DNA of 64,000 nucleotides, taken from positions 101,237-165,236 of the forward strand of contig JACJWR010000001.1 of NCBI GenBank assembly GCA_020637055.1, written 5' to 3'. Below, piece by piece: positions 1-64,000 of this stretch. The notes under the pieces were generated by a model. It was not told where the DNA came from. It searched no databases and saw only the letters and a list, made by a program, of their open reading frames with translations. This DNA is from Actinomycetota bacterium. Lineage in GTDB: Bacteria > Actinomycetota > Actinomycetes > S36-B12 > UBA10799. The translations under genes and the position numbers were made by a program. How positions within the stretch are numbered: the first letter of the stretch is position 1; the number at the start of each line of letters is the position of its first letter.

Positions 1-1003
1 GCACCGTCTCATGCCCCTGCTCCGCGCTGGTGGCACCGGCCACGTTGATGTTCGAGCCGTTGAAGAAGTTCAGTCCGAACACCACGTCGGACATCTCCTT
101 GCGCGCGATGTAGGTCATCCGGATCGAACAGGCCTCGCCGTTGACCAGGAACGGCGTGGGCCGGCCGTCGCCGTCGAGGTATTCGATGCCCGTCACCAGG
201 ATCTCGCCGGTGCCGCGCCGGCTCAGACCGAAGTGTTGGGTGCTGTTGAGTCCGATCTTGGCCGCCTCGGCCTCGTTGACCCGCTTGAGGTAGGCATCCA
301 CCACGTCGCGGGCGACGCCCACCTCCTGCACCTCGCCGTGGTCGAGCCACATCGCCTGGTCGCACATCTCGGACACGATGCTCAAGGCGTGCGACACGAT
401 GATCACGGTCGAGCCGCGGGAGCGCAGGTCGGCGATGAAGTCGAAGCACTTGCGCTGGAAGTCTTCGTCGCCCACCGCGATGACCTCGTCGATCACGAGC
501 ACCTCGGGGTCCACCTTCACCGCGATGGCGAAGCCGAGCCGCACGTACATACCCGACGAGTAGGTCTTGACCGGGGAGTCGATGAAGTCGGCGATGCCGG
601 CGAAGTCGATGATCTCCTCGGTCTGCTGCTCGATCTGCTTGCTGGACATGCCGAGGATCGAACCGTTGAGCGCGATGTTCTCGCGGCCGGTGAGTTCCGG
701 GTGGAATCCGGCACCGAGTTCGAGCAGCGCCGACATCCGGCCGTTGACGTGCACGAATCCGGCGGTGGGCCGATAGATTCCGGCCACGACCTTGAGCGCG
801 GTGGACTTGCCGGAGCCGTTGTGGCCGATGATGCCGAACATCGAACCGCGGGGAACCTCGAAGGACGCATCGCGCAGCGCCCAGAACTCCTGGGCCTTGG
901 GCGCCTTGCCTCGCACGAACCGTTCTTTCATCGCCGTGCGACGCTCGCGCTGGAGGCGGAATCGCTTGGAGAGGTTCTCCGCCCGCACCGCGACATCGGT
1001 CAT
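1..1003 (-). CDS. Polysaccharide/teichoic-acid ABC exporter ATP-binding protein (Wzt/TagH-like), 3' end cut by window edge
   Basis: Own translation of the minus frame that is absent from the ORF track (no stop inside window): MTDVAVRAENLSKRF...FGIIGHNGSGKSTALK (Walker A)...YSSGMYVRLGFA...VLVIDEVIAVGD (Walker B)...IIVSH. In-frame TGA at 1028-1030 upstream, so ATG 1003-1001 is the first start. About 90 aa beyond the NBD (EILVTGIEYLDGDGRP...) run off the edge, like Wzt C-terminal domains. Confidence 0.85.
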   Translation of the reverse strand, partial: MTDVAVRAENLSKRFRLQRERRTAMKERFVRGKAPKAQEFWALRDASFEVPRGSMFGIIGHNGSGKSTALKVVAGIYRPTAGFVHVNGRMSALLELGAGFHPELTGRENIALNGSILGMSSKQIEQQTEEIIDFAGIADFIDSPVKTYSSGMYVRLGFAIAVKVDPEVLVIDEVIAVGDEDFQRKCFDFIADLRSRGSTVIIVSHALSIVSEMCDQAMWLDHGEVQEVGVARDVVDAYLKRVNEAEAAKIGLNSTQHFGLSRRGTGEILVTGIEYLDGDGRPTPFLVNGEACSIRMTYIARKEMSDVVFGLNFFNGSNINVAGATSAEQGHETV

Positions 1004-1065
1004 CGCGGCACCGGACCGTGTCGTGTTTCACTCACGCGTGCAACTGTAACCCGAGGCCGTCCCCG

Positions 1066-1071
1066 TAGACT
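1066..1071 (+). promoter_or_regulatory. -10-like hexamer TAGACT upstream of rmlB
   Basis: TANNNT-type hexamer about 100 nt upstream of rmlB GTG; same hexamer recurs upstream of the UDP-xylose synthase gene (12917-12922). No convincing -35. Confidence 0.25.
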
Positions 1072-1172
1072 GGCAGCCGTCGAGTGGGTGTGGCCGCGTC
1101 GTCGGCGCTTGCGTGCGCCGGTCCGGTCCCGACCACCATCGCCCCTCCAACCATCTACGAAAGGGTGTGCGC

Positions 1173-2162
1173 GTGCGCATTCTGGTCACCGGTGCCGCCG
1201 GGTTCATCGGCTCCAACTTCGCCCGCCGGATGCTGCAGGGTTCCTACCCCGCGTTCGCCGACGCCGACGTGACGGTGCTCGACAAGTTGACCTATGCGGG
1301 CAACATCGCCAACCTCGACCCCGTCGCCGACTCGCCCCGCTACCGATTCGTCGAAGGTGACATCTGCGATGCGGCGCTGCTCGCCGACGTGATGCCCGGC
1401 CACGACGCGGTGGTGCACTTCGCCGCCGAATCGCACGTGGATCGCAGCATCACCGGCGCCGCCGACTTCGTGCTGACGAACGTGCTGGGCACCCAGCAAC
1501 TGCTGCAGGCGGCGCTGAACGCCGACGTCGACAGGTTCGTGCACGTCTCCACCGACGAGGTGTACGGCTCGATCGAATCGGGATCCTGGCCGGAGGACTG
1601 GCCGCTGCAGCCGAACTCGCCGTACTCCGCGTCGAAGGCGGGCTCGGATCTGATCGCCCGCTCCTATGCGCGCACCTTCGGCATGGACGTGCGCATCACT
1701 CGCTGCTCCAACAACTACGGCCCCTACCAGTTCCCGGAGAAGGTCATCCCGCTGTTCGTCACCAACCTGATGGACGGCCTGCCGGTGCCGCTGTACGGCG
1801 AGGGCAACAACGTGCGGGATTGGCTGCACGTGGACGACCACTGCAACGGGATCCAACTCGTGCTCGACGGCGGCCGGGCCGGCGAGGTCTACAACATCGG
1901 CGGCGGCACCGAACTGACGAACAAAGAACTGACTTTCATGATCCTCGAGGCGATGGGGGCCGGCGAGGAGATGGTGAAGCGAGTGGCGGACCGCAAGGGC
2001 CACGACCTGCGCTACTCGGTGGACATCTCCAAGATCTCCGCCGAGTTGGGCTACGCACCGGCGGTGCCGTTCGAGCAAGGGCTGGCGGAGACCATCGAGT
2101 GGTACCAGACCAACGAAGACTGGTGGCGGCCGCTCAAGGCCAACACCCCGGCGGCACGGTAG
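1173..2162 (+). CDS. rmlB: dTDP-glucose 4,6-dehydratase
   Basis: VRILVTGAAGFIGSNF Rossmann motif, SPYSASKAGSD (YxxxK), full-length SDR-extended look. GTG 1173 in frame with ORF 1113..2162 and preceded by GAAAGGG RBS; GTG 1167 is an alternative. Confidence 0.93.
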   Translation: MRILVTGAAGFIGSNFARRMLQGSYPAFADADVTVLDKLTYAGNIANLDPVADSPRYRFVEGDICDAALLADVMPGHDAVVHFAAESHVDRSITGAADFVLTNVLGTQQLLQAALNADVDRFVHVSTDEVYGSIESGSWPEDWPLQPNSPYSASKAGSDLIARSYARTFGMDVRITRCSNNYGPYQFPEKVIPLFVTNLMDGLPVPLYGEGNNVRDWLHVDDHCNGIQLVLDGGRAGEVYNIGGGTELTNKELTFMILEAMGAGEEMVKRVADRKGHDLRYSVDISKISAELGYAPAVPFEQGLAETIEWYQTNEDWWRPLKANTPAAR

Positions 2163-2174
2163 GAGGTTCGGACG

Positions 2175-3053
2175 GTGGCGCGCTGGCTGGTGGTGGGTGC
2201 GAACGGGCAACTCGGGCACGACTTGATGGAGGTGCTGCCTGCGGCTGGACACGAGGCTGTCGGTATGGATCTGCCGGAGATCGACATCACCGATGCCGAC
2301 TCGGTGGCGGCGGCGCTCGACTCCGAGCTCGGGCCCTTCGATGTGGTGGTGAACGCGGCCGCCTACACCGCGGTGGACGCTGCGGAATCCGACGAGGCCA
2401 CCGCGCTGAAGGTCAACGGCGACGGCCCTGCCGTGCTCGCCGCAGCTGTGGCCGCCCGGCCGGGCATGCGTCTGGTGCAGGTGAGCACCGACTATGTCTT
2501 CGACGGGACGGCGACCGAGCCGTACGCCGAGGATGCCCCGATGGCGCCCGCCTCGGCCTACGGTCGGACCAAAGCGGCCGGTGAGACCGCGGTGCTGGAG
2601 GCGCTCCCGGATCGGGGGTACGTGGTGCGCACCGCGTGGCTGTACGGCGCGAACGGGGCCAACTTCGTCAAGACCATGCTGCGGCTGGCCGACCAGCGGG
2701 AGACCCTCGCGGTGGTGGACGACCAACGCGGGCAACCCACCTGGAGCCGCGACCTGGCGGTGGCGATCGAAGCCCTGGTCTCGTCCGGGGCACCAGCCGG
2801 GGTGTACCACGGCACGTCGAGCGGGGAGACCACCTGGTTCGGCTTCACCAGGGAGATCTTCCGCTTGGCCGGATTGGACCCCGAGCGAGTGGAGCCGACC
2901 ACCACCGAAGCCTTCCCGCGACCCGCTCCCCGCCCGGCCTACAGCGTGCTGGGCCACGAGCGTTGGGCCACGGTCGGGTTGCCTGCGATCCGCGGCTGGG
3001 ACGCCGCACTCGCCGAGGCGCTGCCGCTGATCATGGCCGCAGAACAGAGCTAG
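2175..3053 (+). CDS. rmlD: dTDP-4-dehydrorhamnose reductase
   Basis: WLVVGANGQLGHDL, STDYVFDG, YGRTKAAGE motifs; AGGAGG RBS at 2161-2166; follows rmlB by 12 nt. Confidence 0.92.
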   Translation: MARWLVVGANGQLGHDLMEVLPAAGHEAVGMDLPEIDITDADSVAAALDSELGPFDVVVNAAAYTAVDAAESDEATALKVNGDGPAVLAAAVAARPGMRLVQVSTDYVFDGTATEPYAEDAPMAPASAYGRTKAAGETAVLEALPDRGYVVRTAWLYGANGANFVKTMLRLADQRETLAVVDDQRGQPTWSRDLAVAIEALVSSGAPAGVYHGTSSGETTWFGFTREIFRLAGLDPERVEPTTTEAFPRPAPRPAYSVLGHERWATVGLPAIRGWDAALAEALPLIMAAEQS

Positions 3054-3092
3054 CGCGCGCGGGGTCGGCGCGGTGTGGCGCCGGGGGCGAGC

Positions 3093-4091
3093 TCACCGCC
3101 GTCGGCCGGACGCACCGTTGCGGCGTCGGGCGTTGGTGAACTTCGGGGCGGGCAGTTGCAGTTCGGCAGCCCGGCTCAGAAGGAACCCTTCCGTCACCGC
3201 CATGACGTCGTCGAGTGCGGTGAACACGTCCGAGACGGCGAACCGCATGAGCACCAGCGGCAACAGTTGGATGTCGTTGTGCCGACGCAGATCGGGCACG
3301 AAAGCCTCGGCTTTCGCATGCACGCTGCGGCCGTCGATCTCGTAGCCGAGGCGGTAGTCGTCGAACAGGCCGTCCATGTATCTGTTGCCGTTTCGGGTGG
3401 TCACCTGCACGTTGAGTTTCGGCCGCGGCAGCCCACGTTGGACTGCCGCACGCCAGTAGGCCGCCTCACCACCGGACGCGGCACCGGCCTCGAGTTCCTC
3501 GACCACGAGGCGCAACGCCTCGGCGCCCCCGCGCGGCGGGCGTTTCGCCGCCTGGAGTTGGCCCGGGGAAGTCAGGTTCTTGCGCACGGCATCGGCGGCG
3601 ATGCAGCGAAGGTCGTTGAGACACACCTGATCGGCGAGGTCCACCACCGTGGCCGCCACGGTAGACAGCCAAAGACCTCCGACGAAGTCACGGGGTGTCG
3701 ACCGGCGGTTGCGGTGCAGCTGGACGAGGGGGTGGCGCCGCCGCGTCGCGCCGTGCGGAATCGTGACGTCCAGGGGGTCACCGGGTCTGGGGGTCGGCAA
3801 CAGCCCGTGCAGTCCGGCAGCAGTGCGGTGTGAGAGGTGCGCCTCCTCGCCCGCGCAAAGCAGCCCGCACCGCAGCCAGCCATGGATCTGGTTCGACGCG
3901 CCAGTCGCGTCGATCACTCCGGGTAGCGGTTCCCACCAGCGCCCGGTGGCCAGTCGCCGCCGCAACCAGCCTGCGTGTACACCCGCGGCGAGCAAATCGC
4001 GACGGCGAGCAAGGCCATCACTGAGCACACCTTCGGCGATGGCGGCGGACGACACGCCCGCCACGGTGCCCGGTGCGACGTGACCGGCCAA
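3093..4091 (-). CDS. AbiEi_4-like N-terminal / DUF559 endonuclease-like C-terminal domain protein
   Basis: N-terminus GVLSDGLARRRDLLAAGVHAGWLRRRLATGRWWEPLPGV; C-terminus YRLGYEIDGRSVHA...RRHNDIQLLPLVLMRFAVSDV, resembling DUF559/Vsr-fold proteins common in actinobacteria. The ORF-track start is a TTG; GTG at 4064 is an alternative. Confidence 0.6.
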   Translation of the reverse strand: MAGHVAPGTVAGVSSAAIAEGVLSDGLARRRDLLAAGVHAGWLRRRLATGRWWEPLPGVIDATGASNQIHGWLRCGLLCAGEEAHLSHRTAAGLHGLLPTPRPGDPLDVTIPHGATRRRHPLVQLHRNRRSTPRDFVGGLWLSTVAATVVDLADQVCLNDLRCIAADAVRKNLTSPGQLQAAKRPPRGGAEALRLVVEELEAGAASGGEAAYWRAAVQRGLPRPKLNVQVTTRNGNRYMDGLFDDYRLGYEIDGRSVHAKAEAFVPDLRRHNDIQLLPLVLMRFAVSDVFTALDDVMAVTEGFLLSRAAELQLPAPKFTNARRRNGASGRRR

Positions 4092-4293
4092 GGTCCAGTA
4101 GGCGACCTGTGGAAGGGCCAGCGTTCCCAGTCACGGAGTGTTGCTGGTGCCTGCGCAGGAAGTGCCGCGGCACACACAGTCTGGATTCTCCCCATCCGAG
4201 CCAGATCGGGGCCGAACACCGGCGTGTCGTGGCCGCAAGCTGCCTGTTGGGGAGGATCGAGACCGTCTCTAGCCTCGCTTCACGCTCAAGCCT

Positions 4294-4311
4294 CCCGCCG
4301 TCACCGGCGGG
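4294..4311 (-). terminator. Stem-loop directly after GT2 gene (CCCGCCG-GTGA-CGGCGGG on minus strand)
   Basis: 7-bp GC stem, 4-nt loop, 15 nt downstream of the stop at 4326-4328; no U-tract (I-shaped type common in high-GC actinobacteria). Confidence 0.45.
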
Positions 4312-4325
4312 GCGGCCAGTTTCAC

Positions 4326-5282
4326 CTAGTTCCCGGGGCCCAAAGGGGTCGGTGCGGGGTAGGAGAGGTAACTGAGCCGGTTCGCCTCGATGCGGTTGCG
4401 GGTCACCCGCTCCAGGATGAGCCCGGTAAGGATGATCAAGCCGCCCACTGTGAGGGCGCCGACGCCGGCGATCAAACTGGGGAAACGCTCCACCAGACCC
4501 GTGCTGAAATACTCCGACACCGCGATCCAGAGCAGCACTGCGGCAAGGATCAGCCAGGGCAGGCTCAGCAGAGCGAACGCCAAGCTGGGCCGGGCATCGC
4601 GGAACAGCCGCAGGTTGCGGCGAAGGATCCGGGCGCCGTCGCGATACGTGTTGAGTTTGCTTTCGGAACCTTCCGGCCGGGCGAAGTAGGGGGTGTCCAC
4701 CTCGCCGATCGGCACGCCCAAGGTGGCGGCGTGGGCGTTGAGTTCGGCCTCGATCTCGAAGCCGGCGGCACCGGTCGGGAAGGACTTCACGAATCGACGG
4801 CTCATCACCCGGTAGCCCGAGAGAGTGTCGCGCAGCTGCAGCTTGAACAGCTTCTGGAAGATCCAGGTGAGCATCGCGTTGCCGAGCGTGTGCCCGGGGC
4901 GATACGCCTCGGCCCGCTCGCCTGCCACCACCCGGGCGCCGTTGACCATGTCCACCCCATGGTGGAGCACCAGATCCACCAACTCAGGCGCGGCATCAGG
5001 GTCGTAGGTGGCGTCGCCGTCGATCATCACGTAGCAGTCGGCCTCCACATCGGCCAGCAGCCGACGCACCGCGTACCCCTTGCCAGGGCGAGATTCCGAG
5101 AGCACCTGGGCACCGTGCTGGCGGGCGACCTCGGCGGTCCGATCCGTGGATCGGTTGTCCGCCACCACCACCACGCACCCCGGCAAGGTGCGAGAGAAGC
5201 CGTCGATCACGTCTGCGATCGTCTGCTCCTCGTTGTGGCAGGGAACGACCACTGCAACCCTGGCGTAGGGGGCGTCACTCAT
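4326..5282 (-). CDS. GT2 polyprenyl-phosphate glycosyltransferase (GtrB/CsbB/DPM1-like) with two C-terminal TM helices
   Basis: VAVVVPCHNEEQTI...VVVADNRSTDRT...GKGYAV...VMIDGDATYD (DxD) catalytic domain, then LAFALLSLPWLILAAVLLWIAV and SLIAGVGALTVGGLIILTGLIL hydrophobic helices. Confidence 0.85.
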   Translation of the reverse strand: MSDAPYARVAVVVPCHNEEQTIADVIDGFSRTLPGCVVVVADNRSTDRTAEVARQHGAQVLSESRPGKGYAVRRLLADVEADCYVMIDGDATYDPDAAPELVDLVLHHGVDMVNGARVVAGERAEAYRPGHTLGNAMLTWIFQKLFKLQLRDTLSGYRVMSRRFVKSFPTGAAGFEIEAELNAHAATLGVPIGEVDTPYFARPEGSESKLNTYRDGARILRRNLRLFRDARPSLAFALLSLPWLILAAVLLWIAVSEYFSTGLVERFPSLIAGVGALTVGGLIILTGLILERVTRNRIEANRLSYLSYPAPTPLGPGN

Positions 5283-5404
5283 GCGGTGCGGAACCTCACT
5301 GGTCTGGGCGGCGCGGCGCCGTGTCGGATGGGCCGGCGGCGCATCCTCACCCTACCGGCGCACCGGCGCCGCACCGCCGCGAACCCGATGGCGGCGCGTG
5401 TCGA

Positions 5405-7366
5405 TCAACCCCGGGCGTAGATCACGAATTGTTCGCCGTTCCACACCCCGCGGTCGAGTTCGGTCAGACAACTCGTGCCCGCCAGCGGGACCGAAGAGAT
5501 GACACGGTCGACGGCGAACTCGTCGAGCACCGGAGCGCAAGGGTCCAAAGTGATCACGATGTCGTCCGGGGCGATGGCGGTGATGACCGGCTGCTCCACT
5601 CCGGGCACCCACTCGAACGACACTTTCGACACCGCGCGGTTCCACTGCTCGGAGTACTCACCCTGCGGATCCAGCACCCGCCATCGATCCGACGGCCCCG
5701 CCCACTGTTCGCCCGACAAGGCCGGTACCCCGTTGGCGATGAGCAGCGAACTCAGGCTCGGCGAATCCACCGCGAACAGGCCCCCGGATCCTTCCGGCTC
5801 GGAGGCCAGCACCGCCGCCGCGGCCTCCGAGCCGCGCAGTGGGGCGAGTCCCTTCTGCACCGGGTTCACCGAATAGACGATGAGGCCCGAGCCGATGATC
5901 GCGGCGGCGAATCCGAGACTCAGCCAGACCGGTTTGCCGCCGGCAAACAACAGCAGGATCGCCGTGGTGACCACGGTGATCACCACGATCGTGCTGGTGG
6001 TGAGTTCAGCCACCAAGACCTCGGCCATGTTGCGACCCGCGAGGTAGAGCACCACGGCACTGGTCACGGCCACTATCCCTGCCAAGACCCACCCGAGCCG
6101 GACACCGAGCAGCGGGGCGATCGCGAGCACCACCACCAGACCCCAGATGGCGGCCATCCGGGTCGGCGGCACGAGGTTGAGCAGCGGCACCGCCTCGCCG
6201 AGCGCGACCGGCCAGTCGATCAGGAACCACGAGAACCCAACGGCCAGCAGCAACCCGGTGAGCACCACGCGCACACGCCAGCCTTTGCCGTTCGCCCGCC
6301 ATCCGGCCACGGCCAGCGCCAGCCACAACACGCCCGCGATCGTCCAACTACCCGACCATTCGGTGGGGTTGTCCACCAGGTAGGCGGGGCTGGTCTGGAA
6401 GATGCCGTCGAACGGGGCACCGAAGGAGCGGCCGAGTGCGACGAACTCACCGGCCACCCGCCGTTGGCCCGGATAGGTGGTTTCCGACAAGGCGGTGAAG
6501 GCGGCGTCGTTGAGCAGGATCAGACCCAGCGTGACGGCGGCCGCGACCACCGCGCTCGCGACGGCGACGATCGCGATCCGCAGCGCGTCCGCCTTGCTGC
6601 GGATCACGAAGATCAACGTGAGCGCGAGGACCGCTCCGGTGAGCGGCAGCGACCAGGGGGCGTAACTCCACGGCACCCTGGCCAGGGCGACCCCGGCGAC
6701 CACGGCGAGTCCGACGGTGCCCAGGATCCGCGCCCACCGGCCGCTCAGCCGCATCGCCAGCACCCAGCAGGCGGCCGCGACCACCCCGGGCAAGATCGCC
6801 GAGAAGGGCCGCAGCGACCACCAGGCGACGACCGGGGTGAGTGTGAACACTGCGGTGAGGCCGAACGCGACGCCGAACCGCGCCCCCCAGGCCATCAGCA
6901 GATACGGCAACAGCAGCAGCACCACCGCCACCGGGAACCAGAACCCGGCGGCGAACAGCGGCCCGTCGGGCAGCCATCGGCCCAGGTACTGCACACCCAT
7001 CTCGCCGAATACCGCACTCTCCAGCCACACCCCGGCATCCGCGGGCACCGTCGAGGTGACGAACGGGTCGTTGGTGAGCGGTGTGGTGAAGTCCGCGTCG
7101 CCGGCCGTCTGCACACCGAGCATCAGCGGCGTGACCCGGGCGTATTCGTCGGATCGAAGCGGTTCGGCCTGCCCGACCAGGATTCCCGATTCGACCGTCG
7201 GCTCGGAGACGTAGGTGCCCATCGACGACACCGTCACGCCCGCCAACGAGAGCACCAGCCACCCCACCAGCACCGCCACCCACCAGGCGCGCAGCAGCGC
7301 GAGGTCCTTGCCTCGATACCGTGGGGTCGCGGCAGCGTCCCGGGTGTCGATCCCAGCGGCGCTCAT
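5405..7366 (-). CDS. Polytopic membrane protein, GT-C-like candidate (654 aa)
   Basis: Start moved to ATG 7366-7364 (MSAAGIDTRD...), which overlaps the upstream stop as ATGA; the ORF-track N-terminal 190 aa are Arg/Pro-rich out-of-frame shadow. About 13 hydrophobic segments by eye, acidic first loop PLRSDEYARVTP, soluble C-terminal ~150 aa. Confidence 0.75.
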   Translation of the reverse strand: MSAAGIDTRDAAATPRYRGKDLALLRAWWVAVLVGWLVLSLAGVTVSSMGTYVSEPTVESGILVGQAEPLRSDEYARVTPLMLGVQTAGDADFTTPLTNDPFVTSTVPADAGVWLESAVFGEMGVQYLGRWLPDGPLFAAGFWFPVAVVLLLLPYLLMAWGARFGVAFGLTAVFTLTPVVAWWSLRPFSAILPGVVAAACWVLAMRLSGRWARILGTVGLAVVAGVALARVPWSYAPWSLPLTGAVLALTLIFVIRSKADALRIAIVAVASAVVAAAVTLGLILLNDAAFTALSETTYPGQRRVAGEFVALGRSFGAPFDGIFQTSPAYLVDNPTEWSGSWTIAGVLWLALAVAGWRANGKGWRVRVVLTGLLLAVGFSWFLIDWPVALGEAVPLLNLVPPTRMAAIWGLVVVLAIAPLLGVRLGWVLAGIVAVTSAVVLYLAGRNMAEVLVAELTTSTIVVITVVTTAILLLFAGGKPVWLSLGFAAAIIGSGLIVYSVNPVQKGLAPLRGSEAAAAVLASEPEGSGGLFAVDSPSLSSLLIANGVPALSGEQWAGPSDRWRVLDPQGEYSEQWNRAVSKVSFEWVPGVEQPVITAIAPDDIVITLDPCAPVLDEFAVDRVISSVPLAGTSCLTELDRGVWNGEQFVIYARG

Positions 7367-8358
7367 GGCATCCGCCGGGATTCGCGGCGACCCGGACACA
7401 ACCGACCGTGGCGCTGCTCCAAGATTCGGTGCACGGCGGAGAGCGGTTGCCGGCGGCGGCGCCAGACGTCGGCGACCACCGCAGCCCCATCGGGGGTCCA
7501 GGCCAGGGTGTGGGTGCCCAGCGCATCGGCGCTCAGGTCGGTGCCTTCGATTCGGCGGCGCACCTCGCCCGGGCCCGGGACGGCCGGGTCCCAAGTCACC
7601 AGGGAGGTGGCGACCCCGTAGTTCTCGGAGCAATCCTGCGTGCTGCGAAGACCGCGCGTGAGGTCGAGGTTCCCCGCCGGACGCGCGAGCACGGCGTCGC
7701 GGAATCGGACCTCGGGCTGTTCGATCCAGCCGACACCTTCCGGCGCGACCCACTGGCGGAACCCGGCGAACTCGTCCGAGCCGCTGGTGCCGGTGAGGTA
7801 CCAGTCCTGCCCGCCGTGGGGATCGAGCAGCGTCGTCGGATCGTCCTCGTCGGGCACCACGACCGGCGTGGGTCCGGGCGGCGGGATCGCGATCGCCGGA
7901 TCGATCACGCCGACCGGCAGGGTCCGCAGCGAGGCGATCCACGGCTCACCGACGGCGGTGAAGGTGTAGGTCGGGGCGGCCGGGTCGCACGATTCCACGG
8001 TGGCCACCCACGTCCCGTCGTTGAGGTGCACCTGCGGGAAGGAGAAATGGTGGGAACTCGCCAGCACCGTGCGGCGGGTGACCACCTGACCGGTCTCGGA
8101 GACCCGCAACGCCACTATGCGGCCCAATCCACGCCAACGGAGGTACTCCTCCACGAAGATCCACAGGTCGCCGGCGGCATCCCGGACCGGGAACGGGTCG
8201 GCCCAGAATCGGTCCCGCTCGGGAGCAGCGAGGAAAGCTCCGCCGGGCGGAGCGCCGTCGAGGAGGTCGTCGAGGGTGGGCGCGAGCACGACCACAGCCC
8301 ACGCCCGCTCCTGGGTGACACCGCGGATCAGCCGGCTCACGCCGTCCGCGCCGGTCAT
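7363..8358 (-). CDS. GINT1_N-like (glucosamine inositolphosphorylceramide transferase N-terminal-like / GH43-like beta-propeller) protein of unknown function
   Basis: FWADPFPVRDAAGDLWIFVEEY, HHFSFPQV, ARPAGNLDLTRGLRSTQDCSENYG resemble the motifs I recall for this family. Start ATG 8358-8356 overlaps the GT4 stop (ATGA). Confidence 0.6.
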   Translation of the reverse strand: MTGADGVSRLIRGVTQERAWAVVVLAPTLDDLLDGAPPGGAFLAAPERDRFWADPFPVRDAAGDLWIFVEEYLRWRGLGRIVALRVSETGQVVTRRTVLASSHHFSFPQVHLNDGTWVATVESCDPAAPTYTFTAVGEPWIASLRTLPVGVIDPAIAIPPPGPTPVVVPDEDDPTTLLDPHGGQDWYLTGTSGSDEFAGFRQWVAPEGVGWIEQPEVRFRDAVLARPAGNLDLTRGLRSTQDCSENYGVATSLVTWDPAVPGPGEVRRRIEGTDLSADALGTHTLAWTPDGAAVVADVWRRRRQPLSAVHRILEQRHGRLCPGRRESRRMP

Positions 8359-9554
8359 GGCAGATCCTCCGCATCGACGGGCGGAGCGGGGATCGGCTTT
8401 CCGCTCGCCCCCACGCTGCGGTAGACCTCGGTGATCCGCTCGATCCACTGTGCTTCGGTGTAGCGCTCATCGAAGACTTCCCGACACCTGCGACGCAACT
8501 CATCGCCGCCAGCCTCGACCCAGGCCATCGCCGCCGCCAGGCTCGCGGCGTCCACCCGACCGTCGGCGACGGTGATTCCCATCGCAACCCCGTCGGAGAT
8601 CAACTGCGCAGCATGAGGACTGTTCAGACTCACCACGATGGGAAGTCCCGCCTCGAGCGCTTCGACGATCACCAGCGGCATCGCCGATTCAGGCGCCAGA
8701 CTGGTGAACACCAGCCCGCGGTAGGTGGGCAGCGATTCGCGCAGCGCCATCGGTGGTAGTTGCCCGCGCAGGTGCACCCGGGGACCGGCAAGCTCGGCCA
8801 ATTCGTCGCGCAGCGGACCGTCGCCGACTAGGTCGAGCCGGACGTTGGCAGGCCACCCGCGGACGAGTTCGACGAATCCCTTCTCGGCGCGCAGCCGACC
8901 CACCGCCAGCCACTGGGAATCGTCGGGCATCGCACTGGCCGCTGCGTGCACCTGCGTCACGCCGTTCGGAACCAGCCGGAGCCGTCCGGTGCCCACCCCG
9001 TAGCGGGCGAAGGTGTCGCGGGCGAACGGTGAGAGCACCACCAGGGCGTCGCTGCGGGCGATAAGCGGATTCACCTCGGTGCCCATCGTGTTGCGCAACG
9101 CGATCGGAGTGCTGGCAACCCGCGATTCCCGGTAGCAGGCATGCTCCACCGCCGACCACGGTTTGCCGTCCGGACAGTCGGTGCACAGCCTACCGTCGCG
9201 GAAGAGCAGCCCGTTGGCGCAGATCGGCCGGAAGTTGTGCAGGGTGTGCACAATCGGCCCGGGCCATCGGCGCATCCAGTGCAGGCCGATGTTGGGCACC
9301 GTGTTGTGGATGTGGACCACGTCCGGGGCGAACTGCCGCAGCCGCGGGGCCGGATCGGGCCCGAAACTGGTGATGGTGCGCCAGGCGGCACGCAGTTTGT
9401 AGCCCGGCAGATGCTGTTCGTCGTCGGTGTGGCGACCCAGCAGCAGCACGTCATGCCCGGCCGCTCCGAGTGCTTCGCTCTGCGCCTCCACCACGACGTT
9501 CTCGCCACTGGACTGATCAGAGGCGTAGAAGCTGTGCAGCAGCGCGATTCGCAC
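8355..9554 (-). CDS. GT4 glycosyltransferase with Cys-rich insert
   Basis: VRIALLHSFY...SGENVVVE N-terminus; C-terminal FTSLAPESAMPLVIVEALEAGLPIV (E-x7-E); insert HNFRPICANGLLFRDGRLCTDCPDG...HAC. Start GTG 9554 (or 9563), just after the rmlC stop at 9565. Confidence 0.85.
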   Translation of the reverse strand: MRIALLHSFYASDQSSGENVVVEAQSEALGAAGHDVLLLGRHTDDEQHLPGYKLRAAWRTITSFGPDPAPRLRQFAPDVVHIHNTVPNIGLHWMRRWPGPIVHTLHNFRPICANGLLFRDGRLCTDCPDGKPWSAVEHACYRESRVASTPIALRNTMGTEVNPLIARSDALVVLSPFARDTFARYGVGTGRLRLVPNGVTQVHAAASAMPDDSQWLAVGRLRAEKGFVELVRGWPANVRLDLVGDGPLRDELAELAGPRVHLRGQLPPMALRESLPTYRGLVFTSLAPESAMPLVIVEALEAGLPIVVSLNSPHAAQLISDGVAMGITVADGRVDAASLAAAMAWVEAGGDELRRRCREVFDERYTEAQWIERITEVYRSVGASGKPIPAPPVDAEDLP

Positions 9555-9564
9555 CCGAAGGACC

Positions 9565-10176
9565 TTACCCGGCCTCGCCGGCGAGACCGGCGCGGAACGC
9601 CCGGCAGGCCTCGTAGTCCGGCAGCAGACCCGCGGCCGCCGCCTCCGCCAGGCTGGGCGCCGCATCGTCCTTCGCCGACAACGAGCACTCACCGAGGTCG
9701 AACGGCCAGGCGATACCGATCTCGGAGTCGAACGGGTAAATCTCCCGCTCGCCGGTGGGGTTGTAGGGCTCGCTGCAGAGGTAGGCGACCGTGGAACCGT
9801 CTTCGAGTGCTGCGAATCCGTGTCCGAGGCCTTCGGAGAGGTACACCGCGCGCCGGTCCTTGGTGTCGAGCAGCACGGTCTCCCACATGCCGTAGGTGGG
9901 CGATCCGACGCGGATGTCGACGATCACATCCACCACCGCGCCTGCCAGGCAGGTGACGTACTTCGCCTGACCCGGCGGGACGTCGGCGTAGTGGATGCCG
10001 CGGACCGTGCCCTTGGTCGACACCGAGCAGTTGGCCTGGGCGAGGTGCAGCGGGTGCCCGACTGCCTCGACGAAGGTCTCCTCCTTGAACCACTCGAGGA
10101 ACAACCCGCGCGGGTCGCCGTGCTGCTTCGGGGTGACGACCCAGGCGCCTTCGATACTCAACGGGGTGATCTCCAT
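9565..10176 (-). CDS. rmlC: dTDP-4-dehydrorhamnose 3,5-epimerase
   Basis: DPRGLFLEWF, RGIHYADVPPGQAKYVTC, YLSEGLGHGF cupin motifs. Confidence 0.93.
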   Translation of the reverse strand: MEITPLSIEGAWVVTPKQHGDPRGLFLEWFKEETFVEAVGHPLHLAQANCSVSTKGTVRGIHYADVPPGQAKYVTCLAGAVVDVIVDIRVGSPTYGMWETVLLDTKDRRAVYLSEGLGHGFAALEDGSTVAYLCSEPYNPTGEREIYPFDSEIGIAWPFDLGECSLSAKDDAAPSLAEAAAAGLLPDYEACRAFRAGLAGEAG

Positions 10177-10182
10177 AGCCCA

Positions 10183-10188
10183 ACGCTA
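10183..10188 (-). promoter_or_regulatory. -10-like TAGCGT 6 nt upstream of rmlC ATG (leaderless candidate)
   Basis: Minus strand reads cccgaTAGCGTtgggctATG; no RBS-like purine tract. Confidence 0.4.
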
Positions 10189-10221
10189 TCGGGCGCCGAT
10201 GCATCGAATCGGAGTTCCCCC

Positions 10222-10333
10222 GGCCCACTGCGGTGGCGATGGCCCCGCTTGGCTGGGGCGACCGACAGTGGGCACCTGCGGGCTGCTTGTTTGCCTTCAC
10301 GCCGGCGCGGGGCCATCGCCACCTCCGTGGGCC
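10222..10333 (+). repeat. Long-loop hairpin element, copy A
   Basis: Perfect 17-bp arms GGTGGCGATGGCCCCGC (10232-10248) / GCGGGGCCATCGCCACC (10307-10323), outer 7-bp GGCCCAC/GTGGGCC across a 3x3 bubble, 58-nt core 10249-10306. Confidence 0.8.
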
Positions 10334-10378
10334 TTGCTCCAGCGGGCGCCACCTCGGCGGGCTCGGGTCTGGCGGACC

Positions 10379-10496
10379 GTGCCGGGGGAGTAGGGGGCCG
10401 GCGCCGACGTAAAGGCGAAAAGCGCACGCCGCAGCTGCCCACGGACGAACGCCCCAGTCAAGCCGGCCCCCTACTCCCCCGGCACCACCGTGGGCC
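10379..10496 (-). repeat. Long-loop hairpin element, copy B (inverted relative to A)
   Basis: Perfect 24-bp arms GTGCCGGGGGAGTAGGGGGCCGGC (10379-10402) / reverse complement (10462-10485). The 59-nt core, reverse-complemented, matches the core of A at about 45 of 59 aligned positions by eye. Shares a GGCCCACGGNGGTG-type flank. Confidence 0.8.
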
Positions 10497-10511
10497 CCTG
10501 CCGCCCAGGCA

Positions 10512-10528
10512 CCGCCCGAGGCGGGCGG
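10512..10528 (-). terminator. Small GC stem-loop abutting the stop of the priming transferase gene
   Basis: CCGCCC (10512-10517) pairs with GGGCGG (10523-10528), 5-nt loop, 1 nt from stop 10530-10532. Confidence 0.35.
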
Positions 10529-10529
10529 G

Positions 10530-11942
10530 TCAGTAGGCGCCGCGGCCGGTGATCACGGCCTTGAGGGTCCGCAGCACGATGATCGCGTCCAGCGGCAACG
10601 ACCAGTTCTCGACGTAGTAGAGGTCGAGCATCACCGACTGCTCCCAGTCGAGATCCGACCTGCCCGAGACTTGCCACAGGCCGGTCATGCCAGGTTTCGC
10701 CAGCAGTCGCCGGGTCGCCACATCGTCGTAGCGCTGCACGTCGTCGAGCGGGTGCGGCCGCGGACCGATCAGGCTCATCTGGCCCCACCAGACGTTGAAC
10801 AGCTGTGGCAACTCGTCCAGCGAGAAGCGCCGCAACCAGTGGCCCACCCCGGTGACGCGAGGGTCGCGGGTCATCTTGAACGTCGCGCCGGAGCCGCCGT
10901 GTTCGGCCCGCAACTCCTCTCGCCGGGAATCGGCGTCGACGACCATGGTGCGGAACTTGAAGCACTCGAAGGTGGTGCCGCCGGCCCCGGCCCGGGTCTG
11001 CATGAAGAACACCGGACCCGGGCTGGTCAGTTTGATCAGCGCCGCGAAGATCCCCAACGGAATCGCCAGGGCGATCAACAGCAGCGACGAGCCGATCAAG
11101 TCGATGGCGCGTTTGATGACTCGGGCCGGCCCGGAGAACTTGGGCATCTCGACCCGCACCAGGGCCATCCCGTTGATCGGTTCGATACTGAGCCGCGGTC
11201 CGGCGATGTTCGCGATCTGCGGACTCACCAACAGGGAAAGGTCCTGATCCTCCATCGCCCAGCCGAGCCGTCGGGGCCAGGCTGGATCCTCGTGCTGTGC
11301 GGGGGCGTAGACGATGGTGTCGGCGTCGAGGTCGAGAGCGGCCTTCACCACGACCACCGGATCCGGATCTGGCGCGTCGGTGAGATCCCAACTGCCGACC
11401 TGCTCCATCAGCCCGCCGGACCGGGCGAACTGCTTCTCAAGCTGGGGGTACTGCGCCTGCGCTGCCACTACGAACACCCGATGCAGCGGATCGCCGCGCT
11501 GCAACCTGCGGTGCAGCACATTGCGCATCAGGGATCGATCCGCGAGCAGGAAGAGCGTCCCGACCACGGCGCTGAAGAACAGGTATCGCCTGCCGAACTG
11601 GGTTCCGGTGATGTAGGCCAGTGACATCGTCAGCGCCACGGTCCACAGACTCGCCAGCAGGACACGCCGATACTCCTCGGCACCACCGCCGAGGATCGTG
11701 GTCGCGCGGGTCTGCATCTGCCACAACATCAACGGCCACAAGACCATCAGCGACACGATCATGAACATCCGCGGGCCGTCGCTGGCCGGGCCCTCGTGGC
11801 CGATGTCGAGCACAACTCCCAGCCCCAGGGCCAGCGCGATCGCCACCAAGTCGGCCACCACGACGAGGCGGGAGTGGTTGCGCTCCTCGAGCACCACTCG
11901 GGCACGACCCACCAGATCTTGGGCGCGGCTGTTGAAGCTCAT
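10530..11942 (-). CDS. Polyprenyl glycosylphosphotransferase (WbaP/exopolysaccharide priming sugar transferase)
   Basis: C-terminal LIGPRPHPL...KPGMTGLWQVSGRSDL bacterial sugar-transferase domain, N-terminal TM helices. Start ATG 11942 (MSFNSRAQDL), 19 nt after the UXS stop; the ORF-track 63-aa extension overlaps UXS out of frame. Confidence 0.9.
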   Translation of the reverse strand: MSFNSRAQDLVGRARVVLEERNHSRLVVVADLVAIALALGLGVVLDIGHEGPASDGPRMFMIVSLMVLWPLMLWQMQTRATTILGGGAEEYRRVLLASLWTVALTMSLAYITGTQFGRRYLFFSAVVGTLFLLADRSLMRNVLHRRLQRGDPLHRVFVVAAQAQYPQLEKQFARSGGLMEQVGSWDLTDAPDPDPVVVVKAALDLDADTIVYAPAQHEDPAWPRRLGWAMEDQDLSLLVSPQIANIAGPRLSIEPINGMALVRVEMPKFSGPARVIKRAIDLIGSSLLLIALAIPLGIFAALIKLTSPGPVFFMQTRAGAGGTTFECFKFRTMVVDADSRREELRAEHGGSGATFKMTRDPRVTGVGHWLRRFSLDELPQLFNVWWGQMSLIGPRPHPLDDVQRYDDVATRRLLAKPGMTGLWQVSGRSDLDWEQSVMLDLYYVENWSLPLDAIIVLRTLKAVITGRGAY

Positions 11943-11961
11943 GCCCGGGCACCTGCACGAC

Positions 11962-12909
11962 TCACCCCAGGACTCCCGAGTCCCGGAACCACTCCACCGT
12001 CCGCGCCAAGCCGACGTCCAAGTGCACCTTCGGCTCCCACCCCAGGGTTTCCACCGCCCGGGTGATGTCGGGCTGGCGCTGTTTGGGGTCGTCGGCGGGC
12101 AGCGGCTCGTGCCGCACCTTGCGCCCGCCACCCACGAGGTCGGTCACCCGGGTGGCCAACTCCAGCATCGACATCTCGTTCGGGTTGCCCAGGTTGATCG
12201 GACCGGTCACCTCGTGCTCGGTGGCCATCATCCGAATCAGGCCCTCGACCAGATCGTCCACGTAGCAGAAAGACCTCGTCTGGGTGCCGTCGCCGTAGAC
12301 CGTCAGATCACGCCCCTGCAGCGCCTGGACGATGAAGTTGCTCACCACCCGCCCGTCGTCGGGCTGCATCCGCGGGCCGTAGGTGTTGAAGATCCGCACC
12401 ACCTTGATCGGCATGTCGTGCTGACGGCGGTAGTCGAAGAACAGCGTCTCGGCGCAGCGCTTGCCCTCGTCGTAGCAGGACCGCACGCCGATCGGGTTCA
12501 CGTTGCCCCAGTAGCTCTCATCCTGCGGGTGCACGGTCGGATCGCCGTAGACCTCGGACGTCGAGGAGAGCAGGATCTTCGCGCCCACACGCTTGGCCAG
12601 GCCCAGCATGTTGATCGAGCCGATCACCGACGTCTTCGTGGTCTGCACCGGATCGCGCTGGTAGAACACCGGCGATGCCGGACACGCCAGGTTGTAGATC
12701 TCGTCCACCTCGACGTACAGCGGAAAGGTGATGTCGTGGCGCATCAACTCGAACCTGGGATTGCTCAGCAGGTGGTGAATGTTGCGACGGGTGGACGAAT
12801 AGAAGTTGTCCACGCACAACACCTCGGCGCCCTCATCGAGCAACCGCTCGCACAGATGACTGCCGATGAATCCCGCACCACCAGTCACGAGGACACGCCT
12901 ATACGTCAC
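11962..12909 (-). CDS. UDP-glucuronate decarboxylase (UDP-xylose synthase)
   Basis: [47 protein letters not shown]: strong resemblance to the UXS/ArnA-decarboxylase SDR family. GTG start. Confidence 0.88.
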
Positions 12910-12916
12910 ACCGGCC

Positions 12917-12922
12917 AGTCTA
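12917..12922 (-). promoter_or_regulatory. -10-like TAGACT 7 nt upstream of UXS GTG (leaderless candidate)
   Basis: Minus strand reads ggtTAGACTggccggtGTG. Confidence 0.4.
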
Positions 12923-13073
12923 ACCCTGGGCCACCGGCGGACCCGCGCATTTGGGTCCCGGCGAAACCGGCGCCCCCCGACCCTGCCCGGGCGGCGGCGC
13001 CCGCCACCGCCGGAGCACCGTGATCCGCCGATAGGCTGATCCCCGAACCCCGACGGCTCGGCGAGGAGGTGCG

Positions 13074-14198
13074 GTGGACAGCATCGATGTGCTGATCGAC
13101 GACCAGATCTTCCTCATGCACGCCCGGGGCGGAATCTCACGCTACTTCGCCGAGCTGCTGCGGGAGTTCGACAGCCACCCCGAGTGGGGTATCAACGCCC
13201 TCAACAGCGTCCGCTACTCACCGAATCAGCACCTGCGGGAGGTTGATCCGAGTGTCCGGGACCTGCCGTTCCGGGAGATGTCGCGGCGCTGGAAGGTGGC
13301 CAAGCGCCTGGCGCGGTATCCATCGGCGGTGATCGCCTCCAGGATGGCGCCCGACGTCGTGCACTTCACCTACTACGACCCCCGGCGGCTGGACATCTTC
13401 CCGGGAGTGCCGAAGGTGGTGACGGTGCACGACATGGTGCCCGAACGGCTGCCGGCGGAACTCGTCGACGGTGACCCCCACCTGGCCAAGCGGGAGTACG
13501 TCGAGGCGGCCGACGCGATCGTCTGCGTCTCCGAGGCGACCCGCAACGATCTCTTCGAGGCGTGGGGGGAGATCACCGACAAGCCGGTGATCGTCACCGG
13601 CCATGGTGCGGCCGACCGGTTCAACCCCGGGGTGGCGCCGGCCGAACTCGGCTACCGCTACCTGCTGCACGTCGGCTCCCGCGATCACTACAAGAACTTC
13701 GGCCTGCTCATGACCTCCTACGCCGGCAGCGAAGCCCAATCGGCCGGGGTACGGCTGCTGGCCGTCGGCGGCGGCCCGCTCACCGCCGAGGAGCAGGAAC
13801 TCGCCACCACCCTCGGAATCGGCGACGACCTGGTGCAGTTGACCGCCTCCGAGGCCGACCTGCCGGGGATCTATCGCGGCGCGGAACTGTTCGTGTTCCC
13901 TTCGCTGCTGGAAGGATTCGGCATCCCGGTGCTGGAGGCGATGGCCACCGGAACTCCGGCCGTGCTCGCCGACACCCCGGTGTTCCGCGAGGTGGCCGGC
14001 GACGCCGCGGTCTTCTATCCACCGGAGGACCCGTGGGTGCTACGAGCCGAATTGAACCGCCTGCTCGGCGACGCCACCGCCCGCACCGAACTCGCCGCCG
14101 CAGGTGTGCGGCGGGCGGCTGACTTCTCCTGGCGCCGAACGGCGCTGGACACCGCCGAGTTGTATCGGGACCTGGTGGCCCGACGGAGCACAACGTGA
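13074..14198 (+). CDS. GT4 glycosyltransferase
   Basis: [26 protein letters not shown] (E-x7-E), [20 protein letters not shown] at 13063-13069, GTG start; TAGGCT -10-like at 13032-13037. Confidence 0.88.
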
Positions 14199-15082
14199 AC
14201 GAATCCGCGGGCGACGGGCCGTGGCTGTCGGTGGTGACGGTGGTGCGCAACGACGCCGACGCCCTGCGGCGCACGATCGACAGCGTCGCCACCCAGCAGA
14301 CCGACCTGCTCGAACATCTGATCGTGGACGGGGCCTCCACCGACGACACGCTGCCTATCGCCCGAGCCGCCGAATCCCACTCGCCCTGGCTGCGGGTGGT
14401 GAGCGCCGAAGACTCCGGGATCTACAACGCGATGAACTCCGGTATCGGCCTGGCACGCGGATCTCACCTGCTCTTCCTCAACGCCGGCGACGACTTCACC
14501 TCCCCGGGCGAGGTCGCCGCGGTGCACGAGGATTGGCGACGCGAGCGCTATGACTGGGGCCGCTATCGCGCACGATTCGTCGATGCCGCCCGCAACTCCA
14601 CCCGACCGCTGTCGTCGGCCGAGTTGGACGTCGACCGTTTCCTGCGTGGGGAGCAGGAGCGGTACCACCAGGGCGCGATCATGTCGAAATCGATGCTGGT
14701 GCAGTTGGGCGGATTCGACGAGCGCTATCGGATCGTGGCCGACTTCGACTTGATGAGGCGGGCGCTGTTGGCCGGCTACCGGCCGTGGATCAGCGAGCGG
14801 ATCATCACCGACTACGACGCGTCGGGCCTGTCGGCGGTGGCCTGGCGGCGGTCGTTGGCCGAGGAACACGCGGTGCGCTGCGCCGGGGCAGCCCCGGCGG
14901 TTCGCGCGTCGTCCACCTGGACCTACGCCCGCCGGGCGGCCGTGATCGCCACGAAACGTTCGCTGCGCCGGGGCGCCGAGCAAGTGCTCGGGAAGGAGCG
15001 GGTCAGCGCACTGCGCGGTGCCGATCTGGCCGCGGCGCCGGAAGGCGCGGAGAAGGCGGAGGGATCCCCGCATGGCCGGTAG
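14195..15082 (+). CDS. GT2 glycosyltransferase
   Basis: LSVVTVVRNDADAL...LIVDGASTDDT...IYNAMNSGI...FLNAGDDF. GTGA overlap with the preceding gene. Confidence 0.88.
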   Translation: MNESAGDGPWLSVVTVVRNDADALRRTIDSVATQQTDLLEHLIVDGASTDDTLPIARAAESHSPWLRVVSAEDSGIYNAMNSGIGLARGSHLLFLNAGDDFTSPGEVAAVHEDWRRERYDWGRYRARFVDAARNSTRPLSSAELDVDRFLRGEQERYHQGAIMSKSMLVQLGGFDERYRIVADFDLMRRALLAGYRPWISERIITDYDASGLSAVAWRRSLAEEHAVRCAGAAPAVRASSTWTYARRAAVIATKRSLRRGAEQVLGKERVSALRGADLAAAPEGAEKAEGSPHGR

Positions 15083-16922
15083 GACACGTGGCAAAGAGGT
15101 GGCCCGCAAAGTGCTCAACTGGCCCGGGGTGGGCCCCGCGGTCGGCCGTGCGGTGGGCCGCCTCGGACGAGCCAGCGGACGTGCGGCACCGGCCCTCGAC
15201 AGCGTCTACCGCCGGTTGCCGAGCAGCGCGGGACTGCCCTTCGGCGCCACCGTGGAATCCCAACGCCGAGCCCTGCTGAAGTACTACGCGAGGCTGGACC
15301 ACGACGTCGCGGCCGTGGCCTACCGGCCGCGCATCAGCATCGTGGTGCCCACCTACAGACCGGTCTACCGATACCTGCACGAGATGCTCGGCAGCATCGC
15401 GCTGCAGACCTACCCCGACTGGCAGCTGTGCATCGTGGACGACGCCTCCGGCGACCCGAATCTCACCAGGATCCTCGCCGGTTTCGCCGAGACCCACCCG
15501 GGCAAGGTGGCTTTCGCCACCCGAGCCGAGAACGGCCACATCGCCGCCACCAGCAACGACGCCCTGGCCCTCGCCGACGGCGACTACGTGGCCCTGCTCG
15601 ACCACGACGATCGGCTGTACCCCCATGCCCTGGCCGAGGTGGTGCTCGGGCTCAACGCCCACCGCAGCCGGGACGGTCGGTACCCCGCCGTGCTCTACAC
15701 CGACGAGCGGATGATCGACGAGGACGGCGCCCCGATCGGCGAGGTATGGCTGAAACCGGACTGGATGCCGTTGCTGCACCTGACCAGCAACTACACCAAC
15801 CACCTCACCGTGTACTCCCGTGACCTGCTCACCGAACTGGGCGGGTTCCGTTCCGGGTTCGACGGATCCCAGGACCACGACCTGATGCTGCGGGCCACCG
15901 AGGCCAGCGAACAGGCCGGGCTGCCGGTGGTGCACCTGCCGACGATCGCCTACCAGTGGCGCAGCCACCCCGGCTCGGTGGCGAAGGACCCGGGCGTGAA
16001 GTCCTATTCGATCGAACCCGCGATGCGGGCGGTCGCGCAGGCGTGTGAGCGGCGAGGGCGCCCGGCCAAAGTCTGGCGGGAACCGGGGATTGTGGCGAAC
16101 CGGATCGACTTCGCCGTCGCGGAGCCGGTCCCGCAGGTCGAGGTCGTGGTACTCGACGATCGGGCGGCCAGAACACCTGCGGTGGGGGCGGGCAGCTCCG
16201 ACCAGGTGGGCAGCTACCCCAACGCCGTGGTGCACCGCGTCACGGCCACCGCCGAGCACCCACCGGCCGAGGTGCTGCAAGCCGCGCTCGACAACTGCGA
16301 GGCGCCGTATCTGGTGGTGTTGAGCAGCGAACTCGTCCCGCAGCGCGACGACTGGATCATGGCGATGGTCAACCTCGCACAACTGCCGGAGGTGGGCGTG
16401 GTGGGCGGGCTGCTGCTGACTGCGGCCGGCGATGTGGCCGCCGCTGGCCTGATCGGCCTGGGCTCGGCCGGGACGGCGCCGGCGATGGCCGGGATGCCGC
16501 CCACCGAAGAGGTGTACCTGGCCTGGCCGGCCAGCATCCACGAGGTGCTCGCGGTGGATTCGGCCGCGATGATGGTCGACGTCGCCGCCGCCAGGTCCGC
16601 CGGCGGATTCACCGCACATCCGGAGTTCGGCTACTTCCACTACGGCACCGATCTCTGCCTGCGACTGCGCCAGGCGGGCCTGACCACGGTGTTCACCCCC
16701 TACGCCGAGTTCCGATTCACCGGCCCCGAGACCAGCCCGCAGGTCGACCTGGCCCAGCGCAGCGCTTTGGTGGCCCGCTGGGGGCACGTGCTGGCCGCGG
16801 ATCCCTACTTCAACCCGGGGTTGGCGCGATCGCCGCAGTTCCGGGTGGACCCCACGCTGACACTGCCGGAGGTGCCGCCGGTCGTGTTCGACTCCTGGTT
16901 GGCCGACGGCCGGATCGGCTGA
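15072..16922 (+). CDS. Two-domain GT2 glycosyltransferase
   Basis: ISIVVPTYRPVYRYL...CIVDDASGDP...LLDHDDRL (domain 1); second GT2-like half VEVVVLDD...LVVLSSELVP...DLCLRLRQAG. Start set to ATG 15072 (11-nt overlap with the preceding gene); ORF-track start 15018 is also possible. Confidence 0.8.
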   Translation: MAGRTRGKEVARKVLNWPGVGPAVGRAVGRLGRASGRAAPALDSVYRRLPSSAGLPFGATVESQRRALLKYYARLDHDVAAVAYRPRISIVVPTYRPVYRYLHEMLGSIALQTYPDWQLCIVDDASGDPNLTRILAGFAETHPGKVAFATRAENGHIAATSNDALALADGDYVALLDHDDRLYPHALAEVVLGLNAHRSRDGRYPAVLYTDERMIDEDGAPIGEVWLKPDWMPLLHLTSNYTNHLTVYSRDLLTELGGFRSGFDGSQDHDLMLRATEASEQAGLPVVHLPTIAYQWRSHPGSVAKDPGVKSYSIEPAMRAVAQACERRGRPAKVWREPGIVANRIDFAVAEPVPQVEVVVLDDRAARTPAVGAGSSDQVGSYPNAVVHRVTATAEHPPAEVLQAALDNCEAPYLVVLSSELVPQRDDWIMAMVNLAQLPEVGVVGGLLLTAAGDVAAAGLIGLGSAGTAPAMAGMPPTEEVYLAWPASIHEVLAVDSAAMMVDVAAARSAGGFTAHPEFGYFHYGTDLCLRLRQAGLTTVFTPYAEFRFTGPETSPQVDLAQRSALVARWGHVLAADPYFNPGLARSPQFRVDPTLTLPEVPPVVFDSWLADGRIG

Positions 16923-16934
16923 GCGCCCCGGGGT

Positions 16935-17651
16935 TCACCGCAGGTACGCGTCGCAGGCTTCGTGGCCCTGCTCGATACCGGTCTCGGTCGCCTGCCGCCG
17001 CTGGCTCGGGGTGCCGTGGTGCTGCGGATTGTCGAAGGCAAAGTCGCCGGACGCGAACGCGTCCCGCGCTGCGGCCTCCTCGTTGCCCCCCATCTCCGCC
17101 ACGATCGCGCCGGAGATGCAATCGGCGAACAGTTCGGTCTTGACCACGGTCTCGGACTCGTCGGGCCGGTAGCCGCGCTGCGCCTCCCAGGCATGGCCCA
17201 ACTCGTGGGTGGTGATGGCCAACGCGGCACCGTTCTCCTTGCCGTATCGATCCTGCCCGGCGAGGAAGTTCAGATCCAGGTACACGGTGTTGTCGCCGGC
17301 GCAGTAGAAGGCGTTTCCGGACGTGAACGGGTAGCGTCCGCAGCCGGTCATCACCCCGCCGAACGTCTCTCCGAGCGGGATCGTGCGCAGTTCCGGTGCC
17401 ACGAAGTCCGGCCACCACCCCTGGATCACGGCGACGGCAGCCGCGAGATCCTCGGTGACCACCTGCTCGAAATCCGCGGAGTCCGCTGCGGCGGTCGATG
17501 ATGCACCCGTGCTGGCGTCGGTGGCCGCGGGCGCATCAGTCGTCTCGGCGGTGGCCGAGGTTTGCGGGTCTTCGCCGGACTGCGCCTGGCAGCCGCCGAC
17601 GGCCAGGACGGCCGCAACGGCGACGATGCCGAGGCTTGACGCGCGTCGCAT
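16935..17651 (-). CDS. Lipoprotein, putative neutral zinc metallopeptidase (YpfJ-like)
   Basis: Signal/lipobox VLAVGGC, HExxH in ITTHELGHAW, FYCAGDNTVYLD as in the Zn_peptidase family. Confidence 0.75.
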   Translation of the reverse strand: MRRASSLGIVAVAAVLAVGGCQAQSGEDPQTSATAETTDAPAATDASTGASSTAAADSADFEQVVTEDLAAAVAVIQGWWPDFVAPELRTIPLGETFGGVMTGCGRYPFTSGNAFYCAGDNTVYLDLNFLAGQDRYGKENGAALAITTHELGHAWEAQRGYRPDESETVVKTELFADCISGAIVAEMGGNEEAAARDAFASGDFAFDNPQHHGTPSQRRQATETGIEQGHEACDAYLR

Positions 17652-17654
17652 GGC

Positions 17655-18446
17655 TCAGGAACAGACGACCGTGTCGATCTGCTCGACGAGGAACGAGGCG
17701 GTTTGATCCGGATAGTCGTACTCGTCGGCGATCTGGGTCGCGAGTCGGGCTTGGGTGGTACCCCGGTCGAGTTCGGCGCACACCGCGTTGGCGAAGGTGT
17801 TGGCCTGCTCATCGCTGAAGTCGGAGTCCGAGACGCCGATGATGGTGCGCAGCATCAGCGGCGTGTCCACGAGGTAATCCACGTTCTCCAGCACCGGCTC
17901 GCCTTGCGGGCACATCACCTCCACGGCCGCGGTGATGACGGCTTCGTCGATGGTCGTGTCGGCAGCAGCTGCCTGGTCGTCCCCGAAGAACGACGCGAGG
18001 TAGTCCTGCAAATCGGACACCAGCAGGTTGCTCAAGACCTCGACGCACGAGACCGCACCGGCGTAGTAGACGTCGGACTCTTTGAACCCACCGAGCGCGG
18101 GGTCGTAGTTGATGGCCGACTGCACCATCTCGCGGCCTTTGGGGGCGTACTCCACCCAGGCGTATTGATAGGCCCGACCGGAATCGACCGGAAAACTGCC
18201 GAGCAGCGGATCGATGTTGCCCGGGTCCTGCACGGGTTTCAGCGGCGGCAGGTAGGGCAACGAACCGGCGGCGACCGCCGAGCCCGAGGCACTCGCCGAC
18301 CCGCTCGGCGAGGCGGTCGGCGAGGTCGGCGCGCTCGCGGACGTCGCACTTGGTGACGCGCTCGGATCGTCGCTGCCACCCAGCGAGAAACTGCACCCGC
18401 CGAGCATCAAGGCGCTCACGGCGGTGAGGGCGAGAACGCGCTTCAT
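17655..18446 (-). CDS. Lipoprotein with Ser/Ala/Pro-rich linker and Cys-containing C-terminal domain
   Basis: MKRVLALTAVSALMLGGC lipobox (start moved to ATG 18446); four further Cys; stop is 3 nt from the start of the metallopeptidase gene. Confidence 0.7.
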   Translation of the reverse strand: MKRVLALTAVSALMLGGCSFSLGGSDDPSASPSATSASAPTSPTASPSGSASASGSAVAAGSLPYLPPLKPVQDPGNIDPLLGSFPVDSGRAYQYAWVEYAPKGREMVQSAINYDPALGGFKESDVYYAGAVSCVEVLSNLLVSDLQDYLASFFGDDQAAAADTTIDEAVITAAVEVMCPQGEPVLENVDYLVDTPLMLRTIIGVSDSDFSDEQANTFANAVCAELDRGTTQARLATQIADEYDYPDQTASFLVEQIDTVVCS

Positions 18447-18472
18447 GTCCACCTCCATCAGTCCGTCGTAAC

Positions 18473-18841
18473 TCAACCTGCGTCTGCGCGGAGCCAGTCC
18501 CACGCGTCGGCCGGGTCGGAGAAGTACTTCACCTCGCGGGCGTAGAACGGCTTGGCCAGCACCGCCAGCGCCTCATCTGGCAGCGAATCCCCCACGATCG
18601 CCATCTTCGTGATCTTGCCGTGGAATTCCTTGCCGAAGGCGAGGTCCGCCCCCCAGGCGCTCGCCTTCTCCCAGCGGAAGTCGCGCATGTCGCAGAGCAA
18701 CTCCACGTGGCCGAACTCGGCCACGATGGACTCCAACTCGGGTGTCAACTCCGCGTAGTCGGACTTCTCCATGATCTTGGGGATGTGGAATCCCACCACA
18801 CTGCCGGAACTCTCGGGAAGTTTCTGCGCCATCGTCGTCAT
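18473..18841 (-). CDS. STAS/SpoIIAA-like (DUF3478-type) protein
   Basis: LPESSGSVVGFHI...GHVELLCDMRDFRWEKASAWGADLAFG...KMAIVGD pattern. Start ATG 18841 has GAGAG upstream; 18832 and 18877 are alternatives. Confidence 0.65.
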   Translation of the reverse strand: MTTMAQKLPESSGSVVGFHIPKIMEKSDYAELTPELESIVAEFGHVELLCDMRDFRWEKASAWGADLAFGKEFHGKITKMAIVGDSLPDEALAVLAKPFYAREVKYFSDPADAWDWLRADAG

Positions 18842-18935
18842 CCCACTCTCACAAACCAAGGTCATCGGCAACGACACGCTAGTGCAGTCGGGGTAGTGGC
18901 CACAACCGCAACGCCCCGAACGACAAACCTCCGCG

Positions 18936-20171
18936 CTAGCCAGCAGGGGTGGGTGCCGGATCTGCCCGCCGAGACTTCGCCCGGGTGGGTGTCTGCTCGG
19001 CGAGCATCACCGCCGAGGCGGCGATCACCGCCAACTGCACCACCAGGGCAGACCGCACGGGCAACGACAAGGAGGACTCCTGCCCGCCGAGCAGACAGAA
19101 GGTCACGAAGATCATCAGCGCCCACTGTCGATCCACGTGGACCGCCCGAACGGCGATCAACGCCATGATGAAGATCAGCCCGGCGAGCGAGAGCAGGCCG
19201 ATCAGTCCGGACTCACCGGTGGCCTGCATCATCATGTTGTGGGCCGTGTCGGGCTTCCATTCCAGGCCGCGGAACGCGAGGTAATCCTGCGTCAGGAACT
19301 CCGGACCGCGACCCACCAGCGGGTTGGCCTCGAACTCATCCTGCGCCAGGCCCCAGGGAATCCCCCGGCCGTTGAAGTCGTAGCCGACGGTCTCGGCGAT
19401 GATCACCGGCACTGTGATCATCAGGCCGGCCGCCGCGGCGATCGCCGGGGAGACCCAGTCCCAGCCCCGCCTGCCCAGCGGCAGCAGCGCGACGATCAGA
19501 CCGAATCCGGCGGCAATCGCGGAGGTCCGGCTCTGCGACCAGAACAACGCGATCGCCCCAGGCAGCACCACCCCGAACGCCAACAGGGCGAAACGCCGGC
19601 CGCTGCGGAAACCATCGGCGTAGTCGGTGATGATCTGCCGCACGCCGAGCACCACTGCCAGACCGGCGAAGATGCCCATGGTGTTGGGATGCGGCATCAC
19701 GCCCCGCAGTTGGTCGAGCCCGAATAGGGCTCGGTCCTGAGCGGGTTCGATGTAGATGCCATAGCTGAAGACGCCCAGTTCGGCCAGTGCGCCGGCAGCC
19801 AACCCGGCCCAACTCACCAACGCCAGCACGGTGATGGCCGACCATCGCACGGTGGGTGGCGGCAACAGCGTGGCAGCCCAGACCGAGACGCCGACGGTGA
19901 TCGCGAAGGCGAGCTGGCCGACGCTGACCGGTTGACCCCGCATCAGGCCCAGCACTCCAGGTACCGCCATTGCGACCATGGCGGCGAATCCCAGCCACAA
20001 CGCCCAGTCGGGCGGCCGATGGCGCAGCAGCACCCACACGCCCACAGCGGTCGATGCGACCGCCACCACCGCGTACCCCCAGCCGGGCAGACCGAGTCGG
20101 CCGAAGCCGAACGCGGCCGCGAGGAAGATCAATCCGAACCAGGCGGATCGAGTCGGCAGGGCAGCGGTCAT
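18936..20171 (-). CDS. O-antigen ligase / Wzy_C family membrane protein
   Basis: Polytopic, with WSQSRTSAIAAGFGLIV and a large loop ...PDTAHNMMMQATGESGLIGLL typical of Wzy_C. Start ATG 20171; the ORF-track 111-aa extension is shadow. Confidence 0.8.
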   Translation of the reverse strand: MTAALPTRSAWFGLIFLAAAFGFGRLGLPGWGYAVVAVASTAVGVWVLLRHRPPDWALWLGFAAMVAMAVPGVLGLMRGQPVSVGQLAFAITVGVSVWAATLLPPPTVRWSAITVLALVSWAGLAAGALAELGVFSYGIYIEPAQDRALFGLDQLRGVMPHPNTMGIFAGLAVVLGVRQIITDYADGFRSGRRFALLAFGVVLPGAIALFWSQSRTSAIAAGFGLIVALLPLGRRGWDWVSPAIAAAAGLMITVPVIIAETVGYDFNGRGIPWGLAQDEFEANPLVGRGPEFLTQDYLAFRGLEWKPDTAHNMMMQATGESGLIGLLSLAGLIFIMALIAVRAVHVDRQWALMIFVTFCLLGGQESSLSLPVRSALVVQLAVIAASAVMLAEQTPTRAKSRRADPAPTPAG

Positions 20172-20194
20172 GGGATCAGTGTAGGCAGCGATCC

Positions 20195-21388
20195 TCACAT
20201 ACCGTGGAGGTCGTCGGCGATGCCCAGATGCGGGTACACCGCACGGCGGGTCGCCTTGATGGCCCGGTCGTAGACATCCGAGGGGTTGATGCGGCCATCC
20301 CAGGGATCCAGGGACGGCACCCGGCCATCGGTCATGCGACCCGGGGCCGGGCGGCCCATGGTCTGGGAGACGAAACCGGCGAACGCCTCGGGAATCGCCG
20401 ACTCGGGCGCGATCGGGGAGCCGGTGGCGATCGCGGTCAAGTGGGTCCAGGCCCGCGGCACGACGTCCACCCACTCGTAGCCGCCTCCCCCGACCGCGAT
20501 CCACCTGCCGTCGGTGAGTTCGTGGGCGAGTTCGTGGACGCGTTCGTAGGAACGCCGCTGACCGTCGATGCTCAGCGCCAGGTGGGCCAGCGGGTCGTCG
20601 GCGTGGGAGTCACAGCCGTGCTGGGAGAAGATGATCTGCGGTTCGAAGGCCTCGAGCACGTCGGGCACGACCGCCTCGAACGCGCGCAGCCACTTGTCGT
20701 CGGCGGTGCCGGCGGGCAAGGCGACGTTGACGGCGCTGCCCTCGGCGCCCCGACCGCCCACCTCGTCCGGGAATCCGGTGCCCGGGAACAGCGTCCGGCC
20801 GGACTCGTGCAACGAGACGGTGAGCACCCTAGGGTCGGACCAGAAGATGTTCTGCACGCCATCACCGTGGTGAACGTCGACGTCGACGTAGGCGATCCGG
20901 GAGAACCCTTGGTCGAGTAGCCAGGCGATGGCCACAGCGATGTCGTTGTAGACGCAGAAACCACTGGCCGCCCCGCGGTGGGAGTGGTGCAGGCCCCCGG
21001 AGATGTTGATGCCGTGGACGTAGCTGCCGGAGGCGACCGCCGCGGCAGCCGCCATGGTGGCACCCGCGACGTGCAGACTGGCGTCGTGCATGCCGGGGAA
21101 CGCCGGCACGTCCTCGGTGCCGAGTCCACGGGAGGGATCGGCACTCCAGAGATCATGCGAGGCCAATTTCACGGCGTCGACGAAGTCGGGTGAATGCACC
21201 CGCAGGATGTCGGCCACGTCGGCCGCCTCGACCGGATCGAGCACGTCCACGTTGGGGGAATCGAGCAGGTGGAAGTCGCGCACCAACCGGTAGGTCAACT
21301 GCTGCCGGACCGGAGCCAGCGGGTGGCCGGGGCCGAAGTCGTAGGCCCGCAGCCGGTCGTCCCAGACGAACGCCGCCCGGCCGGTCAT
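20195..21388 (-). CDS. acuC: Histone deacetylase-family protein (acetoin utilization AcuC-like)
   Basis: GGLHHSHRGAASGFCVYND, YVDVDVHHGDGVQ, class I HDAC-like. Confidence 0.82.
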   Translation of the reverse strand: MTGRAAFVWDDRLRAYDFGPGHPLAPVRQQLTYRLVRDFHLLDSPNVDVLDPVEAADVADILRVHSPDFVDAVKLASHDLWSADPSRGLGTEDVPAFPGMHDASLHVAGATMAAAAAVASGSYVHGINISGGLHHSHRGAASGFCVYNDIAVAIAWLLDQGFSRIAYVDVDVHHGDGVQNIFWSDPRVLTVSLHESGRTLFPGTGFPDEVGGRGAEGSAVNVALPAGTADDKWLRAFEAVVPDVLEAFEPQIIFSQHGCDSHADDPLAHLALSIDGQRRSYERVHELAHELTDGRWIAVGGGGYEWVDVVPRAWTHLTAIATGSPIAPESAIPEAFAGFVSQTMGRPAPGRMTDGRVPSLDPWDGRINPSDVYDRAIKATRRAVYPHLGIADDLHGM

Positions 21389-22257
21389 CGTCCACCCGCG
21401 AGTTCGTTCGAACGGTTGCGAGCGGCCTCCATCGCGCTGATGAAGGCGGCCCGCACCTTGTGGTCGTCCAACTGGCGCACGGCGGCAACGGTGGTGCCCG
21501 CCGGGGAGCTGACGTTCTCCCGCAGCACGGTGGGGTGCTCGCCGGTGTCGCGCAGCATCGCCGCGGCACCCACCAGCGTCTGCACCACGAGGTCGTTGGC
21601 CAACGCCCGCGGCAACCCGAGCAGCACACCCGCCTCGATCATGGCCTCGACCACGTAGAAGATGTACGCCGGACCCGAACCCGAGATGGCGGTGACCGCG
21701 TCGAGGTAGGCCTCGGGGACTTCGACGACCTTGCCCACCGACGACATCAACCGCTCGGCCTGCTCCAGGTGGCCGCCGTCGCAGGAGACTCCGCCGGCGA
21801 TCGCCGACATCCCCTCGTCGACCAGGGCGGGCGTGTTGGGCATCACCCGAACCACCGGGTGTCCGCGGGGGAGTCCCTTCTCGATCGTCTCACAGGTGAT
21901 ACCGGCGGCCAGTGACAGCACCAGCGCACCGGGTCGCAGTTCGGTGGCCACCTCGGCCAGCAGGGTGGCCATGTCCTGCGGCTTCACCACCAGGATCAAC
22001 GTGTCGGCGATCCGGGCGCCTTCCAGATTGGTCAGGACCTCCACGCCGTGCTTCGCCCGGATCGCCGCCGCCCGGTCCGGGCGTCGCTCGGTGATGAAGA
22101 TGTCGCTGCGGCCGATCCCGCTGCGCAGCAACCCCGAGAGCAGCGCCTCACCCATCACCCCGGCCCCGAAGATGCCGATGGTGGGGGCGTCGCCGTCGGC
22201 CCGACGCACAGCCGTGCCGCCCGCTCCCTCGTCAGATCCGGGCTCGTCCTCAGTCAT
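21385..22257 (-). CDS. proC: Pyrroline-5-carboxylate reductase
   Basis: IGIFGAGVMGEALLSGL, VRVMPNTPALV, SSPAGTTVAAV; ATGA overlap with acuC. Confidence 0.92.
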   Translation of the reverse strand: MTEDEPGSDEGAGGTAVRRADGDAPTIGIFGAGVMGEALLSGLLRSGIGRSDIFITERRPDRAAAIRAKHGVEVLTNLEGARIADTLILVVKPQDMATLLAEVATELRPGALVLSLAAGITCETIEKGLPRGHPVVRVMPNTPALVDEGMSAIAGGVSCDGGHLEQAERLMSSVGKVVEVPEAYLDAVTAISGSGPAYIFYVVEAMIEAGVLLGLPRALANDLVVQTLVGAAAMLRDTGEHPTVLRENVSSPAGTTVAAVRQLDDHKVRAAFISAMEAARNRSNELAGGR

Positions 22258-22264
22258 GTTCCGC

Positions 22265-23194
22265 CTATCCTGTGCCGACTAGTGAGCGAAGGAACAGCGC
22301 CAAGTTCGCCGGCTTCTCCGCCATCCGGCGCACCAGGTAGCCGTACCACTCTGCACCGTAGGGGACGTAGACGCGCATCCGCTCACCCTGGGCGGCCAAC
22401 CGTGCCTGCTCGTCCGGCCGGATGCCATAGAGCATCTGGTATTCGTACTCGCCGCGCTTGCGATGCGATCGCACGGCCAGCGCCTCGCCGATGTCGATCA
22501 GTCGGGGGTCGTGCGTGGCCAGCATCGGGTAACCCTCGCCGGCCATCAGGATCCGCATGCAGCGCACATAGCTGCGATCCACTTCCCCACGGCTGGTGAA
22601 CGCCACCGACTCCGGCTCGCGGTACGCGCCTTTGCACAGCCGCACCCGGGAACCTTCGTAGGCCAGATCCCGGCAGTCGGCTTCGGTGCGGTAGAGGTAG
22701 GCCTGCAGCACGGCACCCACCCAGGGGAAGTCCGCCCGCAGGGTCCGCAGCGTCTCCAGGGTCAGATCGGTGGTGGTGTGATCCTCCATGTCGAGCGTGA
22801 CGGTGGTGCCGATCGCGGCTGCCGCTTCGCAGATCACGTGGGCGTTCTCGGTGGCGATCTTGGGGCCGTCCCCGGGCAAGGATTGCCCCACCGCCGACAG
22901 CTTCACCGAGACTTCGGCCGAATCCGCGAGTCCGGCTTCGGCCAATCCGGCGAGCAACTCCAGGTAGGCGTCGCGGATGCCGTCGGCCTGATCGAGCGAG
23001 TAGGTGTCCTCACCGAGGTGGTCGATGGTCGACAGCAGGCCGGCGGCGGCGAGTTCGGCAGCGGTGTCCACTGCGTCGGCCGTGGTGTCGCCGGCCACAT
23101 ACCGGTTGACGACCGAACGCGCCACCGGCGCCTTGGCGGAGAAGGTCTTCAGGCCCTCGCTCTGGGCAGCGAGCAGCAACGCCTGACGGATCAT
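22265..23194 (-). CDS. Proline dehydrogenase (monofunctional)
   Basis: 309 aa; DHLGEDT, LDMEDHTTTD, RLCKGAY, ATHDPRLI, YGYLVRRMAEKPANL motifs of the PRODH TIM barrel. Confidence 0.85.
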   Translation of the reverse strand: MIRQALLLAAQSEGLKTFSAKAPVARSVVNRYVAGDTTADAVDTAAELAAAGLLSTIDHLGEDTYSLDQADGIRDAYLELLAGLAEAGLADSAEVSVKLSAVGQSLPGDGPKIATENAHVICEAAAAIGTTVTLDMEDHTTTDLTLETLRTLRADFPWVGAVLQAYLYRTEADCRDLAYEGSRVRLCKGAYREPESVAFTSRGEVDRSYVRCMRILMAGEGYPMLATHDPRLIDIGEALAVRSHRKRGEYEYQMLYGIRPDEQARLAAQGERMRVYVPYGAEWYGYLVRRMAEKPANLALFLRSLVGTG

Positions 23195-23197
23195 TGG

Positions 23198-23779
23198 TCA
23201 CTCGCTTCCGGGCAGTGGGATGGAAGGATCGAGCCACGCCTGCACGGTGGGTGCGACGATGCGGACGAGGTCGTCCTCCGGCATCGAGGCCAACGGTTCG
23301 AACCGCACGATGTAGCGGTTGACCGTGATACCGATCAGGTAGGCGGAGATCAGCGCCACTCGCATCCGGGCGTCCGGGACCCCGATGGTGCGCGCGAGCC
23401 GATCCACCACCGACTCCTCGAAGAACGCCTGCAGCCCTGCGGCGGCCTTGGTGGTGGAGGCCCCGGCCCGGAACAGCGCGATGAGATCCTCGCGGCTCTC
23501 CGGGTCGCCGAGCGTGTCCAGGGTGGTCCGAGTCAGCCGTTCGCCCATTCCGTCCAGCCCCGGTGCGACGAGTTCCGGCACCGCGGTGGCCGGGTCGAAC
23601 GGCAGCTTCATGGCTGCGGCGAACAGCTTGTCCTTGGAACCCCAGTAGCGCTGCACGACCTCGGGGGCGACGCCGGCGGCGGCCGCCACACCCTTCATGG
23701 TGGTCTTCACGTAGCCCTTGCTGTGGAAGGCAGCGCGCGCCGAGTCGAGTACGGCATCGCGGACATCGTCGGTTCCCAT
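23198..23779 (-). CDS. TetR family transcriptional regulator
   Basis: N-terminal HTH AFHSKGYVKTTMKGVAAAAGVAPEVVQRYWGSKDKLF; 3 nt upstream of the PRODH gene. Confidence 0.88.
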   Translation of the reverse strand: MGTDDVRDAVLDSARAAFHSKGYVKTTMKGVAAAAGVAPEVVQRYWGSKDKLFAAAMKLPFDPATAVPELVAPGLDGMGERLTRTTLDTLGDPESREDLIALFRAGASTTKAAAGLQAFFEESVVDRLARTIGVPDARMRVALISAYLIGITVNRYIVRFEPLASMPEDDLVRIVAPTVQAWLDPSIPLPGSE

Positions 23780-23785
23780 GGGCCC

Positions 23786-23791
23786 ACCCTA
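23786..23791 (-). promoter_or_regulatory. -10-like TAGGGT 6 nt upstream of tetR ATG (leaderless candidate)
   Basis: Minus strand reads ggccTAGGGTgggcccATG. Confidence 0.4.
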
Positions 23792-23813
23792 GGCCTCGGA
23801 ACCGGACTTTGCG

Positions 23814-23841
23814 CCCCGCTTGCGCAAGACGCCGAGCGGGG
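23814..23841 (-). terminator. Stem-loop after the sugar-phosphate isomerase gene
   Basis: CCCCGCT (23814-23820) pairs with AGCGGGG (23835-23841), 14-nt loop containing palindrome TTGCGCAA; 3 nt from stop 23845-23847; no U-tract. Confidence 0.4.
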
Positions 23842-23844
23842 TCC

Positions 23845-24654
23845 TCAGCCCGCCACCAGGTGGAGTCGGGCGAAGGCCAGCGCCTCCGCCAGATCGGCCT
23901 CCCGGGTGGCGCGGTTCGCAGCCTTCCGGGTCGTGACCTCCACCACCACCGAGCCGTCGAATCCGCGTTGGGCGAGCTGCTCCAGCAACGCCCCGGCGGG
24001 TTGGTTGCCGCGGCCCGGGATGAGGTGCTCGTCGCGCGCCGCGCCGGTGCCGTCGGCGAGGTGGATGTGCACCAGTGAGTCGCCGAGATCCTCCGCCATC
24101 TGCAGGGCGTCGCTGCCGCTCACCGCGGTGTGCGACAGATCCAGGGTGGTGTGCGGGTAGTCCTCGTCGCGTACGTCCCAACCGGGGGAATAGGCGGCGA
24201 GTTCGCGGGACCGTGCCCGCCAGGGGTACATGTTCTCCACCGCGAACCGGACGTCGGTCTCGTCGCCCATCCGGGCCAGGCCACGCACGAAATCCTTGGC
24301 GTAGTCCCGTTGCCACCGGAACGGCGGGTGCACCACCACGGTATCGGCGTCGAGTGCCTCGGCGGCCTCCTTGGCCCGCACCAACTTCCCCCAGGGTTCG
24401 GTTCCCCACACCCGCTGGGTGACCAGCAGGCAGGGGGCGTGCACCGCCAGCACCGGAATCTCGTAGGTGTCCACCAGACGCTTGATCGCGTCCATGTCCT
24501 GGCTCACCGCGTCGGTCATGACCATCACTTCGAGACCGTCGTAGCCGAGCCGGCTGGCCATCTCGAACGCCGCCGCCGGGCTCTCGGGGTACACCGACAC
24601 CGTCGACAGCGCGACCTTGGCCGCGGCTGGCCGGGGCAGTGATGGCGTGCTCAC
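23845..24654 (-). CDS. Sugar phosphate isomerase/epimerase (xylose isomerase-like TIM barrel; Rv0498-like)
   Basis: [45 protein letters not shown] motifs; GTGA overlap with the upstream ATPase gene. Confidence 0.82.
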
Positions 24655-27068
24655 CTACGAGCCTCCCGATGATCTGTTGCCTCCACCCTAGGCACCGACG
24701 TCTCGGTGGCCGCAAGGCGTCTAGTCGTCATCCGGTTGATCAGCACGAACGCGACTGCGCCGAGGGCCCCCAAGATCACCGCGATGCTGGTCTTGGCATC
24801 GTCGTCGATCCGCAGGGCGAAGAATTCGGACAGCCACGGGATGTAGAGAAACCCGAGGAAGCCGACGCCCATCGCGATCACCAGGACGAGGCGGATGCCG
24901 ATCAACGGTCGGGCGACCATGGCCAGCACCGTCATCGAGATGATGAACAGGGTGATGGCGGCCGAGGTCCTCGCCTCCTCCAACGCGAGGCCGCGTTTGA
25001 GGGCGAGGAAGTAGGACGTGAACGAGGCGATGCCGCAGATCAGACCGGCGGGCACCGCGAACAGCAGGACTCGGTTGAAGAACCCCGGTCGGAAGCGTTG
25101 GGAGTTGGGCAGCAACGCCAGCAGCGTGGCCGGGATCCCGATGGTCAGCCAGGTGATGACGGTGAGGTGGCGCGGCAGGAAGACGAATTCGACCCGGAAG
25201 ATGTTGGTCAGGGTGAAGAACACCACCAGGAAACTCAGCACGGCGGAGTAGAAACTCTTGGTGAGGAACAGCGAACTCACCCGCTCGATGTTCCCCAACA
25301 CCCGTCGACCTTCGGCCACCACCGAGGGCATCACGGCGAACGAGTTGGTGAGCAGCACGATCTGGGCAACCGCCCTCGTCGCCGCAGCGCCGGAACCCAT
25401 GGCGATGCCGAGGTCGGAGTCCTTCAGGGCAAGCACGTCGTTGACCCCGTCGCCGGTCATCGCCACCGTGTGGCCGCGGGACTGCAACGCCGACACCATC
25501 GCGCGCTTCTGCGCCGGCGTCACCCGGCCGAAGACACCGTGGGACTCGAGCACCTCGGCCATGGCATCCGTGTCGGTCGGCAGTTCCCGGGCGTCGAAAG
25601 GATCGTCGGCCAGTGGGATGCCGGCCTGCGCGGCGATGGCTCCCACGGTCACCGGGTTGTCGCCGCTGATCACCTTGACCTGAACACCCTGGTCGAGGAA
25701 GTAGGCGACCGTCTCGGCGGCATCCGGCCGCAGCCGCTGATCGATGCTCACCAGGGCCACCGGCCGCAGCACCGGCAGCGATTCATCGGCGCCGGGCAAC
25801 GACTCCGCCTGGGCGAGCAGCAACACCCTGGCACCCCCGGCGGCCAGCCGTTCGGCCTCGGCGGCCACCCCGGGCGCCGCCGCGGGCGCGGCGGTCAACA
25901 GGATCTCCGGGGCACCCATCACCCAGCAACCGTGGTCGGCGAACTGCGCGGCCGACCACTTGCGGGCACTAGAGAACGGCACCGAATCGACCATGCGCCA
26001 GCCCGGATCAGGGTGGTGGGCCGCCACAGCCGCGAGTGTCGGATTGGGGTTGGCCTCCGAAGCCCCCATGGCCCCGAGCACCGCATCGATCGGCGCCGTG
26101 TCGTCGAGCGTCACGGTCTGACGCACCGCCATGCCCGGTTCGGTGAGCGTGCCGGTCTTGTCCACACACACCACGTCCACCCGGGCCAGCACCTCGACCG
26201 CGGGCATCTCCTGCACCAGGGTGCCCTTCGCGCCCAGCCGCACGACCGCAACCGCCATCGCCACACTGGTGAGCAACACCAGACCTTCGGGCACCATCGT
26301 CACCACACCCGCCACGGTGCCGGACAGTGCCTCCTGCCAGTCCGGGCTGGCGATCATCTGGGAGATGAACAGCAGCGTGCCGAGCGGGATGAGCACGTAG
26401 GTCATGATCCGGACGAACCGCATGATCGACGACATCAGTTCGCTGCGGGTGACGGTGAACTTGCGAGCCTCCGAAGCCAACTGGGTGGCGTAGGCGTCCT
26501 CCCCTACCGCAGTGGCCCGCATGAGACCCGAACCGGCGACCACGAACGATCCGCTCATCACCTCGTCGCCGGCATGTTTGGCGACCGGATCGGCCTCGCC
26601 GGTGAGCAGTGACTCGTCGGCCTCCAGCCCGATGGCCGAGAGCATCGTTCCGTCCACCACGATCTGGTCGCCGACGCCGAGTTCGATGACGTCGTCCAGC
26701 ACGATCTCACTGGGCCGGATGGCGACCGACTCACCGTCTCGGCGCACCACCGGTTTGGCCTCTCCGACCAGCGACAACTTCTCCAGCGTGCGCTTGGCCC
26801 GCCACTCCTGGATGATCCCGATGGCCGAGTTGACGATGATGACGATGCCGAACAACGAATCCTGGATCGGTGCCTGAGCGACGATCATCAGGATCCACAG
26901 CGACCCGATCACCAGGTTGAACGAGGTCAGGGTGTTCTCGCGGAAGATGCTGCCCAGGCTGCGGGACCTGGGATCGGGCGCCTCGTTCACCTTGCCGGCG
27001 GCGACCCGCTCGGCCACCTCGGCGGTGGTCAACCCGGTCGGTACCGGCCGGGCTGTGTCCGTGGTCAT
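24651..27068 (-). CDS. Cation-translocating P-type ATPase (HAD-IC, CtpE-like)
   Basis: CVDKTGTLT phosphorylation site, [28 protein letters not shown], about 10 TM. Start ATG 27068 (MTTDTARP...) overlaps the ppx stop by 1 nt. Confidence 0.9.
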
Positions 27069-27997
27069 CAGTCGTCCAAGGCGTCGAGTTGGCGGAGGAT
27101 GACTCCTTCGCGCAGCGCCCACGGGCAGAGCACGAGTTCGGGAACCTCGAAGATGTCCATGCAGGCTTCGGCGACCAACGCTCCGGCCACCAGTTGGGCC
27201 GACCGTCCCTGCGACACCCCGGGCAGCGCGGCGCGTTCGGCGGAGGTCATCGCCGCGATCCGGGGAAGCCAGTCCCCCAGGTCGTCGCGCTCCAGTGCAC
27301 GCCGGACGTACGGCCCCTGCGCCGAGGGCGCGGCACCGGTGATGCGGGCGAGTTGGCGGAAGGTCTTTGAGGTGGCGACGGCCATCTGCGGAGTGCCCAC
27401 GCGGCCGATCCGTCCCACCGCCGAGGCGACCTCGGTGCGCACGTGGCGGCGCAGGGCACGCACCTGATCCGGCTCGGGCGGGTCATCGGTGATGAATGCC
27501 CGGGTCAGCCGCCCGGCGCCGAGTTCGAGCGACAGGGCCTCATCGGGTTCCTCATCGGCACCGGCGGCGATCTCCAAGGAACCGCCGCCGATGTCGAACA
27601 CCAGCAGGGTGCCGCTGCTCCAACCGAACCAACGACGCACCGCGTGGAACGTCAGCCGGGCCTCGTCCTCGCCGCTGAGCAGTTGCAGCGTCACCCCGGT
27701 GGCCGCCGCGACCTGGTCGATCACCTCGGCACCGTTCGGCGCTCCACGGATGGCGGAGGTGGCGAAGCCGATGATCTGGGAAACGCCGGCATCTTCGCCG
27801 ATCCGCGTCGACTCGTCGATGAAGTCGATCAACCTCGCGACCGCCGCCGGCGCCACGGCGCCGGTGTCTGTGAGGTGTTCCGAAAGTCGGAGTTCGGTCT
27901 TCCGGGAGTGGGCCGGGACCGGCGCGCCGCCATGGCGGGCGTCGACGATGAGCAGATGGACCGTGTTCGATCCGACGTCGAGGACTCCAAGGCGCAC
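27068..27997 (-). CDS. ppx: Ppx/GppA family phosphatase (exopolyphosphatase-like)
   Basis: [45 protein letters not shown] 27997 chosen; the 250-aa ORF-track extension is antisense shadow of the neighbouring gene. Confidence 0.85.
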
Positions 27998-28003
27998 CCG
28001 ACA

Positions 28004-28009
28004 ACGGTA
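28004..28009 (-). promoter_or_regulatory. -10-like TACCGT 6 nt upstream of ppx GTG
   Basis: Minus strand reads gagTACCGTtgtcggGTG. Confidence 0.35.
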
Positions 28010-28023
28010 CTCGTTGCGAGCCC

Positions 28024-28029
28024 TACGCT
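28024..28029 (+). promoter_or_regulatory. -10-like TACGCT 7 nt upstream of GTG 28037
   Basis: Plus strand reads cccTACGCTgtacctcGTG. Confidence 0.35.
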
Positions 28030-28036
28030 GTACCTC

Positions 28037-28798
28037 GTGACCGAGGTCGACCTCAACTTCCCCCGCAGTTGGCTGGAATTCGCCGACCCGGACGAACCCA
28101 CCCGCCTGTTCCGCTGCGACACCACCTGGCTGGCGTCGCGCTGGCACTGCATCTTCGGCCGGGGTTGCCCGGGCATCTACGCAACCGCCCCGGACAACGG
28201 TTGCTGCACGCTCGGCGCACACTTCTCCGACGACGATGATCGCGGCCGGGTGCTGGCCTGGGCCGACGAACTGACCGCCGACGATTGGGCCCACTTCGAC
28301 GTCGGCCGGTCCGACGGCGTGGTGGGAACCGACGAGGACGGCGATGAGCAGACCCGCGTGCACGCCGGCGGATGCATCTTCCTCAATCCGCCGGGCTTCG
28401 CCGGCGGGGCCGGGTGCGCGCTGCATCACCTGGCCGGGCGGCGGGGCGTCGATCCGCAGGAGACCAAGCCGGAGGTCTGCTGGCAACTCCCGGTGCGGCG
28501 CGACTACGAGGAACGATCCTGGCCGGACGGTACCGAGTTGGAAGTTGTGGTGATCACCGAATACGACCGCCGCGGCTGGGGACCCGGCGGCCATGATCTG
28601 GACTGGTACTGCTCGGGTGCCACCGAAGCCCACACGGCACCGGAACCGGTGTACCGATCGGAGCGGGCGACGCTGGTGCGACTCATGGGGCAGGCCGGCT
28701 ACGACGAGTTGGTGCGCCTGCTCGAAGCCGGCCCGGACGTGCTGCCACACCCGGCGGATCCCCCCGGCGAAGCGGTTCAGGCCGACGTCGTGGCCTGA
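28037..28798 (+). CDS. Conserved actinobacterial Cys-rich protein (Rv0495c-like)
   Basis: [21 protein letters not shown]...[23 protein letters not shown]...GCCTLGAHF...GGCIFLN...GCALHH...EVCWQLP; divergent from ppx as in M. tuberculosis (from memory). Confidence 0.7.
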
Positions 28799-28823
28799 CC
28801 CCGGGACTGTCGGAGAGACCGCC

Positions 28824-28829
28824 TACCCT
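28824..28829 (+). promoter_or_regulatory. -10-like TACCCT 7 nt upstream of radA GTG
   Basis: Plus strand reads gccTACCCTgcatggcGTG. Confidence 0.35.
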
Positions 28830-28836
28830 GCATGGC

Positions 28837-30243
28837 GTGGCCAAGAACACCTCCTCGTACGCCTGCGACGAATGCGGCGCGACCACCGTCAAGTGGCTGG
28901 GCCGCTGCCCGCAGTGCGGCGAGTTCGGCACCTTGACCGAGGTGCTCGACGCGCCGGCCGCGGCGCCGGGGTTGAAGGCCTCGGCGACCGGCACCGCACC
29001 CCGGAACCCGGCCGTGCCGGTACCGCAGGTGAACGCGACGGCGGCACCCGAGCGGCTGACGACCGGGGTGTCGGAGTTCGACCGGGTGATCGGCGGCGGG
29101 CTCGTGCCGGGCCAGGTGCTGCTGCTCAGCGGCGAACCGGGAGCCGGCAAGAGCACCCTGCTGCTCACGATCGCCGACTCGGTGGCGGAGACCACCGGGC
29201 GTCCCGTGCTGTACCTGTCCGGCGAGGAATCGGTGCAGCAGATCGCCGTGCGGGCGCGCCGGATCGCGGCCGACGATGACAACCTCCTCGTCGCCGACGA
29301 CACCGACCTCGCCCACGTGATCGGCCACATCGAGGCCAATTCCGACCCGGCCTTGGTGATCGTCGATTCGGTGCAGACCGTGGCGTCGGCGGAGGTGGAG
29401 GGTCGCGCCGGCGGTGTGGCCCAGGTGATGGCCGTGGCGCAGGCGCTCACGAGGGTGGCCAAATTGCGCGGAGTTCCGGTGATCCTGGTCGGGCAGGTGA
29501 CCAAAGACTCCACGGTCGCCGGGCCGCGGGCGCTCGAGCACATCGTCGACACCACCATCAGCCTCGACGGCGAGCGGCACACAGCTCTCCGCCTGCTGCG
29601 GACGGTGAAGAACCGCTACGGATCGCTGGAAGTGGCGGCCTTCGAACAGACCGAGGTCGGAATGCGCGAGGTGCTCGATCCCAGCACGCTCTTCCGCGGC
29701 GAGCGTGAGGCACCGGTGCCAGGGGTGTGCGTGACGGTGACGATGGAGGGCAACAGGGCCCTGCTGACAGAGGTGCAGGCGCTCGTGACGCCGAATCCCG
29801 CACCCAACCCGCGCAGAGCGGTGACCGGACTGGACAGTGCCCGGTCGGCGATGCTCATTGCCGTGACCGAACACACCTGCGGCAACAAACTCCACCAACA
29901 GGACGTGTTCCTGGCCACCGTGGGGGGAATCCGGCTGAGCGACCCGGCCGCGGATGTCGCCATCTGCTTGGCGTTGCTCTCGGCCACCGGCACCGGCCTC
30001 AGCCCGCTGGACCTCGCGATCATCGGCGAGGTGACGCTATCCGGCGACGTCCGACCGGTGCCGCAGCTTGGCGAGCGGGTGGCCGAGGCGATCCGGCTCG
30101 GCTATCGCAACCTGCTCGTACCGGCTGGGACGGGGAAGCGCGTCAATGGACGGGCCGAGGGCGGTCGACTGATCGAGGTGCGCACGCTCACCGAAGCCAT
30201 CGCCGCTTTCGATGCCCTGCAGCCAACGCGCCGCAGGAACTGA
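28837..30243 (+). CDS. radA: DNA repair protein RadA
   Basis: N-terminal zinc ribbon YACDECGATTVKWLGRCPQCGEFG, Walker A GEPGAGKST, KNRYG motif, Lon-like C-terminal domain. Confidence 0.95.
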   Translation: MAKNTSSYACDECGATTVKWLGRCPQCGEFGTLTEVLDAPAAAPGLKASATGTAPRNPAVPVPQVNATAAPERLTTGVSEFDRVIGGGLVPGQVLLLSGEPGAGKSTLLLTIADSVAETTGRPVLYLSGEESVQQIAVRARRIAADDDNLLVADDTDLAHVIGHIEANSDPALVIVDSVQTVASAEVEGRAGGVAQVMAVAQALTRVAKLRGVPVILVGQVTKDSTVAGPRALEHIVDTTISLDGERHTALRLLRTVKNRYGSLEVAAFEQTEVGMREVLDPSTLFRGEREAPVPGVCVTVTMEGNRALLTEVQALVTPNPAPNPRRAVTGLDSARSAMLIAVTEHTCGNKLHQQDVFLATVGGIRLSDPAADVAICLALLSATGTGLSPLDLAIIGEVTLSGDVRPVPQLGERVAEAIRLGYRNLLVPAGTGKRVNGRAEGGRLIEVRTLTEAIAAFDALQPTRRRN

Positions 30244-30265
30244 ACCACCTGAGCGGCAGGGTCCC

Positions 30266-30919
30266 CTATTGGCTGAGGGCGAAGTTGGCGGAGGTCCCGA
30301 TAGCCGTTCCGTTGGCGCCGGCCACTGTGTAGCTGCCGGGCTGGGCCGGCTGCTGCGGCGAAGGACAACCCGGCGAGGTCAAGATCGCCGGCCAGGTGGC
30401 TTGGACCATGAACGCCTGGCCCGGTGGGATGGTCTCCACCTGAGACGGACCGCCCGGGTTGCAGTCGTCCGAGGACCACACCCGGTAGCCCCCGGAAGTG
30501 ATCAGGAACTCGTTCGCCACCGGCCCGACGTCGCGGGTGCAGGGAGTCTCGGAGACGTTGCCGATCGTCATCGACACCGTCACCGGCTGGCCCACTCGCG
30601 GATCCGCAGTGTCCACCTTGGTCTCGATGCTGAGGTCACTGTCCGCGCATTCAACGACCGCTGTGCTCGACGGCGAGGCACTCGGACTGGCGCTGGCGCT
30701 GGCACTCGCGGACGGCGATGCCGATGGTCCGCTCGCCGAGGGCGAAGGCTCGGCCGAGTTGGCGTCGGCCGGCGCTGCGGCAGGGGTCGGATCCCCTCCG
30801 GACGGCCACAGCACGACCACCAGAATGATCGCAAGCACCACTGCCACGGCGACAGCGGCCCGCCGCCGCCAGTACACCGCCGACGGCTCCGGCCCGACCG
30901 GCTTCAACAGACTATCCAC
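30266..30919 (-). CDS. Membrane-anchored protein with Ser/Pro/Ala linker and Cys-containing extracytoplasmic domain (Rv3587c-like)
   Basis: Single TM AAVAVAVVLAIILVVVLW, SPSASGPSASPSASASASASPSASPSS linker, four Cys in the C-terminal domain; sits between radA and mutY. Confidence 0.7.
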   Translation of the reverse strand: MDSLLKPVGPEPSAVYWRRRAAVAVAVVLAIILVVVLWPSGGDPTPAAAPADANSAEPSPSASGPSASPSASASASASPSASPSSTAVVECADSDLSIETKVDTADPRVGQPVTVSMTIGNVSETPCTRDVGPVANEFLITSGGYRVWSSDDCNPGGPSQVETIPPGQAFMVQATWPAILTSPGCPSPQQPAQPGSYTVAGANGTAIGTSANFALSQ

Positions 30920-30981
30920 GCCTCACAGGGTAACCCGCCGGTTTCGCGCCACCGGAGGACACATGCGAGCATCGTCGAATC

Positions 30982-31851
30982 ATGTCGAGCACCTCCGATC
31001 CGCACTCCCGACTGCTCGCCTGGTTTGCCGAGAACCGCCGGGATCTGCCGTGGCGGCAGTCATCGGACCCGTGGGGGGTGCTCGTCTCCGAGGTGATGTT
31101 GGCCCAGACTCCGGTGGCCCGAGTCGAGCCGGTGTGGCGGGCCTGGATGGATCGTTGGCCGGAGCCGGCCGATCTCGCCGCCGAGCCTGCGGCCGAGGCC
31201 ATCAAAGCCTGGGGCCGGCTCGGGTATCCACGCCGGGCTCTTCGACTGCACGAAGCCGCCGGGATCATCGTCGAACAGTACGGCGGCGAGGTGCCCGATG
31301 ACTACGACCGGCTCATCGCGCTGCCCGGGGTGGGCGACTACACCGCCGCCGCAGTGGTGAGTTTCGCCTTCGGCGGCCGGGCCACCGTGCTCGACGTCAA
31401 CGTCCGACGGTTCTACGCCCGCTACTTCGACGGCCAACCAGCTCCGGCCACCCACCTCACTGCGGCCGAACGTCGGCGGGCTGCGGAGATCGTGCCCGAC
31501 CGCGATCCGGCGCTTTGGGCTGGCGCCACCATGGAATTCGGCCAACTGGTCTGCACCGCAAGGGCACCGAAGTGCGAGTCATGTTGTGTGGCCGACGACT
31601 GCCGTTGGCTGGCCCGCGGACGCCCCGACTCCCACCTTCGCACCACCCGACCACAGGGTTTCGCCGGGACCGATCGGCAGGTCCGCGGACTGATCGTGGA
31701 CCTATTGCGCGCCGGTCCCGCGCCGCAGGAGGCCGTCGACCTGCTGTGGGCGGATCGAATCCAGTTGGCCCGGGCGCTGGACTCGCTGGTCGCCGACGGG
31801 TTGGTGGATCCGGTCGGGCAGGGGCGGTATGCGTTGCCGGGGGATGGTTGA
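30982..31851 (+). CDS. mutY: A/G-specific adenine DNA glycosylase
   Basis: LPWRQSSDPWGVLVSEVMLAQT, HhH-GPD LPGVGDYTAAAV, 4Fe-4S CTARAPKCESCCVADDC. Confidence 0.92.
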   Translation: MSSTSDPHSRLLAWFAENRRDLPWRQSSDPWGVLVSEVMLAQTPVARVEPVWRAWMDRWPEPADLAAEPAAEAIKAWGRLGYPRRALRLHEAAGIIVEQYGGEVPDDYDRLIALPGVGDYTAAAVVSFAFGGRATVLDVNVRRFYARYFDGQPAPATHLTAAERRRAAEIVPDRDPALWAGATMEFGQLVCTARAPKCESCCVADDCRWLARGRPDSHLRTTRPQGFAGTDRQVRGLIVDLLRAGPAPQEAVDLLWADRIQLARALDSLVADGLVDPVGQGRYALPGDG

Positions 31852-31864
31852 GGGGTCTCCCGGC

Positions 31865-31900
31865 ACCGGCGTCCCCGGTACCGGCGTCCCCGGTACCGGC
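31865..31900 (+). repeat. 15-nt tandem repeat ACCGGCGTCCCCGGT x2.4
   Basis: Exact units at 31865-31879 and 31880-31894, partial 31895-31900; each unit is itself a 5-bp/5-nt hairpin; junctions form CCGGTACCGG. Confidence 0.85.
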
Positions 31901-31904
31901 CTGC

Positions 31905-31992
31905 GGTGGTGGGGTGTGGTGGGGCCTCTTCCGTGGGTGGGCGGGGTGCGGGTCCGTGGGTTTTTCTGACGGCCCCACCACACCCCACCACC
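31905..31992 (+). repeat. Long-loop hairpin element, copy C
   Basis: Perfect 22-bp arms GGTGGTGGGGTGTGGTGGGGCC (31905-31926) / GGCCCCACCACACCCCACCACC (31971-31992), 44-nt core. The core shares TCCGTGGG, GCGGNGTGCG, TTTTC and ACGGC blocks with cores A/B. Confidence 0.75.
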
Positions 31993-32011
31993 TCCGGTCG
32001 GAAGCAGGGCG

Positions 32012-32037
32012 GTGGGTTTTCTGACGGCCCCACCACC
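32012..32037 (+). repeat. Partial duplicate of the 3' part of copy C
   Basis: GTGGGTTTTCTGACGGCCCCACCAC repeats 31956-31981 with one T fewer. Confidence 0.75.
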
Positions 32038-32050
32038 TGCGGGCGGGGGG

Positions 32051-34552
32051 CTAGTCCGTGGTGCCCTCGGCGACGATGGGTGGGACGTCGGCGATCTCGG
32101 CCTTGTCTTCGCCGGCGAAGGTGAACGTGGCGTCGTCGCCCTCGCCCTCCACACCGACCACGACGATCTGCCCTGGTCGGAGCTCGCCGAACAGGATCTT
32201 CTCGCTGAGGGCGTCTTCGATCTCCCGCTGGATGGTCCGCCGCAGTGGCCGGGCCCCGAGCACCGGGTCGTAGCCGCGCTGGGCGAGCAGTTCCTTGGCC
32301 GGCTGGGTCAACTCGATACCCATGTCCTTGTCCCGCAGGCGCTCATCGAGGCGGGCCAGCATGAGGTCGACGATCTCGACGATCTCCGCCTGGCTCAACT
32401 GGTGGAAGACGATGATGTCGTCGATCCGGTTGAGGAACTCGGGCCGGAAGTGCGCCTTCAACTCGTCGTTGACCTTCGCCTTCATGCGCTCATACGACGT
32501 CTTGGTGTCGTCGGCGTTGGCGAACCCGAGGTTCAGGCCCTTCGCGATGTCCCTGGTTCCCAGGTTCGTGGTCATGATGATCACGGTGTTCTTGAAGTCG
32601 ACCATGCGACCCTGTGAGTCGGTGAGTCGGCCGTCTTCAAGAATTTGCAGCAGCGAGTTGAAGATGTCCGGGTGGGCCTTCTCGACCTCGTCGAAGAGCA
32701 CCACCGAGAAGGGCTTGCGGCGCACCTTCTCGGTCAACTGGCCGCCCTCTTCATATCCGACGTAGCCGGGGGGCGAGCCGAACAGCCGCGACACCGTGTG
32801 CTTCTCGGAGTACTCGCTCATGTCCAAGGCGATGAGCGCGTCCTCGTCGCCGAAGAGGAACTCGGCGAGGGTCTTGCTCAACTCGGTCTTACCGACCCCG
32901 GAGGGTCCGGCGAAGATGAACGAGCCGCCGGGGCGCTTGGGATCCTTCAGACCGGCCCGGGTGCGGCGGATGGCCTGCGACAGTGCGTGGATCGCCTGCT
33001 CCTGCCCGATCACCCGCTTGTGGAGTTCGGTCTCCATGCGCAGCAGCCGCTGGGACTCCTCCTCGGTCAACTTGAACACCGGGATCCCGGTGGCCGTGGC
33101 GAGAACTTCCGCGATGAGTTCCTCATCCACTTCGGCGACGACGTCGAGGTCGCCGGCCTTCCACTCCTTCTCGCGCTCGGCCTTCTCGGCCATCAGCGTC
33201 TTCTCGTCGTCGCGCAGCCTGGCCGCCTTCTCGAAGTCCTGCGCATCGATCGCCGACTCCTTGTCTCGGCGCACATTGGCGATCCGGTCGTCGAACTCGC
33301 GCAGGTCCGGCGGCGCCGTCATGCGGCGGATCCGCAGTCGCGAACCGGCTTCGTCGATCAGATCGATGGCCTTGTCCGGCAGGTAGCGGTCGTTGATATA
33401 GCGGTCGGCCATGGTGGCAGCACCCACCAGCGCTGCATCGGTGATGGTCACCTTGTGGTGCGATTCGTAGCGGTCGCGCAGGCCCTTGAGGATCTCGATG
33501 GTGTGGGCGAGCGACGGCTCGTTGACCTGGATGGGCTGGAACCGACGTTCCAGCGCGGCGTCCTTCTCGACGTACTTGCGGTATTCGTCCAGCGTGGTCG
33601 CGCCGATGGTCTGCAGCTCGCCGCGAGCCAACATCGGCTTGAGGATGCTGGCGGCGTCGATGGCACCCTCGGCGGCACCGGCGCCCACCAGGGTGTGCAT
33701 CTCGTCGATGAACAGGATCACGTCGCCGCGTGTGCGGATCTCCTTGAGGACTTTCTTGAGCCGCTCCTCGAAGTCGCCGCGGTAGCGCGAACCGGCCACC
33801 AACGACCCGAGGTCGAGGGTGTACAGCTGCTTGTCCTTGAGGGTTTCCGGCACCTCGTTGCGCACGATCATCTGGGCCAGACCCTCGACCACCGCGGTCT
33901 TTCCCACGCCGGGCTCACCGATGAGCACCGGGTTGTTCTTGGTGCGGCGGCTGAGCACCTGCATGACCCGTTCGATCTCTTTCTCACGACCGATGACGGG
34001 ATCGAGTTTGCTCTCTCTTGCGGCCTGGGTGAGGTTGCGGCCGAACTGGTCGAGCACCAGCGAGGTGCTTGGCGTGCCCTCCTGCGGAGCACCTGCCGCC
34101 GCCGGTTCTTTGCCCTGGTAGCCCGCGAGCAATTGGATGACCTGCTGGCGCACCCGGTTGAGATCGGCGCCGAGTTTGACCAGCACCTGGGCGGCGACAC
34201 CTTCACCCTCGCGGATGAGCCCGAGCAGGATGTGCTCGGTGCCGATGTAGTTGTGTCCGAGTTGCAGCGCTTCCCGCAGGGAGAGTTCGAGCACCTTCTT
34301 GGCACGCGGGGTGAACGGGATGTGTCCGCTGGGTGCCTGCTGGCCCTGGCCGATGATCTCCTCGACCTGGCTGCGCACCGCCTCCAGCGAGATGCCCAAC
34401 GACTCCAGCGCCTTGGCCGCGACCCCTTCGCCCTCGTGAATCAGACCGAGCAGGATGTGTTCGGTGCCGATGTAGTTGTGGTTGAGCATGCGCGCCTCTT
34501 CCTGGGCGAGCACGACAACTCGGCGAGCGCGGTCGGTAAACCGTTCGAACAT
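32051..34552 (-). CDS. clpC: ATP-dependent Clp protease ATP-binding subunit ClpC
   Basis: [37 protein letters not shown], two AAA+ modules ([16 protein letters not shown]), UVR-like middle region. Confidence 0.97.
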
Positions 34553-34575
34553 TCGCTGCTCCTATGTTCGTTTCG

Positions 34576-34599
34576 GCCCGCCTCAGGTGGCCGGCGGGC
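34576..34599 (-). promoter_or_regulatory. Stem-loop in the clpC 5' leader just upstream of the RBS
   Basis: GCCCGCC (34576-34582) pairs with GGCGGGC (34593-34599), 10-nt loop; AGGAG RBS lies between it and ATG 34552. Confidence 0.3.
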
Positions 34600-34848
34600 T
34601 CTTGAGAGAGACTGTAAACCCTCCCGAGGGCTCCAGCATCGCCCCCACAACGCGGCGGGTCCACCCCACGCTTCCCGGATTCGCCCACGGTGAACGCCGC
34701 CGCGGGCGAGCAGGCGAACGGCACCTGGGCAGTGGTGGACGTGCCCGCGCCGGGAGGGGCAGCCCGGATGCGGGCCTTCCACGGGGCATCGGCGCCGGAA
34801 TCGCGGCAGGATGGCACCGCAACCTCGACACCCTGCGAGAGGCCTGAG

Positions 34849-36483
34849 ATGACGAACCCCACCCGCGCCGGATCACCCGCCGATTCCTCCGACTTGATCG
34901 ATGTGGCCCGGCTGATCACCGACTACTACACCCTGCATCCCGATCCCGACGATCCCATGCAGCAGGTGTTGTTCGGCACCAGCGGGCACCGTGGGTCGGC
35001 CTCGGATGCCGCCTTCAACGACGACCACATCGCCGCCACCACCCAGGCGATCTGCGACTACCGGACGGCGCAGGGCTACACGGGTCCGCTGTTCCTCGGC
35101 CGGGATACCCACGCCTTGAGCGAACCCGCCCACGCCACTGCCCTCGAGGTGCTGGCCGCCAACGGGGTGACCACCCTGGTCGATTCCGCCGACGGCTATG
35201 TGCCCACCCCCGCCCTCTCCCTGGCCATCCTGACCCACAACGCGGGCCGGGAGTCCGGCTTGGCGGACGGGATCGTCATCACTCCGAGCCACAATCCACC
35301 ACGGGATGGTGGGTTCAAGTACAACCCGCCGAACGGCGGACCGGCCGACACGGACGTTACGAAGTGGATCCAGGACCGGGCCAACGCGATCCTGGCCGCC
35401 GGCGGTGAGGGGATCCAGCGGATACCGCTGGGGCGGGCGAAAACAGCCGACACCACCGGCAGCTACGACTTCATGGATGCCTACGTCTCCGCCCTGGACA
35501 CGATCCTGGACATGGCCGCCATCCGGGACGTCAAGATCGGCGCCGATCCGCTGGGCGGCGCCAGCGTCGCCTATTGGGGTGCCATCGCCGATCGGTACGA
35601 CCTCGACCTCACCGTGGTCAATCCGCTCGTGGACGCGACCTTCCGCTTCATGACCCTGGACTGGGACGGCAAGATCCGGATGGACTGTTCCTCACCGAAC
35701 GCGATGGCCTCACTGGTGGACAAGCGCACCCATTTCGACATCGCCACCGGCAACGACACCGACTCCGACCGGCACGGAATCGTCACCCCCGACGGCGGCC
35801 TGATGAACCCGAACCACTTCCTCTCGGTGGCGATCGAGTACCTGTACTCGAATCGCTCCGGCTGGTCCCCCGATGCCGGCGTCGGCAAGACGCTGGTGAG
35901 TTCGTCGATGATCGACCGGGTCACCGCCGGACTAGGGCGACGGCTGGTGGAAGTGCCGGTGGGGTTCAAGTGGTTCGTGCCCGGCCTGATCGACGGCAGC
36001 ATCGGCTTCGGCGGCGAGGAGTCGGCGGGTGCCTCGTTCCTGCGCCTCGACGGCTCCGTGTGGACCACCGACAAGGACGGCATCATCCTGGCGCTGCTCG
36101 CCTCGGAGATCCGGGCTCGCACCGGCTCCAGCCCGAGTGAGCACTACCGGCGGCTGACGCAGTCGTACGGGGATCCGGTCTACGCCCGGGTGGACGCACC
36201 GGCGAGCCGGGCGCAGAAGGCGAAACTGGCCAACCTCACCCCGAGCGACGTCAGTTCCACCGAACTCGCCGGCGAACCGATCACGGCGATCCTCACCCGG
36301 GCACCGGGCAACGACGCCCCCATCGGTGGTTTGAAGGTGACCACGGAGAACGGTTGGTTCGCAGCCCGCCCCTCCGGCACCGAGGACGTGTACAAGATCT
36401 ATGCCGAGAGTTTCAAAGGTCCCGACCACCTCGCCGAGATCCAGGAATCGGCCAAGGAAGTGGTGGCCGCAGCGCTGGCCTAA
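34849..36483 (+). CDS. pgm: Phosphoglucomutase, alpha-D-glucose phosphate-specific
   Basis: FGTSGHRG active-site Ser loop, [28 protein letters not shown] metal loop, [10 protein letters not shown]. Start ATG 34849 gives 544 aa with a GAGAGG RBS. Confidence 0.93.
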
Positions 36484-36497
36484 CCAGCCTTGTCCCG

Positions 36498-36836
36498 TTA
36501 GGGGTGGGCGGCCTCGAAGGCGGCGATCACATCGGCGGGAATCCGACCCCGGCTGTTGACCGGCAGTCCCTCGGCGGCTGCCCAGGCCCGGATCTCTGCG
36601 CTGCGGGACGTGCCGGCGGAGCCTTCCCCGGCGCGTCCCCTGCGACCGCGACCCCGCTTGGCGGTCTGCCGCCGGCCGGCCTCCACATAGGGCGCAAGCA
36701 GGTCGCGCAAGGCCGCCGCGTTCTCCTCCGTGAGGTCGATCTCGAAGGTGTCGCCGTCCAACCCGAAGGTCACGGTTTCGGCGGCCTCTGAACCGTCGAG
36801 GTCGTCCACCAGGATCGTCTGGGTGCGAATCGCCAT
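36498..36836 (-). CDS. lsr2: Nucleoid-associated protein Lsr2
   Basis: MAIRTQTILVDDLDGSEA...TVTFGLDGDTFEIDL dimerisation domain, RGRGRRGR linker, IRAWAAAEGLPVNSRGRIPADVIAAFEAA DNA-binding domain. Confidence 0.93.
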   Translation of the reverse strand: MAIRTQTILVDDLDGSEAAETVTFGLDGDTFEIDLTEENAAALRDLLAPYVEAGRRQTAKRGRGRRGRAGEGSAGTSRSAEIRAWAAAEGLPVNSRGRIPADVIAAFEAAHP

Positions 36837-36857
36837 GAGTTCCACTTTCGTTCGGGA

Positions 36858-36875
36858 GCGAATCAAACGATTCGC
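36858..36875. promoter_or_regulatory. Perfect palindrome GCGAATC-AAAC-GATTCGC in the lsr2 leader/promoter region
   Basis: 7-4-7 inverted repeat 22-39 nt upstream of the lsr2 ATG, inside a 153-nt intergenic stretch of about 50% GC (77/153 by hand count). Confidence 0.4.
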
Positions 36876-36989
36876 CTAATCGATTGCCAAACGTTTTCGT
36901 CGGCCAGAATAGCGCCCGTGATTGACACTTTCCCAACAAACTTGATCTTGACCCTATAGCGCTTCCGGTGGAATCCGCAGGGAATTCAC

Positions 36990-37559
36990 CTACTCGAACA
37001 GGCGATCCGGTTTGCGAATCCGCAACATTCGGTGATTTCCGAGGGTATTCGGCTTCACCCGCTCGAGGTCGAGGAACTCCGCCACACCTTCGTCGTACGA
37101 CTGCAGCAGCTGGTTGAAAACCTCGTGGGTCACCGGGGTGCCATCGATCTCGACGAAACCGCGCCGGCCGAAGAACTCCTTCTCGAACGTCAGACAGAAG
37201 ACTTTCTCGACCCCCAAGGCGTCGGCCCGGGCCAGCAGGGCCTCCAGCAGCGCACCGCCCACACCCCGGCCCGCCACCGAGGGGTGCACCGCCAAGGTGC
37301 GGACCTCCGCGAGGTCTTCCCACATCACGTGCAGCGCTCCGCAACCGACCACCTCGTCACCCGCCTGGGCGACCACGAACTCCTGCACGTCTTCATAGAG
37401 CGTCACCGTCGCCTTCGCCAACAGGTGCCTGCTCGCGGTGTAGCGGTCGACCAACGACTTGATCCCCGGCACGTCGGCCGTGGTCGCGGTTCGAATCATC
37501 ACCGCCGGACCCATCGTCGGCCCCGACCGCGGCGGTGCCGGTCGCTGGTGATCGGTCAC
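36990..37559 (-). CDS. GNAT family amino-acid N-acetyltransferase
   Basis: MIRTATTADVPGIKSL..., acetyl-CoA site LAVHPSVAGRGVGGALLEAL. GTG 37559 overlaps the coaX stop (GTGA); ATG near 37499 (MIRTAT) is an alternative. Confidence 0.75.
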   Translation of the reverse strand: MTDHQRPAPPRSGPTMGPAVMIRTATTADVPGIKSLVDRYTASRHLLAKATVTLYEDVQEFVVAQAGDEVVGCGALHVMWEDLAEVRTLAVHPSVAGRGVGGALLEALLARADALGVEKVFCLTFEKEFFGRRGFVEIDGTPVTHEVFNQLLQSYDEGVAEFLDLERVKPNTLGNHRMLRIRKPDRLFE

Positions 37560-38317
37560 GGCTGTGCCATGTTCTTGGCGAAGACCAAAGCGAGCCCGAT
37601 CAGCGTCAACTCCGGGCGATGTGCGGTGATGGTGCGGGATTCCGGCACGACGATCTCAGCCAGCCCGCCGGTGGCGATCACGTCACCGACCCCCGCCACC
37701 TCGCTCTTGATCCGATCCACCAGCCCATCGACCTGCCCGGCGAACCCGTAGAGCGCCCCGGACTGCAGCGCCTCAACGGTGTTCTTGCCGATCACGCTGC
37801 GGGGACGGACCAGTTCGACCTTGCGCAACTGCGCCGCCCGGGCGGACAAAGCGTCGAGCGAGATCTGGATGCCCGGTGCGAGCGCCCCACCCAAGAAATC
37901 ACCGTTGGCCGACACCACGTCGAGATTCGTGGACGTGCCGAAATCGACCACCACACACGGACCGCCGTAGAGGTGATGGGCGGCCAGGGTATTCACAATG
38001 CGGTCGGCGCCGACTTCTTTCGGATTGTCGGTGAGCACCTGAACCCCGGTCTTCACCCCCGGTTCAACAATGATCCGGGGGAATTCGCCGTAGTAAGTGG
38101 CAAGCATCGCCCGCATTTCGTGCAGCACCGCCGGCACGGTGGAGCACATGGAAACTCCGGTGATCCCGGTGTTCCCGAGCAGACCGCGGAAGGTGAGCAT
38201 CATCTCGTCGGCGGTGGACCTCGGATCGGTCTTGATCCGGAACGAATCCACCAGGCGATCGCCTTCGAACAGGCCGAGCACGGTGTTGGTGTTACCCACG
38301 TCGATGGCCAGCAGCAT
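37556..38317 (-). CDS. coaX: Type III pantothenate kinase
   Basis: MLLAIDVGNTNTVLGLF, VVDFGTSTN, ATGGLA motifs. Confidence 0.92.
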   Translation of the reverse strand: MLLAIDVGNTNTVLGLFEGDRLVDSFRIKTDPRSTADEMMLTFRGLLGNTGITGVSMCSTVPAVLHEMRAMLATYYGEFPRIIVEPGVKTGVQVLTDNPKEVGADRIVNTLAAHHLYGGPCVVVDFGTSTNLDVVSANGDFLGGALAPGIQISLDALSARAAQLRKVELVRPRSVIGKNTVEALQSGALYGFAGQVDGLVDRIKSEVAGVGDVIATGGLAEIVVPESRTITAHRPELTLIGLALVFAKNMAQP

Positions 38318-38321
38318 CCGT

Positions 38322-39203
38322 TCAGACCTCTCTCAGGTCGGCACCGATGTCGAGCACCGGCGCCGAGTGGGTCAACGCTCCGACCGCGATGTAGTCCACC
38401 CCGGTCGCCCCCACGGTCGAGGCGTCGGCCAACGTCAAACCGCCGGAGGCCTCGAGGATCGCCCGGCCGGCGTTCAGGGCCACCGCCTCGCGCATCTGAT
38501 CCGGAGTGAAGTTGTCCAACAGCACCACATCCGCGCCCGCCTCCAGCGCCTCGGCCAACTGCGCCAGGGAATCCACCTCGATCTCCACCGGAAGGCCGGG
38601 GAAACGCTCCCGCACGGCACGGAAGGCAGGCCCGACGCCACCGGCGGCGATGACGTGGTTGTCCTTCACCAGCGCGGCGTCCGAGAGGCTCATCCGGTGG
38701 TTCACCCCACCGCCGCAGCGCACCGCGTACCTCTCCAACCGACGCAGCCCGGGAGTGGTCTTCCTGGTGTCGCGCACCTCGGCCGTCGTCCCGGCGAGGG
38801 CCCGCGCCCAGGCCGCAGTGGCCGTCGCGACACCGGAGAGGTGGCCCAGCAGGTTCAATGCGGAACGTTCAGCGGTGAGCAGGCTGTGCGTCGGGCCCAC
38901 CGCGCTGAGCACAAGACGACCCGGTTCCACCGTGTCGCCGTCCGTCGCGGCCAGGGTGACCTCGACGTCACCGGCACGCTCCAGCACGACGGCCGCCACC
39001 GGCAGGCCGGCGACGACGCCGTTGGCCCGGGAGACGAAGTCGAGCACGCTGAGTTGTTCGGGTGGAACGGTCGCCACGGTGGTGACGTCGATTCCACCGT
39101 CCAGGTCCTCGGCCAAGGTCCGGTCGGCAAGGTCGATCACCTCGCGGGCGTCGATTCCGGCCGCGACGAGATCCCCGGAATGGTCGGTCGGTGTGCGGAC
39201 CAT
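38322..39203 (-). CDS. nadC: Nicotinate-nucleotide pyrophosphorylase (carboxylating)
   Basis: RKTTPGLR, ERYAVRCGGGVNHRMSLSDAALVKDNH, LLDNF, ASGG motifs. Confidence 0.92.
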   Translation of the reverse strand: MVRTPTDHSGDLVAAGIDAREVIDLADRTLAEDLDGGIDVTTVATVPPEQLSVLDFVSRANGVVAGLPVAAVVLERAGDVEVTLAATDGDTVEPGRLVLSAVGPTHSLLTAERSALNLLGHLSGVATATAAWARALAGTTAEVRDTRKTTPGLRRLERYAVRCGGGVNHRMSLSDAALVKDNHVIAAGGVGPAFRAVRERFPGLPVEIEVDSLAQLAEALEAGADVVLLDNFTPDQMREAVALNAGRAILEASGGLTLADASTVGATGVDYIAVGALTHSAPVLDIGADLREV

Positions 39204-40871
39204 CTACACGTTCACCTGCCCTTGCTCGGCTGCCATCGTCGCGAGCGGTTCATAGTCCACCGCCAGGGTCCCGTCGGGGCGCAGCCGGGTGAGGATGCGC
39301 CGACGCCAGTGGTCGTCATCCCGGTCATGGAAGTCTTCCCGCCAGTGGGACCCTCGGGTCTCGCACCGCAATTGGGCTCCGGTGGCGATCGTGCTGGCCA
39401 CTGTGAGCAGATTCGTCGTCTCCCACGCAGGAGTCCCCGGCTCGTCGCCTTGGGGCAGCGCGGCGAGTCGCCGCTGCGCCTCCCCGATGGACTGCTCCGA
39501 CCGCAGCACCGACACCCCGTCGGTCATGGCCCGCTGGAGTTCCGTCCGGGCCGCGGGGTCGGTCAAGCCGGCCGCGGTGGGCTTCTCCACCGGTTCGGCC
39601 CGCTCGGGCAGGCCCGACGCGAGCAGTTGGCCGATGCGATCGGCGAAGACCAAACCCTCCAACAGGGAATTGGAGGCCAACCGGTTGGCCCCGTGCACAC
39701 CGGTGCACGAACATTCCCCGCAGGCGAACAGCCCGCCCACGTTGGTGCGACCCCAGGTGTCCGTGCGCAACCCGCCGGAGGTGTAGTGCTGGGCCGGGCC
39801 GACCGGCACCAGATCCGTCACGGGGTCTATCCCGTGGGTGCGGGTGCTGGCCAGGATCGTCGGGAACCGGTGGGTCCACATGTCTTCGGAGAGGTGCCTG
39901 CCGTCGAGCCAGACGTGCTCGCTGCCGGTGGCGCGCATCCGTCGCATGATCGCCTTGGCGACCACATCGCGCGGCGCGAGTTCGGCCAGCGGATGTTCGT
40001 CCAGCATGAACCGCACACCATCGTCGTCGACCAGATACGCCCCCTCGCCGCGCACCGCCTCGGAGACCAGCGGCTGTTGGCCGACGGCTTCGCCGCCCAA
40101 CCACAACACGGTGGGGTGGAACTGGATGAACTCCATATCGGCCGCGATCGCACCGCCGCGCAGGCCGAGCGCCACGCCGTCACCGGTGGCCACCGTGGGG
40201 TTGGTGGATGCGCTGAACACCTGTCCGATGCCGCCGGTGGCCAGCACCACAGCCGGTGCGAGCACTGCACCCACGCCGTCCTGCTGGCCTTCCCCGATCA
40301 CGTGCAGGGTCAGACCTTGCACGTTGCCGCGCACATCGGTCAGCAGATCCAGCGCGAGGGCGTGTTCGATCACCGTGATGCCTGGATTTTCGGCCACCTC
40401 GGCCACCATGGCCCGCACGATCTCCGCGCCGGTGGCATCGCCGCCTGCGTGGGCGATCCGACGGCGGTGGTGTCCGCCCTCCCGGGTGAGTGCCAGGCCG
40501 CCGGCGGAGTCGCGATCGAACTGGGTCCCCCAGGCGAGCAGGTCGTTGATAGCTCGGGGACCGTCGTTGACGAGGACGTCGACGGCCGCCACGTCGCACA
40601 GCCCGGCACCGGCCACCAACGTGTCCTTGCGGTGGGCGGCCGGGGAGTCGTCGTCTGCCAGGGCCGCCGCGATACCGCCCTGCGCCCAGGCCGTGGATCC
40701 GGCGGTGACGTAGGACTTGGTGACCACCAGCACCGACAATCCGGCTCGCCTGGCGTGCATGGCGACAGCCAGCCCGGCGATGCCGGAACCCACCACGATC
40801 ACGTCGGCGGAACGAGTCCAGCCAGGGGTGGGTGCGACCAGCGAGGTGGGCAGCCGGGGAACGCCCGTCAT
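39204..40871 (-). CDS. nadB: L-aspartate oxidase
   Basis: DVIVVGSGIAGL FAD motif, HYTSGG, ACGECSCTGVHGANRLASNSLLE. Stop abuts the nadC start (TAGATG); ATGA overlap with panC. Confidence 0.93.
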   Translation of the reverse strand: MTGVPRLPTSLVAPTPGWTRSADVIVVGSGIAGLAVAMHARRAGLSVLVVTKSYVTAGSTAWAQGGIAAALADDDSPAAHRKDTLVAGAGLCDVAAVDVLVNDGPRAINDLLAWGTQFDRDSAGGLALTREGGHHRRRIAHAGGDATGAEIVRAMVAEVAENPGITVIEHALALDLLTDVRGNVQGLTLHVIGEGQQDGVGAVLAPAVVLATGGIGQVFSASTNPTVATGDGVALGLRGGAIAADMEFIQFHPTVLWLGGEAVGQQPLVSEAVRGEGAYLVDDDGVRFMLDEHPLAELAPRDVVAKAIMRRMRATGSEHVWLDGRHLSEDMWTHRFPTILASTRTHGIDPVTDLVPVGPAQHYTSGGLRTDTWGRTNVGGLFACGECSCTGVHGANRLASNSLLEGLVFADRIGQLLASGLPERAEPVEKPTAAGLTDPAARTELQRAMTDGVSVLRSEQSIGEAQRRLAALPQGDEPGTPAWETTNLLTVASTIATGAQLRCETRGSHWREDFHDRDDDHWRRRILTRLRPDGTLAVDYEPLATMAAEQGQVNV

Positions 40872-41716
40872 GTCGGCCTCAATTCGATAGCGCAGTTGTC
40901 CAGCAACCGGGTGGTGCCGAGGCGAACTGCGACCAGCAGCCGGCTCGGCCCGGCAACCGGCGCGGGCTCGAGGTCGGGCGCCCGAAGCTCGAGGTAGTCA
41001 ACCTCGAGGCCATCGAGTTCCCGACCTGCCACAGCCAGCACCCCGTCGGCGTCGGCACCGGCCTCGGCTGCCCGGCGGGCAGCCGCAAGACTACGCGGGA
41101 CCGCAGCCGCAGTCTTGCGTTGCTCCGACGTCAGGTAGATGTTTCGGGACGACCTGGCCAGGCCGTCGGCCTCCCGCGCGGTGGGCACCCCCACCACCTG
41201 CACAGGCAGGTCGAAGTCGCGCACCATGGTTCGGATCAACACGAGTTGCTGGTAGTCCTTCTCGCCGAACAGGGCGATGTCGGGGTTGGTGATGTTGAGC
41301 AGTTTCAGCACTACCGTGAGCATCCCGGAGAAGTGACCTGGGCGCTGGTCGGATTCCAGCCCATCGCCGGCACGCCCGGGAACCACCCGAGTCTGCGGCT
41401 CCCGGTCCGGATACATCACGGTGCCGGAGGGGGCGAAGACGACATCCACCCCCGCCGCCCGGCACGCCTCCACATCGGTGGTGAGGGTCCGCGGATACGC
41501 CTCGAAGTCCTCGCCCGCGCCGAACTGCAGTGGGTTGACGAATACAGTCACCCAGACTTCGCCGAACGGACCCACGAGCCGGCGGGCCTCGGCGACCAGG
41601 CTCAGATGCCCGTCGTGCAGGGCACCCATCGTCATCACGACTGCCCGCGGACGCCGCCGCCGGGCGCGCAACTCGCCCACCTCGTGGACAACCGCGGTCG
41701 TGCTGCCGTCACTCAT
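40868..41716 (-). CDS. panC: Pantoate--beta-alanine ligase
   Basis: TMGALHDGHLSL (HIGH-like), VFVNPLQFG, GEKDYQQ. Start ATG 41716 overlaps the upstream stop (ATGA); the rest of the 581-aa ORF-track entry is out-of-frame shadow. Confidence 0.92.
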   Translation of the reverse strand: MSDGSTTAVVHEVGELRARRRRPRAVVMTMGALHDGHLSLVAEARRLVGPFGEVWVTVFVNPLQFGAGEDFEAYPRTLTTDVEACRAAGVDVVFAPSGTVMYPDREPQTRVVPGRAGDGLESDQRPGHFSGMLTVVLKLLNITNPDIALFGEKDYQQLVLIRTMVRDFDLPVQVVGVPTAREADGLARSSRNIYLTSEQRKTAAAVPRSLAAARRAAEAGADADGVLAVAGRELDGLEVDYLELRAPDLEPAPVAGPSRLLVAVRLGTTRLLDNCAIELRPT

Positions 41717-42597
41717 GGCCGGTCGCTCCTCGACAACACGTCCAACAGCGCTTCCGCCTTCGCCGGGGGGAGCAGACCGGCGGCCAAGGCCCGATCCGCG
41801 GTCAACCGCGCCATCGCCAAGTAGGCGGTGCGCGACTCGCCGGAGACCGCAGCCAAGGAATCCAGGTGCTTCTCGACGGTGGCGGCATCCCCCCGCACCA
41901 CCGGTCCAGTCAACGCGGGGTCGCCGTGGCGCAGCGCGTTGTCGAGGCTCGCCGACATCAGCGGACCGAGCATCCGGCCCGGGTCGGCGACGCCGGCCCG
42001 CTCCAGCAGGTCCATGGATTGCGCCACCAGGGTGACCAGGTGGTTCGAGGCATTCGCCAGGGCCGCGTGGTAGAGCGCACGGTCTTGTTCGGCCACCCAC
42101 ACCGGCTCGCCACCCATCTCCACCACCAGAGCCTCGGCGACCGGTCGCAACACTTCCGGCGCGGTCACGCCGAACGGGCACCCGGCGAGCCGCGACAGGT
42201 CCAGGCTGGTGCCAGTGAGGGTCATCACCGGGTGCAGCGCCAACGGCAACGCGCCGGCCTTGGTGGCCGGAGCCAGCACGGACACTCCGTACCGCCCGCT
42301 GGCGTGCACCAAGAACTGCCCGGGCTGGATCTGATCCGACTCCGCCAGACCGGAGATCAGGCCCGGCAACACGTCGTCGGGAACCGTGACGAGGACGAGC
42401 TCGGCCGCCTTCAGCACTTCCGGCACGGTCATCAGCGTGGCCTGCGGGATCAGCGCCTCCGCCCGCAGCCGACTCGTATCCGATACCGCGTGCACCGCCA
42501 CCACCCGATGCCCGGCCCGATCCAACGCGGCCGCCAGCACCGACCCGGCGCGGCCCACGCCCACGACTCCCACCGTCAGGCGGGGAGGTGCCTCCAT
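41713..42597 (-). CDS. Rossmann-like/DUF2520 domain protein (Rv3603c-like, putative oxidoreductase)
   Basis: VGVVGVGRAGSVLAAAL dinucleotide fold; C-terminal LTGPVVRGDAATVEKHL typical of DUF2520. ATG 42597 or GTG 42606. Confidence 0.75.
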   Translation of the reverse strand: MEAPPRLTVGVVGVGRAGSVLAAALDRAGHRVVAVHAVSDTSRLRAEALIPQATLMTVPEVLKAAELVLVTVPDDVLPGLISGLAESDQIQPGQFLVHASGRYGVSVLAPATKAGALPLALHPVMTLTGTSLDLSRLAGCPFGVTAPEVLRPVAEALVVEMGGEPVWVAEQDRALYHAALANASNHLVTLVAQSMDLLERAGVADPGRMLGPLMSASLDNALRHGDPALTGPVVRGDAATVEKHLDSLAAVSGESRTAYLAMARLTADRALAAGLLPPAKAEALLDVLSRSDRP

Positions 42598-42671
42598 GCC
42601 ACGCACCTTTCACTGGGTCATGCGATCGCCGGGTCGGCTGGATCCGAAGCAGAATCTATGCGATTCCGACG

Positions 42672-44156
42672 TTACCGGTCCGGCTGACCGGGGTGGTCGG
42701 CCGTGGCCGGATCGGGTTGCGGCTCGGCATCCGCTCCGGCCGAAGGGAGTGGCAGATCATCGAACGGCAGTTCCGGCTGTTCGCCCGCAGCCCCGTGGTC
42801 GGCCGGATCGGGTGTCGGAGCGCCCTGTTGACGCCCCCATCTGACCGAGTGATCCGCGAGCGCCGCCGCCCGCATCCGGGCGATCTCGGAGACGATGACC
42901 TCGCCTGCCTCGCCGATCCCCCGGTGCAGGGCCACCGGCTTGACCGGGCCGGGGACCACGTCGAAATGCACGCTGGCAAGCCCGAGCGCCCGTTCCCACG
43001 GACCTTGCGTCATGCGCACCGACTGCACCCGGGCATGCGGCGTGACGGTGGTGCGGCGGGTGAGCCAACCGCGGCGTGACACCACGACTTCGTCGTCGGC
43101 GCCCAGCCCGAGGTTGCGCCATTGGAAGGGCGATCTGCGACGGGCTTGGGGCGGCGCCGGCTCGAGCGGGAATCGGACTACGTCCACCCCGGGCAGCACC
43201 CGTCCGATGACCTCGGTGGCGACATCCCAGGTGGCCACCGGCAGCAGCATCGCCGATGATCCGCCGTTGTCATCGTCGGAGGAGGCGCTCTGGGTGCCCG
43301 CGACGGTGATTCGCACCATCACCCAGCGCGACCTGCGCCACAGCACGGGTTCGACGAATTCGATCGATGCCACCCGACCGGGTGGGACCGTGTGGGCCTG
43401 CACCCCCAGCAGGCCGAAGCGGGTGCGGAGCCCGTCCGGGCTCTGCGCCACCGTGAAGTTGAAGTAGGCCGCGAAGAACCCGAACATCGTGAAGAAGGGA
43501 ACCGCCAGCAGGAACAACAACCCGAACCCCAACCAGCCGCCGGTGACGAAGGCGACCACGATCACGACCAGGAAGATGAGGAAGGTCAGCCAGACCCCGG
43601 TGTTGAGCAAGGCCGCTTTGGCCAGGATCGGATTGGGCACCTGCACCAGAACCGTCTCGGGCGCCTCGCCGGCGTCGGGCCGTACGCCGGCCGCCCGCGC
43701 CAGCGTCTCCGCCCGGAAGGCCTGCGCGTCGTCCACTGTCAGATACGACAGGGTCACCCGGGAATCGCCCGATCCGGCGACCTCGACCTTCACCACGGCC
43801 ATGCCGAACACACGCGCCAGCAGCGGCTGGGCCACGTCAACACTCTGCAGCCGGGATAGTTGCAGCCGGCGCTCTTTGCGCTCCAGCACCCCCGAAGCCA
43901 CCCGCAGATCGCCATCGCCGTCGAACCAGAACTCGAACCGGGTCCACTGCAGGTAGGTGATCCCGAAGGCCAGCGCCAGCACAAGCAGGGCGATACCGCC
44001 GCCGAAAAGCACCGCCCGGAAGTCGAGGCTGCCCAGCGAACCGAAGAATTGCAGGACCGCGACAACGACCACCACGGCCGCCACCCGTACCGCGTTGACC
44101 AGCGGGGTGATGGGTGCGGTCCGCCGTCGGGGCGTCGCGCCGGTTGATTCAGACAC
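42672..44156 (-). CDS. Membrane protein with three bacterial PH (bPH_2) repeats (YdbT-like)
   Basis: Three repeats of the pattern G.L.R.....L.R.QSV....P...R..G...V.V, separated by TM hairpins; acidic/Pro-rich C-terminal tail. Confidence 0.75.
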   Translation of the reverse strand: MSESTGATPRRRTAPITPLVNAVRVAAVVVVVAVLQFFGSLGSLDFRAVLFGGGIALLVLALAFGITYLQWTRFEFWFDGDGDLRVASGVLERKERRLQLSRLQSVDVAQPLLARVFGMAVVKVEVAGSGDSRVTLSYLTVDDAQAFRAETLARAAGVRPDAGEAPETVLVQVPNPILAKAALLNTGVWLTFLIFLVVIVVAFVTGGWLGFGLLFLLAVPFFTMFGFFAAYFNFTVAQSPDGLRTRFGLLGVQAHTVPPGRVASIEFVEPVLWRRSRWVMVRITVAGTQSASSDDDNGGSSAMLLPVATWDVATEVIGRVLPGVDVVRFPLEPAPPQARRRSPFQWRNLGLGADDEVVVSRRGWLTRRTTVTPHARVQSVRMTQGPWERALGLASVHFDVVPGPVKPVALHRGIGEAGEVIVSEIARMRAAALADHSVRWGRQQGAPTPDPADHGAAGEQPELPFDDLPLPSAGADAEPQPDPATADHPGQPDR

Positions 44157-44158
44157 GG

Positions 44159-44659
44159 TCAGATCCCCGCGCCGCGGGACTCGCCGGCGGCCGCGAGCCG
44201 GTCGCGCAGACCCGAGGCTTTCTCAGGTGTGAGACCGGGGATGGTCGCATCAGTCGTCGCCGCAGCCGTGTGCAAGCGGACCGTTGCGATTCCGAAGGCC
44301 CGATCCAAGGGCCCCGCCACCACATCGACCAACTGCAGCCTGCCGTAGGGCACCACCACCAGGCGGCGGAACAGGATGCCGCTGGTCACCAGCAGGTCCT
44401 CGGAGCGCTCGACGTAGCCGTAGGACCGTACCCGCCGACCGATCAGCCACCACGACCAGACCGAGCCTGCGATCAGCAGCACCAGCAGCAGCACCGGGAT
44501 CCAAGCAGGGATCGGAGCCGCCAACCAGATCACGACGACGATCACCAGCAACACCAGACTGACGACTCCCTGGGTCAGCCGCCGGACGGTCACCAACTTC
44601 TCTGACAACCGCACCCAATGCTCGGTTTCTGGCCGGAACGTGTCGTCGATTGCGTCCAT
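44159..44659 (-). CDS. Membrane protein with a single bPH_2 domain (YdbS-like)
   Basis: Two TM helices, then DLLVTSGILFRRLVVVPYGRLQLVDVVAGPLDRAFGIATVRLHTA. Start ATG 44659; stop is 2 nt from the YdbT-like start. Confidence 0.75.
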   Translation of the reverse strand: MDAIDDTFRPETEHWVRLSEKLVTVRRLTQGVVSLVLLVIVVVIWLAAPIPAWIPVLLLVLLIAGSVWSWWLIGRRVRSYGYVERSEDLLVTSGILFRRLVVVPYGRLQLVDVVAGPLDRAFGIATVRLHTAAATTDATIPGLTPEKASGLRDRLAAAGESRGAGI

Positions 44660-44679
44660 GCGCTCCAATCTAGGCCACG

Positions 44680-45816
44680 ATGAACACCATGGAGCGCATC
44701 CGATGGGAGCTGCCGCGCAGCAACCGCCATCCGGCCGCGGCCGGTGGGCTGATGCTCGAGCTGGAAGTGGCCGACGGCCAGGTGTGCCGGGCGGATCCGA
44801 TCCCCGGGCGCGAGCACCGCGGTGCCGAGAAGCTGTTCGAGTCACGGGACTACCGATCGTTGCTGGCCCTGGCCAACCGGCACGACTGGCTCGGCTCGTT
44901 CACCTCCGAACTCGGCCTGGCGCAGTTGCTGGAGGCCTTCCTCGGCATCGAAGTGCCCGAGCGAGCCCGCTGGATCCGCACCCTGCTGGCCGAATACACC
45001 CGAATGGCCCATCATCTGCTGTGGCTTTCGAGCACCCTGGCGGAGTTGACCGGGCCGGCGTCACCGCAGGCGATGGGACCGGTGCGAACCGGCCACCTGG
45101 CGCGGCGCCTGGTGCTGGATGGGATCGAGTCCTACAGCGGCACTCGGATGCACCCGATGCTGGTGGCGATCGGCGGCCTGCGAGCCGACTACCCGGACGG
45201 GTGGCTGCACGAGGTGCAGCGAAGCCTTCCGCCGGTGCTTGACGCCGCGGCGGTACTGCGCGAGACCTACCTGGCTGAGGATCTGGGATTGACCGGTCTG
45301 GCTCCGCTGAGCCGTTCGGCGGCCTGGGACTACTCGACCTCGGGTCCCGTGGCCAGAGCCAGCGGGGTCGGCTTCGACCTTCGCCTCGACCGTCCCGACG
45401 AGTGCTACCAGGCGCTGATCGACGCCGGTTCGCTGCGACGGGTGGAGAGCACAGCAGGCGATGCGCAGACCAGACTGCTGGTGCTCACCGAGCAATTGGC
45501 CGTCAGCGCAGACTGTGTGCGGCAGTGCACCGAGGTTCTGGCGGAGTTCGACGACGGCGAGCCGGTCAACGTCGACCTGCCGCGATCCATCCGGTTGCCG
45601 GAGGGCCACGGCTACGCCGAGACGGAGAATCCGGGTGGAATCAACGGCTGGTATCTGGTCTCGCGCGGCGGCACCCATCCCTACCGGGTCAAACTGCGCA
45701 CCGGCTCCTACAACAACGCGGCAGCCATGGCAGCCGCCCTCCCCGGCACCACGTTGGAGCAGCTGCCGGCCGCCGTGTTCAGCTTCCTGCTGCTCGCCGG
45801 CGACGTCGACAAATGA
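44680..45816 (+). CDS. Orphan NuoD-like protein (Complex I 49-kDa / NiFe-hydrogenase large-subunit fold), probably non-catalytic
   Basis: 378 aa aligning by eye end to end with NuoD/Nqo4: HRGAEKL (vs HTGFEKT), EVPERARWIRTLLAEYTRMAHHLLWL, RMHPMLVAIGGL, AETENPGGINGWYLVSRGG..YRVKLRTGSYNN, C-terminal AGDVDK (vs MGDVDR). No other nuo genes in the window. Confidence 0.75.
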   Translation: MNTMERIRWELPRSNRHPAAAGGLMLELEVADGQVCRADPIPGREHRGAEKLFESRDYRSLLALANRHDWLGSFTSELGLAQLLEAFLGIEVPERARWIRTLLAEYTRMAHHLLWLSSTLAELTGPASPQAMGPVRTGHLARRLVLDGIESYSGTRMHPMLVAIGGLRADYPDGWLHEVQRSLPPVLDAAAVLRETYLAEDLGLTGLAPLSRSAAWDYSTSGPVARASGVGFDLRLDRPDECYQALIDAGSLRRVESTAGDAQTRLLVLTEQLAVSADCVRQCTEVLAEFDDGEPVNVDLPRSIRLPEGHGYAETENPGGINGWYLVSRGGTHPYRVKLRTGSYNNAAAMAAALPGTTLEQLPAAVFSFLLLAGDVDK

Positions 45817-47157
45817 CTAGGAAGGGCCCACCCAGATCCTGCGGCCCCTGCGTTTGGCCTCGTACAGCCGGCGGTCGGCGGTCCGCAGCAGGTCCTCGGG
45901 GTCACGCAACTGCGAGCCCTGCGCGACGGCGAGTCCCGCGCTCAGCGTCACCGCTTGCGGCGGATCCGGCCGCGCGGGTGACGCTGTGGCCGGCCGGTCC
46001 GGCAAACCGATAGCCGCCAGATCCCGCCAGACGTCGGCCAGCCAGCGCTGGGCGGAATCCGCGTCGCAGCCGGGGATGAGCACCGCGAACTCGTCGCCGC
46101 CCCAGCGGGCGGCCAGACCCCGCGGACGGGGCACCCGATGGGCGAGGAAATCCGCGAGTTCCCGCAGCACCGAGTCGCCGGCCTCGTGTCCCGACTCGTC
46201 GTTGATGGACTTGAACCAGTCCACATCCATCACCGCCAGCGCCAACGGCTCGCCGGTCGCCGCAGCCACCGCAGTCATCACGTGGAGTTGCTCGTCGAAG
46301 TGCCGCCGGTTGGCAAGTCCGGTCAGCGCGTCCTCTCGGGACCTCGATTCGGCTTCCCGTTCGGCGATCTTCTGCGCGGTGACGTCGGTGCGCACCGAGA
46401 CGTAGCCGACGATTTGGCCGAGCATGTCGTGGCGTGGCGAGATCGAGGCCGCCACCCAGTAGAGGGACCCGTCCTTGCGCATGTTGCACACCTCACCGCG
46501 CCACACCCGGCCGGACGTGAGCGTGTCCCACATCGCGGTGTAGAACTCCGGCGGATGGTGCCCGGACTTGAGGATGCGATGGTTCTGGCCCAGCAACTCG
46601 TCGCGACGGTAGCCCGAGAGTTCGCAGAACGCCTGATTCGCGTGCGTGATGGTGCCTTCGACATCGGTCATCGAGACGATGGTGTGCTGGTCGATGGACT
46701 CGAGCAGGGTGGTCATCGACTCGTGCGAGGTCTTCAAGTCGGTGATGTCGGTGAACGTGGCCACCGCCCAGGTCTGCTCACCGACCGGGACCGGATTGGC
46801 ATCGATGAGGATCCACCGGTAGTCGTCCACGGCCGGGTTGAAGACCCCCATCGTCACACCGCGGACCGGTTCGCCGGTGGCAAGCACCTGCATCGCCGGA
46901 TGTTCCTCGCCGGGGAACTCGCGGTGATCTTCACGCACGGCACGCCACCGCGGATCGATCGAGGTCCGGCCCTGCATCTGGGTGATGCTCAAGCCGAGAA
47001 TGCGCTCGGCTGCGCTGTTGGCGTCCCGGATGGCGCCGTCGGGCGATTGGTAGACGACACCTACCGGCAAGTGGCCGAAGAGGGTGGCCCGCCACTCCTC
47101 GTGCCTGCTGGCCGGTCCGTCGGCAAACCGGGAGGTGACGTCAGCACTCACGCTCAC
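45817..47157 (-). CDS. PAS-PAS-GGDEF diguanylate cyclase
   Basis: Two PAS-like modules (..DANSAAERILG.., ..HANQAFCELSGYRRDELLGQNHRILKSG..), LTGLANRRHF, DVDWFKSINDESGHEAGD, intact GGDEF in RWGGDEFAVL. GTG start. Confidence 0.88.
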   Translation of the reverse strand: MSVSADVTSRFADGPASRHEEWRATLFGHLPVGVVYQSPDGAIRDANSAAERILGLSITQMQGRTSIDPRWRAVREDHREFPGEEHPAMQVLATGEPVRGVTMGVFNPAVDDYRWILIDANPVPVGEQTWAVATFTDITDLKTSHESMTTLLESIDQHTIVSMTDVEGTITHANQAFCELSGYRRDELLGQNHRILKSGHHPPEFYTAMWDTLTSGRVWRGEVCNMRKDGSLYWVAASISPRHDMLGQIVGYVSVRTDVTAQKIAEREAESRSREDALTGLANRRHFDEQLHVMTAVAAATGEPLALAVMDVDWFKSINDESGHEAGDSVLRELADFLAHRVPRPRGLAARWGGDEFAVLIPGCDADSAQRWLADVWRDLAAIGLPDRPATASPARPDPPQAVTLSAGLAVAQGSQLRDPEDLLRTADRRLYEAKRRGRRIWVGPS

Positions 47158-47223
47158 ACCCCAATCACGACGCTTTCGGAACGCTCCGGGTCCGCTCCAC
47201 GATACTCCGGGGGTTCCCTGGCG

Positions 47224-48150
47224 CTAGTCGACCAAACCCTTCGACGTGAGGAACTCCTCCGCCACCTTGCGGGGGTTGGCCCGGTCGACTTCGATCTGCT
47301 GGTTCATCTGTTGGAGTTCTTCGGTGGTCAGCGCGGCCGACACCGCGTCCAGCGCGGCCACGACGGTGTCGCTGGCGGCCGCCGAATTCAGCGCCGGGGT
47401 GACGTTCTCGGCGGTCTGCAACTGCTTGTCGTCGGTGAGCACCACGAGGTCGTTCGAGGTGATGGAGCCGGAGGAGGAGAACACCAGGCCGACGTTGATC
47501 TTGCCTTGGGTGAGGGCTTGCACCGTGAGCGGACCGCCGGCGTCCAGCGGCGTGAAAGAGGCGATCTTCATCCCGTAGGTCTCCTCCAGGCCGGGCTGGC
47601 AGAACGGCCGCTGCGGGCATTCCGGCGGACCACCGAGGTTGACCGGGTTGGTTTGCGAATAGGCGGCGAGGTCCGAGAGCGTCTTCAGGTTGTTGGCCTT
47701 GGCGAACTCGGAGGTGACCGCGAAGGCGTTCTGGTCCTGCGCCGGCGACGGTGTGAGCAGGGCGATTCCCTGCTGCTCGGCCAGCGGCTTGGCCGCCTCG
47801 TAGGTGGCCGCGGCATCGCCGGTGGCCAACTGCGGTGCGTCGGGCCCGTTCACCTGGCGGTTGATGAACTCGGTGAAACTTCCGAGGTACTCGGGGGTGG
47901 CCTGGATCTCGCCGGACTCCAGCGCCGGGATGATCACTTCCCGGGTGGTGAGTTCCTTGATCGAAGCGCTGACACCCTTCGACTCCAGAATCTGCTGGTA
48001 CATGTTGGCCAACAGGGTGGTCTCGGAGAAGTTGGTGGTCGCGATGGTGATCGACTCCGAATCCCCGCCCGAGCCACCCGAATCCGACGAACAACCGGCG
48101 ATGAGCAGGGCGGATGCGGCGACGGCGGTGGCAAGAACACGAAGTCTCAT
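47224..48150 (-). CDS. Osmoprotectant (glycine betaine/choline-type) ABC transporter substrate-binding lipoprotein
   Basis: LLIAGCSSD lipobox; OpuBC/OsmF-like pattern (TNFSETTLLANMY.., YGMK..F.PLD.GGPLT..AL..G.I). Confidence 0.8.
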   Translation of the reverse strand: MRLRVLATAVAASALLIAGCSSDSGGSGGDSESITIATTNFSETTLLANMYQQILESKGVSASIKELTTREVIIPALESGEIQATPEYLGSFTEFINRQVNGPDAPQLATGDAAATYEAAKPLAEQQGIALLTPSPAQDQNAFAVTSEFAKANNLKTLSDLAAYSQTNPVNLGGPPECPQRPFCQPGLEETYGMKIASFTPLDAGGPLTVQALTQGKINVGLVFSSSGSITSNDLVVLTDDKQLQTAENVTPALNSAAASDTVVAALDAVSAALTTEELQQMNQQIEVDRANPRKVAEEFLTSKGLVD

Positions 48151-48157
48151 GCCGCGA

Positions 48158-48178
48158 GCGTGTCATCAGTCGACACGC
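48158..48178 (-). promoter_or_regulatory. Intercistronic stem-loop between the permease and binding-protein genes
   Basis: GCGTGTC (48158-48164) pairs with GACACGC (48172-48178), 7-nt loop, in the 76-nt gap. Confidence 0.35.
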
Positions 48179-48226
48179 CGGACCAGGATTCCCGAGCGGG
48201 TCGTTACCGAGTTGTGACCAGGTGAT

Positions 48227-48934
48227 TCACCCCGCCACCGGCTCCGGCGCGTCCATCGCGGGTTGGTCGGTCAGACTGTCGGCCTTCATCCCGCGGGGTG
48301 TCACCACACGTTGCAGCAACGCCATGACACCCTCGGCCGCAACCGAGATGGCGGCGGTCAGAATCGCACCGGCCACGATCAGGGTGGTGTCCTGCAGGGC
48401 GAAACCGTCCACCACGTAGCGTCCGAGACCGCCCGACCCCACCACCGCGGCCAGCGACGCGGTGGCCACCACCTGAACGGACGCGGTGCGGATACCGGCT
48501 GCGAGCAACGGCACGGCCAGTGGGATCTCGACCCGCCAGAGCACCGCGACCCCACCCATCCCCATGCCGACGGCGGCGTCCCTGACCTCTGGATCGACGC
48601 CGCTGATGCCGGTGAAAGTGTTGGTCAGCAGCGGCGGGATCGCGAACAGCGCCAGCGCCAGGATCGCCGCGAGATCACCCACCCCGATGGCGGCGATCGA
48701 CGCCAAGATGATGAGCACACCAAGGGTCGGAACGGCGCGGCCGATGTTGCCGATGTTGGTGGCCACGAACGTTCCCTTGCGGGCGTGCCCGAGGATGAGT
48801 CCGACCGGCAGCGCGACCACCAGCGCGATGAGCATCGCCGAGACGCTAATGACGATGTGCTGCCAGGTGCGCACCGGAATGCCGTTGGGACCGCTCCAGT
48901 TGGCCGGATCGGTGAACCACTGCCACACGCTCAC
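48227..48934 (-). CDS. ABC transporter permease (OpuBB/OsmW-like)
   Basis: BPD_transp_1-type permease with EAA-like loop VRDAAVGMGMGGVAVLWRVEIPLAVP; GTGA overlap with the upstream permease gene. Confidence 0.85.
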   Translation of the reverse strand: MSVWQWFTDPANWSGPNGIPVRTWQHIVISVSAMLIALVVALPVGLILGHARKGTFVATNIGNIGRAVPTLGVLIILASIAAIGVGDLAAILALALFAIPPLLTNTFTGISGVDPEVRDAAVGMGMGGVAVLWRVEIPLAVPLLAAGIRTASVQVVATASLAAVVGSGGLGRYVVDGFALQDTTLIVAGAILTAAISVAAEGVMALLQRVVTPRGMKADSLTDQPAMDAPEPVAG

Positions 48935-49623
48935 GCCGACCTCCTATTCCGCGACCACGGCGTCAGCCCCCACTGAACGCCCAGTAGCAGGACTTCGAAG
49001 ACCACCGCCAGCAGCACGCAGCAGATCGTCGCGGTGGCGATCTGCGCGTGATAGAAGTTCTGCTGGAATCCGGAGAGGATCAGTTGGCCGAACCCGCCGT
49101 AGCCCACCAGCGCGCCGATCGTCACCATCCCGACGGTCGACACGGTGGCGATCCTGATGCCGGCCAGGATGGTGGGCATCGCCAGCGGCAACTCGACCCG
49201 CAGCAGAGTCTCCCGCTTCCCCATACCCATGCCTTGGGCGGCATCGACCACGTCCGTCGGCACGCCGTCCAGACCGACGATGGTGTTGCGCAGCACCACC
49301 AGCAGCGCGTAGACGGCGAGCGCCAGCACCACCGTGGCAGGAGAGAGCCCGAAGACCGGCCACAGCAATGAGATCAGCGCCAACGACGGGATCGTGTACA
49401 TCACTCCGCTGAGGCCGAGAACGGCCGGCTCCCAACGTCGGAATCGGCGCACCAGCACCGCCAGCGGGAACGCCACCAGCAGCGCCAGCGCCACCGAAGA
49501 TACGGTCAGGAACACGTGCTGTTGACCGGCCTGGATCAACTCGTCGGAGTACTCCGTCACGTAGTCCCAGGAGAACCACGGGTTCGACGAGTCGGCCCAG
49601 AGGTCGGGTGAGATCGGAGTCAC
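48931..49623 (-). CDS. ABC transporter permease (OpuBD/OsmY-like)
   Basis: VVDAAQGMGMGKRETLLRVELPLAMP EAA loop, 5-6 TM. Confidence 0.85.
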   Translation of the reverse strand: MTPISPDLWADSSNPWFSWDYVTEYSDELIQAGQQHVFLTVSSVALALLVAFPLAVLVRRFRRWEPAVLGLSGVMYTIPSLALISLLWPVFGLSPATVVLALAVYALLVVLRNTIVGLDGVPTDVVDAAQGMGMGKRETLLRVELPLAMPTILAGIRIATVSTVGMVTIGALVGYGGFGQLILSGFQQNFYHAQIATATICCVLLAVVFEVLLLGVQWGLTPWSRNRRSA

Positions 49624-49663
49624 CCCACCGACGCTACCGCCGACGGCGAAGGCTGTTCAGCAA

Positions 49664-49738
49664 TTGTGACAAAGCGTTATCTGGCTTCGACTTCTTCGCC
49701 TCGGCGTTCGACTTTCCACCCCGCAGCGACAGTTGTGA
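49664..49738. promoter_or_regulatory. Repeat motifs in the divergent Opu control region
   Basis: CAGCnAnTTGTGA at 49664-49669 and 49733-49738 (TTGTGA cores); TTCGACTT at 49686-49693 and 49707-49714 (21-nt spacing). Confidence 0.3.
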
Positions 49739-49795
49739 TGATCTAACGTGGACCGCATCGCCCGAACCGGGACCGCCGAGAGAGGACGAACCGCG

Positions 49796-50752
49796 ATGGA
49801 CCACACCGCCGATCCGATGATTCGGCTGGACAACGCCAGCAAGCAGTATCCCGATGGCACTGTGGCGGTGCACGAGCTCACCATGGACGTCCGGCCGGGG
49901 GAGATCTGCGCGCTGGTCGGACCGTCCGGGTGCGGCAAGACCACCACCATGCGAATGATCAACAGGCTGGCGGAACCGACCGGCGGCCGGGTGCTCGTGG
50001 GTGGCGTAGATGTCACCGAGGTCGACGTCAAGGAGTTGCGCCGCCACATCGGCTACGTGATCCAGGCGGTGGGCCTGTTCCCGCACTACACGGTGGGTAA
50101 GAACGTCGCGACCGTCTGTTCGCTGTTGGGTTGGGACTCGGCCCGGATCAAGAGTCGGGTGGACGAACTGCTCGAACTGGTCGGGCTGCCGCCGGGGGTG
50201 TATCGGGATCGCTACCCGCATCAACTCTCCGGCGGTCAGCGGCAGCGGGTCGGGGTGGCCCGGGCACTCGCGGCGGATCCACCCGTGCTGCTCATGGATG
50301 AACCCTTCGGCGCCGTGGACCCCATCGCCCGGGACAACCTGCAGACGCAGTTCCTCGCACTCCAGGAACGGGTGCGCAAGACCGTGGTGCTGGTGACCCA
50401 CGACATCGACGAGGCGGTCCGGATGGCCGACCGCATCGCGGTGATGAAACAGGGCGGCTACCTCGAGCAGTACGCCGCGCCGGCGGAGATCCTCGCGCAT
50501 CCGGCCAACGATTTCGTGGCCGACTTCGTGGGCGCCGATCGCACCCTGAAACGACTCTCGGTGACACCGCTGCCTTCGCTGTCCCAGACCGCGGGCGACG
50601 ACCTCCCGCAGGTGCCGGCGGACGCGACCCTGCAAGAGGCCCTGACGGCGCTGCTGGAGTCACCCAAGGGAAAGGTCGCGGTAGTCGGAGACACCGAACC
50701 CCGATTGCTCACCTTGGATGCGGTGCACGCCGCCCTGCAGAGCGCGGCCTAG
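49796..50752 (+). CDS. Osmoprotectant ABC transporter ATP-binding protein
   Basis: GPSGCGKTT Walker A, LSGGQRQRV signature, LLMDEPFGAVD Walker B, short C-terminal regulatory tail. ATG 49796 preceded by GAGAGAGGA. Confidence 0.9.
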   Translation: MDHTADPMIRLDNASKQYPDGTVAVHELTMDVRPGEICALVGPSGCGKTTTMRMINRLAEPTGGRVLVGGVDVTEVDVKELRRHIGYVIQAVGLFPHYTVGKNVATVCSLLGWDSARIKSRVDELLELVGLPPGVYRDRYPHQLSGGQRQRVGVARALAADPPVLLMDEPFGAVDPIARDNLQTQFLALQERVRKTVVLVTHDIDEAVRMADRIAVMKQGGYLEQYAAPAEILAHPANDFVADFVGADRTLKRLSVTPLPSLSQTAGDDLPQVPADATLQEALTALLESPKGKVAVVGDTEPRLLTLDAVHAALQSAA

Positions 50753-50776
50753 CCACTTCCGGAAGGCACCTCGGGG

Positions 50777-51064
50777 TCAGCCGTCCGACTCCGCCCCATG
50801 CTCGCGCAGGTAGGTGGCGAAGCGCGCGACGAACAGCGGTTCCATCTCCCCCACCGACTCGGAGCCGAACGCCTCCCGGGCGGCGGAGACCAACTCGATG
50901 ATCGACCCGGAGGTCTCCCCGAGCGACCCGCCTTCGGTCGACATCGCGTTCATCGCCGGGGTGTGCCGGAAGAGGTCGTAGAAGAAGCCGAGGTCGTGGC
51001 GCTGCTCAGCGAGTTCGAAAGCCTTGTCGCGCAGTTCGTCGTACGGGAGATCCTCATAGGCCAT
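50777..51064 (-). CDS. Small acidic hypothetical protein (95 aa)
   Basis: MAYEDLPYDELRDKAFELAEQRHDLGFFYDLFRH...; coding-like composition; start overlaps the DUF3180 gene end by 11 nt. Confidence 0.55.
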   Translation of the reverse strand: MAYEDLPYDELRDKAFELAEQRHDLGFFYDLFRHTPAMNAMSTEGGSLGETSGSIIELVSAAREAFGSESVGEMEPLFVARFATYLREHGAESDG

Positions 51065-51617
51065 GACGTGATCCTAGCGACCCATCCGGGGCTGGTGCCC
51101 CGGCTCCGCGGAGGCTCTGGTGGGGATGCACCCAGTCGGCGTCGGAGTCGCCCTCCGGCGCCGGCGGCGAGGACTCATCGTCGTCGCCGGGCAGCCGGCA
51201 GATCTTCTCCAGCCAGTAGGCGGCGGCGACCAGGGCGAACGAGACCACTACCCCGGCCGCGCAGATCAGGGCACGCTCCCGGGCGATGGGAACCCCGAGA
51301 TCGGCACTGAACCACAAGCCGATCCCGGCGTAGCCGCCGGCGGTGACCGCACCCGCGCGGGAGGCCGCCATGGCAAGTGCCGCGCTGCGCACCGCCAGGA
51401 AGGGATCCACCGGACCGGCGTCGAATCGGATCCGCCGCCGCAGATTCCAGGCCCATCCGGCCAGCACCACCGCGCAGGCACCGACCGTGATCACCGACGA
51501 CCAGGGCACCGGGATCGACCTTTGGGCGGTGTTGTCCACGATGTCGGCCACCGCCCAGCCCATCGTGGTGGCGATGGCGGCGACCACCGCGAGCATCGGG
51601 AGTCGGGTGGGCGTCAC
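51054..51617 (-). CDS. DUF3180-type membrane protein (downstream partner of folK in actinobacteria)
   Basis: Four hydrophobic helices, acidic/Pro-rich tail; GTGA overlap with folB-folK. Confidence 0.7.
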   Translation of the reverse strand: MTPTRLPMLAVVAAIATTMGWAVADIVDNTAQRSIPVPWSSVITVGACAVVLAGWAWNLRRRIRFDAGPVDPFLAVRSAALAMAASRAGAVTAGGYAGIGLWFSADLGVPIARERALICAAGVVVSFALVAAAYWLEKICRLPGDDDESSPPAPEGDSDADWVHPHQSLRGAGAPAPDGSLGSRHGL

Positions 51618-52474
51618 AACTCGATCCTCAGGTCCTCGGCAACGGCGACCCCGGTCTGGTCGACTCCCGCCGCCAGATCAGCCACCCGCGGGCCATCGGG
51701 CCCACCGAGCCGGTCGTCGGGGGACAACATGGCCCAGGGCACGAGGACGAAGGCGCGCTCGGCCGCGCGCGGATGCGGCAGCACCAGGTCGGGTTCGTCC
51801 ACCGTTCTTCCGGCGAAGTCGAGGATGTCGACGTCGATCGGCCTCGGCCCCCAGCGCACATCCCGATTGCGATCGGCAGCGTCCTCGATTCGCCGGCAGA
51901 GGCGCAACAATTCGAAGGGGTTCAATTCGGTGCGACCCACGGCCACCGCGTTGAGGAAATCGGGCTGGCCGTCCGGACCGCCCACCGGAGTGGTTCGCAT
52001 CACCGGGGAGACCGCCGTCACCTGCACCCCCGCATCGACCAGCCCGGCCACCGCGTTCTGCAGTTCGGCCAGCCGATCGCCCAAGTTGGATCCCAGACCG
52101 AGGACCACCCGGGCCGGCGACCGCCGGCGCCGGGTCACCACGACGTCGGCGACTCCGACCGGCATCGGCGCGTGCGGCTTGTGCACCGACACAGTGACCG
52201 ATTGTGCACCCGGCAGCGCAGCGAGCTCGGCAGCGATGCGGTCGGCCAGGGTTTCGATCAGCGCGCAGGGTTCCCCGGTGATCATGCTGTGGACCAGGGT
52301 TGCCACAGCGCCGTAGTCGATGGTGAGTTCCAGGTCGTCGGTGGCGGCCGCCGCCCCGAAATCGGTGTCGATCGACACGTCCACGGCGAATTCCTGCCCG
52401 TACCGCTGTTCGTGCTCGAGCACTCCGTGGTGGCCGAAAGCCCGAATCCCGCGGACCTCAATCCGATCGGTCAC
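51614..52474 (-). CDS. Bifunctional dihydroneopterin aldolase / 2-amino-4-hydroxy-6-hydroxymethyldihydropteridine diphosphokinase (FolB-FolK fusion)
   Basis: N-terminal [32 protein letters not shown] (FolB), then with no stop VVLGLGSNLGDR...GPRPIDVDIL...LPHPRAAERAFVLVPW (FolK). GTG 52474 overlaps the folP stop. Confidence 0.88.
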   Translation of the reverse strand: MTDRIEVRGIRAFGHHGVLEHEQRYGQEFAVDVSIDTDFGAAAATDDLELTIDYGAVATLVHSMITGEPCALIETLADRIAAELAALPGAQSVTVSVHKPHAPMPVGVADVVVTRRRRSPARVVLGLGSNLGDRLAELQNAVAGLVDAGVQVTAVSPVMRTTPVGGPDGQPDFLNAVAVGRTELNPFELLRLCRRIEDAADRNRDVRWGPRPIDVDILDFAGRTVDEPDLVLPHPRAAERAFVLVPWAMLSPDDRLGGPDGPRVADLAAGVDQTGVAVAEDLRIEL

Positions 52475-53328
52475 GCGTCCACCTCCTGCCAGGCCGCGGC
52501 GACGCGAACGGCATCGGCGCTGTCCCGCACGTTGTGCACCCGCACGGCCCACACCTGGCGTGCTGCCAGCAACGCCGTCACCGCGGTCGTCGCCGCTTCC
52601 CGTTCCGGAATTGCGCGCGGCCCGGATTCGTCGGCGAGCAATGCCCCGAGGAACCGCTTGCGGGAGGCTCCAACCAACAACGGGTGTCCCAGCGCCGACA
52701 GTTGATCGACGTGGGCCAACAGGGCCCAGTTGTGCTCCGGCCTCTTGGCGAAGCCGAGGCCAGGGTCGACGACCACCCGCCGCGGATCGATCCCAGCGGC
52801 TTCGCAGGCGGCCAGCCGGTCACGGAGTTCGGCCACCACATCGGCCACCACGTCGCGGTAGACCGCCTTGGTGTCCATGTACCAGCCGTGGCCACGCCAA
52901 TGCATCACCACGTAGGGCACGTCCACCTCGGCCATCGCGGCCAACATCTGCGGATCCGCCAGGCCCCCGCTGACGTCGTTCACCAGGCAGGCGCCGGCCG
53001 CCACAGCATCGGCCGCGACTCCGGCGCGCATGGTGTCGATGGAGACCGGCACGTCGGCCGCCGCGAGGGCCTCGACCACCGGCAGCACCCGCTGCCGCTC
53101 GACGTCCTCCTCCACCCGGGCAGCGCCCGGCCGGGTCGATTCGCCGCCGACGTCGACCAGGTCGGCCCCGGCCGCACGCAGCGCGATCCCGGCGGCGACC
53201 GCGGATTCGACATCGTCATGCCTGCCGCCGTCGGAGAACGAATCCGGCGTCACGTTGAGCACCCCGAACACGCACGTGCGTTCGAGGCCGGCCAGGCTCG
53301 GCGGCAGGCCTTCGGGGGCGTGGATCAT
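52471..53328 (-). CDS. folP: Dihydropteroate synthase
   Basis: [49 protein letters not shown] 53328 overlaps the folE stop (ATGA). Confidence 0.93.
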
Positions 53329-53900
53329 GAGCCGATGATGAGGCTCATGGCCTCCGCCCGAGTCGCCACGTCGCGCAACTGACCCCGGACCGCGCTGGTG
53401 ATGGTGCGGCTGCCCGGCTTCTTCACACCCCGCATCGCCATGCACAGGTGTTCGCACTCCAACACCACGATGACACCGCGCGGATTCAGGTACTCCTCCA
53501 TGGTGTCGGCGATCTGGGTCGTCAACCGCTCCTGCACTTGCGGCCGGCGGGAGTAGAGGTCCACCAACCGGGCCATCTTCGACAGCCCGGTGATCCGGCC
53601 GTCCGCCTCGGGGATGTAGCCCACATGTGCGGTGCCGAAGAAGGGCACCAGGTGGTGTTCGCACATGCTCCACACTTCGATATCGCGCACCAGGACCATC
53701 TCGTCGTGGGCAAGATCGAACGTGGTGGACATGATGTCCGCGGGATCCTGGCGCAGCCCCGCGAACACCTCGGCGTACATCCGAGCGACCCGCGCCGGCG
53801 TGTCGAGCAGACCGTCGCGGTCGGGATCCTCACCGATCGCGAGCAGGAGTTCGCGGATGGCGCTCTCGGCGCGGGGGAAGTCGAATTCGGGCAGGGTCAT
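53325..53900 (-). CDS. folE: GTP cyclohydrolase I
   Basis: [45 protein letters not shown] 53900, 16 nt after the ftsH stop. Confidence 0.93.
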
Positions 53901-53916
53901 GGCTGGCCCTTCAGAG

Positions 53917-55935
<2,019 letters not shown>

Positions 55936-56059
55936 TGCGACGAGGGTATAACGGGCACGGCGACTACGCCTATGCCGAGGGCGGGCCTTCGCCTACGGGC
56001 GAACGCCGACCACACCGGTCCCGCCCCACCGCGGTTCCGCCGGCGTCGTCCGCCCGCGG

Positions 56060-56617
56060 TCACCGGCCGTTGAACACAGCCGGATTGAGCACCCCGACGC
56101 AGCGTAGGTTCCGGTAGCGCTCGGCGTAGTCCAATCCGTAGCCCACCACAAATTCGTCCGGGATGTCGAAGCCGAGATAGTCCACCTCGATGCCGTTGTG
56201 CACCGCCTCCGGTTTGCGCAGCAGGGTCATCACCTTCAACGACGACGCACCGCGGGCCTTCAGGGTGCGCCGCAACCAGTCCAGCGTCAGCCCCGAATCG
56301 AGCACGTCTTCGACCACCAACACATGCCGGCCGGCGACATCCTGGTCGAGGTCCTTCAGAATGCGCAGCACCCCGGAGGAACTGGTGCGCGACCCGTAGG
56401 AGCTGATCGCCATCCACTCGATGCTGGCCGACGTCCGCAACGCTCGGGAGAGGTCTGCCATCACCATGATGGCGCCCTTCAGCACCCCGACCAGCAGCAG
56501 ATCTTGACCCCGGTAGTCGGAGTCGATCTCCGCCGCCAGTTCCGCGATCCGGGTCTCGATCTGCTCAGGGGTGAGCAGGACCTCGATGATGTCTGAGTTG
56601 ACGTCGGCAGGGTCCAC
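56060..56617 (-). CDS. hpt: Hypoxanthine phosphoribosyltransferase
   Basis: [18 protein letters not shown] motif, [16 protein letters not shown]; GTG start with GAGGAG RBS. Confidence 0.93.
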
Positions 56618-56712
56618 GACTCTCCTCGGTTTGGGCGGCGAGCACCGGTGCCCCGCCGGCCGACTGGGGCCAGCACGACACCCGGACGGCGTCGGCCACT
56701 CGATCCGCTCAA

Positions 56713-57711
56713 CTACGGCTCAGCCACCGCCGAGCCCAGCACCACTGTGCCAGAGATCCGCCGCGCGATGACGCCCCCCGGCAGATCTACCTGCCCCTGG
56801 CCGTGCCAATCCGCGATCAGAGCGGTGAGCGATGCGAGGTGCACGGCGGACAGCCGACCGCCCGACGCGCCAGCCGCCTGGGCCGCCGCGCGCATGATCC
56901 GGGTGAGGACCGCGGCGGGCTTGTGCCGCAACTCGGCGGCCCGCACCTCCACCGTGCCACCCGGGGTGGCGCTCACGTTAACGGCCGCCAATTCCTCGGC
57001 CCACGTGTCGATCGCGGCCACTTCGGCGCGTACTTGCTCGGCGCTGCGTGCCAACGCCGCTGTGATGCCCGGGCCCAGTTCGCCCTCCAACATGGGGAGC
57101 ACCCGGTTGCGCACTCGGCTGCGGGTGAACCTGGGATCGTCGTTGGCGGGGTCGTGCCACACGGGCAGGGTCGGATATGCGGCGCGGACGAGCGACCGCC
57201 GCAGGCCGAGCAACGGTCGGCGGTAGATACCGCGCACGGCCGGCATCCCGGCGAGCGCCCGGGGCCCGGATCCACGAGACAGCCCGATGAGCACGGTTTC
57301 GGCTTGATCGTCTGCGGTATGACCGAGCAGCACGGCGGCCGCCCCCTGCTCGTGGGCCGCCTGCTCCAACGCCGGGTAGCGCGCGTCCCGGGCAGCCGCC
57401 TCGACACCCTTCCCGGCAGTAAGATCCGGTCGGATCCGGAGCACCAGCACCGGCTCCAGTCCCAGCCGGCGGCACTGTGCGCCCGCGGTGTCGGCGATCT
57501 CCGCCGAATCGGGCTGCAATCCGTGATCCACCACCACAGCGCCGGCCCGCAGACCGGCGAAGCGTCGAGTGCGCACGACCTCCGCGGTGGCGGCGGCCAG
57601 CGCCAACGAGTCGGCGCCGCCGGAGCACGCAACGAGGATCCTGTCGCCGTCGGCGAATTCCTCCGCAGTGCGCCGCACCGCCTGCACCACCTGCCGCGCA
57701 GCGTCGGTCAC
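56713..57711 (-). CDS. tilS: tRNA(Ile)-lysidine synthetase
   Basis: PP-loop [15 protein letters not shown]. Start moved to GTG 57711, which overlaps the upstream stop as GTGA; ORF-track start 57789 would overlap the upstream gene by 82 nt. Confidence 0.85.
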
Positions 57712-58724
57712 ATCGAACGCACCCGGGCCACCCAGGCCGTCGAATCGTTGATCTCGCCGGCGAGGGGCAAAGTCGCCGGGCCGCTCCACACCTTGTTGAA
57801 CCCCGACAGTCCGACCTGGTCGATGACAGCCCGGGTGAAGGCGGCGCCCTCACGGTATTGAGCCAGTTTCGCGTCCAGGCCGAGCAACCGTCGCAGCACT
57901 GCGTCGAACAATCCCCCGCCGCGCCGCCGCTGCTCGAAGGCCACCCGCAACCGCGCCGCCGAAGGCACCACCTCCTCGGACTGATCCATGACCCAGTCCG
58001 CGTGCCCCTCCAGCAGACTCATCAGGGCCATCAGTCCAGACATCCGGCTGCGCATCTGCGGCGACTGCAGCCAACCGGCGACGCCGCCGGAGTCGGCATT
58101 CCTGATTCCAGACGCCAGTCGGGCCGCGAGTTCGGCCGGCCCGACGTCCAGGCCCCGCACCAGCGCGGCGACTTCACCGGCGAAGTACTCCGACAGCCAC
58201 GGGTGGGCGCCGAACTGCACCCGATGGGTCTCCTCGTGCATGCACACCCACAGCCGGAAGTCGTGCTCGTCGACGCCCATCACCGTGGCCGCCTGGACGA
58301 TGTTCGGCGCCACCAGCAGCAACCGCTGCGGACCGTCCGACTCCGCCGGCAGCGCCTCGTATTGGCCGAGTACCTTCCCGGAGAGCCAGCCCAGCGCCAA
58401 CCCCAGTTGCAGGCCGGCCAACCGGGACGAGACCGGTTGGGCGAATCCGCCGACCTGCCGCTCGCCGTCGGTCAACGGCGTGAGCACGGTCCGCAGGGCG
58501 CCGGCGTTCGAGCGAATCCACTCCGCCCGGTCCACCACCACTGCGGGGGGCGCCTCGGGCGCCGAAAGCGCGGTGATCCCCGCCACCGGCTCGACCACTG
58601 CGGCGGCAGCCTCCCGCAGGGCGGCGACTTCGGCCGCCGCTTCGGTCATGGACATCTCAGGCCCGCTGCTGGCCGTGCGGACCCCGGTGGCCAACGCCAG
58701 GCCCCAATCGACCGCCTCGGACAT
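57708..58724 (-). CDS. Zinc-dependent metalloprotease (DUF2342 family, Rv3626c-like)
   Basis: HEETHRVQF HExxH motif; family usually found upstream of tilS in actinobacteria (from memory). Confidence 0.75.
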   Translation of the reverse strand: MSEAVDWGLALATGVRTASSGPEMSMTEAAAEVAALREAAAAVVEPVAGITALSAPEAPPAVVVDRAEWIRSNAGALRTVLTPLTDGERQVGGFAQPVSSRLAGLQLGLALGWLSGKVLGQYEALPAESDGPQRLLLVAPNIVQAATVMGVDEHDFRLWVCMHEETHRVQFGAHPWLSEYFAGEVAALVRGLDVGPAELAARLASGIRNADSGGVAGWLQSPQMRSRMSGLMALMSLLEGHADWVMDQSEEVVPSAARLRVAFEQRRRGGGLFDAVLRRLLGLDAKLAQYREGAAFTRAVIDQVGLSGFNKVWSGPATLPLAGEINDSTAWVARVRSM

Positions 58725-58733
58725 GGGGCAACC

Positions 58734-60125
58734 CTACGCCGCTCCCCCGCTGCAACCACACTGCGCCAATGCACTCGTCGCGGTGTCGAGCGCCTGCCTG
58801 GCGGCCAAGATGTCGTCGGCGCCGTTGGTGATGATCGAGAAGGTCAGCAGTTGACCGTCAGCCGTCACCACCTGCCCGCTCAGGGCGGAAACCCCGGTCA
58901 ACGTCCCGGTCTTGCCCCGCACGTCGCCCCGGCCGGCCGCGGTTTCCGGGGTGTCGAAGCGGTCGGCCAGTGTTCCGGTGGAACCGGCGACCGGTAGGCC
59001 GGACATGATCGGCCACAGGGCCGACTCCTGATTGCCGAGAGCGGCGTCGAGCAAGGCCACCGCCGTCGCCGGAGCCATCCGATCGTCCACACTCAGCCCG
59101 GAGGCGTCCACCAGGGTCAACCCCGCGGTGGGAAGCCCGAGGCCGGTGAGTATGTCAGCGGTCGCCCGGGCACCCGCCGCGAACGATGCCTCGCCGGACT
59201 CCGCCAAGCCGACCAGGTGTCCGAGCATCTCGGCGCTGACATTGTCCGAGTCGGTGAGCATCTGCTCCACCAGCGCCGCCGCGGGCTGCGATTCGACCGC
59301 GGCCAAGGTGCGCGCCGCCTCCCCGACCTCCTGCCGGGCCACGTCGCCGACAACGCTGATGCCGTAGTCGGCGAGCAGCCCCGCGAACACCCGGCCTGCG
59401 GTGACCGCGGGATCGACGTCCGGCACACACTCCACGGCCGGCTCGACCTGGAAGACCCGCAGTGCGGAGATGGGCGTCACCAGGCACAGATCCACATCCT
59501 CGGCCTCCCAGCCGGGGCCGAGCGTCGGCGGTGAGAACAGCGAATCGTCCACCGCTACGGCGACCTCGACTGAACCAGCCGCCTTCAGTTCGGCCGCAGA
59601 CACCGCGGCCAACTGGCGCAGCGAGGCCCCGTAGAGCTCCGGCTGCGGCTCGGCGGTCAGCAGCGGGTCGCCGCCGCCGACCAGCACAACGGTGCCGGGA
59701 TCGGGCGCCACCACGGTCGTGCTGACCCGGTGACCGGCCCCCAACGATTCCAGCACCGCCGTCGCCGTGGCCAACTTCACTGTCGAGGCGGGCACCAGCG
59801 GAGTGCCCGCGGCGAGGTCGAGTACGACGTCGCCGGTCGCCGGGTCGGACACCACGAGACCGATCGGCGGGGCCAACGCCGGGTCGGCCAGGGCCGGAGC
59901 CAACGCCCGCAGGACACCCTCTCGGGTGACGGTCGCCGACGGGTTCGGCAATGGGGGCAGGGCCGGAACCATACTGGCCGACGCCAGGCCGGACACTGGC
60001 TCGCCGAGTTCGGCACTGGTGCCCGGGGATGGGGATTCGGCGGCCAACGCCGCCGTGGCGCCCAGCGTTCCCGCCACGACCACCCCGGCCAGCAGCAGCG
60101 GCCCAAGCGCCGGCGGGCGACGCAT
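58734..60125 (-). CDS. dacB: D-alanyl-D-alanine carboxypeptidase/endopeptidase (PBP4, peptidase S13)
   Basis: Signal peptide MRRPPALGPLLLAGVVVAGTLGATAALA, active-site ASTVKL (SxxK), SDN in TDSDNVSAEML, KTGTL. Start 60125 preferred to 60206/60281. Confidence 0.85.
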   Translation of the reverse strand: MRRPPALGPLLLAGVVVAGTLGATAALAAESPSPGTSAELGEPVSGLASASMVPALPPLPNPSATVTREGVLRALAPALADPALAPPIGLVVSDPATGDVVLDLAAGTPLVPASTVKLATATAVLESLGAGHRVSTTVVAPDPGTVVLVGGGDPLLTAEPQPELYGASLRQLAAVSAAELKAAGSVEVAVAVDDSLFSPPTLGPGWEAEDVDLCLVTPISALRVFQVEPAVECVPDVDPAVTAGRVFAGLLADYGISVVGDVARQEVGEAARTLAAVESQPAAALVEQMLTDSDNVSAEMLGHLVGLAESGEASFAAGARATADILTGLGLPTAGLTLVDASGLSVDDRMAPATAVALLDAALGNQESALWPIMSGLPVAGSTGTLADRFDTPETAAGRGDVRGKTGTLTGVSALSGQVVTADGQLLTFSIITNGADDILAARQALDTATSALAQCGCSGGAA

Positions 60126-60183
60126 AGCGGCCCGGCCACGTCTGGCAATCTGCACGGGAACCGACTTTAGGCGACGCCGGCCG

Positions 60184-60229
60184 GATTGCCGGTGATTGCC
60201 GAGCATGGCACGACAGACTAGGACAGACT
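60184..60229. promoter_or_regulatory. Two pairs of 10-bp-phased direct repeats between dacB and ppa
   Basis: GATTGCC at 60184-60190 and 60194-60200; GACAGACT at 60212-60219 and 60222-60229. Confidence 0.4.
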
Positions 60230-60305
60230 GACCAACGTCCGACCCAGACCGCACCCGGGGGTGACCCGGCGTGGACGGCAACGCACGTCAACGAAGGAGA
60301 ATCCA

Positions 60306-60806
60306 GTGGAGTTCGACGTCACCATCGAGATCCCCAAGGGGAGCCGCAACAAATACGAGGTCGACCACGAGACCGGACGCATCCGCCTTGACCGCATGCT
60401 CTTCACCGCCACCCGCTACCCACACGACTACGGCTTCGTCGAAGACACCCTCGGCCTCGACGGCGACCCGCTGGACGCACTCGTCCTGGTCCGCGAGCGA
60501 ACTTTCCCCGGTTGCGTGATCCGCTGCCGCACCATCGGCATGTTCCGGATGACCGATGAGGCCGGCGGCGATGACAAACTCATCTGCGTGGTGGCCGGCG
60601 ACCCGCGCGCCTCCCACTTGCAGGACATCTCCGACCTCGACGACTTCGAACGACTCGAGGTGGAGCACTTCTTCCAGGTCTACAAGGACCTCGAGCCGGG
60701 CAAGTCGGTAGAGGGTGCCAGTTGGGCAGGGCGCGCCGAGGCCGAGGCCGAGGTGGTCGCCTCGTACGAACGTGAGCAACAGCGAATCGCCGGACAGTCC
60801 ACCTGA
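60306..60806 (+). CDS. ppa: Inorganic pyrophosphatase
   Basis: [43 protein letters not shown] 60306 preceded by GAAGGAGA. Confidence 0.95.
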
Positions 60807-60917
60807 GCGACCCACCGGCCGTGCGGTTGGTATCGGTGCAGCCGACCGTCTCGGGGTGACCTGCGCCACGAACTGGCCGAGCGGCATGGTCGGCGGGTTC
60901 ATGTCGATCACTAGGGT

Positions 60918-62393
60918 GTGGGATTTGTGAGCACTGCACCGGGCATTCCTGCCGTCGCCACCGGAGGACCCGGTTCGGCAGCCGTCGCCACCGGCAACGC
61001 CGCCACCACGGCGGCCGCCGTGACGGTCCTGTCGCTCGGCGGCTCGGCGATCGATGCGGCCGTGGCCGCCGGCTTCGCCTCGACGGTGGCCGAACCCGGC
61101 CTGACGAGCCTGGCCGGAGGCGGTTTCGCCATCGTGGCCCACCCGGACGGCACGGTCGAGTCGTGCGACTTCTTCACCGCGGTGCCGGGCCTCGAGCGAA
61201 TCGGCCCGTGGGCCGAACCCACGACCATCACGGTCGTGTACCCGTCCGCCCAACAGGACTTCCAGGTGGGCCCCGCCGCGGCTGCGGTCCCCGGCATGCT
61301 CGCCGGCCTGCTGGAACTGCACCGCCGCTACGGAACTCTGGACATCGCCACGATCACCGAACCCGCCTGGCGGTTGGCTGAGGCGGGCGCGATCATCGAC
61401 TCCGCCCAGGCGTACATCCTCGAGTTGATCGACCCGATCGTGCGGCACACCGCCTCCGCCGCCCGGGTCTACGCCCCCGGTGGCCGACGACTGGCAGCAG
61501 GCGACGTGCTCGACGACGCGGAATTGGCGGCGTTCTTGGCGAAAGTCGCCGCCGGCGAGGTGACAGCCGCAACGAGTGACGCCTTCGCGACGCCGCTGCT
61601 GAGCTTGGCTGCGGAGGGCTGCCACATCACGGCCGCAGACCTGGCGGCCTACCGACCCGTGTGGCGCGATCCACTCATCACGGCTCGCGACGGTTGGACG
61701 CTGGTGACGAACCCTGCTCCGGCGTACGGCGGTGAGATCATCGCCAAGGCGGTGAACGAAATCGAGGCCTACAGCTACGAATCCCTCACCACCTCGTTGG
61801 CCCGAGCCACCGCCCAAGTGAAGGGAACGCTGGCCGCATCGACCGGAACGACGCAGATCTCCGTGGTCGACCGGCAGGGGTTGATGGTCTCGATGACGAC
61901 TACGAACGGGGCCGGTGGCGGCGTGCTCGTGCCAGGCACCGGAATCCACCTCAACAACATGTTGGGTGAAGACGATCTGCTCCCCGGCGGACTCGAGTCG
62001 GTGACGCCAGGACAGCGGCTGCGCTCGATGAGCGCGCCGACCATCCTGATCTCGCCGGAGGGCACGACCACCGCGCTGGGCAGCGGTGGATCGGCTCGGA
62101 TCCGCTCGGCACTGTCCACCGTGATCGTGCGGCTGCGCGACGGCGGGGAGCCGCTTCAGCAGGCCATCGCCGGGCCCCGGGCGCACCTGGAGGATTCCGG
62201 CGTAGTGCAGGCGGAGCACGGGCTGTCGGCCGAATCACTGGCCCAACTGCGGACGGCCTACCCGGTGAACGAATGGGCCGGCACCGACTTCTACTTCGGC
62301 GGTGTCAACGCGGTGCAACGCGAGCCGGACGGCGCGGTGACCGCAGTCGCCGACCATCGCCGCAACGGCACCGCGGCGATCGTGGCCAGCTAA
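60918..62393 (+). CDS. ggt: Gamma-glutamyltransferase family protein
   Basis: Nucleophile region TGTTQISVVDRQGLMVSMTTTNG, LNNMLGE, GSGGSARI. GTG 60918 or 60927; in-frame TAG at 60912. Confidence 0.85.
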   Translation: MGFVSTAPGIPAVATGGPGSAAVATGNAATTAAAVTVLSLGGSAIDAAVAAGFASTVAEPGLTSLAGGGFAIVAHPDGTVESCDFFTAVPGLERIGPWAEPTTITVVYPSAQQDFQVGPAAAAVPGMLAGLLELHRRYGTLDIATITEPAWRLAEAGAIIDSAQAYILELIDPIVRHTASAARVYAPGGRRLAAGDVLDDAELAAFLAKVAAGEVTAATSDAFATPLLSLAAEGCHITAADLAAYRPVWRDPLITARDGWTLVTNPAPAYGGEIIAKAVNEIEAYSYESLTTSLARATAQVKGTLAASTGTTQISVVDRQGLMVSMTTTNGAGGGVLVPGTGIHLNNMLGEDDLLPGGLESVTPGQRLRSMSAPTILISPEGTTTALGSGGSARIRSALSTVIVRLRDGGEPLQQAIAGPRAHLEDSGVVQAEHGLSAESLAQLRTAYPVNEWAGTDFYFGGVNAVQREPDGAVTAVADHRRNGTAAIVAS

Positions 62394-63136
62394 TCGGAGC
62401 CCCGCACGTACACGAAGTCGTGTGACTGCCGGCCTGCAGCTGCGCCGGCCGCCTCGAATTTCGTGACGGGGCGCCAGGTTGGCCGGGGTCCGTGTAGCAG
62501 CACCGGCCGAAGAGTCGGCTCGGCGCCGAGCACCGCCACCATCTGCTCCGCGTAGTCATCGACGTCGGTGGCGGCATGCAGGGTGCCGCCGGCGCGCAAG
62601 CGGGACGCCATCAGGGCCACCGCCGACGGCTGGAATAGGCGCCTCTTGTGATGCCGGGCTTTGGGCCACGGGTCGGGGAACCACACGCGGATTCCGGAAA
62701 GGCTGTTCTCAGGCACCAGATTCGCCAGCGCCGAGACCGCATCGTCGGGGTGGATCCGGACGTTGTCGAACCCCGCGGCCGCCACTCCCCTGGCCAGCGC
62801 AGCGATCCCGCGGTCGAGCACCTCCACCGCGATGATTGCGGTGTCGGGTTCGGCACCCGCCATTGCGAGCGTGGCCTCTCCCATGCCGGAGCCGATCTCA
62901 AGCACCACCTCGTGATAGCCCGGCAGCACCTGAGTGAAATCCCAGCGGGTATCCGGCATGCGATACCGGGGCAACTCCACCTGCAGCGCCCGCTGCAGTT
63001 GCGGTCCCAGCCGTCCACCGCGGCGCTGAAAGGTGTGCAACCGTTCGATCGGGATCGACTGCTCCGGCACTCGGGGAGCGTATCGGAGCCCCGGCGACAC
63101 CACGGGGGCGCGAGTGATCCGACGACATGCCTCCAC
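62390..63136 (-). CDS. trmB: tRNA (guanine-N7)-methyltransferase
   Basis: VLEIGSGMGEAT SAM motif, FPDPWPKARHHKRR. True start probably downstream of 63136 (possibly near VPEQSIPIERLHTFQRRGGRL). Confidence 0.85.
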   Translation of the reverse strand: MEACRRITRAPVVSPGLRYAPRVPEQSIPIERLHTFQRRGGRLGPQLQRALQVELPRYRMPDTRWDFTQVLPGYHEVVLEIGSGMGEATLAMAGAEPDTAIIAVEVLDRGIAALARGVAAAGFDNVRIHPDDAVSALANLVPENSLSGIRVWFPDPWPKARHHKRRLFQPSAVALMASRLRAGGTLHAATDVDDYAEQMVAVLGAEPTLRPVLLHGPRPTWRPVTKFEAAGAAAGRQSHDFVYVRGSD

Positions 63137-63840
63137 GCCTTACCCTGTACGGCGTGGTCAACGTCCTCGTGGTCTGCACAGCCAACATCTGCCGCTCACC
63201 CACTGCGGCCCGCGGCTTGCGGGTGGGCCTGGCCGAGGCGGGTCTGGCCCCCGAATCGGTGGAGGTGGAGAGCGCCGGGGTGGCTGCTGCGGATGATCTT
63301 CCGATGTGTGAAGTGGCCGACACTCTTTCGGCGGCGCGACTCGGTTCGGGCGGATCTCACCGGTCCCGCCCCGTCACCGCGGAGATCGCCGAATCGGCCG
63401 ATCTGATCCTGGCCGCCGACCGCGGCCACCGCACCGCTGTCGGGCGACTGGCACCCAGCACCCGTGCCCGGGTCTTCACGCTGCGGCAGGCCGCCCGGCT
63501 GGCCGAGTGGGTCACAACGGACTCCGGTGTGCTTGAGTTTGCCGCCGGGCGCGCCGCCGGCGCCGAGCCGGACCTGCCCGAGGACGATCCACGTATCCAA
63601 GTACCGCCGCTGCCGGAAGATCGCGAACAACGACTCGTCTGGCTGATCTCCGAGATGGACGCCGCTCGGGGTATGGCACCGCTTGACGTCGACACGGGCG
63701 AGCCCTCCGACTGGCACCCCGAGGACATCGTGGATCCGCACGCCACCGACTGGCAGTTGCACGAAGCCGCCGTGGAATCGTGCCTGAATTCGACGGCCGC
63801 CATCGTGCAGGCGTTCCGACGGGTCAACTCGATGCCGTAG
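63127..63840 (+). CDS. Low-molecular-weight protein-tyrosine phosphatase-like protein with a ~65-aa insert
   Basis: P-loop VVCTANICRSP (C-x5-R-S) and late DP motif DIVDPH. True start may be a few codons downstream (VVNVLVV). Confidence 0.75.
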   Translation: MPPRLTLYGVVNVLVVCTANICRSPTAARGLRVGLAEAGLAPESVEVESAGVAAADDLPMCEVADTLSAARLGSGGSHRSRPVTAEIAESADLILAADRGHRTAVGRLAPSTRARVFTLRQAARLAEWVTTDSGVLEFAAGRAAGAEPDLPEDDPRIQVPPLPEDREQRLVWLISEMDAARGMAPLDVDTGEPSDWHPEDIVDPHATDWQLHEAAVESCLNSTAAIVQAFRRVNSMP

Positions 63841-63918
63841 GCTAAGCCCCGCATGCACACTGCGGCGGTGCTCGATTTCGCCCTTGTGCGGGGTCTCAGC
63901 CGTCGAAAGGTTACTAGC

Positions 63919-64000
63919 AGTGGATCTCCGGGACTACCTTCGCATCCTGCGAAAGCGATGGCTGTCGATCGCCATCATCACCGCTCTCGGTGTGGCTATC
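63919..64000 (+). CDS. Polysaccharide chain-length determinant (Wzz) / BY-kinase N-terminus, cut by window edge
   Basis: Own translation VDLRDYLRILRKRWLSIAIITALGVAI, the stereotyped N-terminus plus first TM of Wzz/Wzc-type proteins; GAAAGG RBS 9 nt upstream; not in the ORF track. Confidence 0.7.

Follow-up and report, generated by a model that had tools for sequence, protein, structure and literature searches.

Adjacent genes for a GINT1_N-like propeller protein and a predicted GT-C-fold membrane protein in an actinobacterial rhamnose polysaccharide cluster probably belong to different glycosylation modules

The genes considered here lie on the minus strand of a 64,000-nucleotide stretch of DNA, the whole of which is called the window below. 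They are part of a cluster that contains rmlB, rmlC, rmlD, a Wzt ATPase with a C-terminal glycan-binding domain, an initiating phosphotransferase and several glycosyltransferases of families GT2 and GT4. Bac_transf, a polyprenyl-phosphate glycosyl-1-phosphate transferase (10530..11942, start approximate; PF02397 1.8e-62, TIGR03025 4e-111; orthologues of 470 aa), is by its profile matches the predicted initiating enzyme. It is followed by rmlC, encoding dTDP-4-dehydrorhamnose 3,5-epimerase (9565..10176; PF00908, E 1.5e-58), by a GT4 gene (8355..9554; 399 aa; Pfam Glyco_transf_4 and Glycos_transf_1), by the gene of a soluble 331-aa protein modelled as a five-bladed beta-propeller (7363..8358), by the gene of a polytopic membrane protein of 653 aa carrying DUF7657 and DUF7654 (5405..7366) and by a GT2 gene (4326..5282; 318 aa). 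The product of the cluster is best read as a rhamnose-containing cell-wall polysaccharide exported by an ABC transporter; no GtrA- or Wzx-type flippase was found in the window's cluster.

The genes and the two ATGA overlaps given in a preliminary description of this DNA are present in the sequence. On the minus strand, the ATG of the propeller gene (8358-8356) shares bases with the TGA of the GT4 gene (8357-8355), which gives the overlap at 8355..8358, and the ATG of the membrane gene (7366-7364) shares bases with the TGA of the propeller gene (7365-7363), which gives the overlap at 7363..7366. The membrane protein had been described as 654 aa long; its frame has 654 codons including the stop, hence 653 aa. 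Both start codons are supported by public proteins of 331 aa (P0001, 98% identical) and 653 aa (P0047, 100% identical). The GT4 gene most likely starts at GTG 9554 and not at 9692, since the rmlC stop lies just before it at 9565 and the orthologues are 389-396 aa long. A frame at 9689-10300, equal in length to the true rmlC, was rejected as a shadow frame. The operon had been drawn as rmlC, GT4, propeller and membrane protein, in the right order but ending too early: the omitted GT2 gene, also on the minus strand, lies 122 nt beyond the membrane gene, no terminator-like site separates the two, and the transcription unit extends past the membrane gene to GT2. A promoter and terminator scan of positions 3000-13200 found nothing either way.

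From this arrangement it had been proposed that the propeller and the membrane protein form, through translational coupling, a stoichiometric complex acting on the polymer. The overlap at 7363-7366 is real, and the two genes are adjacent in the same order in one related MAG (L001/L002), the only place besides the window where they adjoin. However, a 4-bp (or 1-bp) overlap between a start and the upstream stop is possible at 9 of the 31 same-strand junctions of the window (~30%, at 69% G+C), so that the ATGA overlap is not beyond chance expectation. More generally, in genomes of high G+C a start codon that overlaps the preceding stop by 4 bp is no evidence for a protein complex. DUF7657 was present in 0 of 73 other GINT-family loci, and close propeller orthologues occur without DUF7657 nearby (L014, L015). 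Conversely, none of about 15 other DUF7657 loci had a GINT-like gene, and even a profile search detected none in L003-L013 and L018-L021. The compartments also disagree with a complex. No signal peptide, membrane segment or hydrophobic segment was found in the propeller protein, which is thus predicted to be cytoplasmic, whereas the membrane protein turns its conserved face to the outside and exposes only short loops, of about 3-10 residues, to the cytoplasm. Since the two genes are not co-conserved, the inference of a paired complex fails, and we consider such a complex very improbable. They are best read as members of different functional modules of one cluster, with no dedicated pairing. 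The conserved neighbour of the propeller gene is the upstream GT4: all five loci of close orthologues have a GT4 directly upstream, and 21 of the 73 family loci have one within 300 bp.

The propeller protein had been linked to the GINT1 N-terminal family by the motifs FWADPFPV..GDLWIFVEEY, HHFSFPQV and RPAGN...RSTQDCSENYG, all of which are present in the 331-aa frame. It has no Pfam match, even at E=10, and does not reach the GINT1_N threshold. Using phmmer, it reaches carriers of GINT1_N (PF24793), with an E value of 7e-10 to P0029, a protein scoring 7e-40 on PF24793. Alignment of the propeller orthologues with canonical GINT1_N proteins using hhalign gave a probability of 99.4% (E 7e-22, 265 columns). 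On these profile comparisons we classify it as a remote homologue of GINT1_N, as the motifs had suggested. PF24793 is the N-terminal domain of plant glucosamine inositolphosphorylceramide transferase 1 and also occurs in bacterial proteins of ~550 aa. The homology covers the whole propeller, and the invariant WADP, E, IDP, RPAG, R..Q, YG and H are common to both. The protein studied here differs by lacking an N-terminal domain (~250 aa) that canonical bacterial proteins have, by an inserted proline-rich loop (~residues 158-183) and by a basic, helical C-terminal tail (residues 307-328, with H310, H317 and C321) that is specific to its actinobacterial clade. In plant GINT1 the GINT1_N domain is fused to a GT64 domain, whereas here the propeller is a separate protein beside a GT4. 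The literature search returned no papers for GINT1_N, PF24793 or PF24677 and nothing relevant for the GINT1 N-terminal domain.

The AF2 model of the propeller (pLDDT 93.7) has about 19 strands in roughly five blades. Foldseek comparison with the PDB found a resemblance to GH130, GH43, GH62 and sialidase structures (TM-score 0.43-0.46, E 1e-4 to 1e-3), six-bladed sialidases scoring as well as five-bladed propellers. At the sequence level, a profile search of the PDB with the propeller alignment gave nothing significant, the best GH43 match having an E value of only 0.15, and relatives of the protein match GH43 and GH68 weakly in Pfam. The likeness to the GH130, GH43 and GH62 glycosidases and phosphorylases and to the GT108 transferases is thus one of fold; in contrast to these families, the propeller lacks sequence-level membership, is predicted to be cytoplasmic and is encoded among genes of biosynthesis, not of degradation.

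Nine polar residues are invariant in the propeller family down to 20% identity, namely D54, E70, D153, R226, R238, Q241, Y247, H283 and D297. Among these, D54 and D153 sit in xDP motifs; we take these motifs to resemble the catalytic aspartate motifs of GH43, GH32 and GH68. With its conserved polar pocket, the propeller is more likely to be an enzyme, or a subunit with specific binding of sugar or phosphate, than a scaffold. It is possible, though we would give it well under even odds, that the propeller lacks catalytic activity and instead supports the GT4 as an acceptor-binding, lectin-like or membrane-tethering subunit. Such a role would fit the conservation of the GT4 as its neighbour, and the basic tail could bind the membrane or a partner; moreover, no catalytic triad and no GH43 or GH130 catalytic residues were mapped in the propeller. 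The invariant polar residues, the two xDP motifs and the weak GH43/GH68 matches of its relatives argue against it, as does the fact that propellers of this superfamily can be phosphorylases or transferases (PMC12814180, PMC10913872, PMC4599007).

The membrane protein matches DUF7657 (4e-29, 101.9 bits against a cut-off of 26) and, over residues 512-650, DUF7654 (5e-16, 59.1 bits against 27). This family comprises 2,882 cluster representatives at E<=1e-3, and a literature search found no paper mentioning either domain. The ~13 hydrophobic segments described earlier correspond to 13 helices in both the AF2 model (pLDDT 77, pTM 0.81) and the hydropathy profile. The model, together with hydropathy and charge distribution, places the N terminus inside and the C terminus outside; the orientation was derived from the positive-inside rule, the positive charges lying on the predicted inner loops. 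The first outer loop, which follows TM1, spans about 90 residues (49-139), has a net charge of -9 and forms short helices at 78-88 and 110-130 in the model. It contains the sequence PLRSDEYARVTP, whose acidic character had been likened to GT-C catalytic loops. The likeness holds in that R71, D73 and E74 are invariant in 17 members and likewise in 60 diverse members of the family (21-47% identity), and R71-S-D73-E74 (codons at 7145..7156) is a candidate catalytic acidic motif, although the model is least confident exactly there (pLDDT <50 for residues 47-76). Further invariant residues of the outer face are Y298-P-G-x-R302, E336 and R403. The last ~150 residues form the expected soluble domain with two cysteines: an extracytoplasmic alpha/beta domain (DUF7654; ~residues 505-653, 5408..5854) follows the 13th helix, carries a net charge of -11 and contains the invariant pair C610/C633. 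N576 and P502 are likewise invariant among the 60 members. This domain may be acceptor-binding.

A sequence profile search of the PDB found no match of the membrane protein to any solved structure. By contrast, Foldseek returned GT-C structures as its only credible matches, namely AftA (8if8, E 4e-4, probability 1.0), DPY19 (7zlg, E 4e-3), AglB, ALG3, STT3 and EmbB, with probabilities of 0.87-1.0 but low global TM-scores of 0.33-0.39. The best two, mycobacterial arabinosyltransferase AftA and C-mannosyltransferase DPY19 (probability 0.99-1.0), are similar in size to the membrane protein but share only 8-12% identity with it, and its motif is R-x-D-E. AftA and DPY19 use lipid-phosphate-sugar donors and have ~13 helices and an outward-facing active site. 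The membrane protein is thus most likely an outward-facing GT-C-fold glycosyltransferase working with the downstream GT2. The low TM-scores would also be compatible with a transporter or flippase for a lipid-linked sugar or polymer, or with a polymer ligase or assembly factor, as would the lack of an identified flippase in the cluster and the uncharacterised state of the family. However, no membrane protein outside the GT-C class exceeded a probability of 0.15 in the PDB search, transporters reaching at most 0.14 with TM-scores of ~0.1, and the cluster already encodes a Wzt-type ABC exporter. The invariant polar residues moreover cluster on the outer face and include the acidic motif of loop 1, a feature typical of GT-C enzymes, in which a DxD or modified DxD motif usually lies in an extracellular loop (PMC8035078). 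Such a non-glycosyltransferase function thus appears unlikely, and we retain the GT-C assignment.

The downstream GT2 contains Glycos_transf_2 (PF00535, 1e-19, residues 11-159), and behind this GT-A domain two C-terminal membrane helices (237-255 and 271-289), an architecture of the GtrB or Dol-P-hexose-synthase (DPMS) type. Its best NCBIfam matches are Dol-P and Und-P sugar synthases, with AglJ at 1.6e-51, Dol-P-hexose transferase at 3e-24 and PpgS at 4e-13; these stay below the family cut-offs (AglJ 175.5 bits against 325, Dol-P-hexose transferase 85 against 375). Among close relatives, the conserved neighbour of the membrane protein is this downstream GtrB-like GT2, which directly adjoins DUF7657 in the window and in L001, L018, L019 and L021. 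In a DUF7657 branch of ~30% identity, only about 2 of 10 loci have such a GT2 as a direct neighbour, and in four it is absent from the examined flanks. DUF7657 homologues elsewhere are also located in rhamnose or galactofuranose clusters, and carriers of the family include cultivable genera such as Arthrobacter and Agromyces (L005, L006, L008, L013).

Taken as a whole, we read the locus, with a probability of about 0.6, as encoding a GT2/GT-C module that acts outside the membrane and a separate cytoplasmic module of GT4 and propeller. In the first module, GT2 would work on the cytoplasmic side of the membrane, charging polyprenyl phosphate with a sugar taken from a nucleotide sugar, and the lipid-linked sugar would be flipped across the membrane by a flippase encoded by no gene found in the window. 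The DUF7657/DUF7654 enzyme would then transfer the sugar onto the exported rhamnose polymer and so decorate the polysaccharide outside, using R71-x-D73-E74 of the first outer loop with contributions from Y298-P-G-x-R302, E336 and R403. The acceptor glycan would be held in place by the C-terminal domain, which bears the disulfide. In the second module, GT4 and the GINT1_N-type propeller would jointly carry out an earlier step, on the lipid-linked glycan in the cytoplasm. We infer the donor, the acceptor and the catalytic roles in this scheme, as well as any physical contact between GT4 and propeller.

The closest known counterparts of the GT2 and membrane genes are the multi-component transmembrane glycosylation systems of Gram-positive bacteria, such as GacI/GacL of Streptococcus pyogenes, CsdAB/CD/EF of Lactococcus, CsbB/YfhO and GtlA/GtlB (PMC8035078; bioRxiv 10.1101/180810). 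Shared with these are a membrane-anchored GT-A/GT2 gene beside a large polytopic GT-C-like protein, an acidic outer-loop motif, and a surrounding gene cluster for a rhamnose polysaccharide that includes an ABC exporter. In contrast, no sequence similarity links the membrane protein to YfhO, PMT_2, GtrC, GacL or any solved GT-C, and DUF7654 is a C-terminal domain of its own; neither a GtrA nor a Wzx flippase lies alongside, and the host is an uncultured actinobacterium.

If DUF7657/DUF7654 proteins are GT-C glycosyltransferases, about 2,900 actinobacterial sequence clusters gain a testable function: they would decorate rhamnose or galactofuranose polysaccharides of the wall outside the membrane. 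Such polysaccharides are among the factors that determine phage recognition and the integrity of the envelope. For the GINT1_N domain, found in a plant sphingolipid glycosyltransferase as well, the link between GT4 and propeller provides a tractable way to study its role in bacteria. A more far-reaching proposal, which we hold to be doubtful, combines both points. It would make GT4 and propeller a conserved glycosylation unit of two proteins, present in bacteria and, as a fusion to a glycosyltransferase domain, in plant GINT1. The propeller would itself be catalytic, with a fold so far unrecognised in glycan biosynthesis, and would serve as a glycosyltransferase, a phosphorylase or a trimming enzyme. 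DUF7657/DUF7654 (~2,900 sequence clusters) would separately be a large actinobacterial GT-C family that decorates wall polymers of the rhamnan or galactofuranan type.

A cassette of GT2, GtrA and sugar-modification genes in L019 ends with a second copy of DUF7657, and in L014 the corresponding position is taken by another polytopic protein, DUF2142. A frameshifted DUF2142 gene had been suspected in the window at 3075-4375 (plus strand) from synteny with L001; a tblastn search of the window gave no DUF2142, and the distribution of G+C over codon positions reveals a minus-strand gene there instead, at 3093-4130.

The G+C content of the window is 66-72%; within its first ~30 kb, the part that was checked, coding frames stand out by their codon-position G+C pattern. 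The preliminary description had drawn an operon of rmlC, a GT4 gene (8355-9554, minus strand), a gene for a 331-aa soluble protein (7363-8358, minus strand) and a gene for a polytopic membrane protein (5405-7366, minus strand), joined by ATGA stop/start overlaps. Both overlaps are real and were read directly in the minus strand, as gccATGAccgg around 8358 and as gccATGAgcgcc around 7366. All motifs quoted for the two proteins were found in their translations, and the ATG starts of both genes are backed by public proteins named 'MAG: Actinobacteria bacterium', of 331 aa (98% identity) and 653 aa (100% identity). The membrane protein ORF is present, its length being corrected from 654 to 653 aa, and the operon as drawn omitted a GT2 gene (4326-5282, minus strand), which lies on the same strand 122 nt after the membrane gene. 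Of the 31 same-strand junctions in the window, 9 would allow an overlapping start, so the overlap itself is not unusual. The longest GT4 ORF (up to 9692) extends into rmlC; the GT4 start is probably the GTG at 9554, with AAGG before it. Two overlapping 203-aa ORFs occupy 9565-10300, of which 9565-10176 (minus strand) is rmlC, and 9689-10300 (minus strand) was rejected as a shadow ORF. The minus-strand array is otherwise tightly packed except for a geneless gap of ~350 nt (10177-10529) between the initiating transferase gene (10530-11942, minus strand) and rmlC, which may hold an internal promoter or regulatory element; the corresponding gap in L001, from a related MAG, is ~750 nt.

The membrane protein contains the Pfam domains DUF7657 (residues 29-417) and DUF7654 (residues 512-650). 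Searching 1.84 billion cluster representatives with a profile gave 2,882 relatives with E<=1e-3; almost all of these are ~650 aa long and have both domains. The matches in organism-named genomes were confined to Actinomycetota (Arthrobacter, Agromyces, Nocardioides, Sphaerisporangium, Propionibacteriaceae). The AlphaFold2 model (pLDDT 77, pTM 0.81) has 13 membrane helices, in agreement with the ~13 hydrophobic segments counted before, two short helices within a 90-residue first loop, and an alpha/beta domain at the C terminus. By charge counts, the N terminus and the short loops rich in Arg/Lys fall on the inside; on the outside are the first loop, which is acidic (net -9), the loop at 286-343 and the C-terminal domain. 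Among 60 members with 21-47% identity, R71, D73, E74, W182, Y235, P299, G300, E336, W380, R403, P502, N576, C610 and C633 are invariant; the polar residues among them are on the face predicted to point outward, and the C610/C633 pair is compatible with a disulfide in an exported domain.

The suggestion that this protein is a GT-C glycosyltransferase gained support from Foldseek, where the PDB matches with meaningful probability were GT-C enzymes only (AftA 8if8 with E 4e-4, DPY19, AglB, ALG3, STT3, EmbB), all transporter matches having a probability <=0.14 and a TM-score of ~0.1. Because TM-scores to the GT-C structures are modest (0.33-0.39), the motif-bearing loop is poorly modelled (pLDDT <50) and profile searches of PDB sequences gave no solved structure with a sequence-level match, we regard membership as likely, not proven.

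The downstream GT2 combines a GT-A domain with two C-terminal helices, its best NCBIfam matches being AglJ, Dol-P-hexose transferase and PpgS, all below cut-offs. A full-length orthologue directly adjoins DUF7657 in L001, L018, L019 and, partially, L021; among family members of the ~30%-identity branch, this adjacency is variable. The metagenomic contig L019 carries two DUF7657 paralogues (4182-6044 and 8001-9998), one of which ends a GT2-GtrA-aminotransferase-oxidoreductase-acetyltransferase cassette; the same slot in L014 (13001-14548) is held by a polytopic DUF2142 protein, which suggests that the two polytopic families are interchangeable in this role. In Gram-positive wall-polymer glycosylation across the membrane, C55-P-sugar is made by a GT-A linked to the membrane and carried to the other side by a flippase, and a GT-C whose outer loop has a DxD-like motif then adds the sugar to the polymer (PMC8035078), GacI/GacL being an example (bioRxiv 10.1101/180810). 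The GT2 and DUF7657 layout here is that of these multi-component systems. The best description of the membrane protein is a new family in a known kind of system, that of GT-C enzymes decorating wall glycans outside the membrane, and the mechanism proposed for it is conventional.

A stoichiometric complex of the soluble and membrane proteins had been proposed from their tight coupling. The two genes are not co-conserved, being adjacent only in the window and in one related MAG (L001/L002), and they are not a pair; the data do not support the complex. L014, with a close orthologue of the soluble protein, reads rmlC > GT4 > propeller > GT2 > GtrA and lacks DUF7657; in L015 GT4 and propeller are followed by an unrelated gene, and L016 and L017, which are more distant, have GT4 genes on their flanks. 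Profile searches detected DUF7657 in none of 73 GINT-family loci outside this lineage, and HMM searches detected no GINT-like gene at eleven further DUF7657 loci from genomes and four from metagenomes. Moreover, all that the membrane protein exposes to the cytoplasm is a variable N terminus and loops of 3-10 residues, which leaves little for a cytoplasmic propeller to bind. The stable partner of the propeller in gene order is a GT4, which immediately precedes it on the same strand in all five close orthologues and lies within 300 bp in 21 of the 73 GINT-family loci. This putative GT4-propeller unit is more intriguing than the mechanism of the membrane protein.

The 331-aa protein has no Pfam or NCBIfam match. 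With phmmer, the first matches were ~22 close orthologues from actinobacterial MAGs, Nanopelagicales among them, followed by six remoter relatives of 301-519 aa (four with N-terminal extensions) and, farthest away, proteins with PF24793 (GINT1_N). Aligning the orthologues with canonical GINT1_N by hhalign gave a probability of 99.4% (E 7e-22, 265 columns), so the family first proposed was correct, the protein being a remote, divergent member. Its very confident model (pLDDT 93.7) shows ~19 strands in five blades, with one helix at the N terminus and two at the C terminus; PDB matches are generic for the fold class (sialidases, GH130, GH43, GH62, GH117; all TM-score 0.4-0.46). Even at 20% identity, D54, E70, D153, R226, R238, Q241, Y247, H283 and D297 do not vary, which argues for a ligand-specific or catalytic site in the conserved pocket. 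As no hydrophobic segment or signal sequence was found, the propeller is most likely cytoplasmic. Its conserved basic residues could bind phosphate, as those of GH130 do (PMC4599007), and transferase activity occurs among propellers of this superfamily (PMC12814180, PMC10913872).

The actinobacterial GINT-like clade carries a basic C-terminal helical tail (residues 303-331; 7366-7450, minus strand), absent from canonical GINT1_N proteins, in which S307, H310, R311, E314, H317 and C321 are invariant among close orthologues; the tail may serve to bind membrane, metal or a partner. Canonical bacterial proteins of ~550 aa (P0029-P0046) have an N-terminal domain of ~250 aa without Pfam match, with a conserved 'HHGD..(R)GGP.GFWE' stretch that may resemble formyltransferase-like folds. 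In L022 a canonical GINT1_N gene has a Wzx-type flippase, a GT4 and an acetyltransferase as neighbours.

The surrounding genes (Wzt with a C-terminal glycan-binding domain, rmlB, rmlC, rmlD, a WbaP-type initiating transferase and several GT2/GT4) fit a rhamnose-containing polysaccharide exported by an ABC transporter, and clusters of the ~30%-identity DUF7657 branch are still rhamnose or galactofuranose clusters. The window edge truncates the ABC ATPase gene with the glycan-end-binding Wzt domain (2-1027, minus strand), so the cluster extends further left, with ABC-transporter-dependent export. It is closed by a gene for a 634-aa protein with two GT2 domains (15018-16922, plus strand), syntenic in L001, L014, L018 and L019, which may be the backbone polymerase; past 16.9 kb the genes are unrelated (Zn peptidase, proline catabolism, TetR-family regulator, P-type ATPase, RadA-like). 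Downstream of the GT2, a gene for 332-345 aa (3093-4130, minus strand) has a normal coding G+C pattern and a single weak Pfam match (REase_MTES_1575, E 0.032). In the syntenic L001 its position is taken by a DUF2142 polytopic membrane gene, and since no trace of DUF2142 could be detected in the window, 3093-4130 looks like a gene replacement relative to L001.

Follow-up and report, generated by a model that had tools for sequence, protein, structure and literature searches.

Long-loop palindromic repeats form a previously undescribed family between genes in a small group of uncultured Actinomycetota

Three non-coding units, which we denote A, B and C, lie between protein-coding genes in the 64-kb window analysed here (the whole stretch of DNA, 64,000 nt). 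A and B share the 353-nt gap between a transferase gene and rmlC, and C occupies the 199-nt gap between the clpC and glycosylase genes. The features of the two loci are as follows, with positions counted from the first letter of the window:

10183-10188, - strand: -10-like hexamer TAGCGT, 6 nt upstream of the rmlC ATG (10174-10176)
10222-10333, + strand: element A, A/B subfamily; its G/T-rich loop strand ('sense') is +
10222-10228 / 10327-10333 and 10232-10248 / 10307-10323: arms of A, an outer 7-bp pair and an inner perfect 17-bp pair
10249-10306, + strand: core (loop) of A, 58 nt
10334-10378, no strand: spacer between A and B, without significant folding
10371-10496, - strand: element B, A/B subfamily; sense on the - strand, as are the transferase and rmlC genes
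10379-10402 / 10462-10485: arms of B, 24 bp, 100% complementary
10403-10461, - strand: core (loop) of B, 59 nt
10497-10527, - strand: GC hairpin directly after the transferase stop (CCGCCCG-CCT-CGGGCGG)
31898-31999, + strand: element C, C subfamily; between the convergent clpC and glycosylase genes
31905-31926 / 31971-31992: arms of C, perfect 22 bp, around a 44-nt loop (31927-31970)
32007-32040, + strand: C', a truncated direct copy of the 3' part of C (GGTGGG-TTTTCTGAC-GGCCCCACCACC)

The positions, perfect 17- and 24-bp arms and 58- and 59-nt cores that an initial annotation had assigned to A and B were confirmed to the base. Taken with its outer pair, A has 27-nt arms (10222-10248 and 10307-10333) that are 93% complementary and carry a 3x3 internal loop (TGC/TCC). 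B retains its terminal motif GGCCCACGGTGG intact at 10485-10496 on the - strand, and its opposite terminus (10371-10378) is degenerate. Part of the spacer (10347-10375) is a diverged tandem copy (72%) of the 3' terminal 29 nt of A (CGCCACCTC..). Lying tail to tail, the two units make up a doublet flanked by the transferase and rmlC genes, which are co-directional, and A is antisense to the sole transcription unit of this neighbourhood. The sequence of this locus was recovered in 6 independent Logan assemblies and is therefore not an artefact.

Both units have strong potential for secondary structure, with predicted RNA folds of -82.4 kcal/mol for A and -90.9 kcal/mol for B, and the 286-nt A/B region as a whole gives folding z-scores against shuffled sequences of -6.3 on the + strand and -5.6 on the - strand. 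When core A is aligned to the reverse complement of core B, 45 of the 59 aligned columns match, which reproduces the figure of about 45 of 59 given initially. The complementarity of the two cores is an automatic consequence of two homologous units lying inverted. The cores had been proposed to pair with each other in a mutually exclusive way; this pairing is not energetically favoured, and the minimum-free-energy fold retains both local hairpins.

The doublet had been placed between a terminator-like hairpin and a leaderless-type rmlC promoter, and these two features fared differently. A TANNNT hexamer stands exactly 6 nt before the ATG in seven loci (six distinct sequences, L014 being equal to L015), and its spacing is kept in relatives with or without elements, which suggests that TAGCGT could serve as the promoter of a leaderless rmlC transcript, as first supposed. 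The hairpin at the end of the transferase gene is a weak terminator candidate: it does not differ significantly from shuffled sequences (z = -1.4) and has no T-run. For the units themselves, a scan of positions 9900-10800 with the consensus of Rho-independent terminators gave 0 sites, and no T-run follows their 3' arms. With no canonical terminator or sigma-70 promoter found by consensus scan and with loops of 44-59 nt, we rejected both as explanations.

C was found to be a distinct second subfamily, a singleton with the same architecture as A and B. Under covariance models built for the two types, A and B score 106.9 and 123.7 bits with R1 (the A/B type) and C scores 106.7 bits with R2 (the C type), but C reaches only 18 bits with the A/B model. 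The coordinates of the hairpin that had been listed as a third copy (31905-31992) and its architecture stand, but not its place beside A and B. C ends in the motifs CTGCGGTGG and CCACCTCCG, and both of its arms hold a mirrored 10-nt tandem duplication (GTGGTGGGGT x1.9 / CCCCACCACA x1.9). The partial copy C' has an unduplicated 12-nt arm, folds as a mini-hairpin and gives a motif match at 32013-32025. The C loop of the window contains a perfect G-quadruplex motif (GGGTGGGCGGGGTGCGGG), but this is lost in the orthologue in L142, and a quadruplex was rejected as the basis of the unit; intrastrand triplex repeats, which have a different motif, were rejected as well.

All units follow one plan: an asymmetric centre of 44-59 nt, rich in G and T, is enclosed by a long inverted repeat whose pairing is strictly Watson-Crick. 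The perfect stems measure 13-24 bp and the whole units about 88-125 nt. Their termini are conserved as CTGC-GGTGG ... CCACC-TCCG, or as GGCCCAC: the terminal flank CTGC / TCCG is found in A and C, GGCCCAC in A and B, and GGTGG/CCACC on the outside. The arms had been described as unrelated. Their pairs are indeed perfect and their middles differ, but a G-rich 5' arm, an innermost GGCC..GC and the outer GGTGG/CCACC are common to them all. Also conserved are the innermost stem pairs and both ends of the loop (TTGRCTGGGGCG ... TTTGCCTTYACGYCKGC in A and B; TCYTCCG ... GTTTTTCTGAC in C), every loop having T[T/C/G]AC at its 3' end, and it is the middles of the arms and of the loop that drift. A coding reading is ruled out by stop codons within the units and by indel lengths that are not divisible by three.

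No other long-loop inverted repeat in the window is as long as A, B or C. In 708 kb of unrelated high-GC bacterial DNA we found 2 perfect stems of at least 17 bp with loops of 35-70 nt, so that about 0.18 such structures are expected per 64 kb, against the 3 observed.

We searched for further members in several ways. The two covariance models, run over the window and all related loci, gave eight copies in total, 3 in the window and 5 at three loci of sister genomes, of which about 75 kb were read; some relatives do carry copies, but none appeared beyond these eight. Searches of the window with the terminal motifs returned only A, B, C and their partial copies. A strict core pattern gave 0 matches in the genome collection, and a relaxed one gave 5 in the JGI metagenomes, all of them chance matches inside coding DNA and without hairpins. 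The two-termini pattern CTGCGGTGGYG..CRCCACCTCCG had at least 119 matches in the genome collection, all by chance (the longest stem among the matches listed was 10 bp), and these loci were reused as a negative control. In viral contigs the pattern of the A/B core ends matched 50 times, never in a hairpin context and mostly within one conserved coding stretch of a phage group, and the pattern of the C loop ends matched 8 times. As the initial annotation had recognised no Rfam family, it is in keeping that Rfam gave 0 matches in the window at gathering thresholds; by E-value it returned only generic miRNA-precursor hairpins, at 8-28 bits against thresholds of 37-168. No transposase, integrase, RAYT or Y1 transposase was present among the 30 window ORFs scanned, and the Pfam lists of about 150 kb of sister loci held no HUH/Y1, RAYT-like or IS200/IS605-like gene.

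Related metagenomic genomes allowed the occupied sites to be compared with empty ones. Copies were found at the same sites in L140, L142 and L143, within flanking DNA that could not be aligned. The transferase-rmlC gap, 353 nt in the window, extends to 745 nt in L140, where it contains B' and A'; the clpC/glycosylase gap is 446 nt long in L142 (with C) and 809 nt in L143 (with C1 and C2). In other close relatives these sites are empty: the first gap measures 49-118 nt and has no element in L014/L015, L016/L017, L018 and L019, and the second is an element-free 1 nt in L144. The relatives whose transferase-rmlC gap is empty keep both genes together with the rmlC -10 box, and a locus-bound cis-regulatory RNA such as a riboswitch or leader was rejected on this ground.

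Wherever units occur, they closely follow a stop codon and the genes on either side are co-directional or convergent; doublets are always arranged tail to tail (-> <-), as for A/B in the window, B'/A' in L140 and C1/C2 in L143. Both orientations occur. B, C with its orthologues, and C1 are sense-oriented and directly downstream of a gene end, and overall four of the five independent units have the sense orientation after the 3' end of a gene. Other tandem and palindromic repeats co-reside with the units, among them tandem GTGGGCT motifs beside A' in L140, the only place where GTAG was seen. No target-site duplication was found at A (..TTCCCCC|A|TTGCTCC..), B (..GGCAGG|B|..) or C (..TACCGGC|C|GGTCGGA..), and no fresh within-species insertion polymorphism was seen at the loci examined.

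The units have thus been gained in a narrow clade of uncultured Actinomycetota; they settle in safe sites after stops, accumulate with other repeats and then persist. We infer their mobility only from presence and absence between species whose synonymous sites are nearly saturated. The initial annotation had opposed a selected fold to a transposon-like repeat, and this opposition proved false, since the same intergenic sites are empty in close relatives; the occurrence of both orientations, the tail-to-tail doublets, the shared terminal motifs and the pile-up of repeats also contradict its non-transposon reading. It could be imagined that only the core of about 58 nt is mobile and that it entered the loops of terminator hairpins that were already there and had no relation to one another. 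This would account for similar cores on differing stems and for positions just past gene ends. The empty sites of relatives have no such long hairpins, however, which largely refutes this idea. The conserved terminal motifs lie outside the arms and orthologous arms change while the copy stays put, and we consider core insertion very improbable.

Comparison of copies at the same site shows which parts of a unit are constrained. Orthologous cores and loops are 76-86% identical, against 50-59% at four-fold synonymous sites, which are almost saturated; core change is therefore several-fold slower than synonymous change. Core A is 84% and core B 81% identical to its orthologous core in L140, and core A is 76% identical to core B, so that orthologues are closer to each other than paralogues. 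In the stems, 7 of 13 and 9 of 17 pairs are altered on both sides, with 0-1 one-sided changes, and 96-98% of the cells of the stem alignments are paired, as opposed to 38-56% in slid controls. A conserved loop on a covarying stem, the feature that had first drawn attention to A and B, is thus real and stronger than it had appeared, and at orthologous loci the arms have stayed paired.

Covariation by itself, in which a signature of selection had been read, is nevertheless no proof of selection on RNA, because of the kind of changes that produce it. The stems are nearly devoid of G-U pairs and of one-sided intermediates, and many of the changes are transversions. Stem indels are mirrored (A and A' are separated by a 1-bp deletion seen in both arms, and arm lengths, 22 and 18 bp, likewise agree on the two sides), as is the 10-nt duplication in C. 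These features together point to copying from arm to arm at the DNA level by template switching (PMC8794818, PMC5941160), a process documented to create and to perfect hairpin stems (PMC8794818, PMC5941160). Within species, arm variants are uncompensated: L003 carries a 1-nt deletion, and L006 a C>T substitution.

On balance, we think it probable that A, B and C are non-coding, non-autonomous palindromic repeats that behave like REP/BIME elements or MITEs and whose arms are kept complementary by copying. One arm would repeatedly be copied from the other, likely by quasipalindrome correction, in which replication switches template at the hairpin, and purging of unpaired variants may add to this. 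Arm copying would account for the indels and the 10-nt duplication being mirrored, for double changes of the transversion type and for the almost complete lack of G-U pairs. A protein that spreads or maintains the units probably recognises them by their conserved loop ends and termini. The obvious candidate would be a single-stranded-DNA enzyme of the HUH or RAYT-like kind; none was seen in the window ORFs or sister loci. By analogy with REPs, the hairpins predicted in transcripts (-50 to -91 kcal/mol) probably act as barriers or terminators at mRNA 3' ends.

Several observations weigh against this repeat-family reading. Target-site duplications, a mobilising enzyme and within-species insertion polymorphism are all unseen at the loci examined, and the long in-place conservation of the cores, with orthologues closer than paralogues, is equally expected of a function selected in the host. 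In addition, the A/B core in its sense orientation forms a conserved 6-bp helix, GGGGCG/UGCCUU, with three G-U pairs, and one core pair covaries (G-C in A, A-U in B). Neither the helix nor the pair fits the antisense strand, a hint that RNA or single-stranded DNA of one particular strand is structured. The preference for the sense orientation after gene 3' ends (four of five independent units) is also a point against the repeat-family reading.

An alternative is that the units are a host-selected family of structured RNAs, namely 3'-UTR elements in which the stem is a processing or stability scaffold (for example, an RNase III substrate or an exonuclease barrier) and the 44-59-nt loop is the functional part, acting as a released small RNA, a protein-binding loop or a signal for termination or insulation. 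Stems that serve as scaffold only would covary freely under a constrained loop, as the strong stem covariation and the conservation of cores amid unalignable flanks would have it. The sense-strand core helix with its covarying pair and the placement of B, C (with orthologues) and C1 in sense directly past a gene end agree with such RNAs, and in all eight units the sense fold is 0-10.5 kcal/mol more stable than the antisense one. This last difference, however, is a mere composition effect of the G/T-rich strand. Close relatives keep the genes and the -10 box without any element, so that the loci do not need the units; A is antisense to the transcription unit around it; near-zero G-U content in the stems, mirrored indels and the mirrored duplication are not predicted by selection at the RNA level; and there is no canonical terminator or promoter by consensus scan and no Rfam relative. 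We therefore hold a structured RNA family to be a possible but doubtful explanation.

A further alternative is a version of the mobile-element reading that puts the emphasis on the enzyme. The units might be substrates of a single-stranded-DNA enzyme (HUH/Y1, RAYT-like or IS200/IS605-like) that reads the hairpin loop ends and the termini; copies would arise from a single-stranded hairpin intermediate, and any stem would be accepted and regenerated perfectly. The absence of target-site duplications at A, B and C, the focus of conservation on the stem-loop junction and termini and the T[T/C/G]AC at the 3' end of every loop would be in line with this, and the inverted doublets resemble REPINs, as location and dimers resemble REPs (PMC3733652, PMC2817692). 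Against it, neither the window nor the roughly 150 kb of sister loci contains such a gene by their Pfam lists, the GTAG or CGTC tag is absent (CTGC, or GCAG in reverse complement, comes nearest), a unit has three times the length of a REP, and orthologues that have stayed in place keep perfect stems, which requires an in-place mechanism. We regard this enzyme-centred explanation as unlikely.

With about the same small confidence we put forward a self-templating hairpin element, in which the loop and junction are the sole sequence-specific module and the stem is sequence-free, being regenerated by arm copying. The module might be read by a single-stranded-DNA enzyme, or as RNA freed by a double-strand-specific RNase. 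If so, stems would diversify without limit and still remain perfectly paired. REPs and MITEs differ from such an element in having conserved stems or ends, and attC sites in having conserved boxes and a variable loop.

Returning to the repeat-family reading that we prefer, the closest known systems each share some properties with the units. REP superfamilies are tagged with GTAG or CGTC, are associated with RAYT transposases and exceed 100 copies per genome. The units differ from REPs in size (about 88-125 nt as opposed to 20-40 nt), in having a long, conserved, asymmetric loop of 44-59 nt where the REP loop is short, in that the stem is their variable part and the conserved part of REPs, and in ends without a GTAG or CGTC tag, with no RAYT seen in the 30 window ORFs. 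They resemble REP/BIME elements and REPINs as intergenic non-coding palindromes after ORFs, between co-directional or convergent genes (PMC3733652, PMC2817692), REPs being mostly found downstream of coding regions and as inverted dimers (PMC3733652). Further likenesses to REP/BIME elements are the clustering of close, opposite-orientation units with other motifs, the absence of target-site duplication, a family sequence retained where synonymous sites saturate, and the stable hairpins expected at mRNA 3' ends.

MITEs such as Correia/NEMIS, ERIC, RUP and BOX are likewise non-autonomous, about 100-150 bp long with terminal inverted repeats, intergenic, co-transcribed, folded over their whole length into a rod-like hairpin, and present or absent between related genomes (PMC2229807). 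As in these, the whole unit is a small inverted repeat without coding capacity that is present or absent at orthologous sites. In MITEs, however, the inverted ends are conserved because the transposase binds them and the interior is variable, whereas the units conserve their junction and loop and vary over most of the arm; they also have no target-site duplication, and no parent insertion sequence is known for them. Quasipalindrome correction, a documented mechanism of replication, perfects inverted repeats, makes multi-base 'compensatory' changes in one step and is able to generate or preserve hairpins (PMC8794818, PMC5941160, PMC7202029). It agrees with what is seen here, namely mirrored indels, the 10-nt duplication in both arms and missing G-U intermediates, but as a mutational process it explains neither the conservation of loop and termini nor the multiplication of the units.

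Two other groups of hairpins invite comparison. Integron attC sites are recognised as folded single strands, with variable sequence and conserved structure and with outer and inner boxes around an unpaired spacer, and the layout of A (outer pair, 3x3 internal loop, inner stem of variable sequence) is similar. Membership among attC-like or other site-specific recombination sites is nonetheless hardly credible to us: attC sites are uniformly oriented, combine conserved R boxes with a terminal loop that varies, and come with cassettes and an integrase. The units have the boxes GGCCCAC/GTGGGCC on their outside and no GTTRRRY/RYYYAAC box, a conserved terminal loop and, in A and B, adjacent copies of opposite orientation among housekeeping genes, with no integrase among the 30 window ORFs. 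HUH Rep rolling-circle origin hairpins and the RNase III stems of rRNA do combine a conserved loop or interior with freely covarying stems, but these are functional sites of replicons or rRNA operons that occur in single copy, whereas the units are dispersed intergenic repeats, and no sequence similarity of the units to either was found.

Dispersed palindromic repeats are well studied in Proteobacteria; to our knowledge they have barely been studied in Actinomycetota, and not at all in uncultured lineages. The present family reverses the usual pattern of conservation, in that the loop is conserved and the stem is free. It offers a natural test case for whether 'compensatory' changes in hairpins come about through selected pairs of point mutations or through one-step template switching, since mirrored indels and a mirrored 10-nt duplication are seen among its orthologues at distances that saturate neutral sites. 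If the loop is a processed RNA or the recognition site of an enzyme, the units would define a new class of elements. For RNA discovery they are a caution, as comparative pipelines would score them as strongly covarying 'RNA motifs'.

The units also leave marks on the genomes that carry them. Intergenic regions are enlarged by them from 1-118 nt to 200-800 nt, and they break short-read assemblies, the contig of one relative stopping at the first repeat.

The long-loop hairpins of the window are members of a real, previously undescribed, lineage-restricted family of palindromic repeats. Two units, A and B, lie in the 353-nt gap between the priming-transferase gene and rmlC. Their sequence is exactly as described in the initial annotation, and a repeat finder recovered the arms and cores of both:

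10222-10248 / 10307-10333: unit A, sense on the + strand, arms of 27 nt (93% complementary) around 58 nt
10379-10402 / 10462-10485: unit B, sense on the - strand, arms of 24 bp (100% complementary) around 59 nt
31905-31992: unit C, of like architecture
10183-10188, - strand: TANNNT hexamer upstream of rmlC

The stem of A consists of an inner, perfect 17 bp, a TGC/TCC internal loop and an outer 7-bp pair. The cores of A and B are inverted copies of one another (78% over 46 nt with the repeat finder; 45 of 59 columns identical in a global alignment). C, A and B are the top three among the longest long-loop inverted repeats in the whole window. In unrelated bacterial DNA of high GC content (708 kb), stems that pair perfectly over 17 bp or more around a 35-70-nt loop occurred 2 times; about 0.18 would be expected per 64 kb on this basis, as compared to the 3 observed. 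Both strands of the 286-nt A/B region fold much more stably than shuffled controls (z = -6.3 and -5.6). The A/B intergenic sequence recurs in six independent assemblies and is therefore not an assembly artefact. Within the species (L001-L006 against window 10170-10540) the gap shows four differences. Two of them fall in arms, and neither has a compensating change on the other side: in L003 the G-run of B's arm has lost 1 nt, and in L006 a C>T in A's arm gives a G-T pair.

clpC and the HhH-GPD glycosylase gene converge on the gap that contains C, and both the size and the content of this gap differ among related genomes.

The clpC/glycosylase gap in the window and in related loci
Window: clpC as reference; gap 199 nt; C and a truncated copy, C'
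L142: clpC 99% identical; gap 446 nt; orthologous C
L143: clpC 98% identical; gap 809 nt; orthologous C2 and an extra inverted copy, C1
L144: clpC 96% identical; gap 1 nt; empty

In all C-type units the innermost stem is GGGCC/GGCCC, and the loop begins with TCYTCCG and ends with G(G/C)GTTTTTCTGAC; the middles of loop and arms are variable. C had initially been taken as a third copy of the A/B element; the architecture is indeed alike, and the flank motifs CTGCGGTGG and CCACCTCCG are common to C and A, but C scores only 18 bits against the A/B-type model and B 15 bits against the C-type model, both in the same inferred orientation. Given these low cross-scores despite the common motifs, we regard A/B and C as separate subfamilies that share one architecture. 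The loop of C also contains a canonical G-quadruplex motif (31934-31956, GGGTGGGCGGGGTGCGGG), which is not conserved in the L142 orthologue and is thus probably incidental.

In the relatives L014/L015, L016/L017, L018 and L019, whose transferases are 74-89% identical to that of the window, the transferase-rmlC gap measures 49-118 nt and has no A/B-like hairpin; A and B are not part of the conserved locus. A 745-nt gap is present in the related genome L140 (rmlC about 91-92% identical), which carries tandem repeats, a second palindromic repeat family, and both units in the order and orientation of the window:

L140 6581-6693: B', orthologous copy of B
L140 6940-7049: A', orthologous copy of A

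A TANNNT hexamer (TAGCGT or TACCGT) stands exactly 6 nt 5' of the rmlC ATG in the window, L014-L019 and L140 (seven fetched loci, six distinct sequences), and no Shine-Dalgarno is evident. The hexamer supports the leaderless promoter suggested earlier, and rmlC is probably expressed from its own promoter as a leaderless mRNA. Since the empty-gap relatives and the window all retain it, the units have a gene end on one side and an intact promoter on the other. L020, a short-read contig of an L140-like lineage, stops 20 nt past the transferase stop codon at GAGCAGGGGCC (1850-1870), where the L140 repeat block begins, implying that these repeats break assemblies.

At four-fold synonymous sites the window matches L140 at 50%, and its clpC matches those of L142, L143 and L144 at 57-59%; as about 40% is estimated for random sequence with this codon composition, neutral sites are near saturation. 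The intergenic flanks beyond the units are not alignable at the L140, L142 and L143 loci. Nevertheless, core A is 84% and core B 81% identical to its L140 orthologue, and the loop of C is 86% identical to L142, 76% to L143 C2 and 74% to L143 C1. The A and B cores of one genome are only 73-76% identical, so that the A/B split predates these species and each core was then conserved in place; comparing the cores of the window and L140 showed no trace of A and B having been homogenised.

The arms are 55-86% identical, yet their pairing is kept. In the A/B stems 7 of 13 pairs changed on both sides and none on one side, with 98% of cells paired; in the C stems 9 of 17 changed on both sides and one on one side, with 95.6% paired. 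Sliding the partner by 1-3 columns reduced pairing to 38-56%. Orthologous arms are therefore not unpaired. Many stem changes are transversions (G-C to C-G, U-A to C-G). Indels, too, occur as mirror images in the two arms. Between A and A' one base pair was lost, on both arms; arm length is 22 bp in C and 18 bp in L143 C2; and in the window's C a 10-nt stretch is tandemly duplicated in each arm (GTGGTGGGGT x1.9 in one, its mirror image CCCCACCACA x1.9 in the other). C' retains an unduplicated 12-nt arm.

Such strict Watson-Crick stems with mirrored multi-base events are best explained by arm-to-arm copying. One arm would be copied from the other through replication template switching, keeping the stems perfect, and selection against unpaired variants may act too. 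Template switching is an established route by which quasipalindromes become perfect and 'compensatory' changes arise in one step (PMC8794818, PMC5941160, PMC7202029). The conserved loop and covarying stem, read initially as selection on a fold, are thus present as a pattern, but covariation that copying can explain is not in itself proof of RNA function. The caveat is of practical weight, as comparative pipelines for RNA motifs would give the family a high score. The alignments point to a distinctive evolutionary mode that combines a conserved loop with apparently self-templated, freely varying perfect stems. That the family is a self-templating hairpin element with the loop as its only recognition module, or the source of a loop-derived RNA, seems to us rather unlikely.

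Two candidate explanations may account for core conservation. One is a host-level function, as an mRNA 3'-end barrier, terminator/insulator, processed loop RNA or protein-binding hairpin. There are weak hints of strand-specific structure: the core has a conserved 6-bp helix, including three G-U pairs, that only the sense strand fits; one core pair covaries, being G-C in A/A' and A-U in B/B'; and 4 of 5 independent units lie in sense orientation behind a gene end. A locus-specific role is, however, disfavoured by the relatives without units, by A being antisense to the sole nearby transcription unit, and by the absence of a canonical terminator or promoter at A/B in a consensus scan. The other candidate is continued refreshment by a genome-wide family, a process also proposed for species-specific REP consensus sequences.

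Rfam gave no match at gathering thresholds, in line with the initial annotation, which recognised no known family, and otherwise only sub-threshold, generic miRNA-type hairpins. The defining features of attC, intrinsic terminators, and riboswitches or leaders were tested and not found. IMG/VR matches to the 19-nt A/B core-end pattern (50 viral contigs, L153-L202) are chance matches lacking a hairpin; most represent one conserved coding stretch of related phages, the count being inflated by collection redundancy. The family behaves like the dispersed palindromic repeats of the REP/BIME or MITE kind (PMC3733652, PMC2817692, PMC2229807), as seen from its presence/absence, shared termini, both orientations, tail-to-tail doublets (A/B, B'/A', C1/C2), position after gene ends, clustering with other repeats and lack of coding capacity, yet it is a member of no defined family. 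Location and inverted dimers match REP/BIME, whereas size and tag do not; inverted ends, size and presence/absence between genomes match MITEs, but no target-site duplication was found. Compared with both, conservation is inverted: loop ends, stem-loop junction and termini are kept and the stem bulk is free.

The priming transferase next to A/B is 100% identical to a protein from the MAG of an uncultured 'Actinomycetota bacterium'. The window is core chromosome rather than a mobile island: its genes include those of the rhamnose pathway, glycosyltransferases, radA, clpC, ftsH, tilS and folB/folK, and no transposase, integrase or Y1 enzyme was found among 30 window ORFs scanned. Its cell-wall polysaccharide cluster encodes a large DUF7657/DUF7654-domain protein (5405-7942, - strand), neighboured by an ORF without Pfam match (3093-4091).

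The second, unrelated repeat family occupies the same intergenic regions of the sister genomes (L140 6780-6925; L142 12630-12770; L143 12935-13300) and has no match in the window. It comprises a hairpin (AACGCGGGTCTGGGTCGGG-TTTT...-CCCGAC..GACCCGCGTT) and then a tandem array of 31-nt units (CGCGTTGATCACCCGGGACCCGACCAGGACC), of which L143 has 8.4 copies. Immediately upstream of C, a 15-nt tandem repeat (CCCGGTACCGGCGTC x2.8, 96% matches; 31859-31900) begins just past the glycosylase ORF end (31851). Unit ends seem prone to local duplication. Tandem arrays flank units at L140 6457-6590 and 7040-7131 and at L143 12503-12635: in L140, 13/34-nt CCGGGGCCTGCGC units run into B's L140 orthologue, B', at its outer arm, and copies of the terminal motif (C/T)AGTGGGCT are repeated 3' of A', and in L143 36-nt repeats lie ahead of C1.

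Follow-up and report, generated by a model that had tools for sequence, protein, structure and literature searches.

The 199-nt gap between the convergent genes mutY and clpC holds one complete copy of a large palindromic element, hairpin C (31888–32009), and one truncated tandem copy (32004–32046), preceded by a slippage-type array of 15-mers. The core of hairpin C is kept at the orthologous gap of related genomes, where it lies inverted, and other relatives lack the element altogether, a comparison that goes beyond the earlier note on this DNA. Two further hairpins of the window, by which we mean the whole analyzed stretch of 64,000 nucleotides, probably belong to the same family. As the best available explanation, we tentatively propose a lineage-specific extragenic palindromic element similar to REP/BIME elements, which would act as a two-sided hairpin at mRNA 3' ends, would be copied by local duplication and would carry a core under constraint.

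The product of mutY matches the NCBIfam model TIGR01084 (mutY) with an E-value of 2.6e-55, a match that does not reach the curated cut-off, and Pfam assigns HhH-GPD to the called gene. The ClpC product contains the domains Clp_N, AAA, AAA_2 and ClpB_D2-small and shares 97–98% amino acid identity with its orthologues in the two relatives L080 and L082. The window is part of scaffold_1 (510 kb) of the metagenome-assembled actinobacterium WANG18-1_SAMN08389188, and an exact-protein search with ClpC found this scaffold only. The G+C content of the window is 65–72%, and a search of the window for tRNA and tmRNA genes gave none. The anatomy of the gap as described in the earlier note was confirmed throughout, every feature being found in its place. 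The features of the locus are as follows.

30982–31851, + strand: mutY-type adenine glycosylase gene, 289 aa, stop codon ending at 31851
31859–31900, no strand: tandem 15-mer CCCGGTACCGGCGTC, 2.8 copies with 96% matches and a score of 77 (TRF)
31888–31904, no strand: outer imperfect 5' stem of C, pairing with 31993–32009
31905–31926, no strand: left arm GGTGGTGGGGTGTGGTGGGGCC of C, part of a perfect 22-bp inverted repeat
31927–31970, + strand: 44-nt core 'Y' of C, G-rich on the + strand, with a T5 run near its 3' end
31971–31992, no strand: right arm GGCCCCACCACACCCCACCACC of C, with the 3' stem-base motif CCACCTCCG at 31988–31996
31993–32009, no strand: outer imperfect 3' stem of C, 17 positions that, read pair by pair, give 11 Watson-Crick pairs, 1 G.T pair and 5 mismatches
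32004–32046, + strand: truncated tandem second copy, made up of the core's 3' end, a right arm of reduced length and the variant base motif CCACCTGCG
32051–34552, − strand: ClpC-type Clp ATPase gene, 833 aa, stop codon at 32051–32053

The TRF score of the 15-mer array is the highest in the window. The 2.4 copies that had been placed at 31865–31900 are this same array read in a different register. Neighboring copies of the 15-mer create 10-bp palindromes (CCGGTACCGG) with loops of 5 nt, and the last copy contributes to the outer stem of hairpin C. The perfect inverted repeat of 22 bp around 44 nt is present as previously described (31905–31926/31971–31992) and lengthens imperfectly to arms of 39 nt with 85% agreement (31888–31926/31971–32009). 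According to our own estimate, perfect repeats of this kind are expected by chance about 1e-5 times in 64 kb. The stem-base motif CTGCGGTGG (31901–31909) begins in the outer 5' stem and enters the left arm, and within the Y core the motif TCCGTGGG occurs twice, 23 nt apart. The re-duplication of 25 nt that had been seen at 32012–32036 is real and longer than first thought: in a local alignment, 31948–31981 and 32004–32036 agree at 33 of 34 positions, the second copy having one T fewer, and the similarity resumes after a 10-nt deletion (31983–32001 versus 32028–32046, 89%), so that the second copy spans 32004–32046. The proposed alternative pairing of the left arm with the second half-arm also holds, with 11/11 positions pairing between 31916–31926 and 32026–32036. 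A reading of the core as part of a small open reading frame (31906–32124) was rejected because the frame runs antisense into clpC and the orientation of the core flips between genomes.

Two independent Logan contigs (L002 and L003) agree at every base with the tandem 15-mers and the left arm, and both stop within hairpin C. As the left half is thus reproduced in two independent assemblies, the repeat is not an assembly artefact. The locus breaks short-read assemblies in several samples: six short-read contigs from various samples and lineages (L002, L003, L081, L085, L086 and L087) end 36–125 nt past the mutY stop codon, in the repeat region. In contrast, the gap that contains the hairpins A and B is cleanly assembled in five samples. 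An identical copy of MutY is present in the Logan assemblies SRR20247615 and SRR20247611, and other proteins of the window (RmlC and a phosphatase) are identical in further Logan runs, for example SRR6747753, SRR26387399 and SRR12358675.

Among 185,579 GTDB species representatives no close relative was found; the best MutY matches reached at most 60% identity (Cellulomonas, Actinocrinis and unclassified Actinomycetes MAGs), and none of these genomes had the core. Relatives with MutY identities of 64–81%, all of them uncultured, were taken from a large protein collection and their contigs were fetched. In L080 (MutY ~70%), the gap is 301 nt long and contains two tandem units of 121 nt, each consisting of a small GC hairpin followed by a large hairpin. 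In L082 (MutY ~70%), a gap of 237 nt before clpC holds one large hairpin. In the latter genome, mutY is separated from the hairpin and clpC by an inserted pair of genes, one for a DNA methylase (PF00145) and one for an HNH endonuclease (10977–13408), which indicates that the gap accepts foreign insertions. The core of C is 73–87% identical over about 52 nt to the two cores of L080 and the core of L082. A profile built from the relatives only found core C of the window as its best match (E 2.6e-4) and the truncated copy as the second (E 0.012). In the same genomes, four-fold degenerate sites of clpC and mutY are 41–63% identical, with a random level of ~40%. The conservation of the core is thus far above the neutral expectation, and, as judged by this comparison, the Y core is under constraint while silent sites are near saturation. 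The arms of C, L080 and L082 are wholly different in each genome, and the pairing is kept in all of them.

The element of L080 and L082 has the opposite orientation to that of C in the window. The stem base is asymmetric, TGC standing opposite TYC, and A, C and L080 all show the same relation of this asymmetry to the core, with a looser one in L082. Because this relation is kept, the whole unit and not the loop alone must have been inverted, and an inversion of the loop through exchange between the arms was rejected since the stem asymmetry flips along with the core. In three other relatives the element is absent and the gap is bare, with 22 nt in L096 and L097, 51 nt in L098 and L099, and 14 nt in L100, the clpC stop codon following directly. 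One of these, L096, is the sister of L080 in the MutY tree, which makes the element accessory, with gain or loss having occurred inside the clade. The contigs of the closest relatives, L087 (MutY 80%) and L085 (74%), end within their own tandem-repeat regions. L087 shares 16 of 22 nt with the left arm of the window, and L085 has the base CTGCGGTGGTG in common with it. Tandem repeats directly after the mutY stop codon were seen as a 19-mer in two copies in L085 (2830–2936), as a 20-mer in about 2.5 copies in L087 (1556–1680) and as the 15-mer in 2.8 copies in the window. Each close relative has its own tandem repeat here; this position is hypervariable by slippage.

The family relationship to the two other hairpins of the window was gauged by HMM profiles, shuffle tests, motif tests and an energy scan. 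A covariance model was unsuited as a test of homology because long hairpins of any kind would score in it, and the stems of the 4–6 available copies do not allow a pair-by-pair alignment. The two hairpins lie in one gap.

10222–10333, + strand: hairpin A, 27-nt arms (93%) around a 58-nt core 'X', stem-base motifs as in C
10379–10485, − strand: hairpin B, in inverse orientation to A, with perfect arms of 24 bp and a core X of 59 nt

Homology between core A and the reverse complement of core B is clear (z = 10.9). Folding energies were scanned in sliding windows of 120 nt over about 154 kb, where they averaged −47.7 kcal/mol with an sd of 8.0 kcal/mol. In the window, values below −75.8 kcal/mol were reached by the hairpins A, B and C alone, with −83.8, −80.7 and −80.5 kcal/mol at 10216–10335, 10366–10485 and 31876–32010, respectively. 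No such outlier was found in the 10 kb past the right end of the window (L077). The count of three copies in 64 kb given in the earlier note is supported, as A, B and C are the only hairpins of this architecture in the window. Its statement that all three stand at gene 3' ends is true in part: C lies between convergent genes, and A and B lie between a sugar transferase gene and rmlC in co-directional order. A and B are located within a cluster for cell-wall polysaccharides (8355–20504) that contains Bac_transf, rmlC, several GT4/GT2 glycosyltransferases and a Wzy_C protein. Five strain-level contigs carry the A/B gap in nearly identical form, the differences being a single SNP and a single 1-nt deletion, both in arms: in L094 a C-to-T change in an arm of hairpin A gives a G.T or A.C mismatch, and in L091 the deletion lies in an arm of hairpin B. 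As these polymorphisms sit in the arms, the arms of A and B are not strictly maintained at the population level.

The kinship of C with A and B had originally been based on blocks shared in the same order between the cores. This argument proved weak in a shuffled-sequence control, in which C gave z = −0.8 against A and z = 2.3 against the reverse complement of B (50/2000 shuffles). HMM profiles of the C-type and the A/B-type cores did not find each other even in a search space of 300 nt. A test at the family level that included the orthologous C-type cores gave z = 2.0–3.1 with p between 0.003 and 0.04 depending on the scoring (3–39/1000 column shuffles). Taken by sequence, the resemblance of the C core to those of A and B is suggestive and marginal, and it is not established. 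The motif TCCGTGGG occurs five times in the window against 6.25 expected, which is no overall enrichment; four of the five occurrences lie inside the 474 nt of the two hairpin regions.

The family reading itself is probably right, on other grounds. The arms of C had been called unrelated to those of A and B, and this is wrong at the base of the stem, where A and C have CTGCGGTGG and CCACCTCCG in common: CTGCGGTGG stands on the 5' side at 10228 in A and 31901 in C, and CCACCTCCG on the 3' side at 10319 in A and 31988 in C. In both hairpins the two 9-mers pair throughout but for the same two positions, where TGC stands opposite TCC, and across the window and all fetched loci their combination was found only in A and C. 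A 9-mer in common between the arm regions of A and C has p = 0.016 on the left and p = 0.007 on the right in longest-common-substring shuffles and p = 0.013–0.019 empirically; the two sides are not independent tests, and the identical mismatch pattern adds evidence. A corresponding TGC/TTC internal loop is present in L080, turned towards the core in the same way, and the stem base of B is a version shorter by 3 nt (GGCCCAC-GGTGG). The stem-base 9-mers with their identical mismatches are thus better evidence for a family than the core blocks, and A, B and C probably make up one family. Its members would be characterized by a common stem base, which is complete in A and C and shorter in B, by an inner stem of 12–24 bp that pairs perfectly and differs from copy to copy, and by a G-rich core of 44–59 nt with a T-run.

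Within about 74 kb of the source genome the element occurs three times, with each core type confined to a single gap. In the 1.4 Mb of fetched loci, of which ~115 kb are from carrier genomes, the Y core was found only in the mutY/clpC gap and its orthologues. The X core was found only in the A/B gap. Searched with an overly strict pattern of the Y core, JGI metagenomes gave one chance match, within a coding region of an unrelated contig of lower GC content, and viral contigs gave none. The blastn search of phages and plasmids yielded only two short chance matches to the 15-mer region. At the gathering thresholds, Rfam models had no match in the whole window; the best sub-threshold hit for the gap in E-value mode was C4 antisense RNA with 25.9 bits versus the required 45, and the others were mostly generic models of miRNA precursors with a few other families. 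Neither RAYT nor any other transposase gene was present among the neighboring genes looked at (within about 74 kb). Hairpins of a similar shape were observed in Cellulosimicrobium marinum (L018, 16996–17095) and Isoptericola hypogeus (L021, 16834–16936), with a perfect stem of 22 or 31 bp and a loop of 56 or 41 nt, respectively. The former follows a gene for an FGGY carbohydrate kinase, and the gene upstream of the latter has a similar C-terminal end and is probably an orthologue. The sequences of the two hairpins are unrelated to one another and to those of the window. Perfect hairpins with large loops may be widespread at 3' ends in actinobacteria.

Transcribed from either side, hairpin C has a predicted folding energy of about −75 to −83 kcal/mol. 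Owing to G.U pairs, the fold of the G-rich strand is 8–10 kcal/mol more stable than that of the C-rich strand in A, B, C and L080. No U-tract follows the stem of C on either strand, and a terminator scan found only a weak site of 5 pairs inside the core. As mycobacterial RNA polymerase did not terminate in vitro at hairpins without a U-tract (PMC3993855), a role of C as canonical intrinsic terminator is unlikely. Such terminators are GC-rich hairpins with a short loop and an immediate U-tract, unlike C with its 44-nt loop. Termination at C would therefore need Rho or another factor. The 44-nt loop has no self-fold, and the Y core yields only a weak consensus fold of −6.8 kcal/mol. When A is compared with the reverse complement of B, pairs of the X core have changed on both sides in a compensatory manner, one example being GC to AU. 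Core C contains a canonical G-quadruplex motif (31935–31960, GGG-T-GGG-C-GGGG-TGC-GGG...), defined by four tracts of at least three G with loops of 1–7 nt. Despite a G+C content of about 69%, only 7 such motifs are present in the window on both strands. Of the cores in relatives, the second of L080 (L080b) fits this definition, the first (L080a) needs a loop of 10 nt, and that of L082 has only three G3 tracts.

Our preferred interpretation as a REP/BIME-like element is based on the intergenic location, the position at gene 3' ends, the arrangement as single element, tandem (L080) or inverted pair (A/B), and the variable presence. REP/BIME elements (also REPINs) of Enterobacteria and Pseudomonas are likewise extragenic imperfect palindromes that form stable hairpins at gene 3' ends or between convergent genes; they too occur singly, in tandem or in alternating orientation, and their copy number varies between relatives. 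In BIME-1, a conserved central linker lies between two inverted REPs. However, the stem of REPs is conserved among hundreds of copies, whereas only the 9-nt stem base and the core are kept here, with inner stems that show no relationship between A, B and C. The loop is also much larger, three copies are known in about 74 kb, and no RAYT was present among the neighbors looked at. Against our interpretation, about 74 kb of sequence gave no sign of dispersal beyond one gap per core type, the neighboring genes looked at included no RAYT or other transposase, and the loop is conserved while the inner stem varies between copies, which is the reverse of REPs.

The element can be described in four layers. 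Its outer stem is short and differs between copies; next comes a conserved stem base (5' C-TGC-GGTGG ... CCACC-TCC-G 3') in which two mismatches are fixed; the inner stem of 12–24 bp pairs perfectly and is again specific to each copy; and the fourth layer is the core of 44–59 nt. We propose that it was gained in the ancestor of part of the clade or was inserted more than once, and that it would since have been duplicated, inverted as a whole unit or deleted, depending on the lineage. Local duplication is visible in the truncated copy of C, in the two tandem 121-nt units of L080 and in the inverted pair A/B. In analogy to REP/BIME elements, we infer that change at the DNA level would proceed by slippage and by template switching between the arms. 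Template switching would homogenize the arms, so that they could stay perfectly Watson-Crick paired while their sequence drifts. Mobilization in trans would also be conceivable.

Every functional step at the level of the transcripts is likewise inferred. The mRNAs of mutY and of clpC would each carry a hairpin of about −80 kcal/mol at the 3' end, which would stop 3' exonucleases, shield the two transcript ends and assist factor-dependent termination. For E. coli, REPs were described as partly Rho-dependent terminators and mRNA stabilizers that correlate with higher expression of both convergent genes, and such a dual function as terminator and stabilizer of the 3' UTR has been proposed for REP/BIME elements (bioRxiv 10.64898/2026.03.23.713779). 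A purely structural role fails to explain the strong conservation of the core and of the TGC/TYC internal loop. The better fold of the G-rich strand, the compensatory changes between A and the reverse complement of B, and the G-quadruplex motif leave room for a sequence-specific partner.

Two other kinds of known elements resemble hairpin C. The hairpin-only or "I-shaped" putative terminators of high-GC actinobacteria, and the hairpins that convergent genes share there, are also long GC-rich hairpins right after convergent stop codons without U-tract; relatives keep them in place although the sequence of the stem changes. Unlike in these, the loop of 44–59 nt is unstructured and yet conserved here, and motifs are common to unlinked loci. 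MITEs with regulatory cores, such as the Correia elements of Neisseria and the enterobacterial ERIC elements, are intergenic palindromes of about 100–150 nt in either orientation that form RNA hairpins and have a conserved center, as the C element does. However, their terminal inverted repeats are conserved and Correia elements additionally have a TA target duplication, neither of which is seen here. We describe the element as an extragenic palindromic repeat that is unusual in its conserved loop and stem base with a free inner stem.

An unlikely though substantial alternative to a REP/BIME-like hairpin is a sequence-specific structured element of RNA or single-stranded DNA, in which the stem merely presents the conserved loop and the internal loop to a dedicated partner; the core might be a C-rich loop like that of the actinobacterial 6C-type sRNA, or the site of a hairpin-specific nuclease or transposase. 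The conservation of the core far beyond silent sites, the complete difference of the stems between genomes with pairing always kept, the TGC/TYC internal loop that A, C and L080 all retain and the 8–10 kcal/mol gained through G.U pairs on the G-rich strand would all follow, and the compensatory changes in the X core point the same way, although 4–6 sequences are too few for covariation statistics. Against this, the element stands in either orientation relative to the flanking genes, which leaves no fixed transcript with a fixed strand; it is dispensable in close relatives, its perfect Watson-Crick arms are more typical of homogenization at the DNA level, and the consensus fold of the Y core is weak. 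In a related and still somewhat less likely version, the core, able to form a G-quadruplex in some copies, and the TGC/TYC loop on a stem that keeps its pairing and not its sequence would constitute a new class of structured nucleic-acid element. Purifying selection would maintain it because a dedicated partner recognizes it, for instance an RNA-binding regulator or a hairpin-specific enzyme of the HUH type, or because it obstructs transcription from both sides.

That the elements are non-autonomous transposable elements (MITEs) which inserted independently and in either orientation into the same gap of different lineages appears improbable. In favor of this, the presence of the element is patchy, the whole unit including the stem asymmetry is found in the opposite orientation, the gap of L082 has taken in the methylase and HNH genes and is thus open to insertions, and the similarity between genomes could reflect recent spread instead of constraint. 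But direct reading of the sequence shows no target-site duplication around A or C, the terminal sequences with the outermost stem pairs are copy-specific, no second Y core was found in the 1.4 Mb of fetched loci, and JGI metagenomes, viral contigs, phages and plasmids gave nothing beyond chance. We give slightly less credit to an ordinary terminator hairpin specific to this locus, without any family, in which case the likeness to A and B would be due to base composition. The long perfect hairpins at gene 3' ends of L018 and L021 and the marginal core similarity are in line with it; the stem-base 9-mers of A and C with identical mismatches, the conservation across genomes of a loop without self-fold and the missing U-tract are not. 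Least of all do we expect an invertible DNA switch whose inverted repeats mediate flipping of the core. The opposite core orientation in the window and at the orthologous site of L080 and L082 is what such a switch would produce, yet the stem asymmetry flips together with the core, so that no exchange within the arms has taken place. In addition, 44 bp are very short for inversion by a recombinase, no recombinase gene was seen among the neighbors, and only a single orientation is present in L002 (for C, as far as the contigs reach) and in the five strain contigs of A/B.

How transcripts end in high-GC actinobacteria is still unsettled and canonical terminators are scarce there, and to our knowledge little is known about REP-like elements outside Proteobacteria. 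Owing to its conserved loop, free stem, inversion as a whole unit and clean presence or absence between close lineages, the C element is a compact natural test case for structural versus sequence-specific roles of extragenic palindromes. The stakes are modest, with three copies in an uncultured organism and a putative function.

A second convergent gap of L080, between pgm and lsr2, contains a hairpin of 13 bp with a 4-nt loop, followed by the tandem 16-mer cgctcaggcgtgggcg in two copies (15640–15710). In the genome of the window, the pgm/lsr2 gap measures only 14 nt.

Follow-up and report, generated by a model that had tools for sequence, protein, structure and literature searches.

An orphan NuoD paralogue with a remodelled quinone chamber between fol and pan genes in Actinomycetota

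Results

A NuoD-like gene in a compact locus

The window analysed here is a stretch of 64,000 nucleotides from an Actinomycetota bacterium (GCA_020637055.1), in which a NuoD-like gene, called D2 below, lies between genes for two bPH_2 membrane proteins and a gene for a diguanylate cyclase. The features discussed are listed below; the window clade is the branch of the D2 family that contains the window gene.

42672..44156, minus strand: YdbT-like membrane protein with three bPH_2 stretches (Pfam, E 2e-37), co-directional with ydbS
44159..44659, minus strand: YdbS-like membrane protein with one bPH_2 (Pfam, E 4.5e-15), divergent from D2
44660..44679, no strand: divergent spacer of 20 nt between the ydbS-like and D2 start codons, with a conserved CCAATCTAGG block
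44680..45816, plus strand: D2, NuoD2-family orphan NuoD paralogue, intact ORF of 378 aa
44689, plus strand: second ATG, the alternative D2 start of the NCBI annotation, giving 375 aa
44725..44745, plus strand: residues 16-22, RHPAAAG, degenerate beta1-beta2 loop motif (alignments)
44815..44835, plus strand: residues 46-52, HRGAEKL motif (alignments)
44875..44889, plus strand: residues 66-70, NRHDW motif (alignment)
45028..45090, plus strand: residues 117-137, variable-length loop with Glu122 as the Asp139 equivalent, indel-rich and poorly aligned in the window clade
45139..45153, plus strand: residues 154-158, GTRMH motif, aligned with GARLH of yeast NUCM
45586..45591, plus strand: Ser303/Ile304, junction of the short-form segment (alignment)
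45778..45813, plus strand: residues 367-378, C-terminal FSFLLLAGDVDK, with Leu370 at the quinone-chamber Asp401 position (alignment)
45817..47157, minus strand: PAS-PAS-GGDEF diguanylate cyclase (Pfam), convergent with D2

The locus is as tightly packed as an earlier, sequence-only reading had described: the minus-strand ATG of the YdbS-like gene at 44659 leaves a divergent spacer of 20 nt, and the TGA of D2 (45814-45816) abuts the minus-strand TAG (45817-45819) of the PAS-GGDEF gene. The spacing is likewise 19-20 nt in the related loci L001 and L002. The CCAATCTAGG block is conserved in an alignment of the window-clade spacers; its minus-strand sequence, TAGATT, precedes the ydbS ATG by 7 nt and may serve as the -10 element of a leaderless ydbS transcript. 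Scanning positions 44300-46200 with the sigma-70 consensus, which actinobacterial promoters match poorly, yielded no promoter, and a terminator scan of the same interval gave one terminator-like site at chance level, within the D2 ORF.

The window D2 is placed between fol genes (folE/P/B/K, DUF3180) and pan genes (Rossmann-like DUF2520, panC), in the same gene order as in L001-L003. Within this block, Pfam was applied directly to the window YdbT, YdbS, D2, and GGDEF proteins, while nadC, nadB, panC, the Rossmann-like gene, the OpuA-type ABC transporter, DUF3180, and the fol genes were identified through homology clusters shared with the loci of relatives. The absence of any other nuo gene from the window was confirmed by Pfam searches of D2, its three neighbors, and 30 further called genes, a set that leaves aside a few small genes and three gaps of 0.8-0.9 kb and in which no other complex I family was detected; the remaining genes at 34-57 kb were assigned solely by synteny with the Pfam-annotated loci of relatives.

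Conservation of the neighborhood was examined with flanks of 10 kb. A YdbS homologue, accompanied by YdbT, lies directly upstream and divergent in 38 of the 101 loci with flanks, including all five other window-clade loci. The diguanylate cyclase, which had been read as meaningful context, is incidental: of 89 loci, none but the window and its closest relative, L001, has the corresponding cluster.

The window gene belongs to the actinobacterial NuoD2 family

Profile searches and structural superposition bore out the claim that the 378-residue protein resembles NuoD over its whole length. Pfam Complex1_49kDa matched the ORF with an E value of 6e-37, residues 14-378 matched solved NuoD/49-kDa chains in HMMER (E 1e-39 to 1e-30), and the AF2 model (pLDDT 93.7) superposed on solved NuoD chains with TM scores of 0.84-0.88, indicating that the NuoD fold is intact. 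In structure-based alignments, however, D2 was just 25-29% identical to canonical NuoD chains (27-28% for the mycobacterial chain), and its scores fell below the curated cutoffs of NF004739 (215 bits, equivalog cutoff 360), TIGR01962 (200.5 bits, cutoff 459), and NF008974 (196 bits, cutoff 522). GC3 of the gene is 0.85, similar to that of the adjacent genes.

An alignment-based scan of genome contigs found the family in at least 592 species genomes, with matches in Streptomyces, Kribbella, Micromonosporaceae, Streptosporangium, and Intrasporangiaceae, among others; clustering at 50% with E<=1e-30 gave 159 representatives. A metagenome scan returned almost only mainstream D2, and L089 and L092 alone were close to the window clade. 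All D2 loci examined sit in a fol-pan-lysS-lsr2 housekeeping block, and in these loci no nuo gene was seen beside any family member. In a midpoint-rooted neighbor-joining tree of 85 sequences, computed without bootstrap, the RHDW clade was monophyletic with the window protein nested within it, and the window protein carries the family signature of HRGAEKLFE (residues 46-54) and NRHDW (66-70). The gene is therefore not the singular oddity that it had seemed to be but a diverged member of a very large family of orphan NuoD paralogues in Actinomycetota, which apparently goes by nuoD2 in Streptomyces papers and is labelled plain "NuoD" in databases. Mainstream D2 proteins are 69-80% identical across orders, above PanC, NadB, or the Rossmann-like gene, so that in these lineages D2 evolves more slowly than any of its neighbors. 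A search for the NuoB pattern PGCPP in six-frame translations of all loci gave many off-frame matches in this GC-rich DNA.

Residues of the quinone chamber are replaced and N2-facing arginines are invariant

The Nqo4 motifs on which the sequence-only reading had relied, QHPSTHG and RMDYLHSF, agree with 2fug_4, and alignment corroborated the replacement of both quinone ligands in the window protein. In the HMMER alignment with yeast NUCM, RHPAAAG lies under QHPAAHG and NRHDW under DRLDY, placing Ala21 at the quinone-ligand His (Thermus His38, Yarrowia His95) and Trp70 at the quinone-ligand Tyr (Thermus Tyr87, Yarrowia Tyr144). When 64 family representatives were compared with 21 outgroups, the two sites behaved differently. 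The His column holds H in 39 of the 64, A, P, D, T, or Q in most others, and 4 gaps; mainstream members retain GPQHP[ST]THGVLR, while inside the window clade the residue varies between A, P, D, T, and H. At the Tyr87 site, every one of the 64 has W, and the outgroups have mostly Y. Loss of the loop His is thus lineage-specific, and of the two ligands only the Tyr to Trp change is family-wide. Two further positions of the chamber were compared in the same way: the Asp139 column, occupied by D or E in 20/21 outgroups, shows no conservation within the family, and no family member has D in the Asp401 column (F 21, L 18, P 9, G 7, and others), compared with 18 of the 21 outgroups. These counts show that the quinone chamber is remodelled throughout the D2 family, with Tyr87 always exchanged, Asp401 never kept, and His38 optional. 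The description of the site as dead is nevertheless too strong, because Trp at the quinone-ligand Tyr impairs but does not abolish quinone reduction in published mutagenesis. The stated absence of NiFe-hydrogenase Cys motifs was correct: the NCBIfam NiFeSe hydrogenase model scored 19 bits (cutoff 600), and there is no Cys at either motif.

Arg47 and Arg67, which face cluster N2, show the opposite behavior. H46, R47, G48, E50, K51, and L52 of the HRG motif, R67, H68, and W70 of the NRHDW motif, and G154, R156, and H158 of the GTRMH motif were all invariant in alignments of 25, 93, and 33 sequences. Arg67 is the equivalent of Yarrowia Arg141, a second-sphere residue of N2, and His158 is a candidate for the N2 redox-Bohr His (Yarrowia His226). 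Arg47 is the counterpart of NDUFS2 Arg85 and Yarrowia Arg121, that is, of the HRG arginine that is the target of NDUFAF7 and lies in the second sphere of N2, 3.7 Å away (PMC3829151, PMC8042128, PMC9006661). In Thermus Nqo4 and in the canonical NuoD of M. smegmatis, this arginine is replaced by Thr (HTG). Residues 41-60, which hold the HRG motif, form the lowest-pLDDT stretch of the AF2 model.

D2 also differs from canonical NuoD in length. The segment after the GD..R helix has 15 residues in 61/64 family members and 35-41 in canonical NuoD; the window protein has the short form, in which about 25 residues (the ...SMESLIHHFKL... helix of the 14-subunit-type NuoD) are missing at the junction.

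D2 is linked to a MidA/NDUFAF7-type methyltransferase gene

A PF02636 gene lies near D2 in 91/101 loci with flanks, or in 79 of the 89 when the set of 89 loci is used. The assignment is above the Pfam cutoff, and the MidA-type NE.LD..P motif was found by alignment to 4f3n. The gene overlaps the D2 start by 4-28 nt in L004, L008, and L171, and D2 is often translationally coupled to it. Members of the MidA/NDUFAF7 enzyme family methylate the corresponding arginine in mitochondrial NDUFS2 (PMC3829151, PMC8042128). The adjacency persists while the flanks change and where D2 is inverted in some Streptomyces; it could in part be inherited synteny, since the loci, many from Streptomyces, are non-independent and belong to one ancient syntenic block. 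The conserved partners of D2 are the YdbS/YdbT pair and, family-wide, this methyltransferase, a link that the sequence-only reading could not see because the gene is missing from the window locus: tblastn with two such proteins found none in the 44 kb upstream and 18 kb downstream (best E 0.42). The gene is likewise absent from L001-L003 and L009. A literature search returned neither a functional study of nuoD2 nor a connection between MidA and nuoD2.

Two further possibilities were discarded. In L172/L173, D2 is converged upon by an unannotated gene of 290 aa; considered as a divergent methyltransferase, it gave no PF02636 match. Loss of the loop His is not tied to loss of the methyltransferase, as D2 of L171 is without the canonical His even though a methyltransferase gene overlaps it.

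D2 evolves fast in the window clade and remains under purifying selection

In the window clade, the dN/dS of D2 is 0.23-0.44, which is 2-4x that of neighboring genes, with dS near 1.1. Identity is lower for D2 than for the other genes of the neighborhood (66% vs 74-89% and 50% vs 60-78%); the window and L001 copies of YdbT, for comparison, share 80% identity. Across >30 distinct clusters at 90% identity, the ORFs of the clade are intact and constant in length, and 72 columns are invariant within the clade, with all core motifs among them. The window clade is a derived branch: its locus has no methyltransferase gene, nothing constrains the loop His, and none of the neighboring genes evolves as fast as D2. 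Purifying selection still acts on the window D2, which is therefore not a pseudogene.

Discussion

We hypothesize, with roughly even confidence, that D2 is a separately encoded alternative D subunit that docks on a NuoB-type partner and carries a methylated HRG arginine. By analogy with mitochondria and Paracoccus, the MidA-type methyltransferase would probably dimethylate the invariant HRG arginine, and D2 would then serve as an alternative subunit of the Q module, docked on a FeS subunit of the NuoB type. The partner would be either Nuo2 (nuoA2-B2-H2..N2), a complex without an N module, or a hybrid assembly that includes canonical subunits, and the quinone chemistry of such a module would be non-canonical. 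In Streptomyces, nuoD2 lies apart from the nuoA2-B2-H2..N2 operon (PMC8388888, PMC3765725). The window copy probably keeps the docking and structural role and has lost canonical quinone reduction.

Several observations weigh against this explanation. The Streptomyces nuo2 operon is without NuoC too, and we know of no orphan NuoC, so that a complex of Nuo2 and D2 would be incomplete unless the canonical NuoC were shared. Tyr, Asp401, and, in the window copy, His are all gone from what would be a reducing module. The missing methyltransferase and the fast D2 of the window clade would also fit relaxation after loss of a partner.

The sequence-only reading had favored a repurposed scaffold or sensor. 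D2 would then act outside any complex-I-type assembly, alone or with YdbS/YdbT; tethered to the membrane, it might for instance sense a ligand or the redox state. This is rather unlikely in our view, even though D2 is an orphan in all loci examined, the chamber changes run across the family, YdbS/YdbT are directly upstream and divergent in every window-clade locus, and the window clade conserves the spacer length, the spacer motif, and YdbT itself. A free protein would have no obvious need for invariant Arg47 and Arg67, which face NuoB and N2 in complex I (PMC8042128); mainstream D2 is conserved more strongly than housekeeping enzymes, as subunits with many interfaces typically are; ~60% of the loci have no YdbS/YdbT beside D2; and the GGDEF neighbor is unconserved. 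Displacement from a nuo system that has been split thus appears more likely than a free-standing sensor, because the N2-facing residues are invariant and because the Streptomyces nuoA2-B2-H2..N2 operon is without a D gene.

We consider it improbable that D2 of the window clade is a relic, drifting toward loss without a new function after its partner (the methyltransferase and/or the Nuo2 complex) disappeared. The low identity and raised dN/dS relative to neighbors, the drifting His column, and the absent PF02636 gene would be expected of such a relic, but dN/dS stays far under 1 at a dS near 1.1, the ORFs are intact and of constant length in many distinct clusters, the invariant columns include the core motifs, and the AF2 model is confident. 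Low credence is likewise given to the idea that NuoD2 and the MidA-type methyltransferase form an unrecognized actinobacterial module in which a NuoD paralogue with a methylated arginine has a function of its own and no quinone reduction, and which the window clade would have rewired to YdbS/YdbT independently of complex I; candidate functions would be sensing linked to redox state or to iron-sulfur clusters, or the control of assembly. It is very unlikely that D2 is an inhibitor-resistant spare part replacing NuoD in 14-subunit complex I, with reduced activity, against Q-site antibiotics such as piericidin: Tyr87 to Trp and position-401 changes, both family-wide in D2, are reported to give strong rotenone, DQA, and piericidin resistance while short-chain quinones still react (PMC4758237), and actinomycetes make such inhibitors, but identity to canonical NuoD is low, the missing helix of ~25 residues makes interface compatibility with canonical complex I doubtful, the family extends far past known producers, and the window protein additionally lacks the His.

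The D2 family matters beyond this locus. Thousands of actinobacterial entries named "NADH-quinone oxidoreductase subunit D" represent a distinct paralogue with a remodelled quinone chamber, and mixing NuoD with D2 can mislead metabolic reconstructions and residue-level inferences, for instance on natural inhibitor resistance. An operon-level link between MidA/NDUFAF7 and a NuoD paralogue would offer a tractable bacterial system, for example in Streptomyces, that could address the role of N2-facing arginine dimethylation in assembly and in cluster N2; its value would be all the greater in that M. smegmatis NuoD, the only canonical one from Actinomycetota that was examined, has Thr at this site. 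The window clade resembles a natural experiment showing which constraints vanish once the methyltransferase link is broken, with the His lost and the rate up.

Comparison with known systems places D2 closest to NuoD. With canonical NuoD/Nqo4/NDUFS2 it has in common the whole-length fold, the Pfam domain, and the motifs HRGxEK, RxD, GxRxH, GPxxRxSG, GD..xR, and the C-terminal GDxD, whereas it lies outside any nuo operon, far under the equivalog cutoffs, and in a separate monophyletic clade, with His, Tyr, and Asp401 replaced and ~25 residues fewer after residue 303. An extra NuoD-like gene at the fol-pan locus of Streptomyces encodes a protein that is 43-46% identical to the window protein over residues 16-378 and has the same RHDW and HRGAEKLFE signature. 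We infer that this gene is the nuoD2 of the literature, as the accessible passages give no accession; they report its existence and separate location, with its function uncharacterized (PMC8388888, PMC3765725). The window protein differs from it in its fast-evolving branch, its lack of the canonical loop His, and the lack of an adjacent methyltransferase gene.

The pairing of NDUFAF7/MidA with NDUFS2 is mirrored in most D2 loci, where the PF02636 gene adjoins or overlaps D2 and the target arginine is present in HRGxE. Known pairs are mitochondrial or alphaproteobacterial, have the canonical subunit as substrate, and have not been described as linked in operons, whereas the putative substrate here is an orphan paralogue in Actinomycetota, and the window is without the methyltransferase gene.

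NuoD proteins of the Nuo11 type, from N-module-less nuoA-B-C-D-H-I-J-K-L operons, have the short-form segment and HRG motif in common with D2. Two of them, P0196 and P0205, have the 15-residue segment, and P0205 carries Trp at the Tyr87 site. They narrowly led the non-family matches (166 and 159 bits vs 153 and 150) and were not placed as sister to D2 in the neighbor-joining tree; unlike D2, they are operon-encoded and keep His38, Asp/Glu139, and Asp401. Homology to group 4 [NiFe]-hydrogenase large subunits is distant (MbhL 6cfw_L, E 3e-19; HycE 7z0s_E, E 4e-13); these are operon-encoded, whereas D2 lacks their Cys motifs and is much nearer to NuoD. The Mbx/Ehr-type complexes contain NuoD-like subunits that have lost the ancestral active-site ligands, a theme similar to that of D2.

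The window gene encodes a NuoD fold and belongs to a large paralogue family

The sequence-only reading had proposed that the window encodes a stand-alone, apparently quinone-site-dead NuoD-like protein. The finding is real and the description of it is accurate. The gene concerned is the following:

44680-45816, + strand: NuoD2-family ORF, 378 aa, intact reading frame

Likeness to NuoD along the whole length was borne out by a Pfam match to Complex1_49kDa (E 6e-37) and by HMMER alignment of residues 14-378 with every solved complex I 49-kDa/NuoD chain. An AlphaFold2 model built from 93 homologues reached pLDDT 93.7 and pTM 0.93, and superposing it on NuoD chains from bacteria, mitochondria, and chloroplasts gave TM 0.84-0.88. 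As modeled, the NuoD fold is intact. The sole soft stretch is residues 41-60, the HRG loop, which in complex I packs against NuoB and cluster N2. The NCBIfam NuoD equivalog cutoffs lie far above the scores of the protein (215 versus 360 and 200 versus 459), and hydrogenase Cys motifs, already reported missing by eye, were absent in the NCBIfam comparison. An identical NCBI protein from an "Actinobacteria bacterium" MAG (MCB0916340.1, 375 aa) begins at the second ATG. Start calls differ in that ENA/Logan gene calls give the 378-aa form; the in-frame codons for Met1 (44680) and Met4 (44689) are both kept (M..MERIRW) across the window clade, which comprises the window copy and relatives' loci L001-L003 and L009.

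The notion of a unique repurposed protein did not hold. The window protein very probably belongs to the NuoD2 (D2) family, defined by the motifs HRGAEKLFE and RHDW. Its homologues are numerous at 44-67% identity, all 360-395 aa long and all auto-named "NuoD." An alignment-based scan with one genome per species returned at least 592 matches, the best 80 of which include Streptomyces, Kribbella, Streptosporangium, Actinomadura, Dactylosporangium, Intrasporangium, Terrabacter, and Acidothermaceae, while among 1.84 billion representatives a full HMMER search found 159 clusters at E<=1e-30; one of the 90%-identity clusters, that of Streptomyces, by itself numbers 2,956 members. The family is monophyletic in a neighbor-joining (NJ) tree, with the window clade nested within it. 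Papers on Streptomyces mention an additional "nuoD2" located separately from a nuoA2-B2-H2..N2 operon in which C, D, E, F, and G are missing (PMC8388888, PMC3765725). Our literature search found no functional study of nuoD2, and the window gene is a diverged member of a paralogue family known by name yet uncharacterized.

NuoD2 occupies a conserved fol-pan block

Every D2 locus examined lies in the actinobacterial block ftsH-folE-folP-folB-folK-DUF3180 ... Rossmann-like(DUF2520)-panC-(nadB-nadC or panD)-coaX-lysS-lsr2, and no nuo gene was seen beside any family member in these loci. Within the window, Pfam searches covering D2, its three neighbors, and another 30 called genes revealed no second complex I family, in agreement with the earlier statement that no other nuo gene is present; the rest of the window's fol-pan block was assigned by synteny with annotated loci of relatives.

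The tight context was also as described, with a 20-nt spacer between D2 and the divergent YdbS-like gene, and with the D2 stop codon abutting that of a PAS-GGDEF gene. Conservation of this neighborhood is partial: the fol-pan block is found at every locus and a YdbS/YdbT pair lies directly upstream and divergent at 38 of 101 loci, including all window-clade loci, but the GGDEF gene is shared by the window with its closest relative alone. The scaffold or sensor first suggested could be free-standing and work with this YdbS/YdbT pair; given the pair's presence at 38 of 101 loci, we consider such a role unlikely. Across the window clade the spacer keeps its length and part of its sequence. On its minus strand, TAGATT, which precedes the ydbS ATG by 7 nt and corresponds to TACGCT in L002, is a candidate TANNNT-type -10 element of a leaderless ydbS mRNA; upstream promoter elements would then fall inside the first D2 codons. 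A sigma-70 consensus scan of 44300-46200 found nothing. Convergent stops abutting without a terminator occur only in the window and L001, and the gene involved is the non-conserved GGDEF gene.

Between D2 and DUF3180, the window carries an OpuAC-type (glycine-betaine-like) ABC transporter (47224-50752: binding protein, two permeases, divergent ATPase), which recurs at many, not all, D2 loci, including Streptomyces. A 95-aa ORF with high GC3 and no Pfam family (50777-51064, minus strand) lies between the ATPase and DUF3180 genes and recurs at the same site in many relatives (cluster 31; 93-95 aa in L001, L005, L007, and L008). Elsewhere, at ~1-20 kb, a polysaccharide-biosynthesis cluster (glycosyltransferases, RmlD, dTDP-glucose dehydratase-like, Wzy-like, and a Wzt-type ABC ATPase) includes an 845-aa protein with DUF7657 and DUF7654 (5405-7942, minus strand); its stretches 9693-10529, 12132-13073, and 14199-15017 (0.8-0.9 kb each) hold no ORF passing GC3 frame-plot gene calling.

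NuoD2 is paired with a MidA-type methyltransferase gene

The main interest lies outside the window, in the pairing of NuoD2 with a methyltransferase. A Methyltransf_28 gene (PF02636, MidA/NDUFAF7-family; assigned above the Pfam cutoff) lies near D2 at 79 of 89 loci and at 91 of the 101 loci with adequate flanks, a phylogenetically redundant sample, and its NE.LD..P motif aligns to the COG1565 structure 4f3n. At 29 loci the gene immediately precedes D2 in the same orientation, within 300 nt; it and the D2 start overlap by 4-28 nt in L004, L008, and L171. At 21 loci it is convergent directly downstream. Since the pair stays together while flanking genes vary and D2 alone inverts in part of Streptomyces, the adjacency is more than passive synteny. 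The inverted copies (L022, L030, L040, L047, L054, L070, L074, L077, and L087; ~10001-11100) converge on the methyltransferase gene with 3' ends overlapping by ~29-36 nt; other Streptomyces carry it immediately upstream of D2, in the same orientation. On a deep RHEW branch of the family, a 290-aa gene without a Pfam family occupies the methyltransferase site and converges on D2 with a 3-nt gap (L172:10135-11007 and L173:4058-4930, both minus strand).

In NDUFS2, which is orthologous to NuoD, Arg85 is the residue that NDUFAF7/MidA converts to symmetric dimethylarginine. This arginine of the HRGxE motif is 3.7 A from cluster N2, its dimethylation is needed for early assembly, and its equivalent is methylated in Paracoccus and unmethylated in E. 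coli (PMC3829151, PMC9006661, PMC8042128). In D2 the HRGxE arginine is Arg47, invariant among 25, 93, and 33 aligned sequences. The corresponding stretch in Thermus Nqo4 and in the canonical NuoD of Mycobacterium smegmatis (8e9g_D) is GYLHTG, where Thr replaces Arg; therefore, at least in mycobacteria-like complex I, D2 is a possible substrate and the canonical subunit is not. We infer that the actinobacterial MidA homologue probably methylates D2 Arg47. The literature searched contained no paper linking a MidA/NDUFAF7-type methyltransferase to NuoD2, and this conserved pairing in Actinomycetota is apparently unreported.

The window copy sits on a fast, derived branch

Mainstream D2 has a canonical loop (GPQHP[ST]THGVLR) and is the most conserved gene of its neighborhood, with 69-80% identity between orders versus 47-66% for PanC, NadB, and the Rossmann-like gene. 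The His column of the window clade varies among A, P, D, and H, and no PF02636 gene was found in the clade's loci or anywhere in the window. That His loss tracks methyltransferase loss is ruled out in general by L171, where the methyltransferase gene overlaps a D2 without the canonical His. D2 is the least conserved gene between the window and L001 (66% identity, neighbors 74-89%) and L002 (50%, neighbors 60-78%); the window copy is on a derived, fast branch. A relic under relaxed selection after loss of a partner would be expected to evolve fast, and the clade's D2 dN/dS is 0.23-0.44 versus 0.07-0.15 for neighbors (dS ~1.1, near saturation). By these values and 72 columns invariant within the clade, window-clade D2 is under purifying selection and is not a pseudogene, a possibility raised earlier; we regard the relic as quite unlikely.

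The quinone chamber is remodeled across the family

The Thermus Nqo4 motifs given in the sequence-only reading were correct (2fug_4), and its replaced ligands were recovered in a real alignment. HMMER placed RHPAAAG of the window protein under QHPAAHG and NRHDW under DRLDY of yeast NUCM; therefore, the two quinone-headgroup ligand positions are Ala21 and Trp70.

Chamber residues (Thermus numbering) in 64 NuoD2 family representatives and 21 outgroup NuoDs
Position; NuoD2 family; outgroup NuoDs
Tyr87; Trp 64/64; mostly Tyr
Asp401; Asp in none (F, L, P, G...); Asp 18/21
Asp139; unconserved; Asp or Glu 20/21
His38; His 39/64; His 17/21

Arg67 and His158 are invariant in the same alignments as Arg47, and Arg67 corresponds to Yarrowia Arg141, another second-sphere residue of N2 (PMC8042128). 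The chamber is remodeled across the whole family with the FeS-facing side retained. In published mutagenesis, as summarized in PMC4758237, Tyr to Trp severely lowered decylubiquinone reduction and conferred inhibitor resistance, while short-chain quinones still reacted. For the family, "dead" thus overstates the case, although the window protein, lacking the Tyr, the His, and Asp401, is unlikely to carry out canonical quinone reduction. That D2 is a spare NuoD lending inhibitor resistance to the canonical complex would accord with the resistance of such mutants; we find it very unlikely. Degli Esposti (2015) linked Tyr87 to Trp and a change at 401, as rare "NuoD" features of piericidin-producing Streptomyces, to self-resistance (PMC4758237). 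Both changes are universal in the D2 paralogue (e.g., L013, L028, and other Streptomyces loci, D2 ~9932-11074), and D2 is found across Streptomyces, so that this signal may reflect choice of the paralogue, not a producer-specific adaptation.

NuoD2 as a possible alternative D subunit

We hypothesize that D2 is a separately encoded alternative D subunit that would dock via its conserved N2-facing surface onto a NuoB-type subunit, in Nuo2 or in a hybrid with canonical subunits. In most lineages the HRG arginine would first be methylated by the neighboring MidA-type enzyme; the window copy would retain the docking and structural role, not canonical quinone chemistry. This is the best supported reading, to which we give about an even chance. 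We know of no NuoC2, which counts against it.

The best matches outside the family, P0196 and P0205, belong to nuoA-B-C-D-H-I-J-K-L operons that lack E, F, and G, though their score margin over other non-family NuoDs is small and the NJ tree did not resolve a sister relationship to D2. After residue 296, D2, P0196, and P0205 have a segment of 15 residues versus 35-41 in 14-subunit-type NuoD, where it carries the ...SMESLIHHFKL... helix, and P0205, as D2, has Trp at the Tyr site. An origin of D2 in a complex lacking the N module, such as the one that Streptomyces nuo2 represents minus its D gene, would fit, a modest suggestion. At the operon locus L169, a heliorhodopsin gene (3795-4598) lies ~1.2 kb upstream of an 11-subunit-type nuoA-B-C-D-H-I-J-K-L operon (5848-12224), whose NuoD has Trp at the Tyr87 position (NRIDW) and keeps His38 and Asp401.
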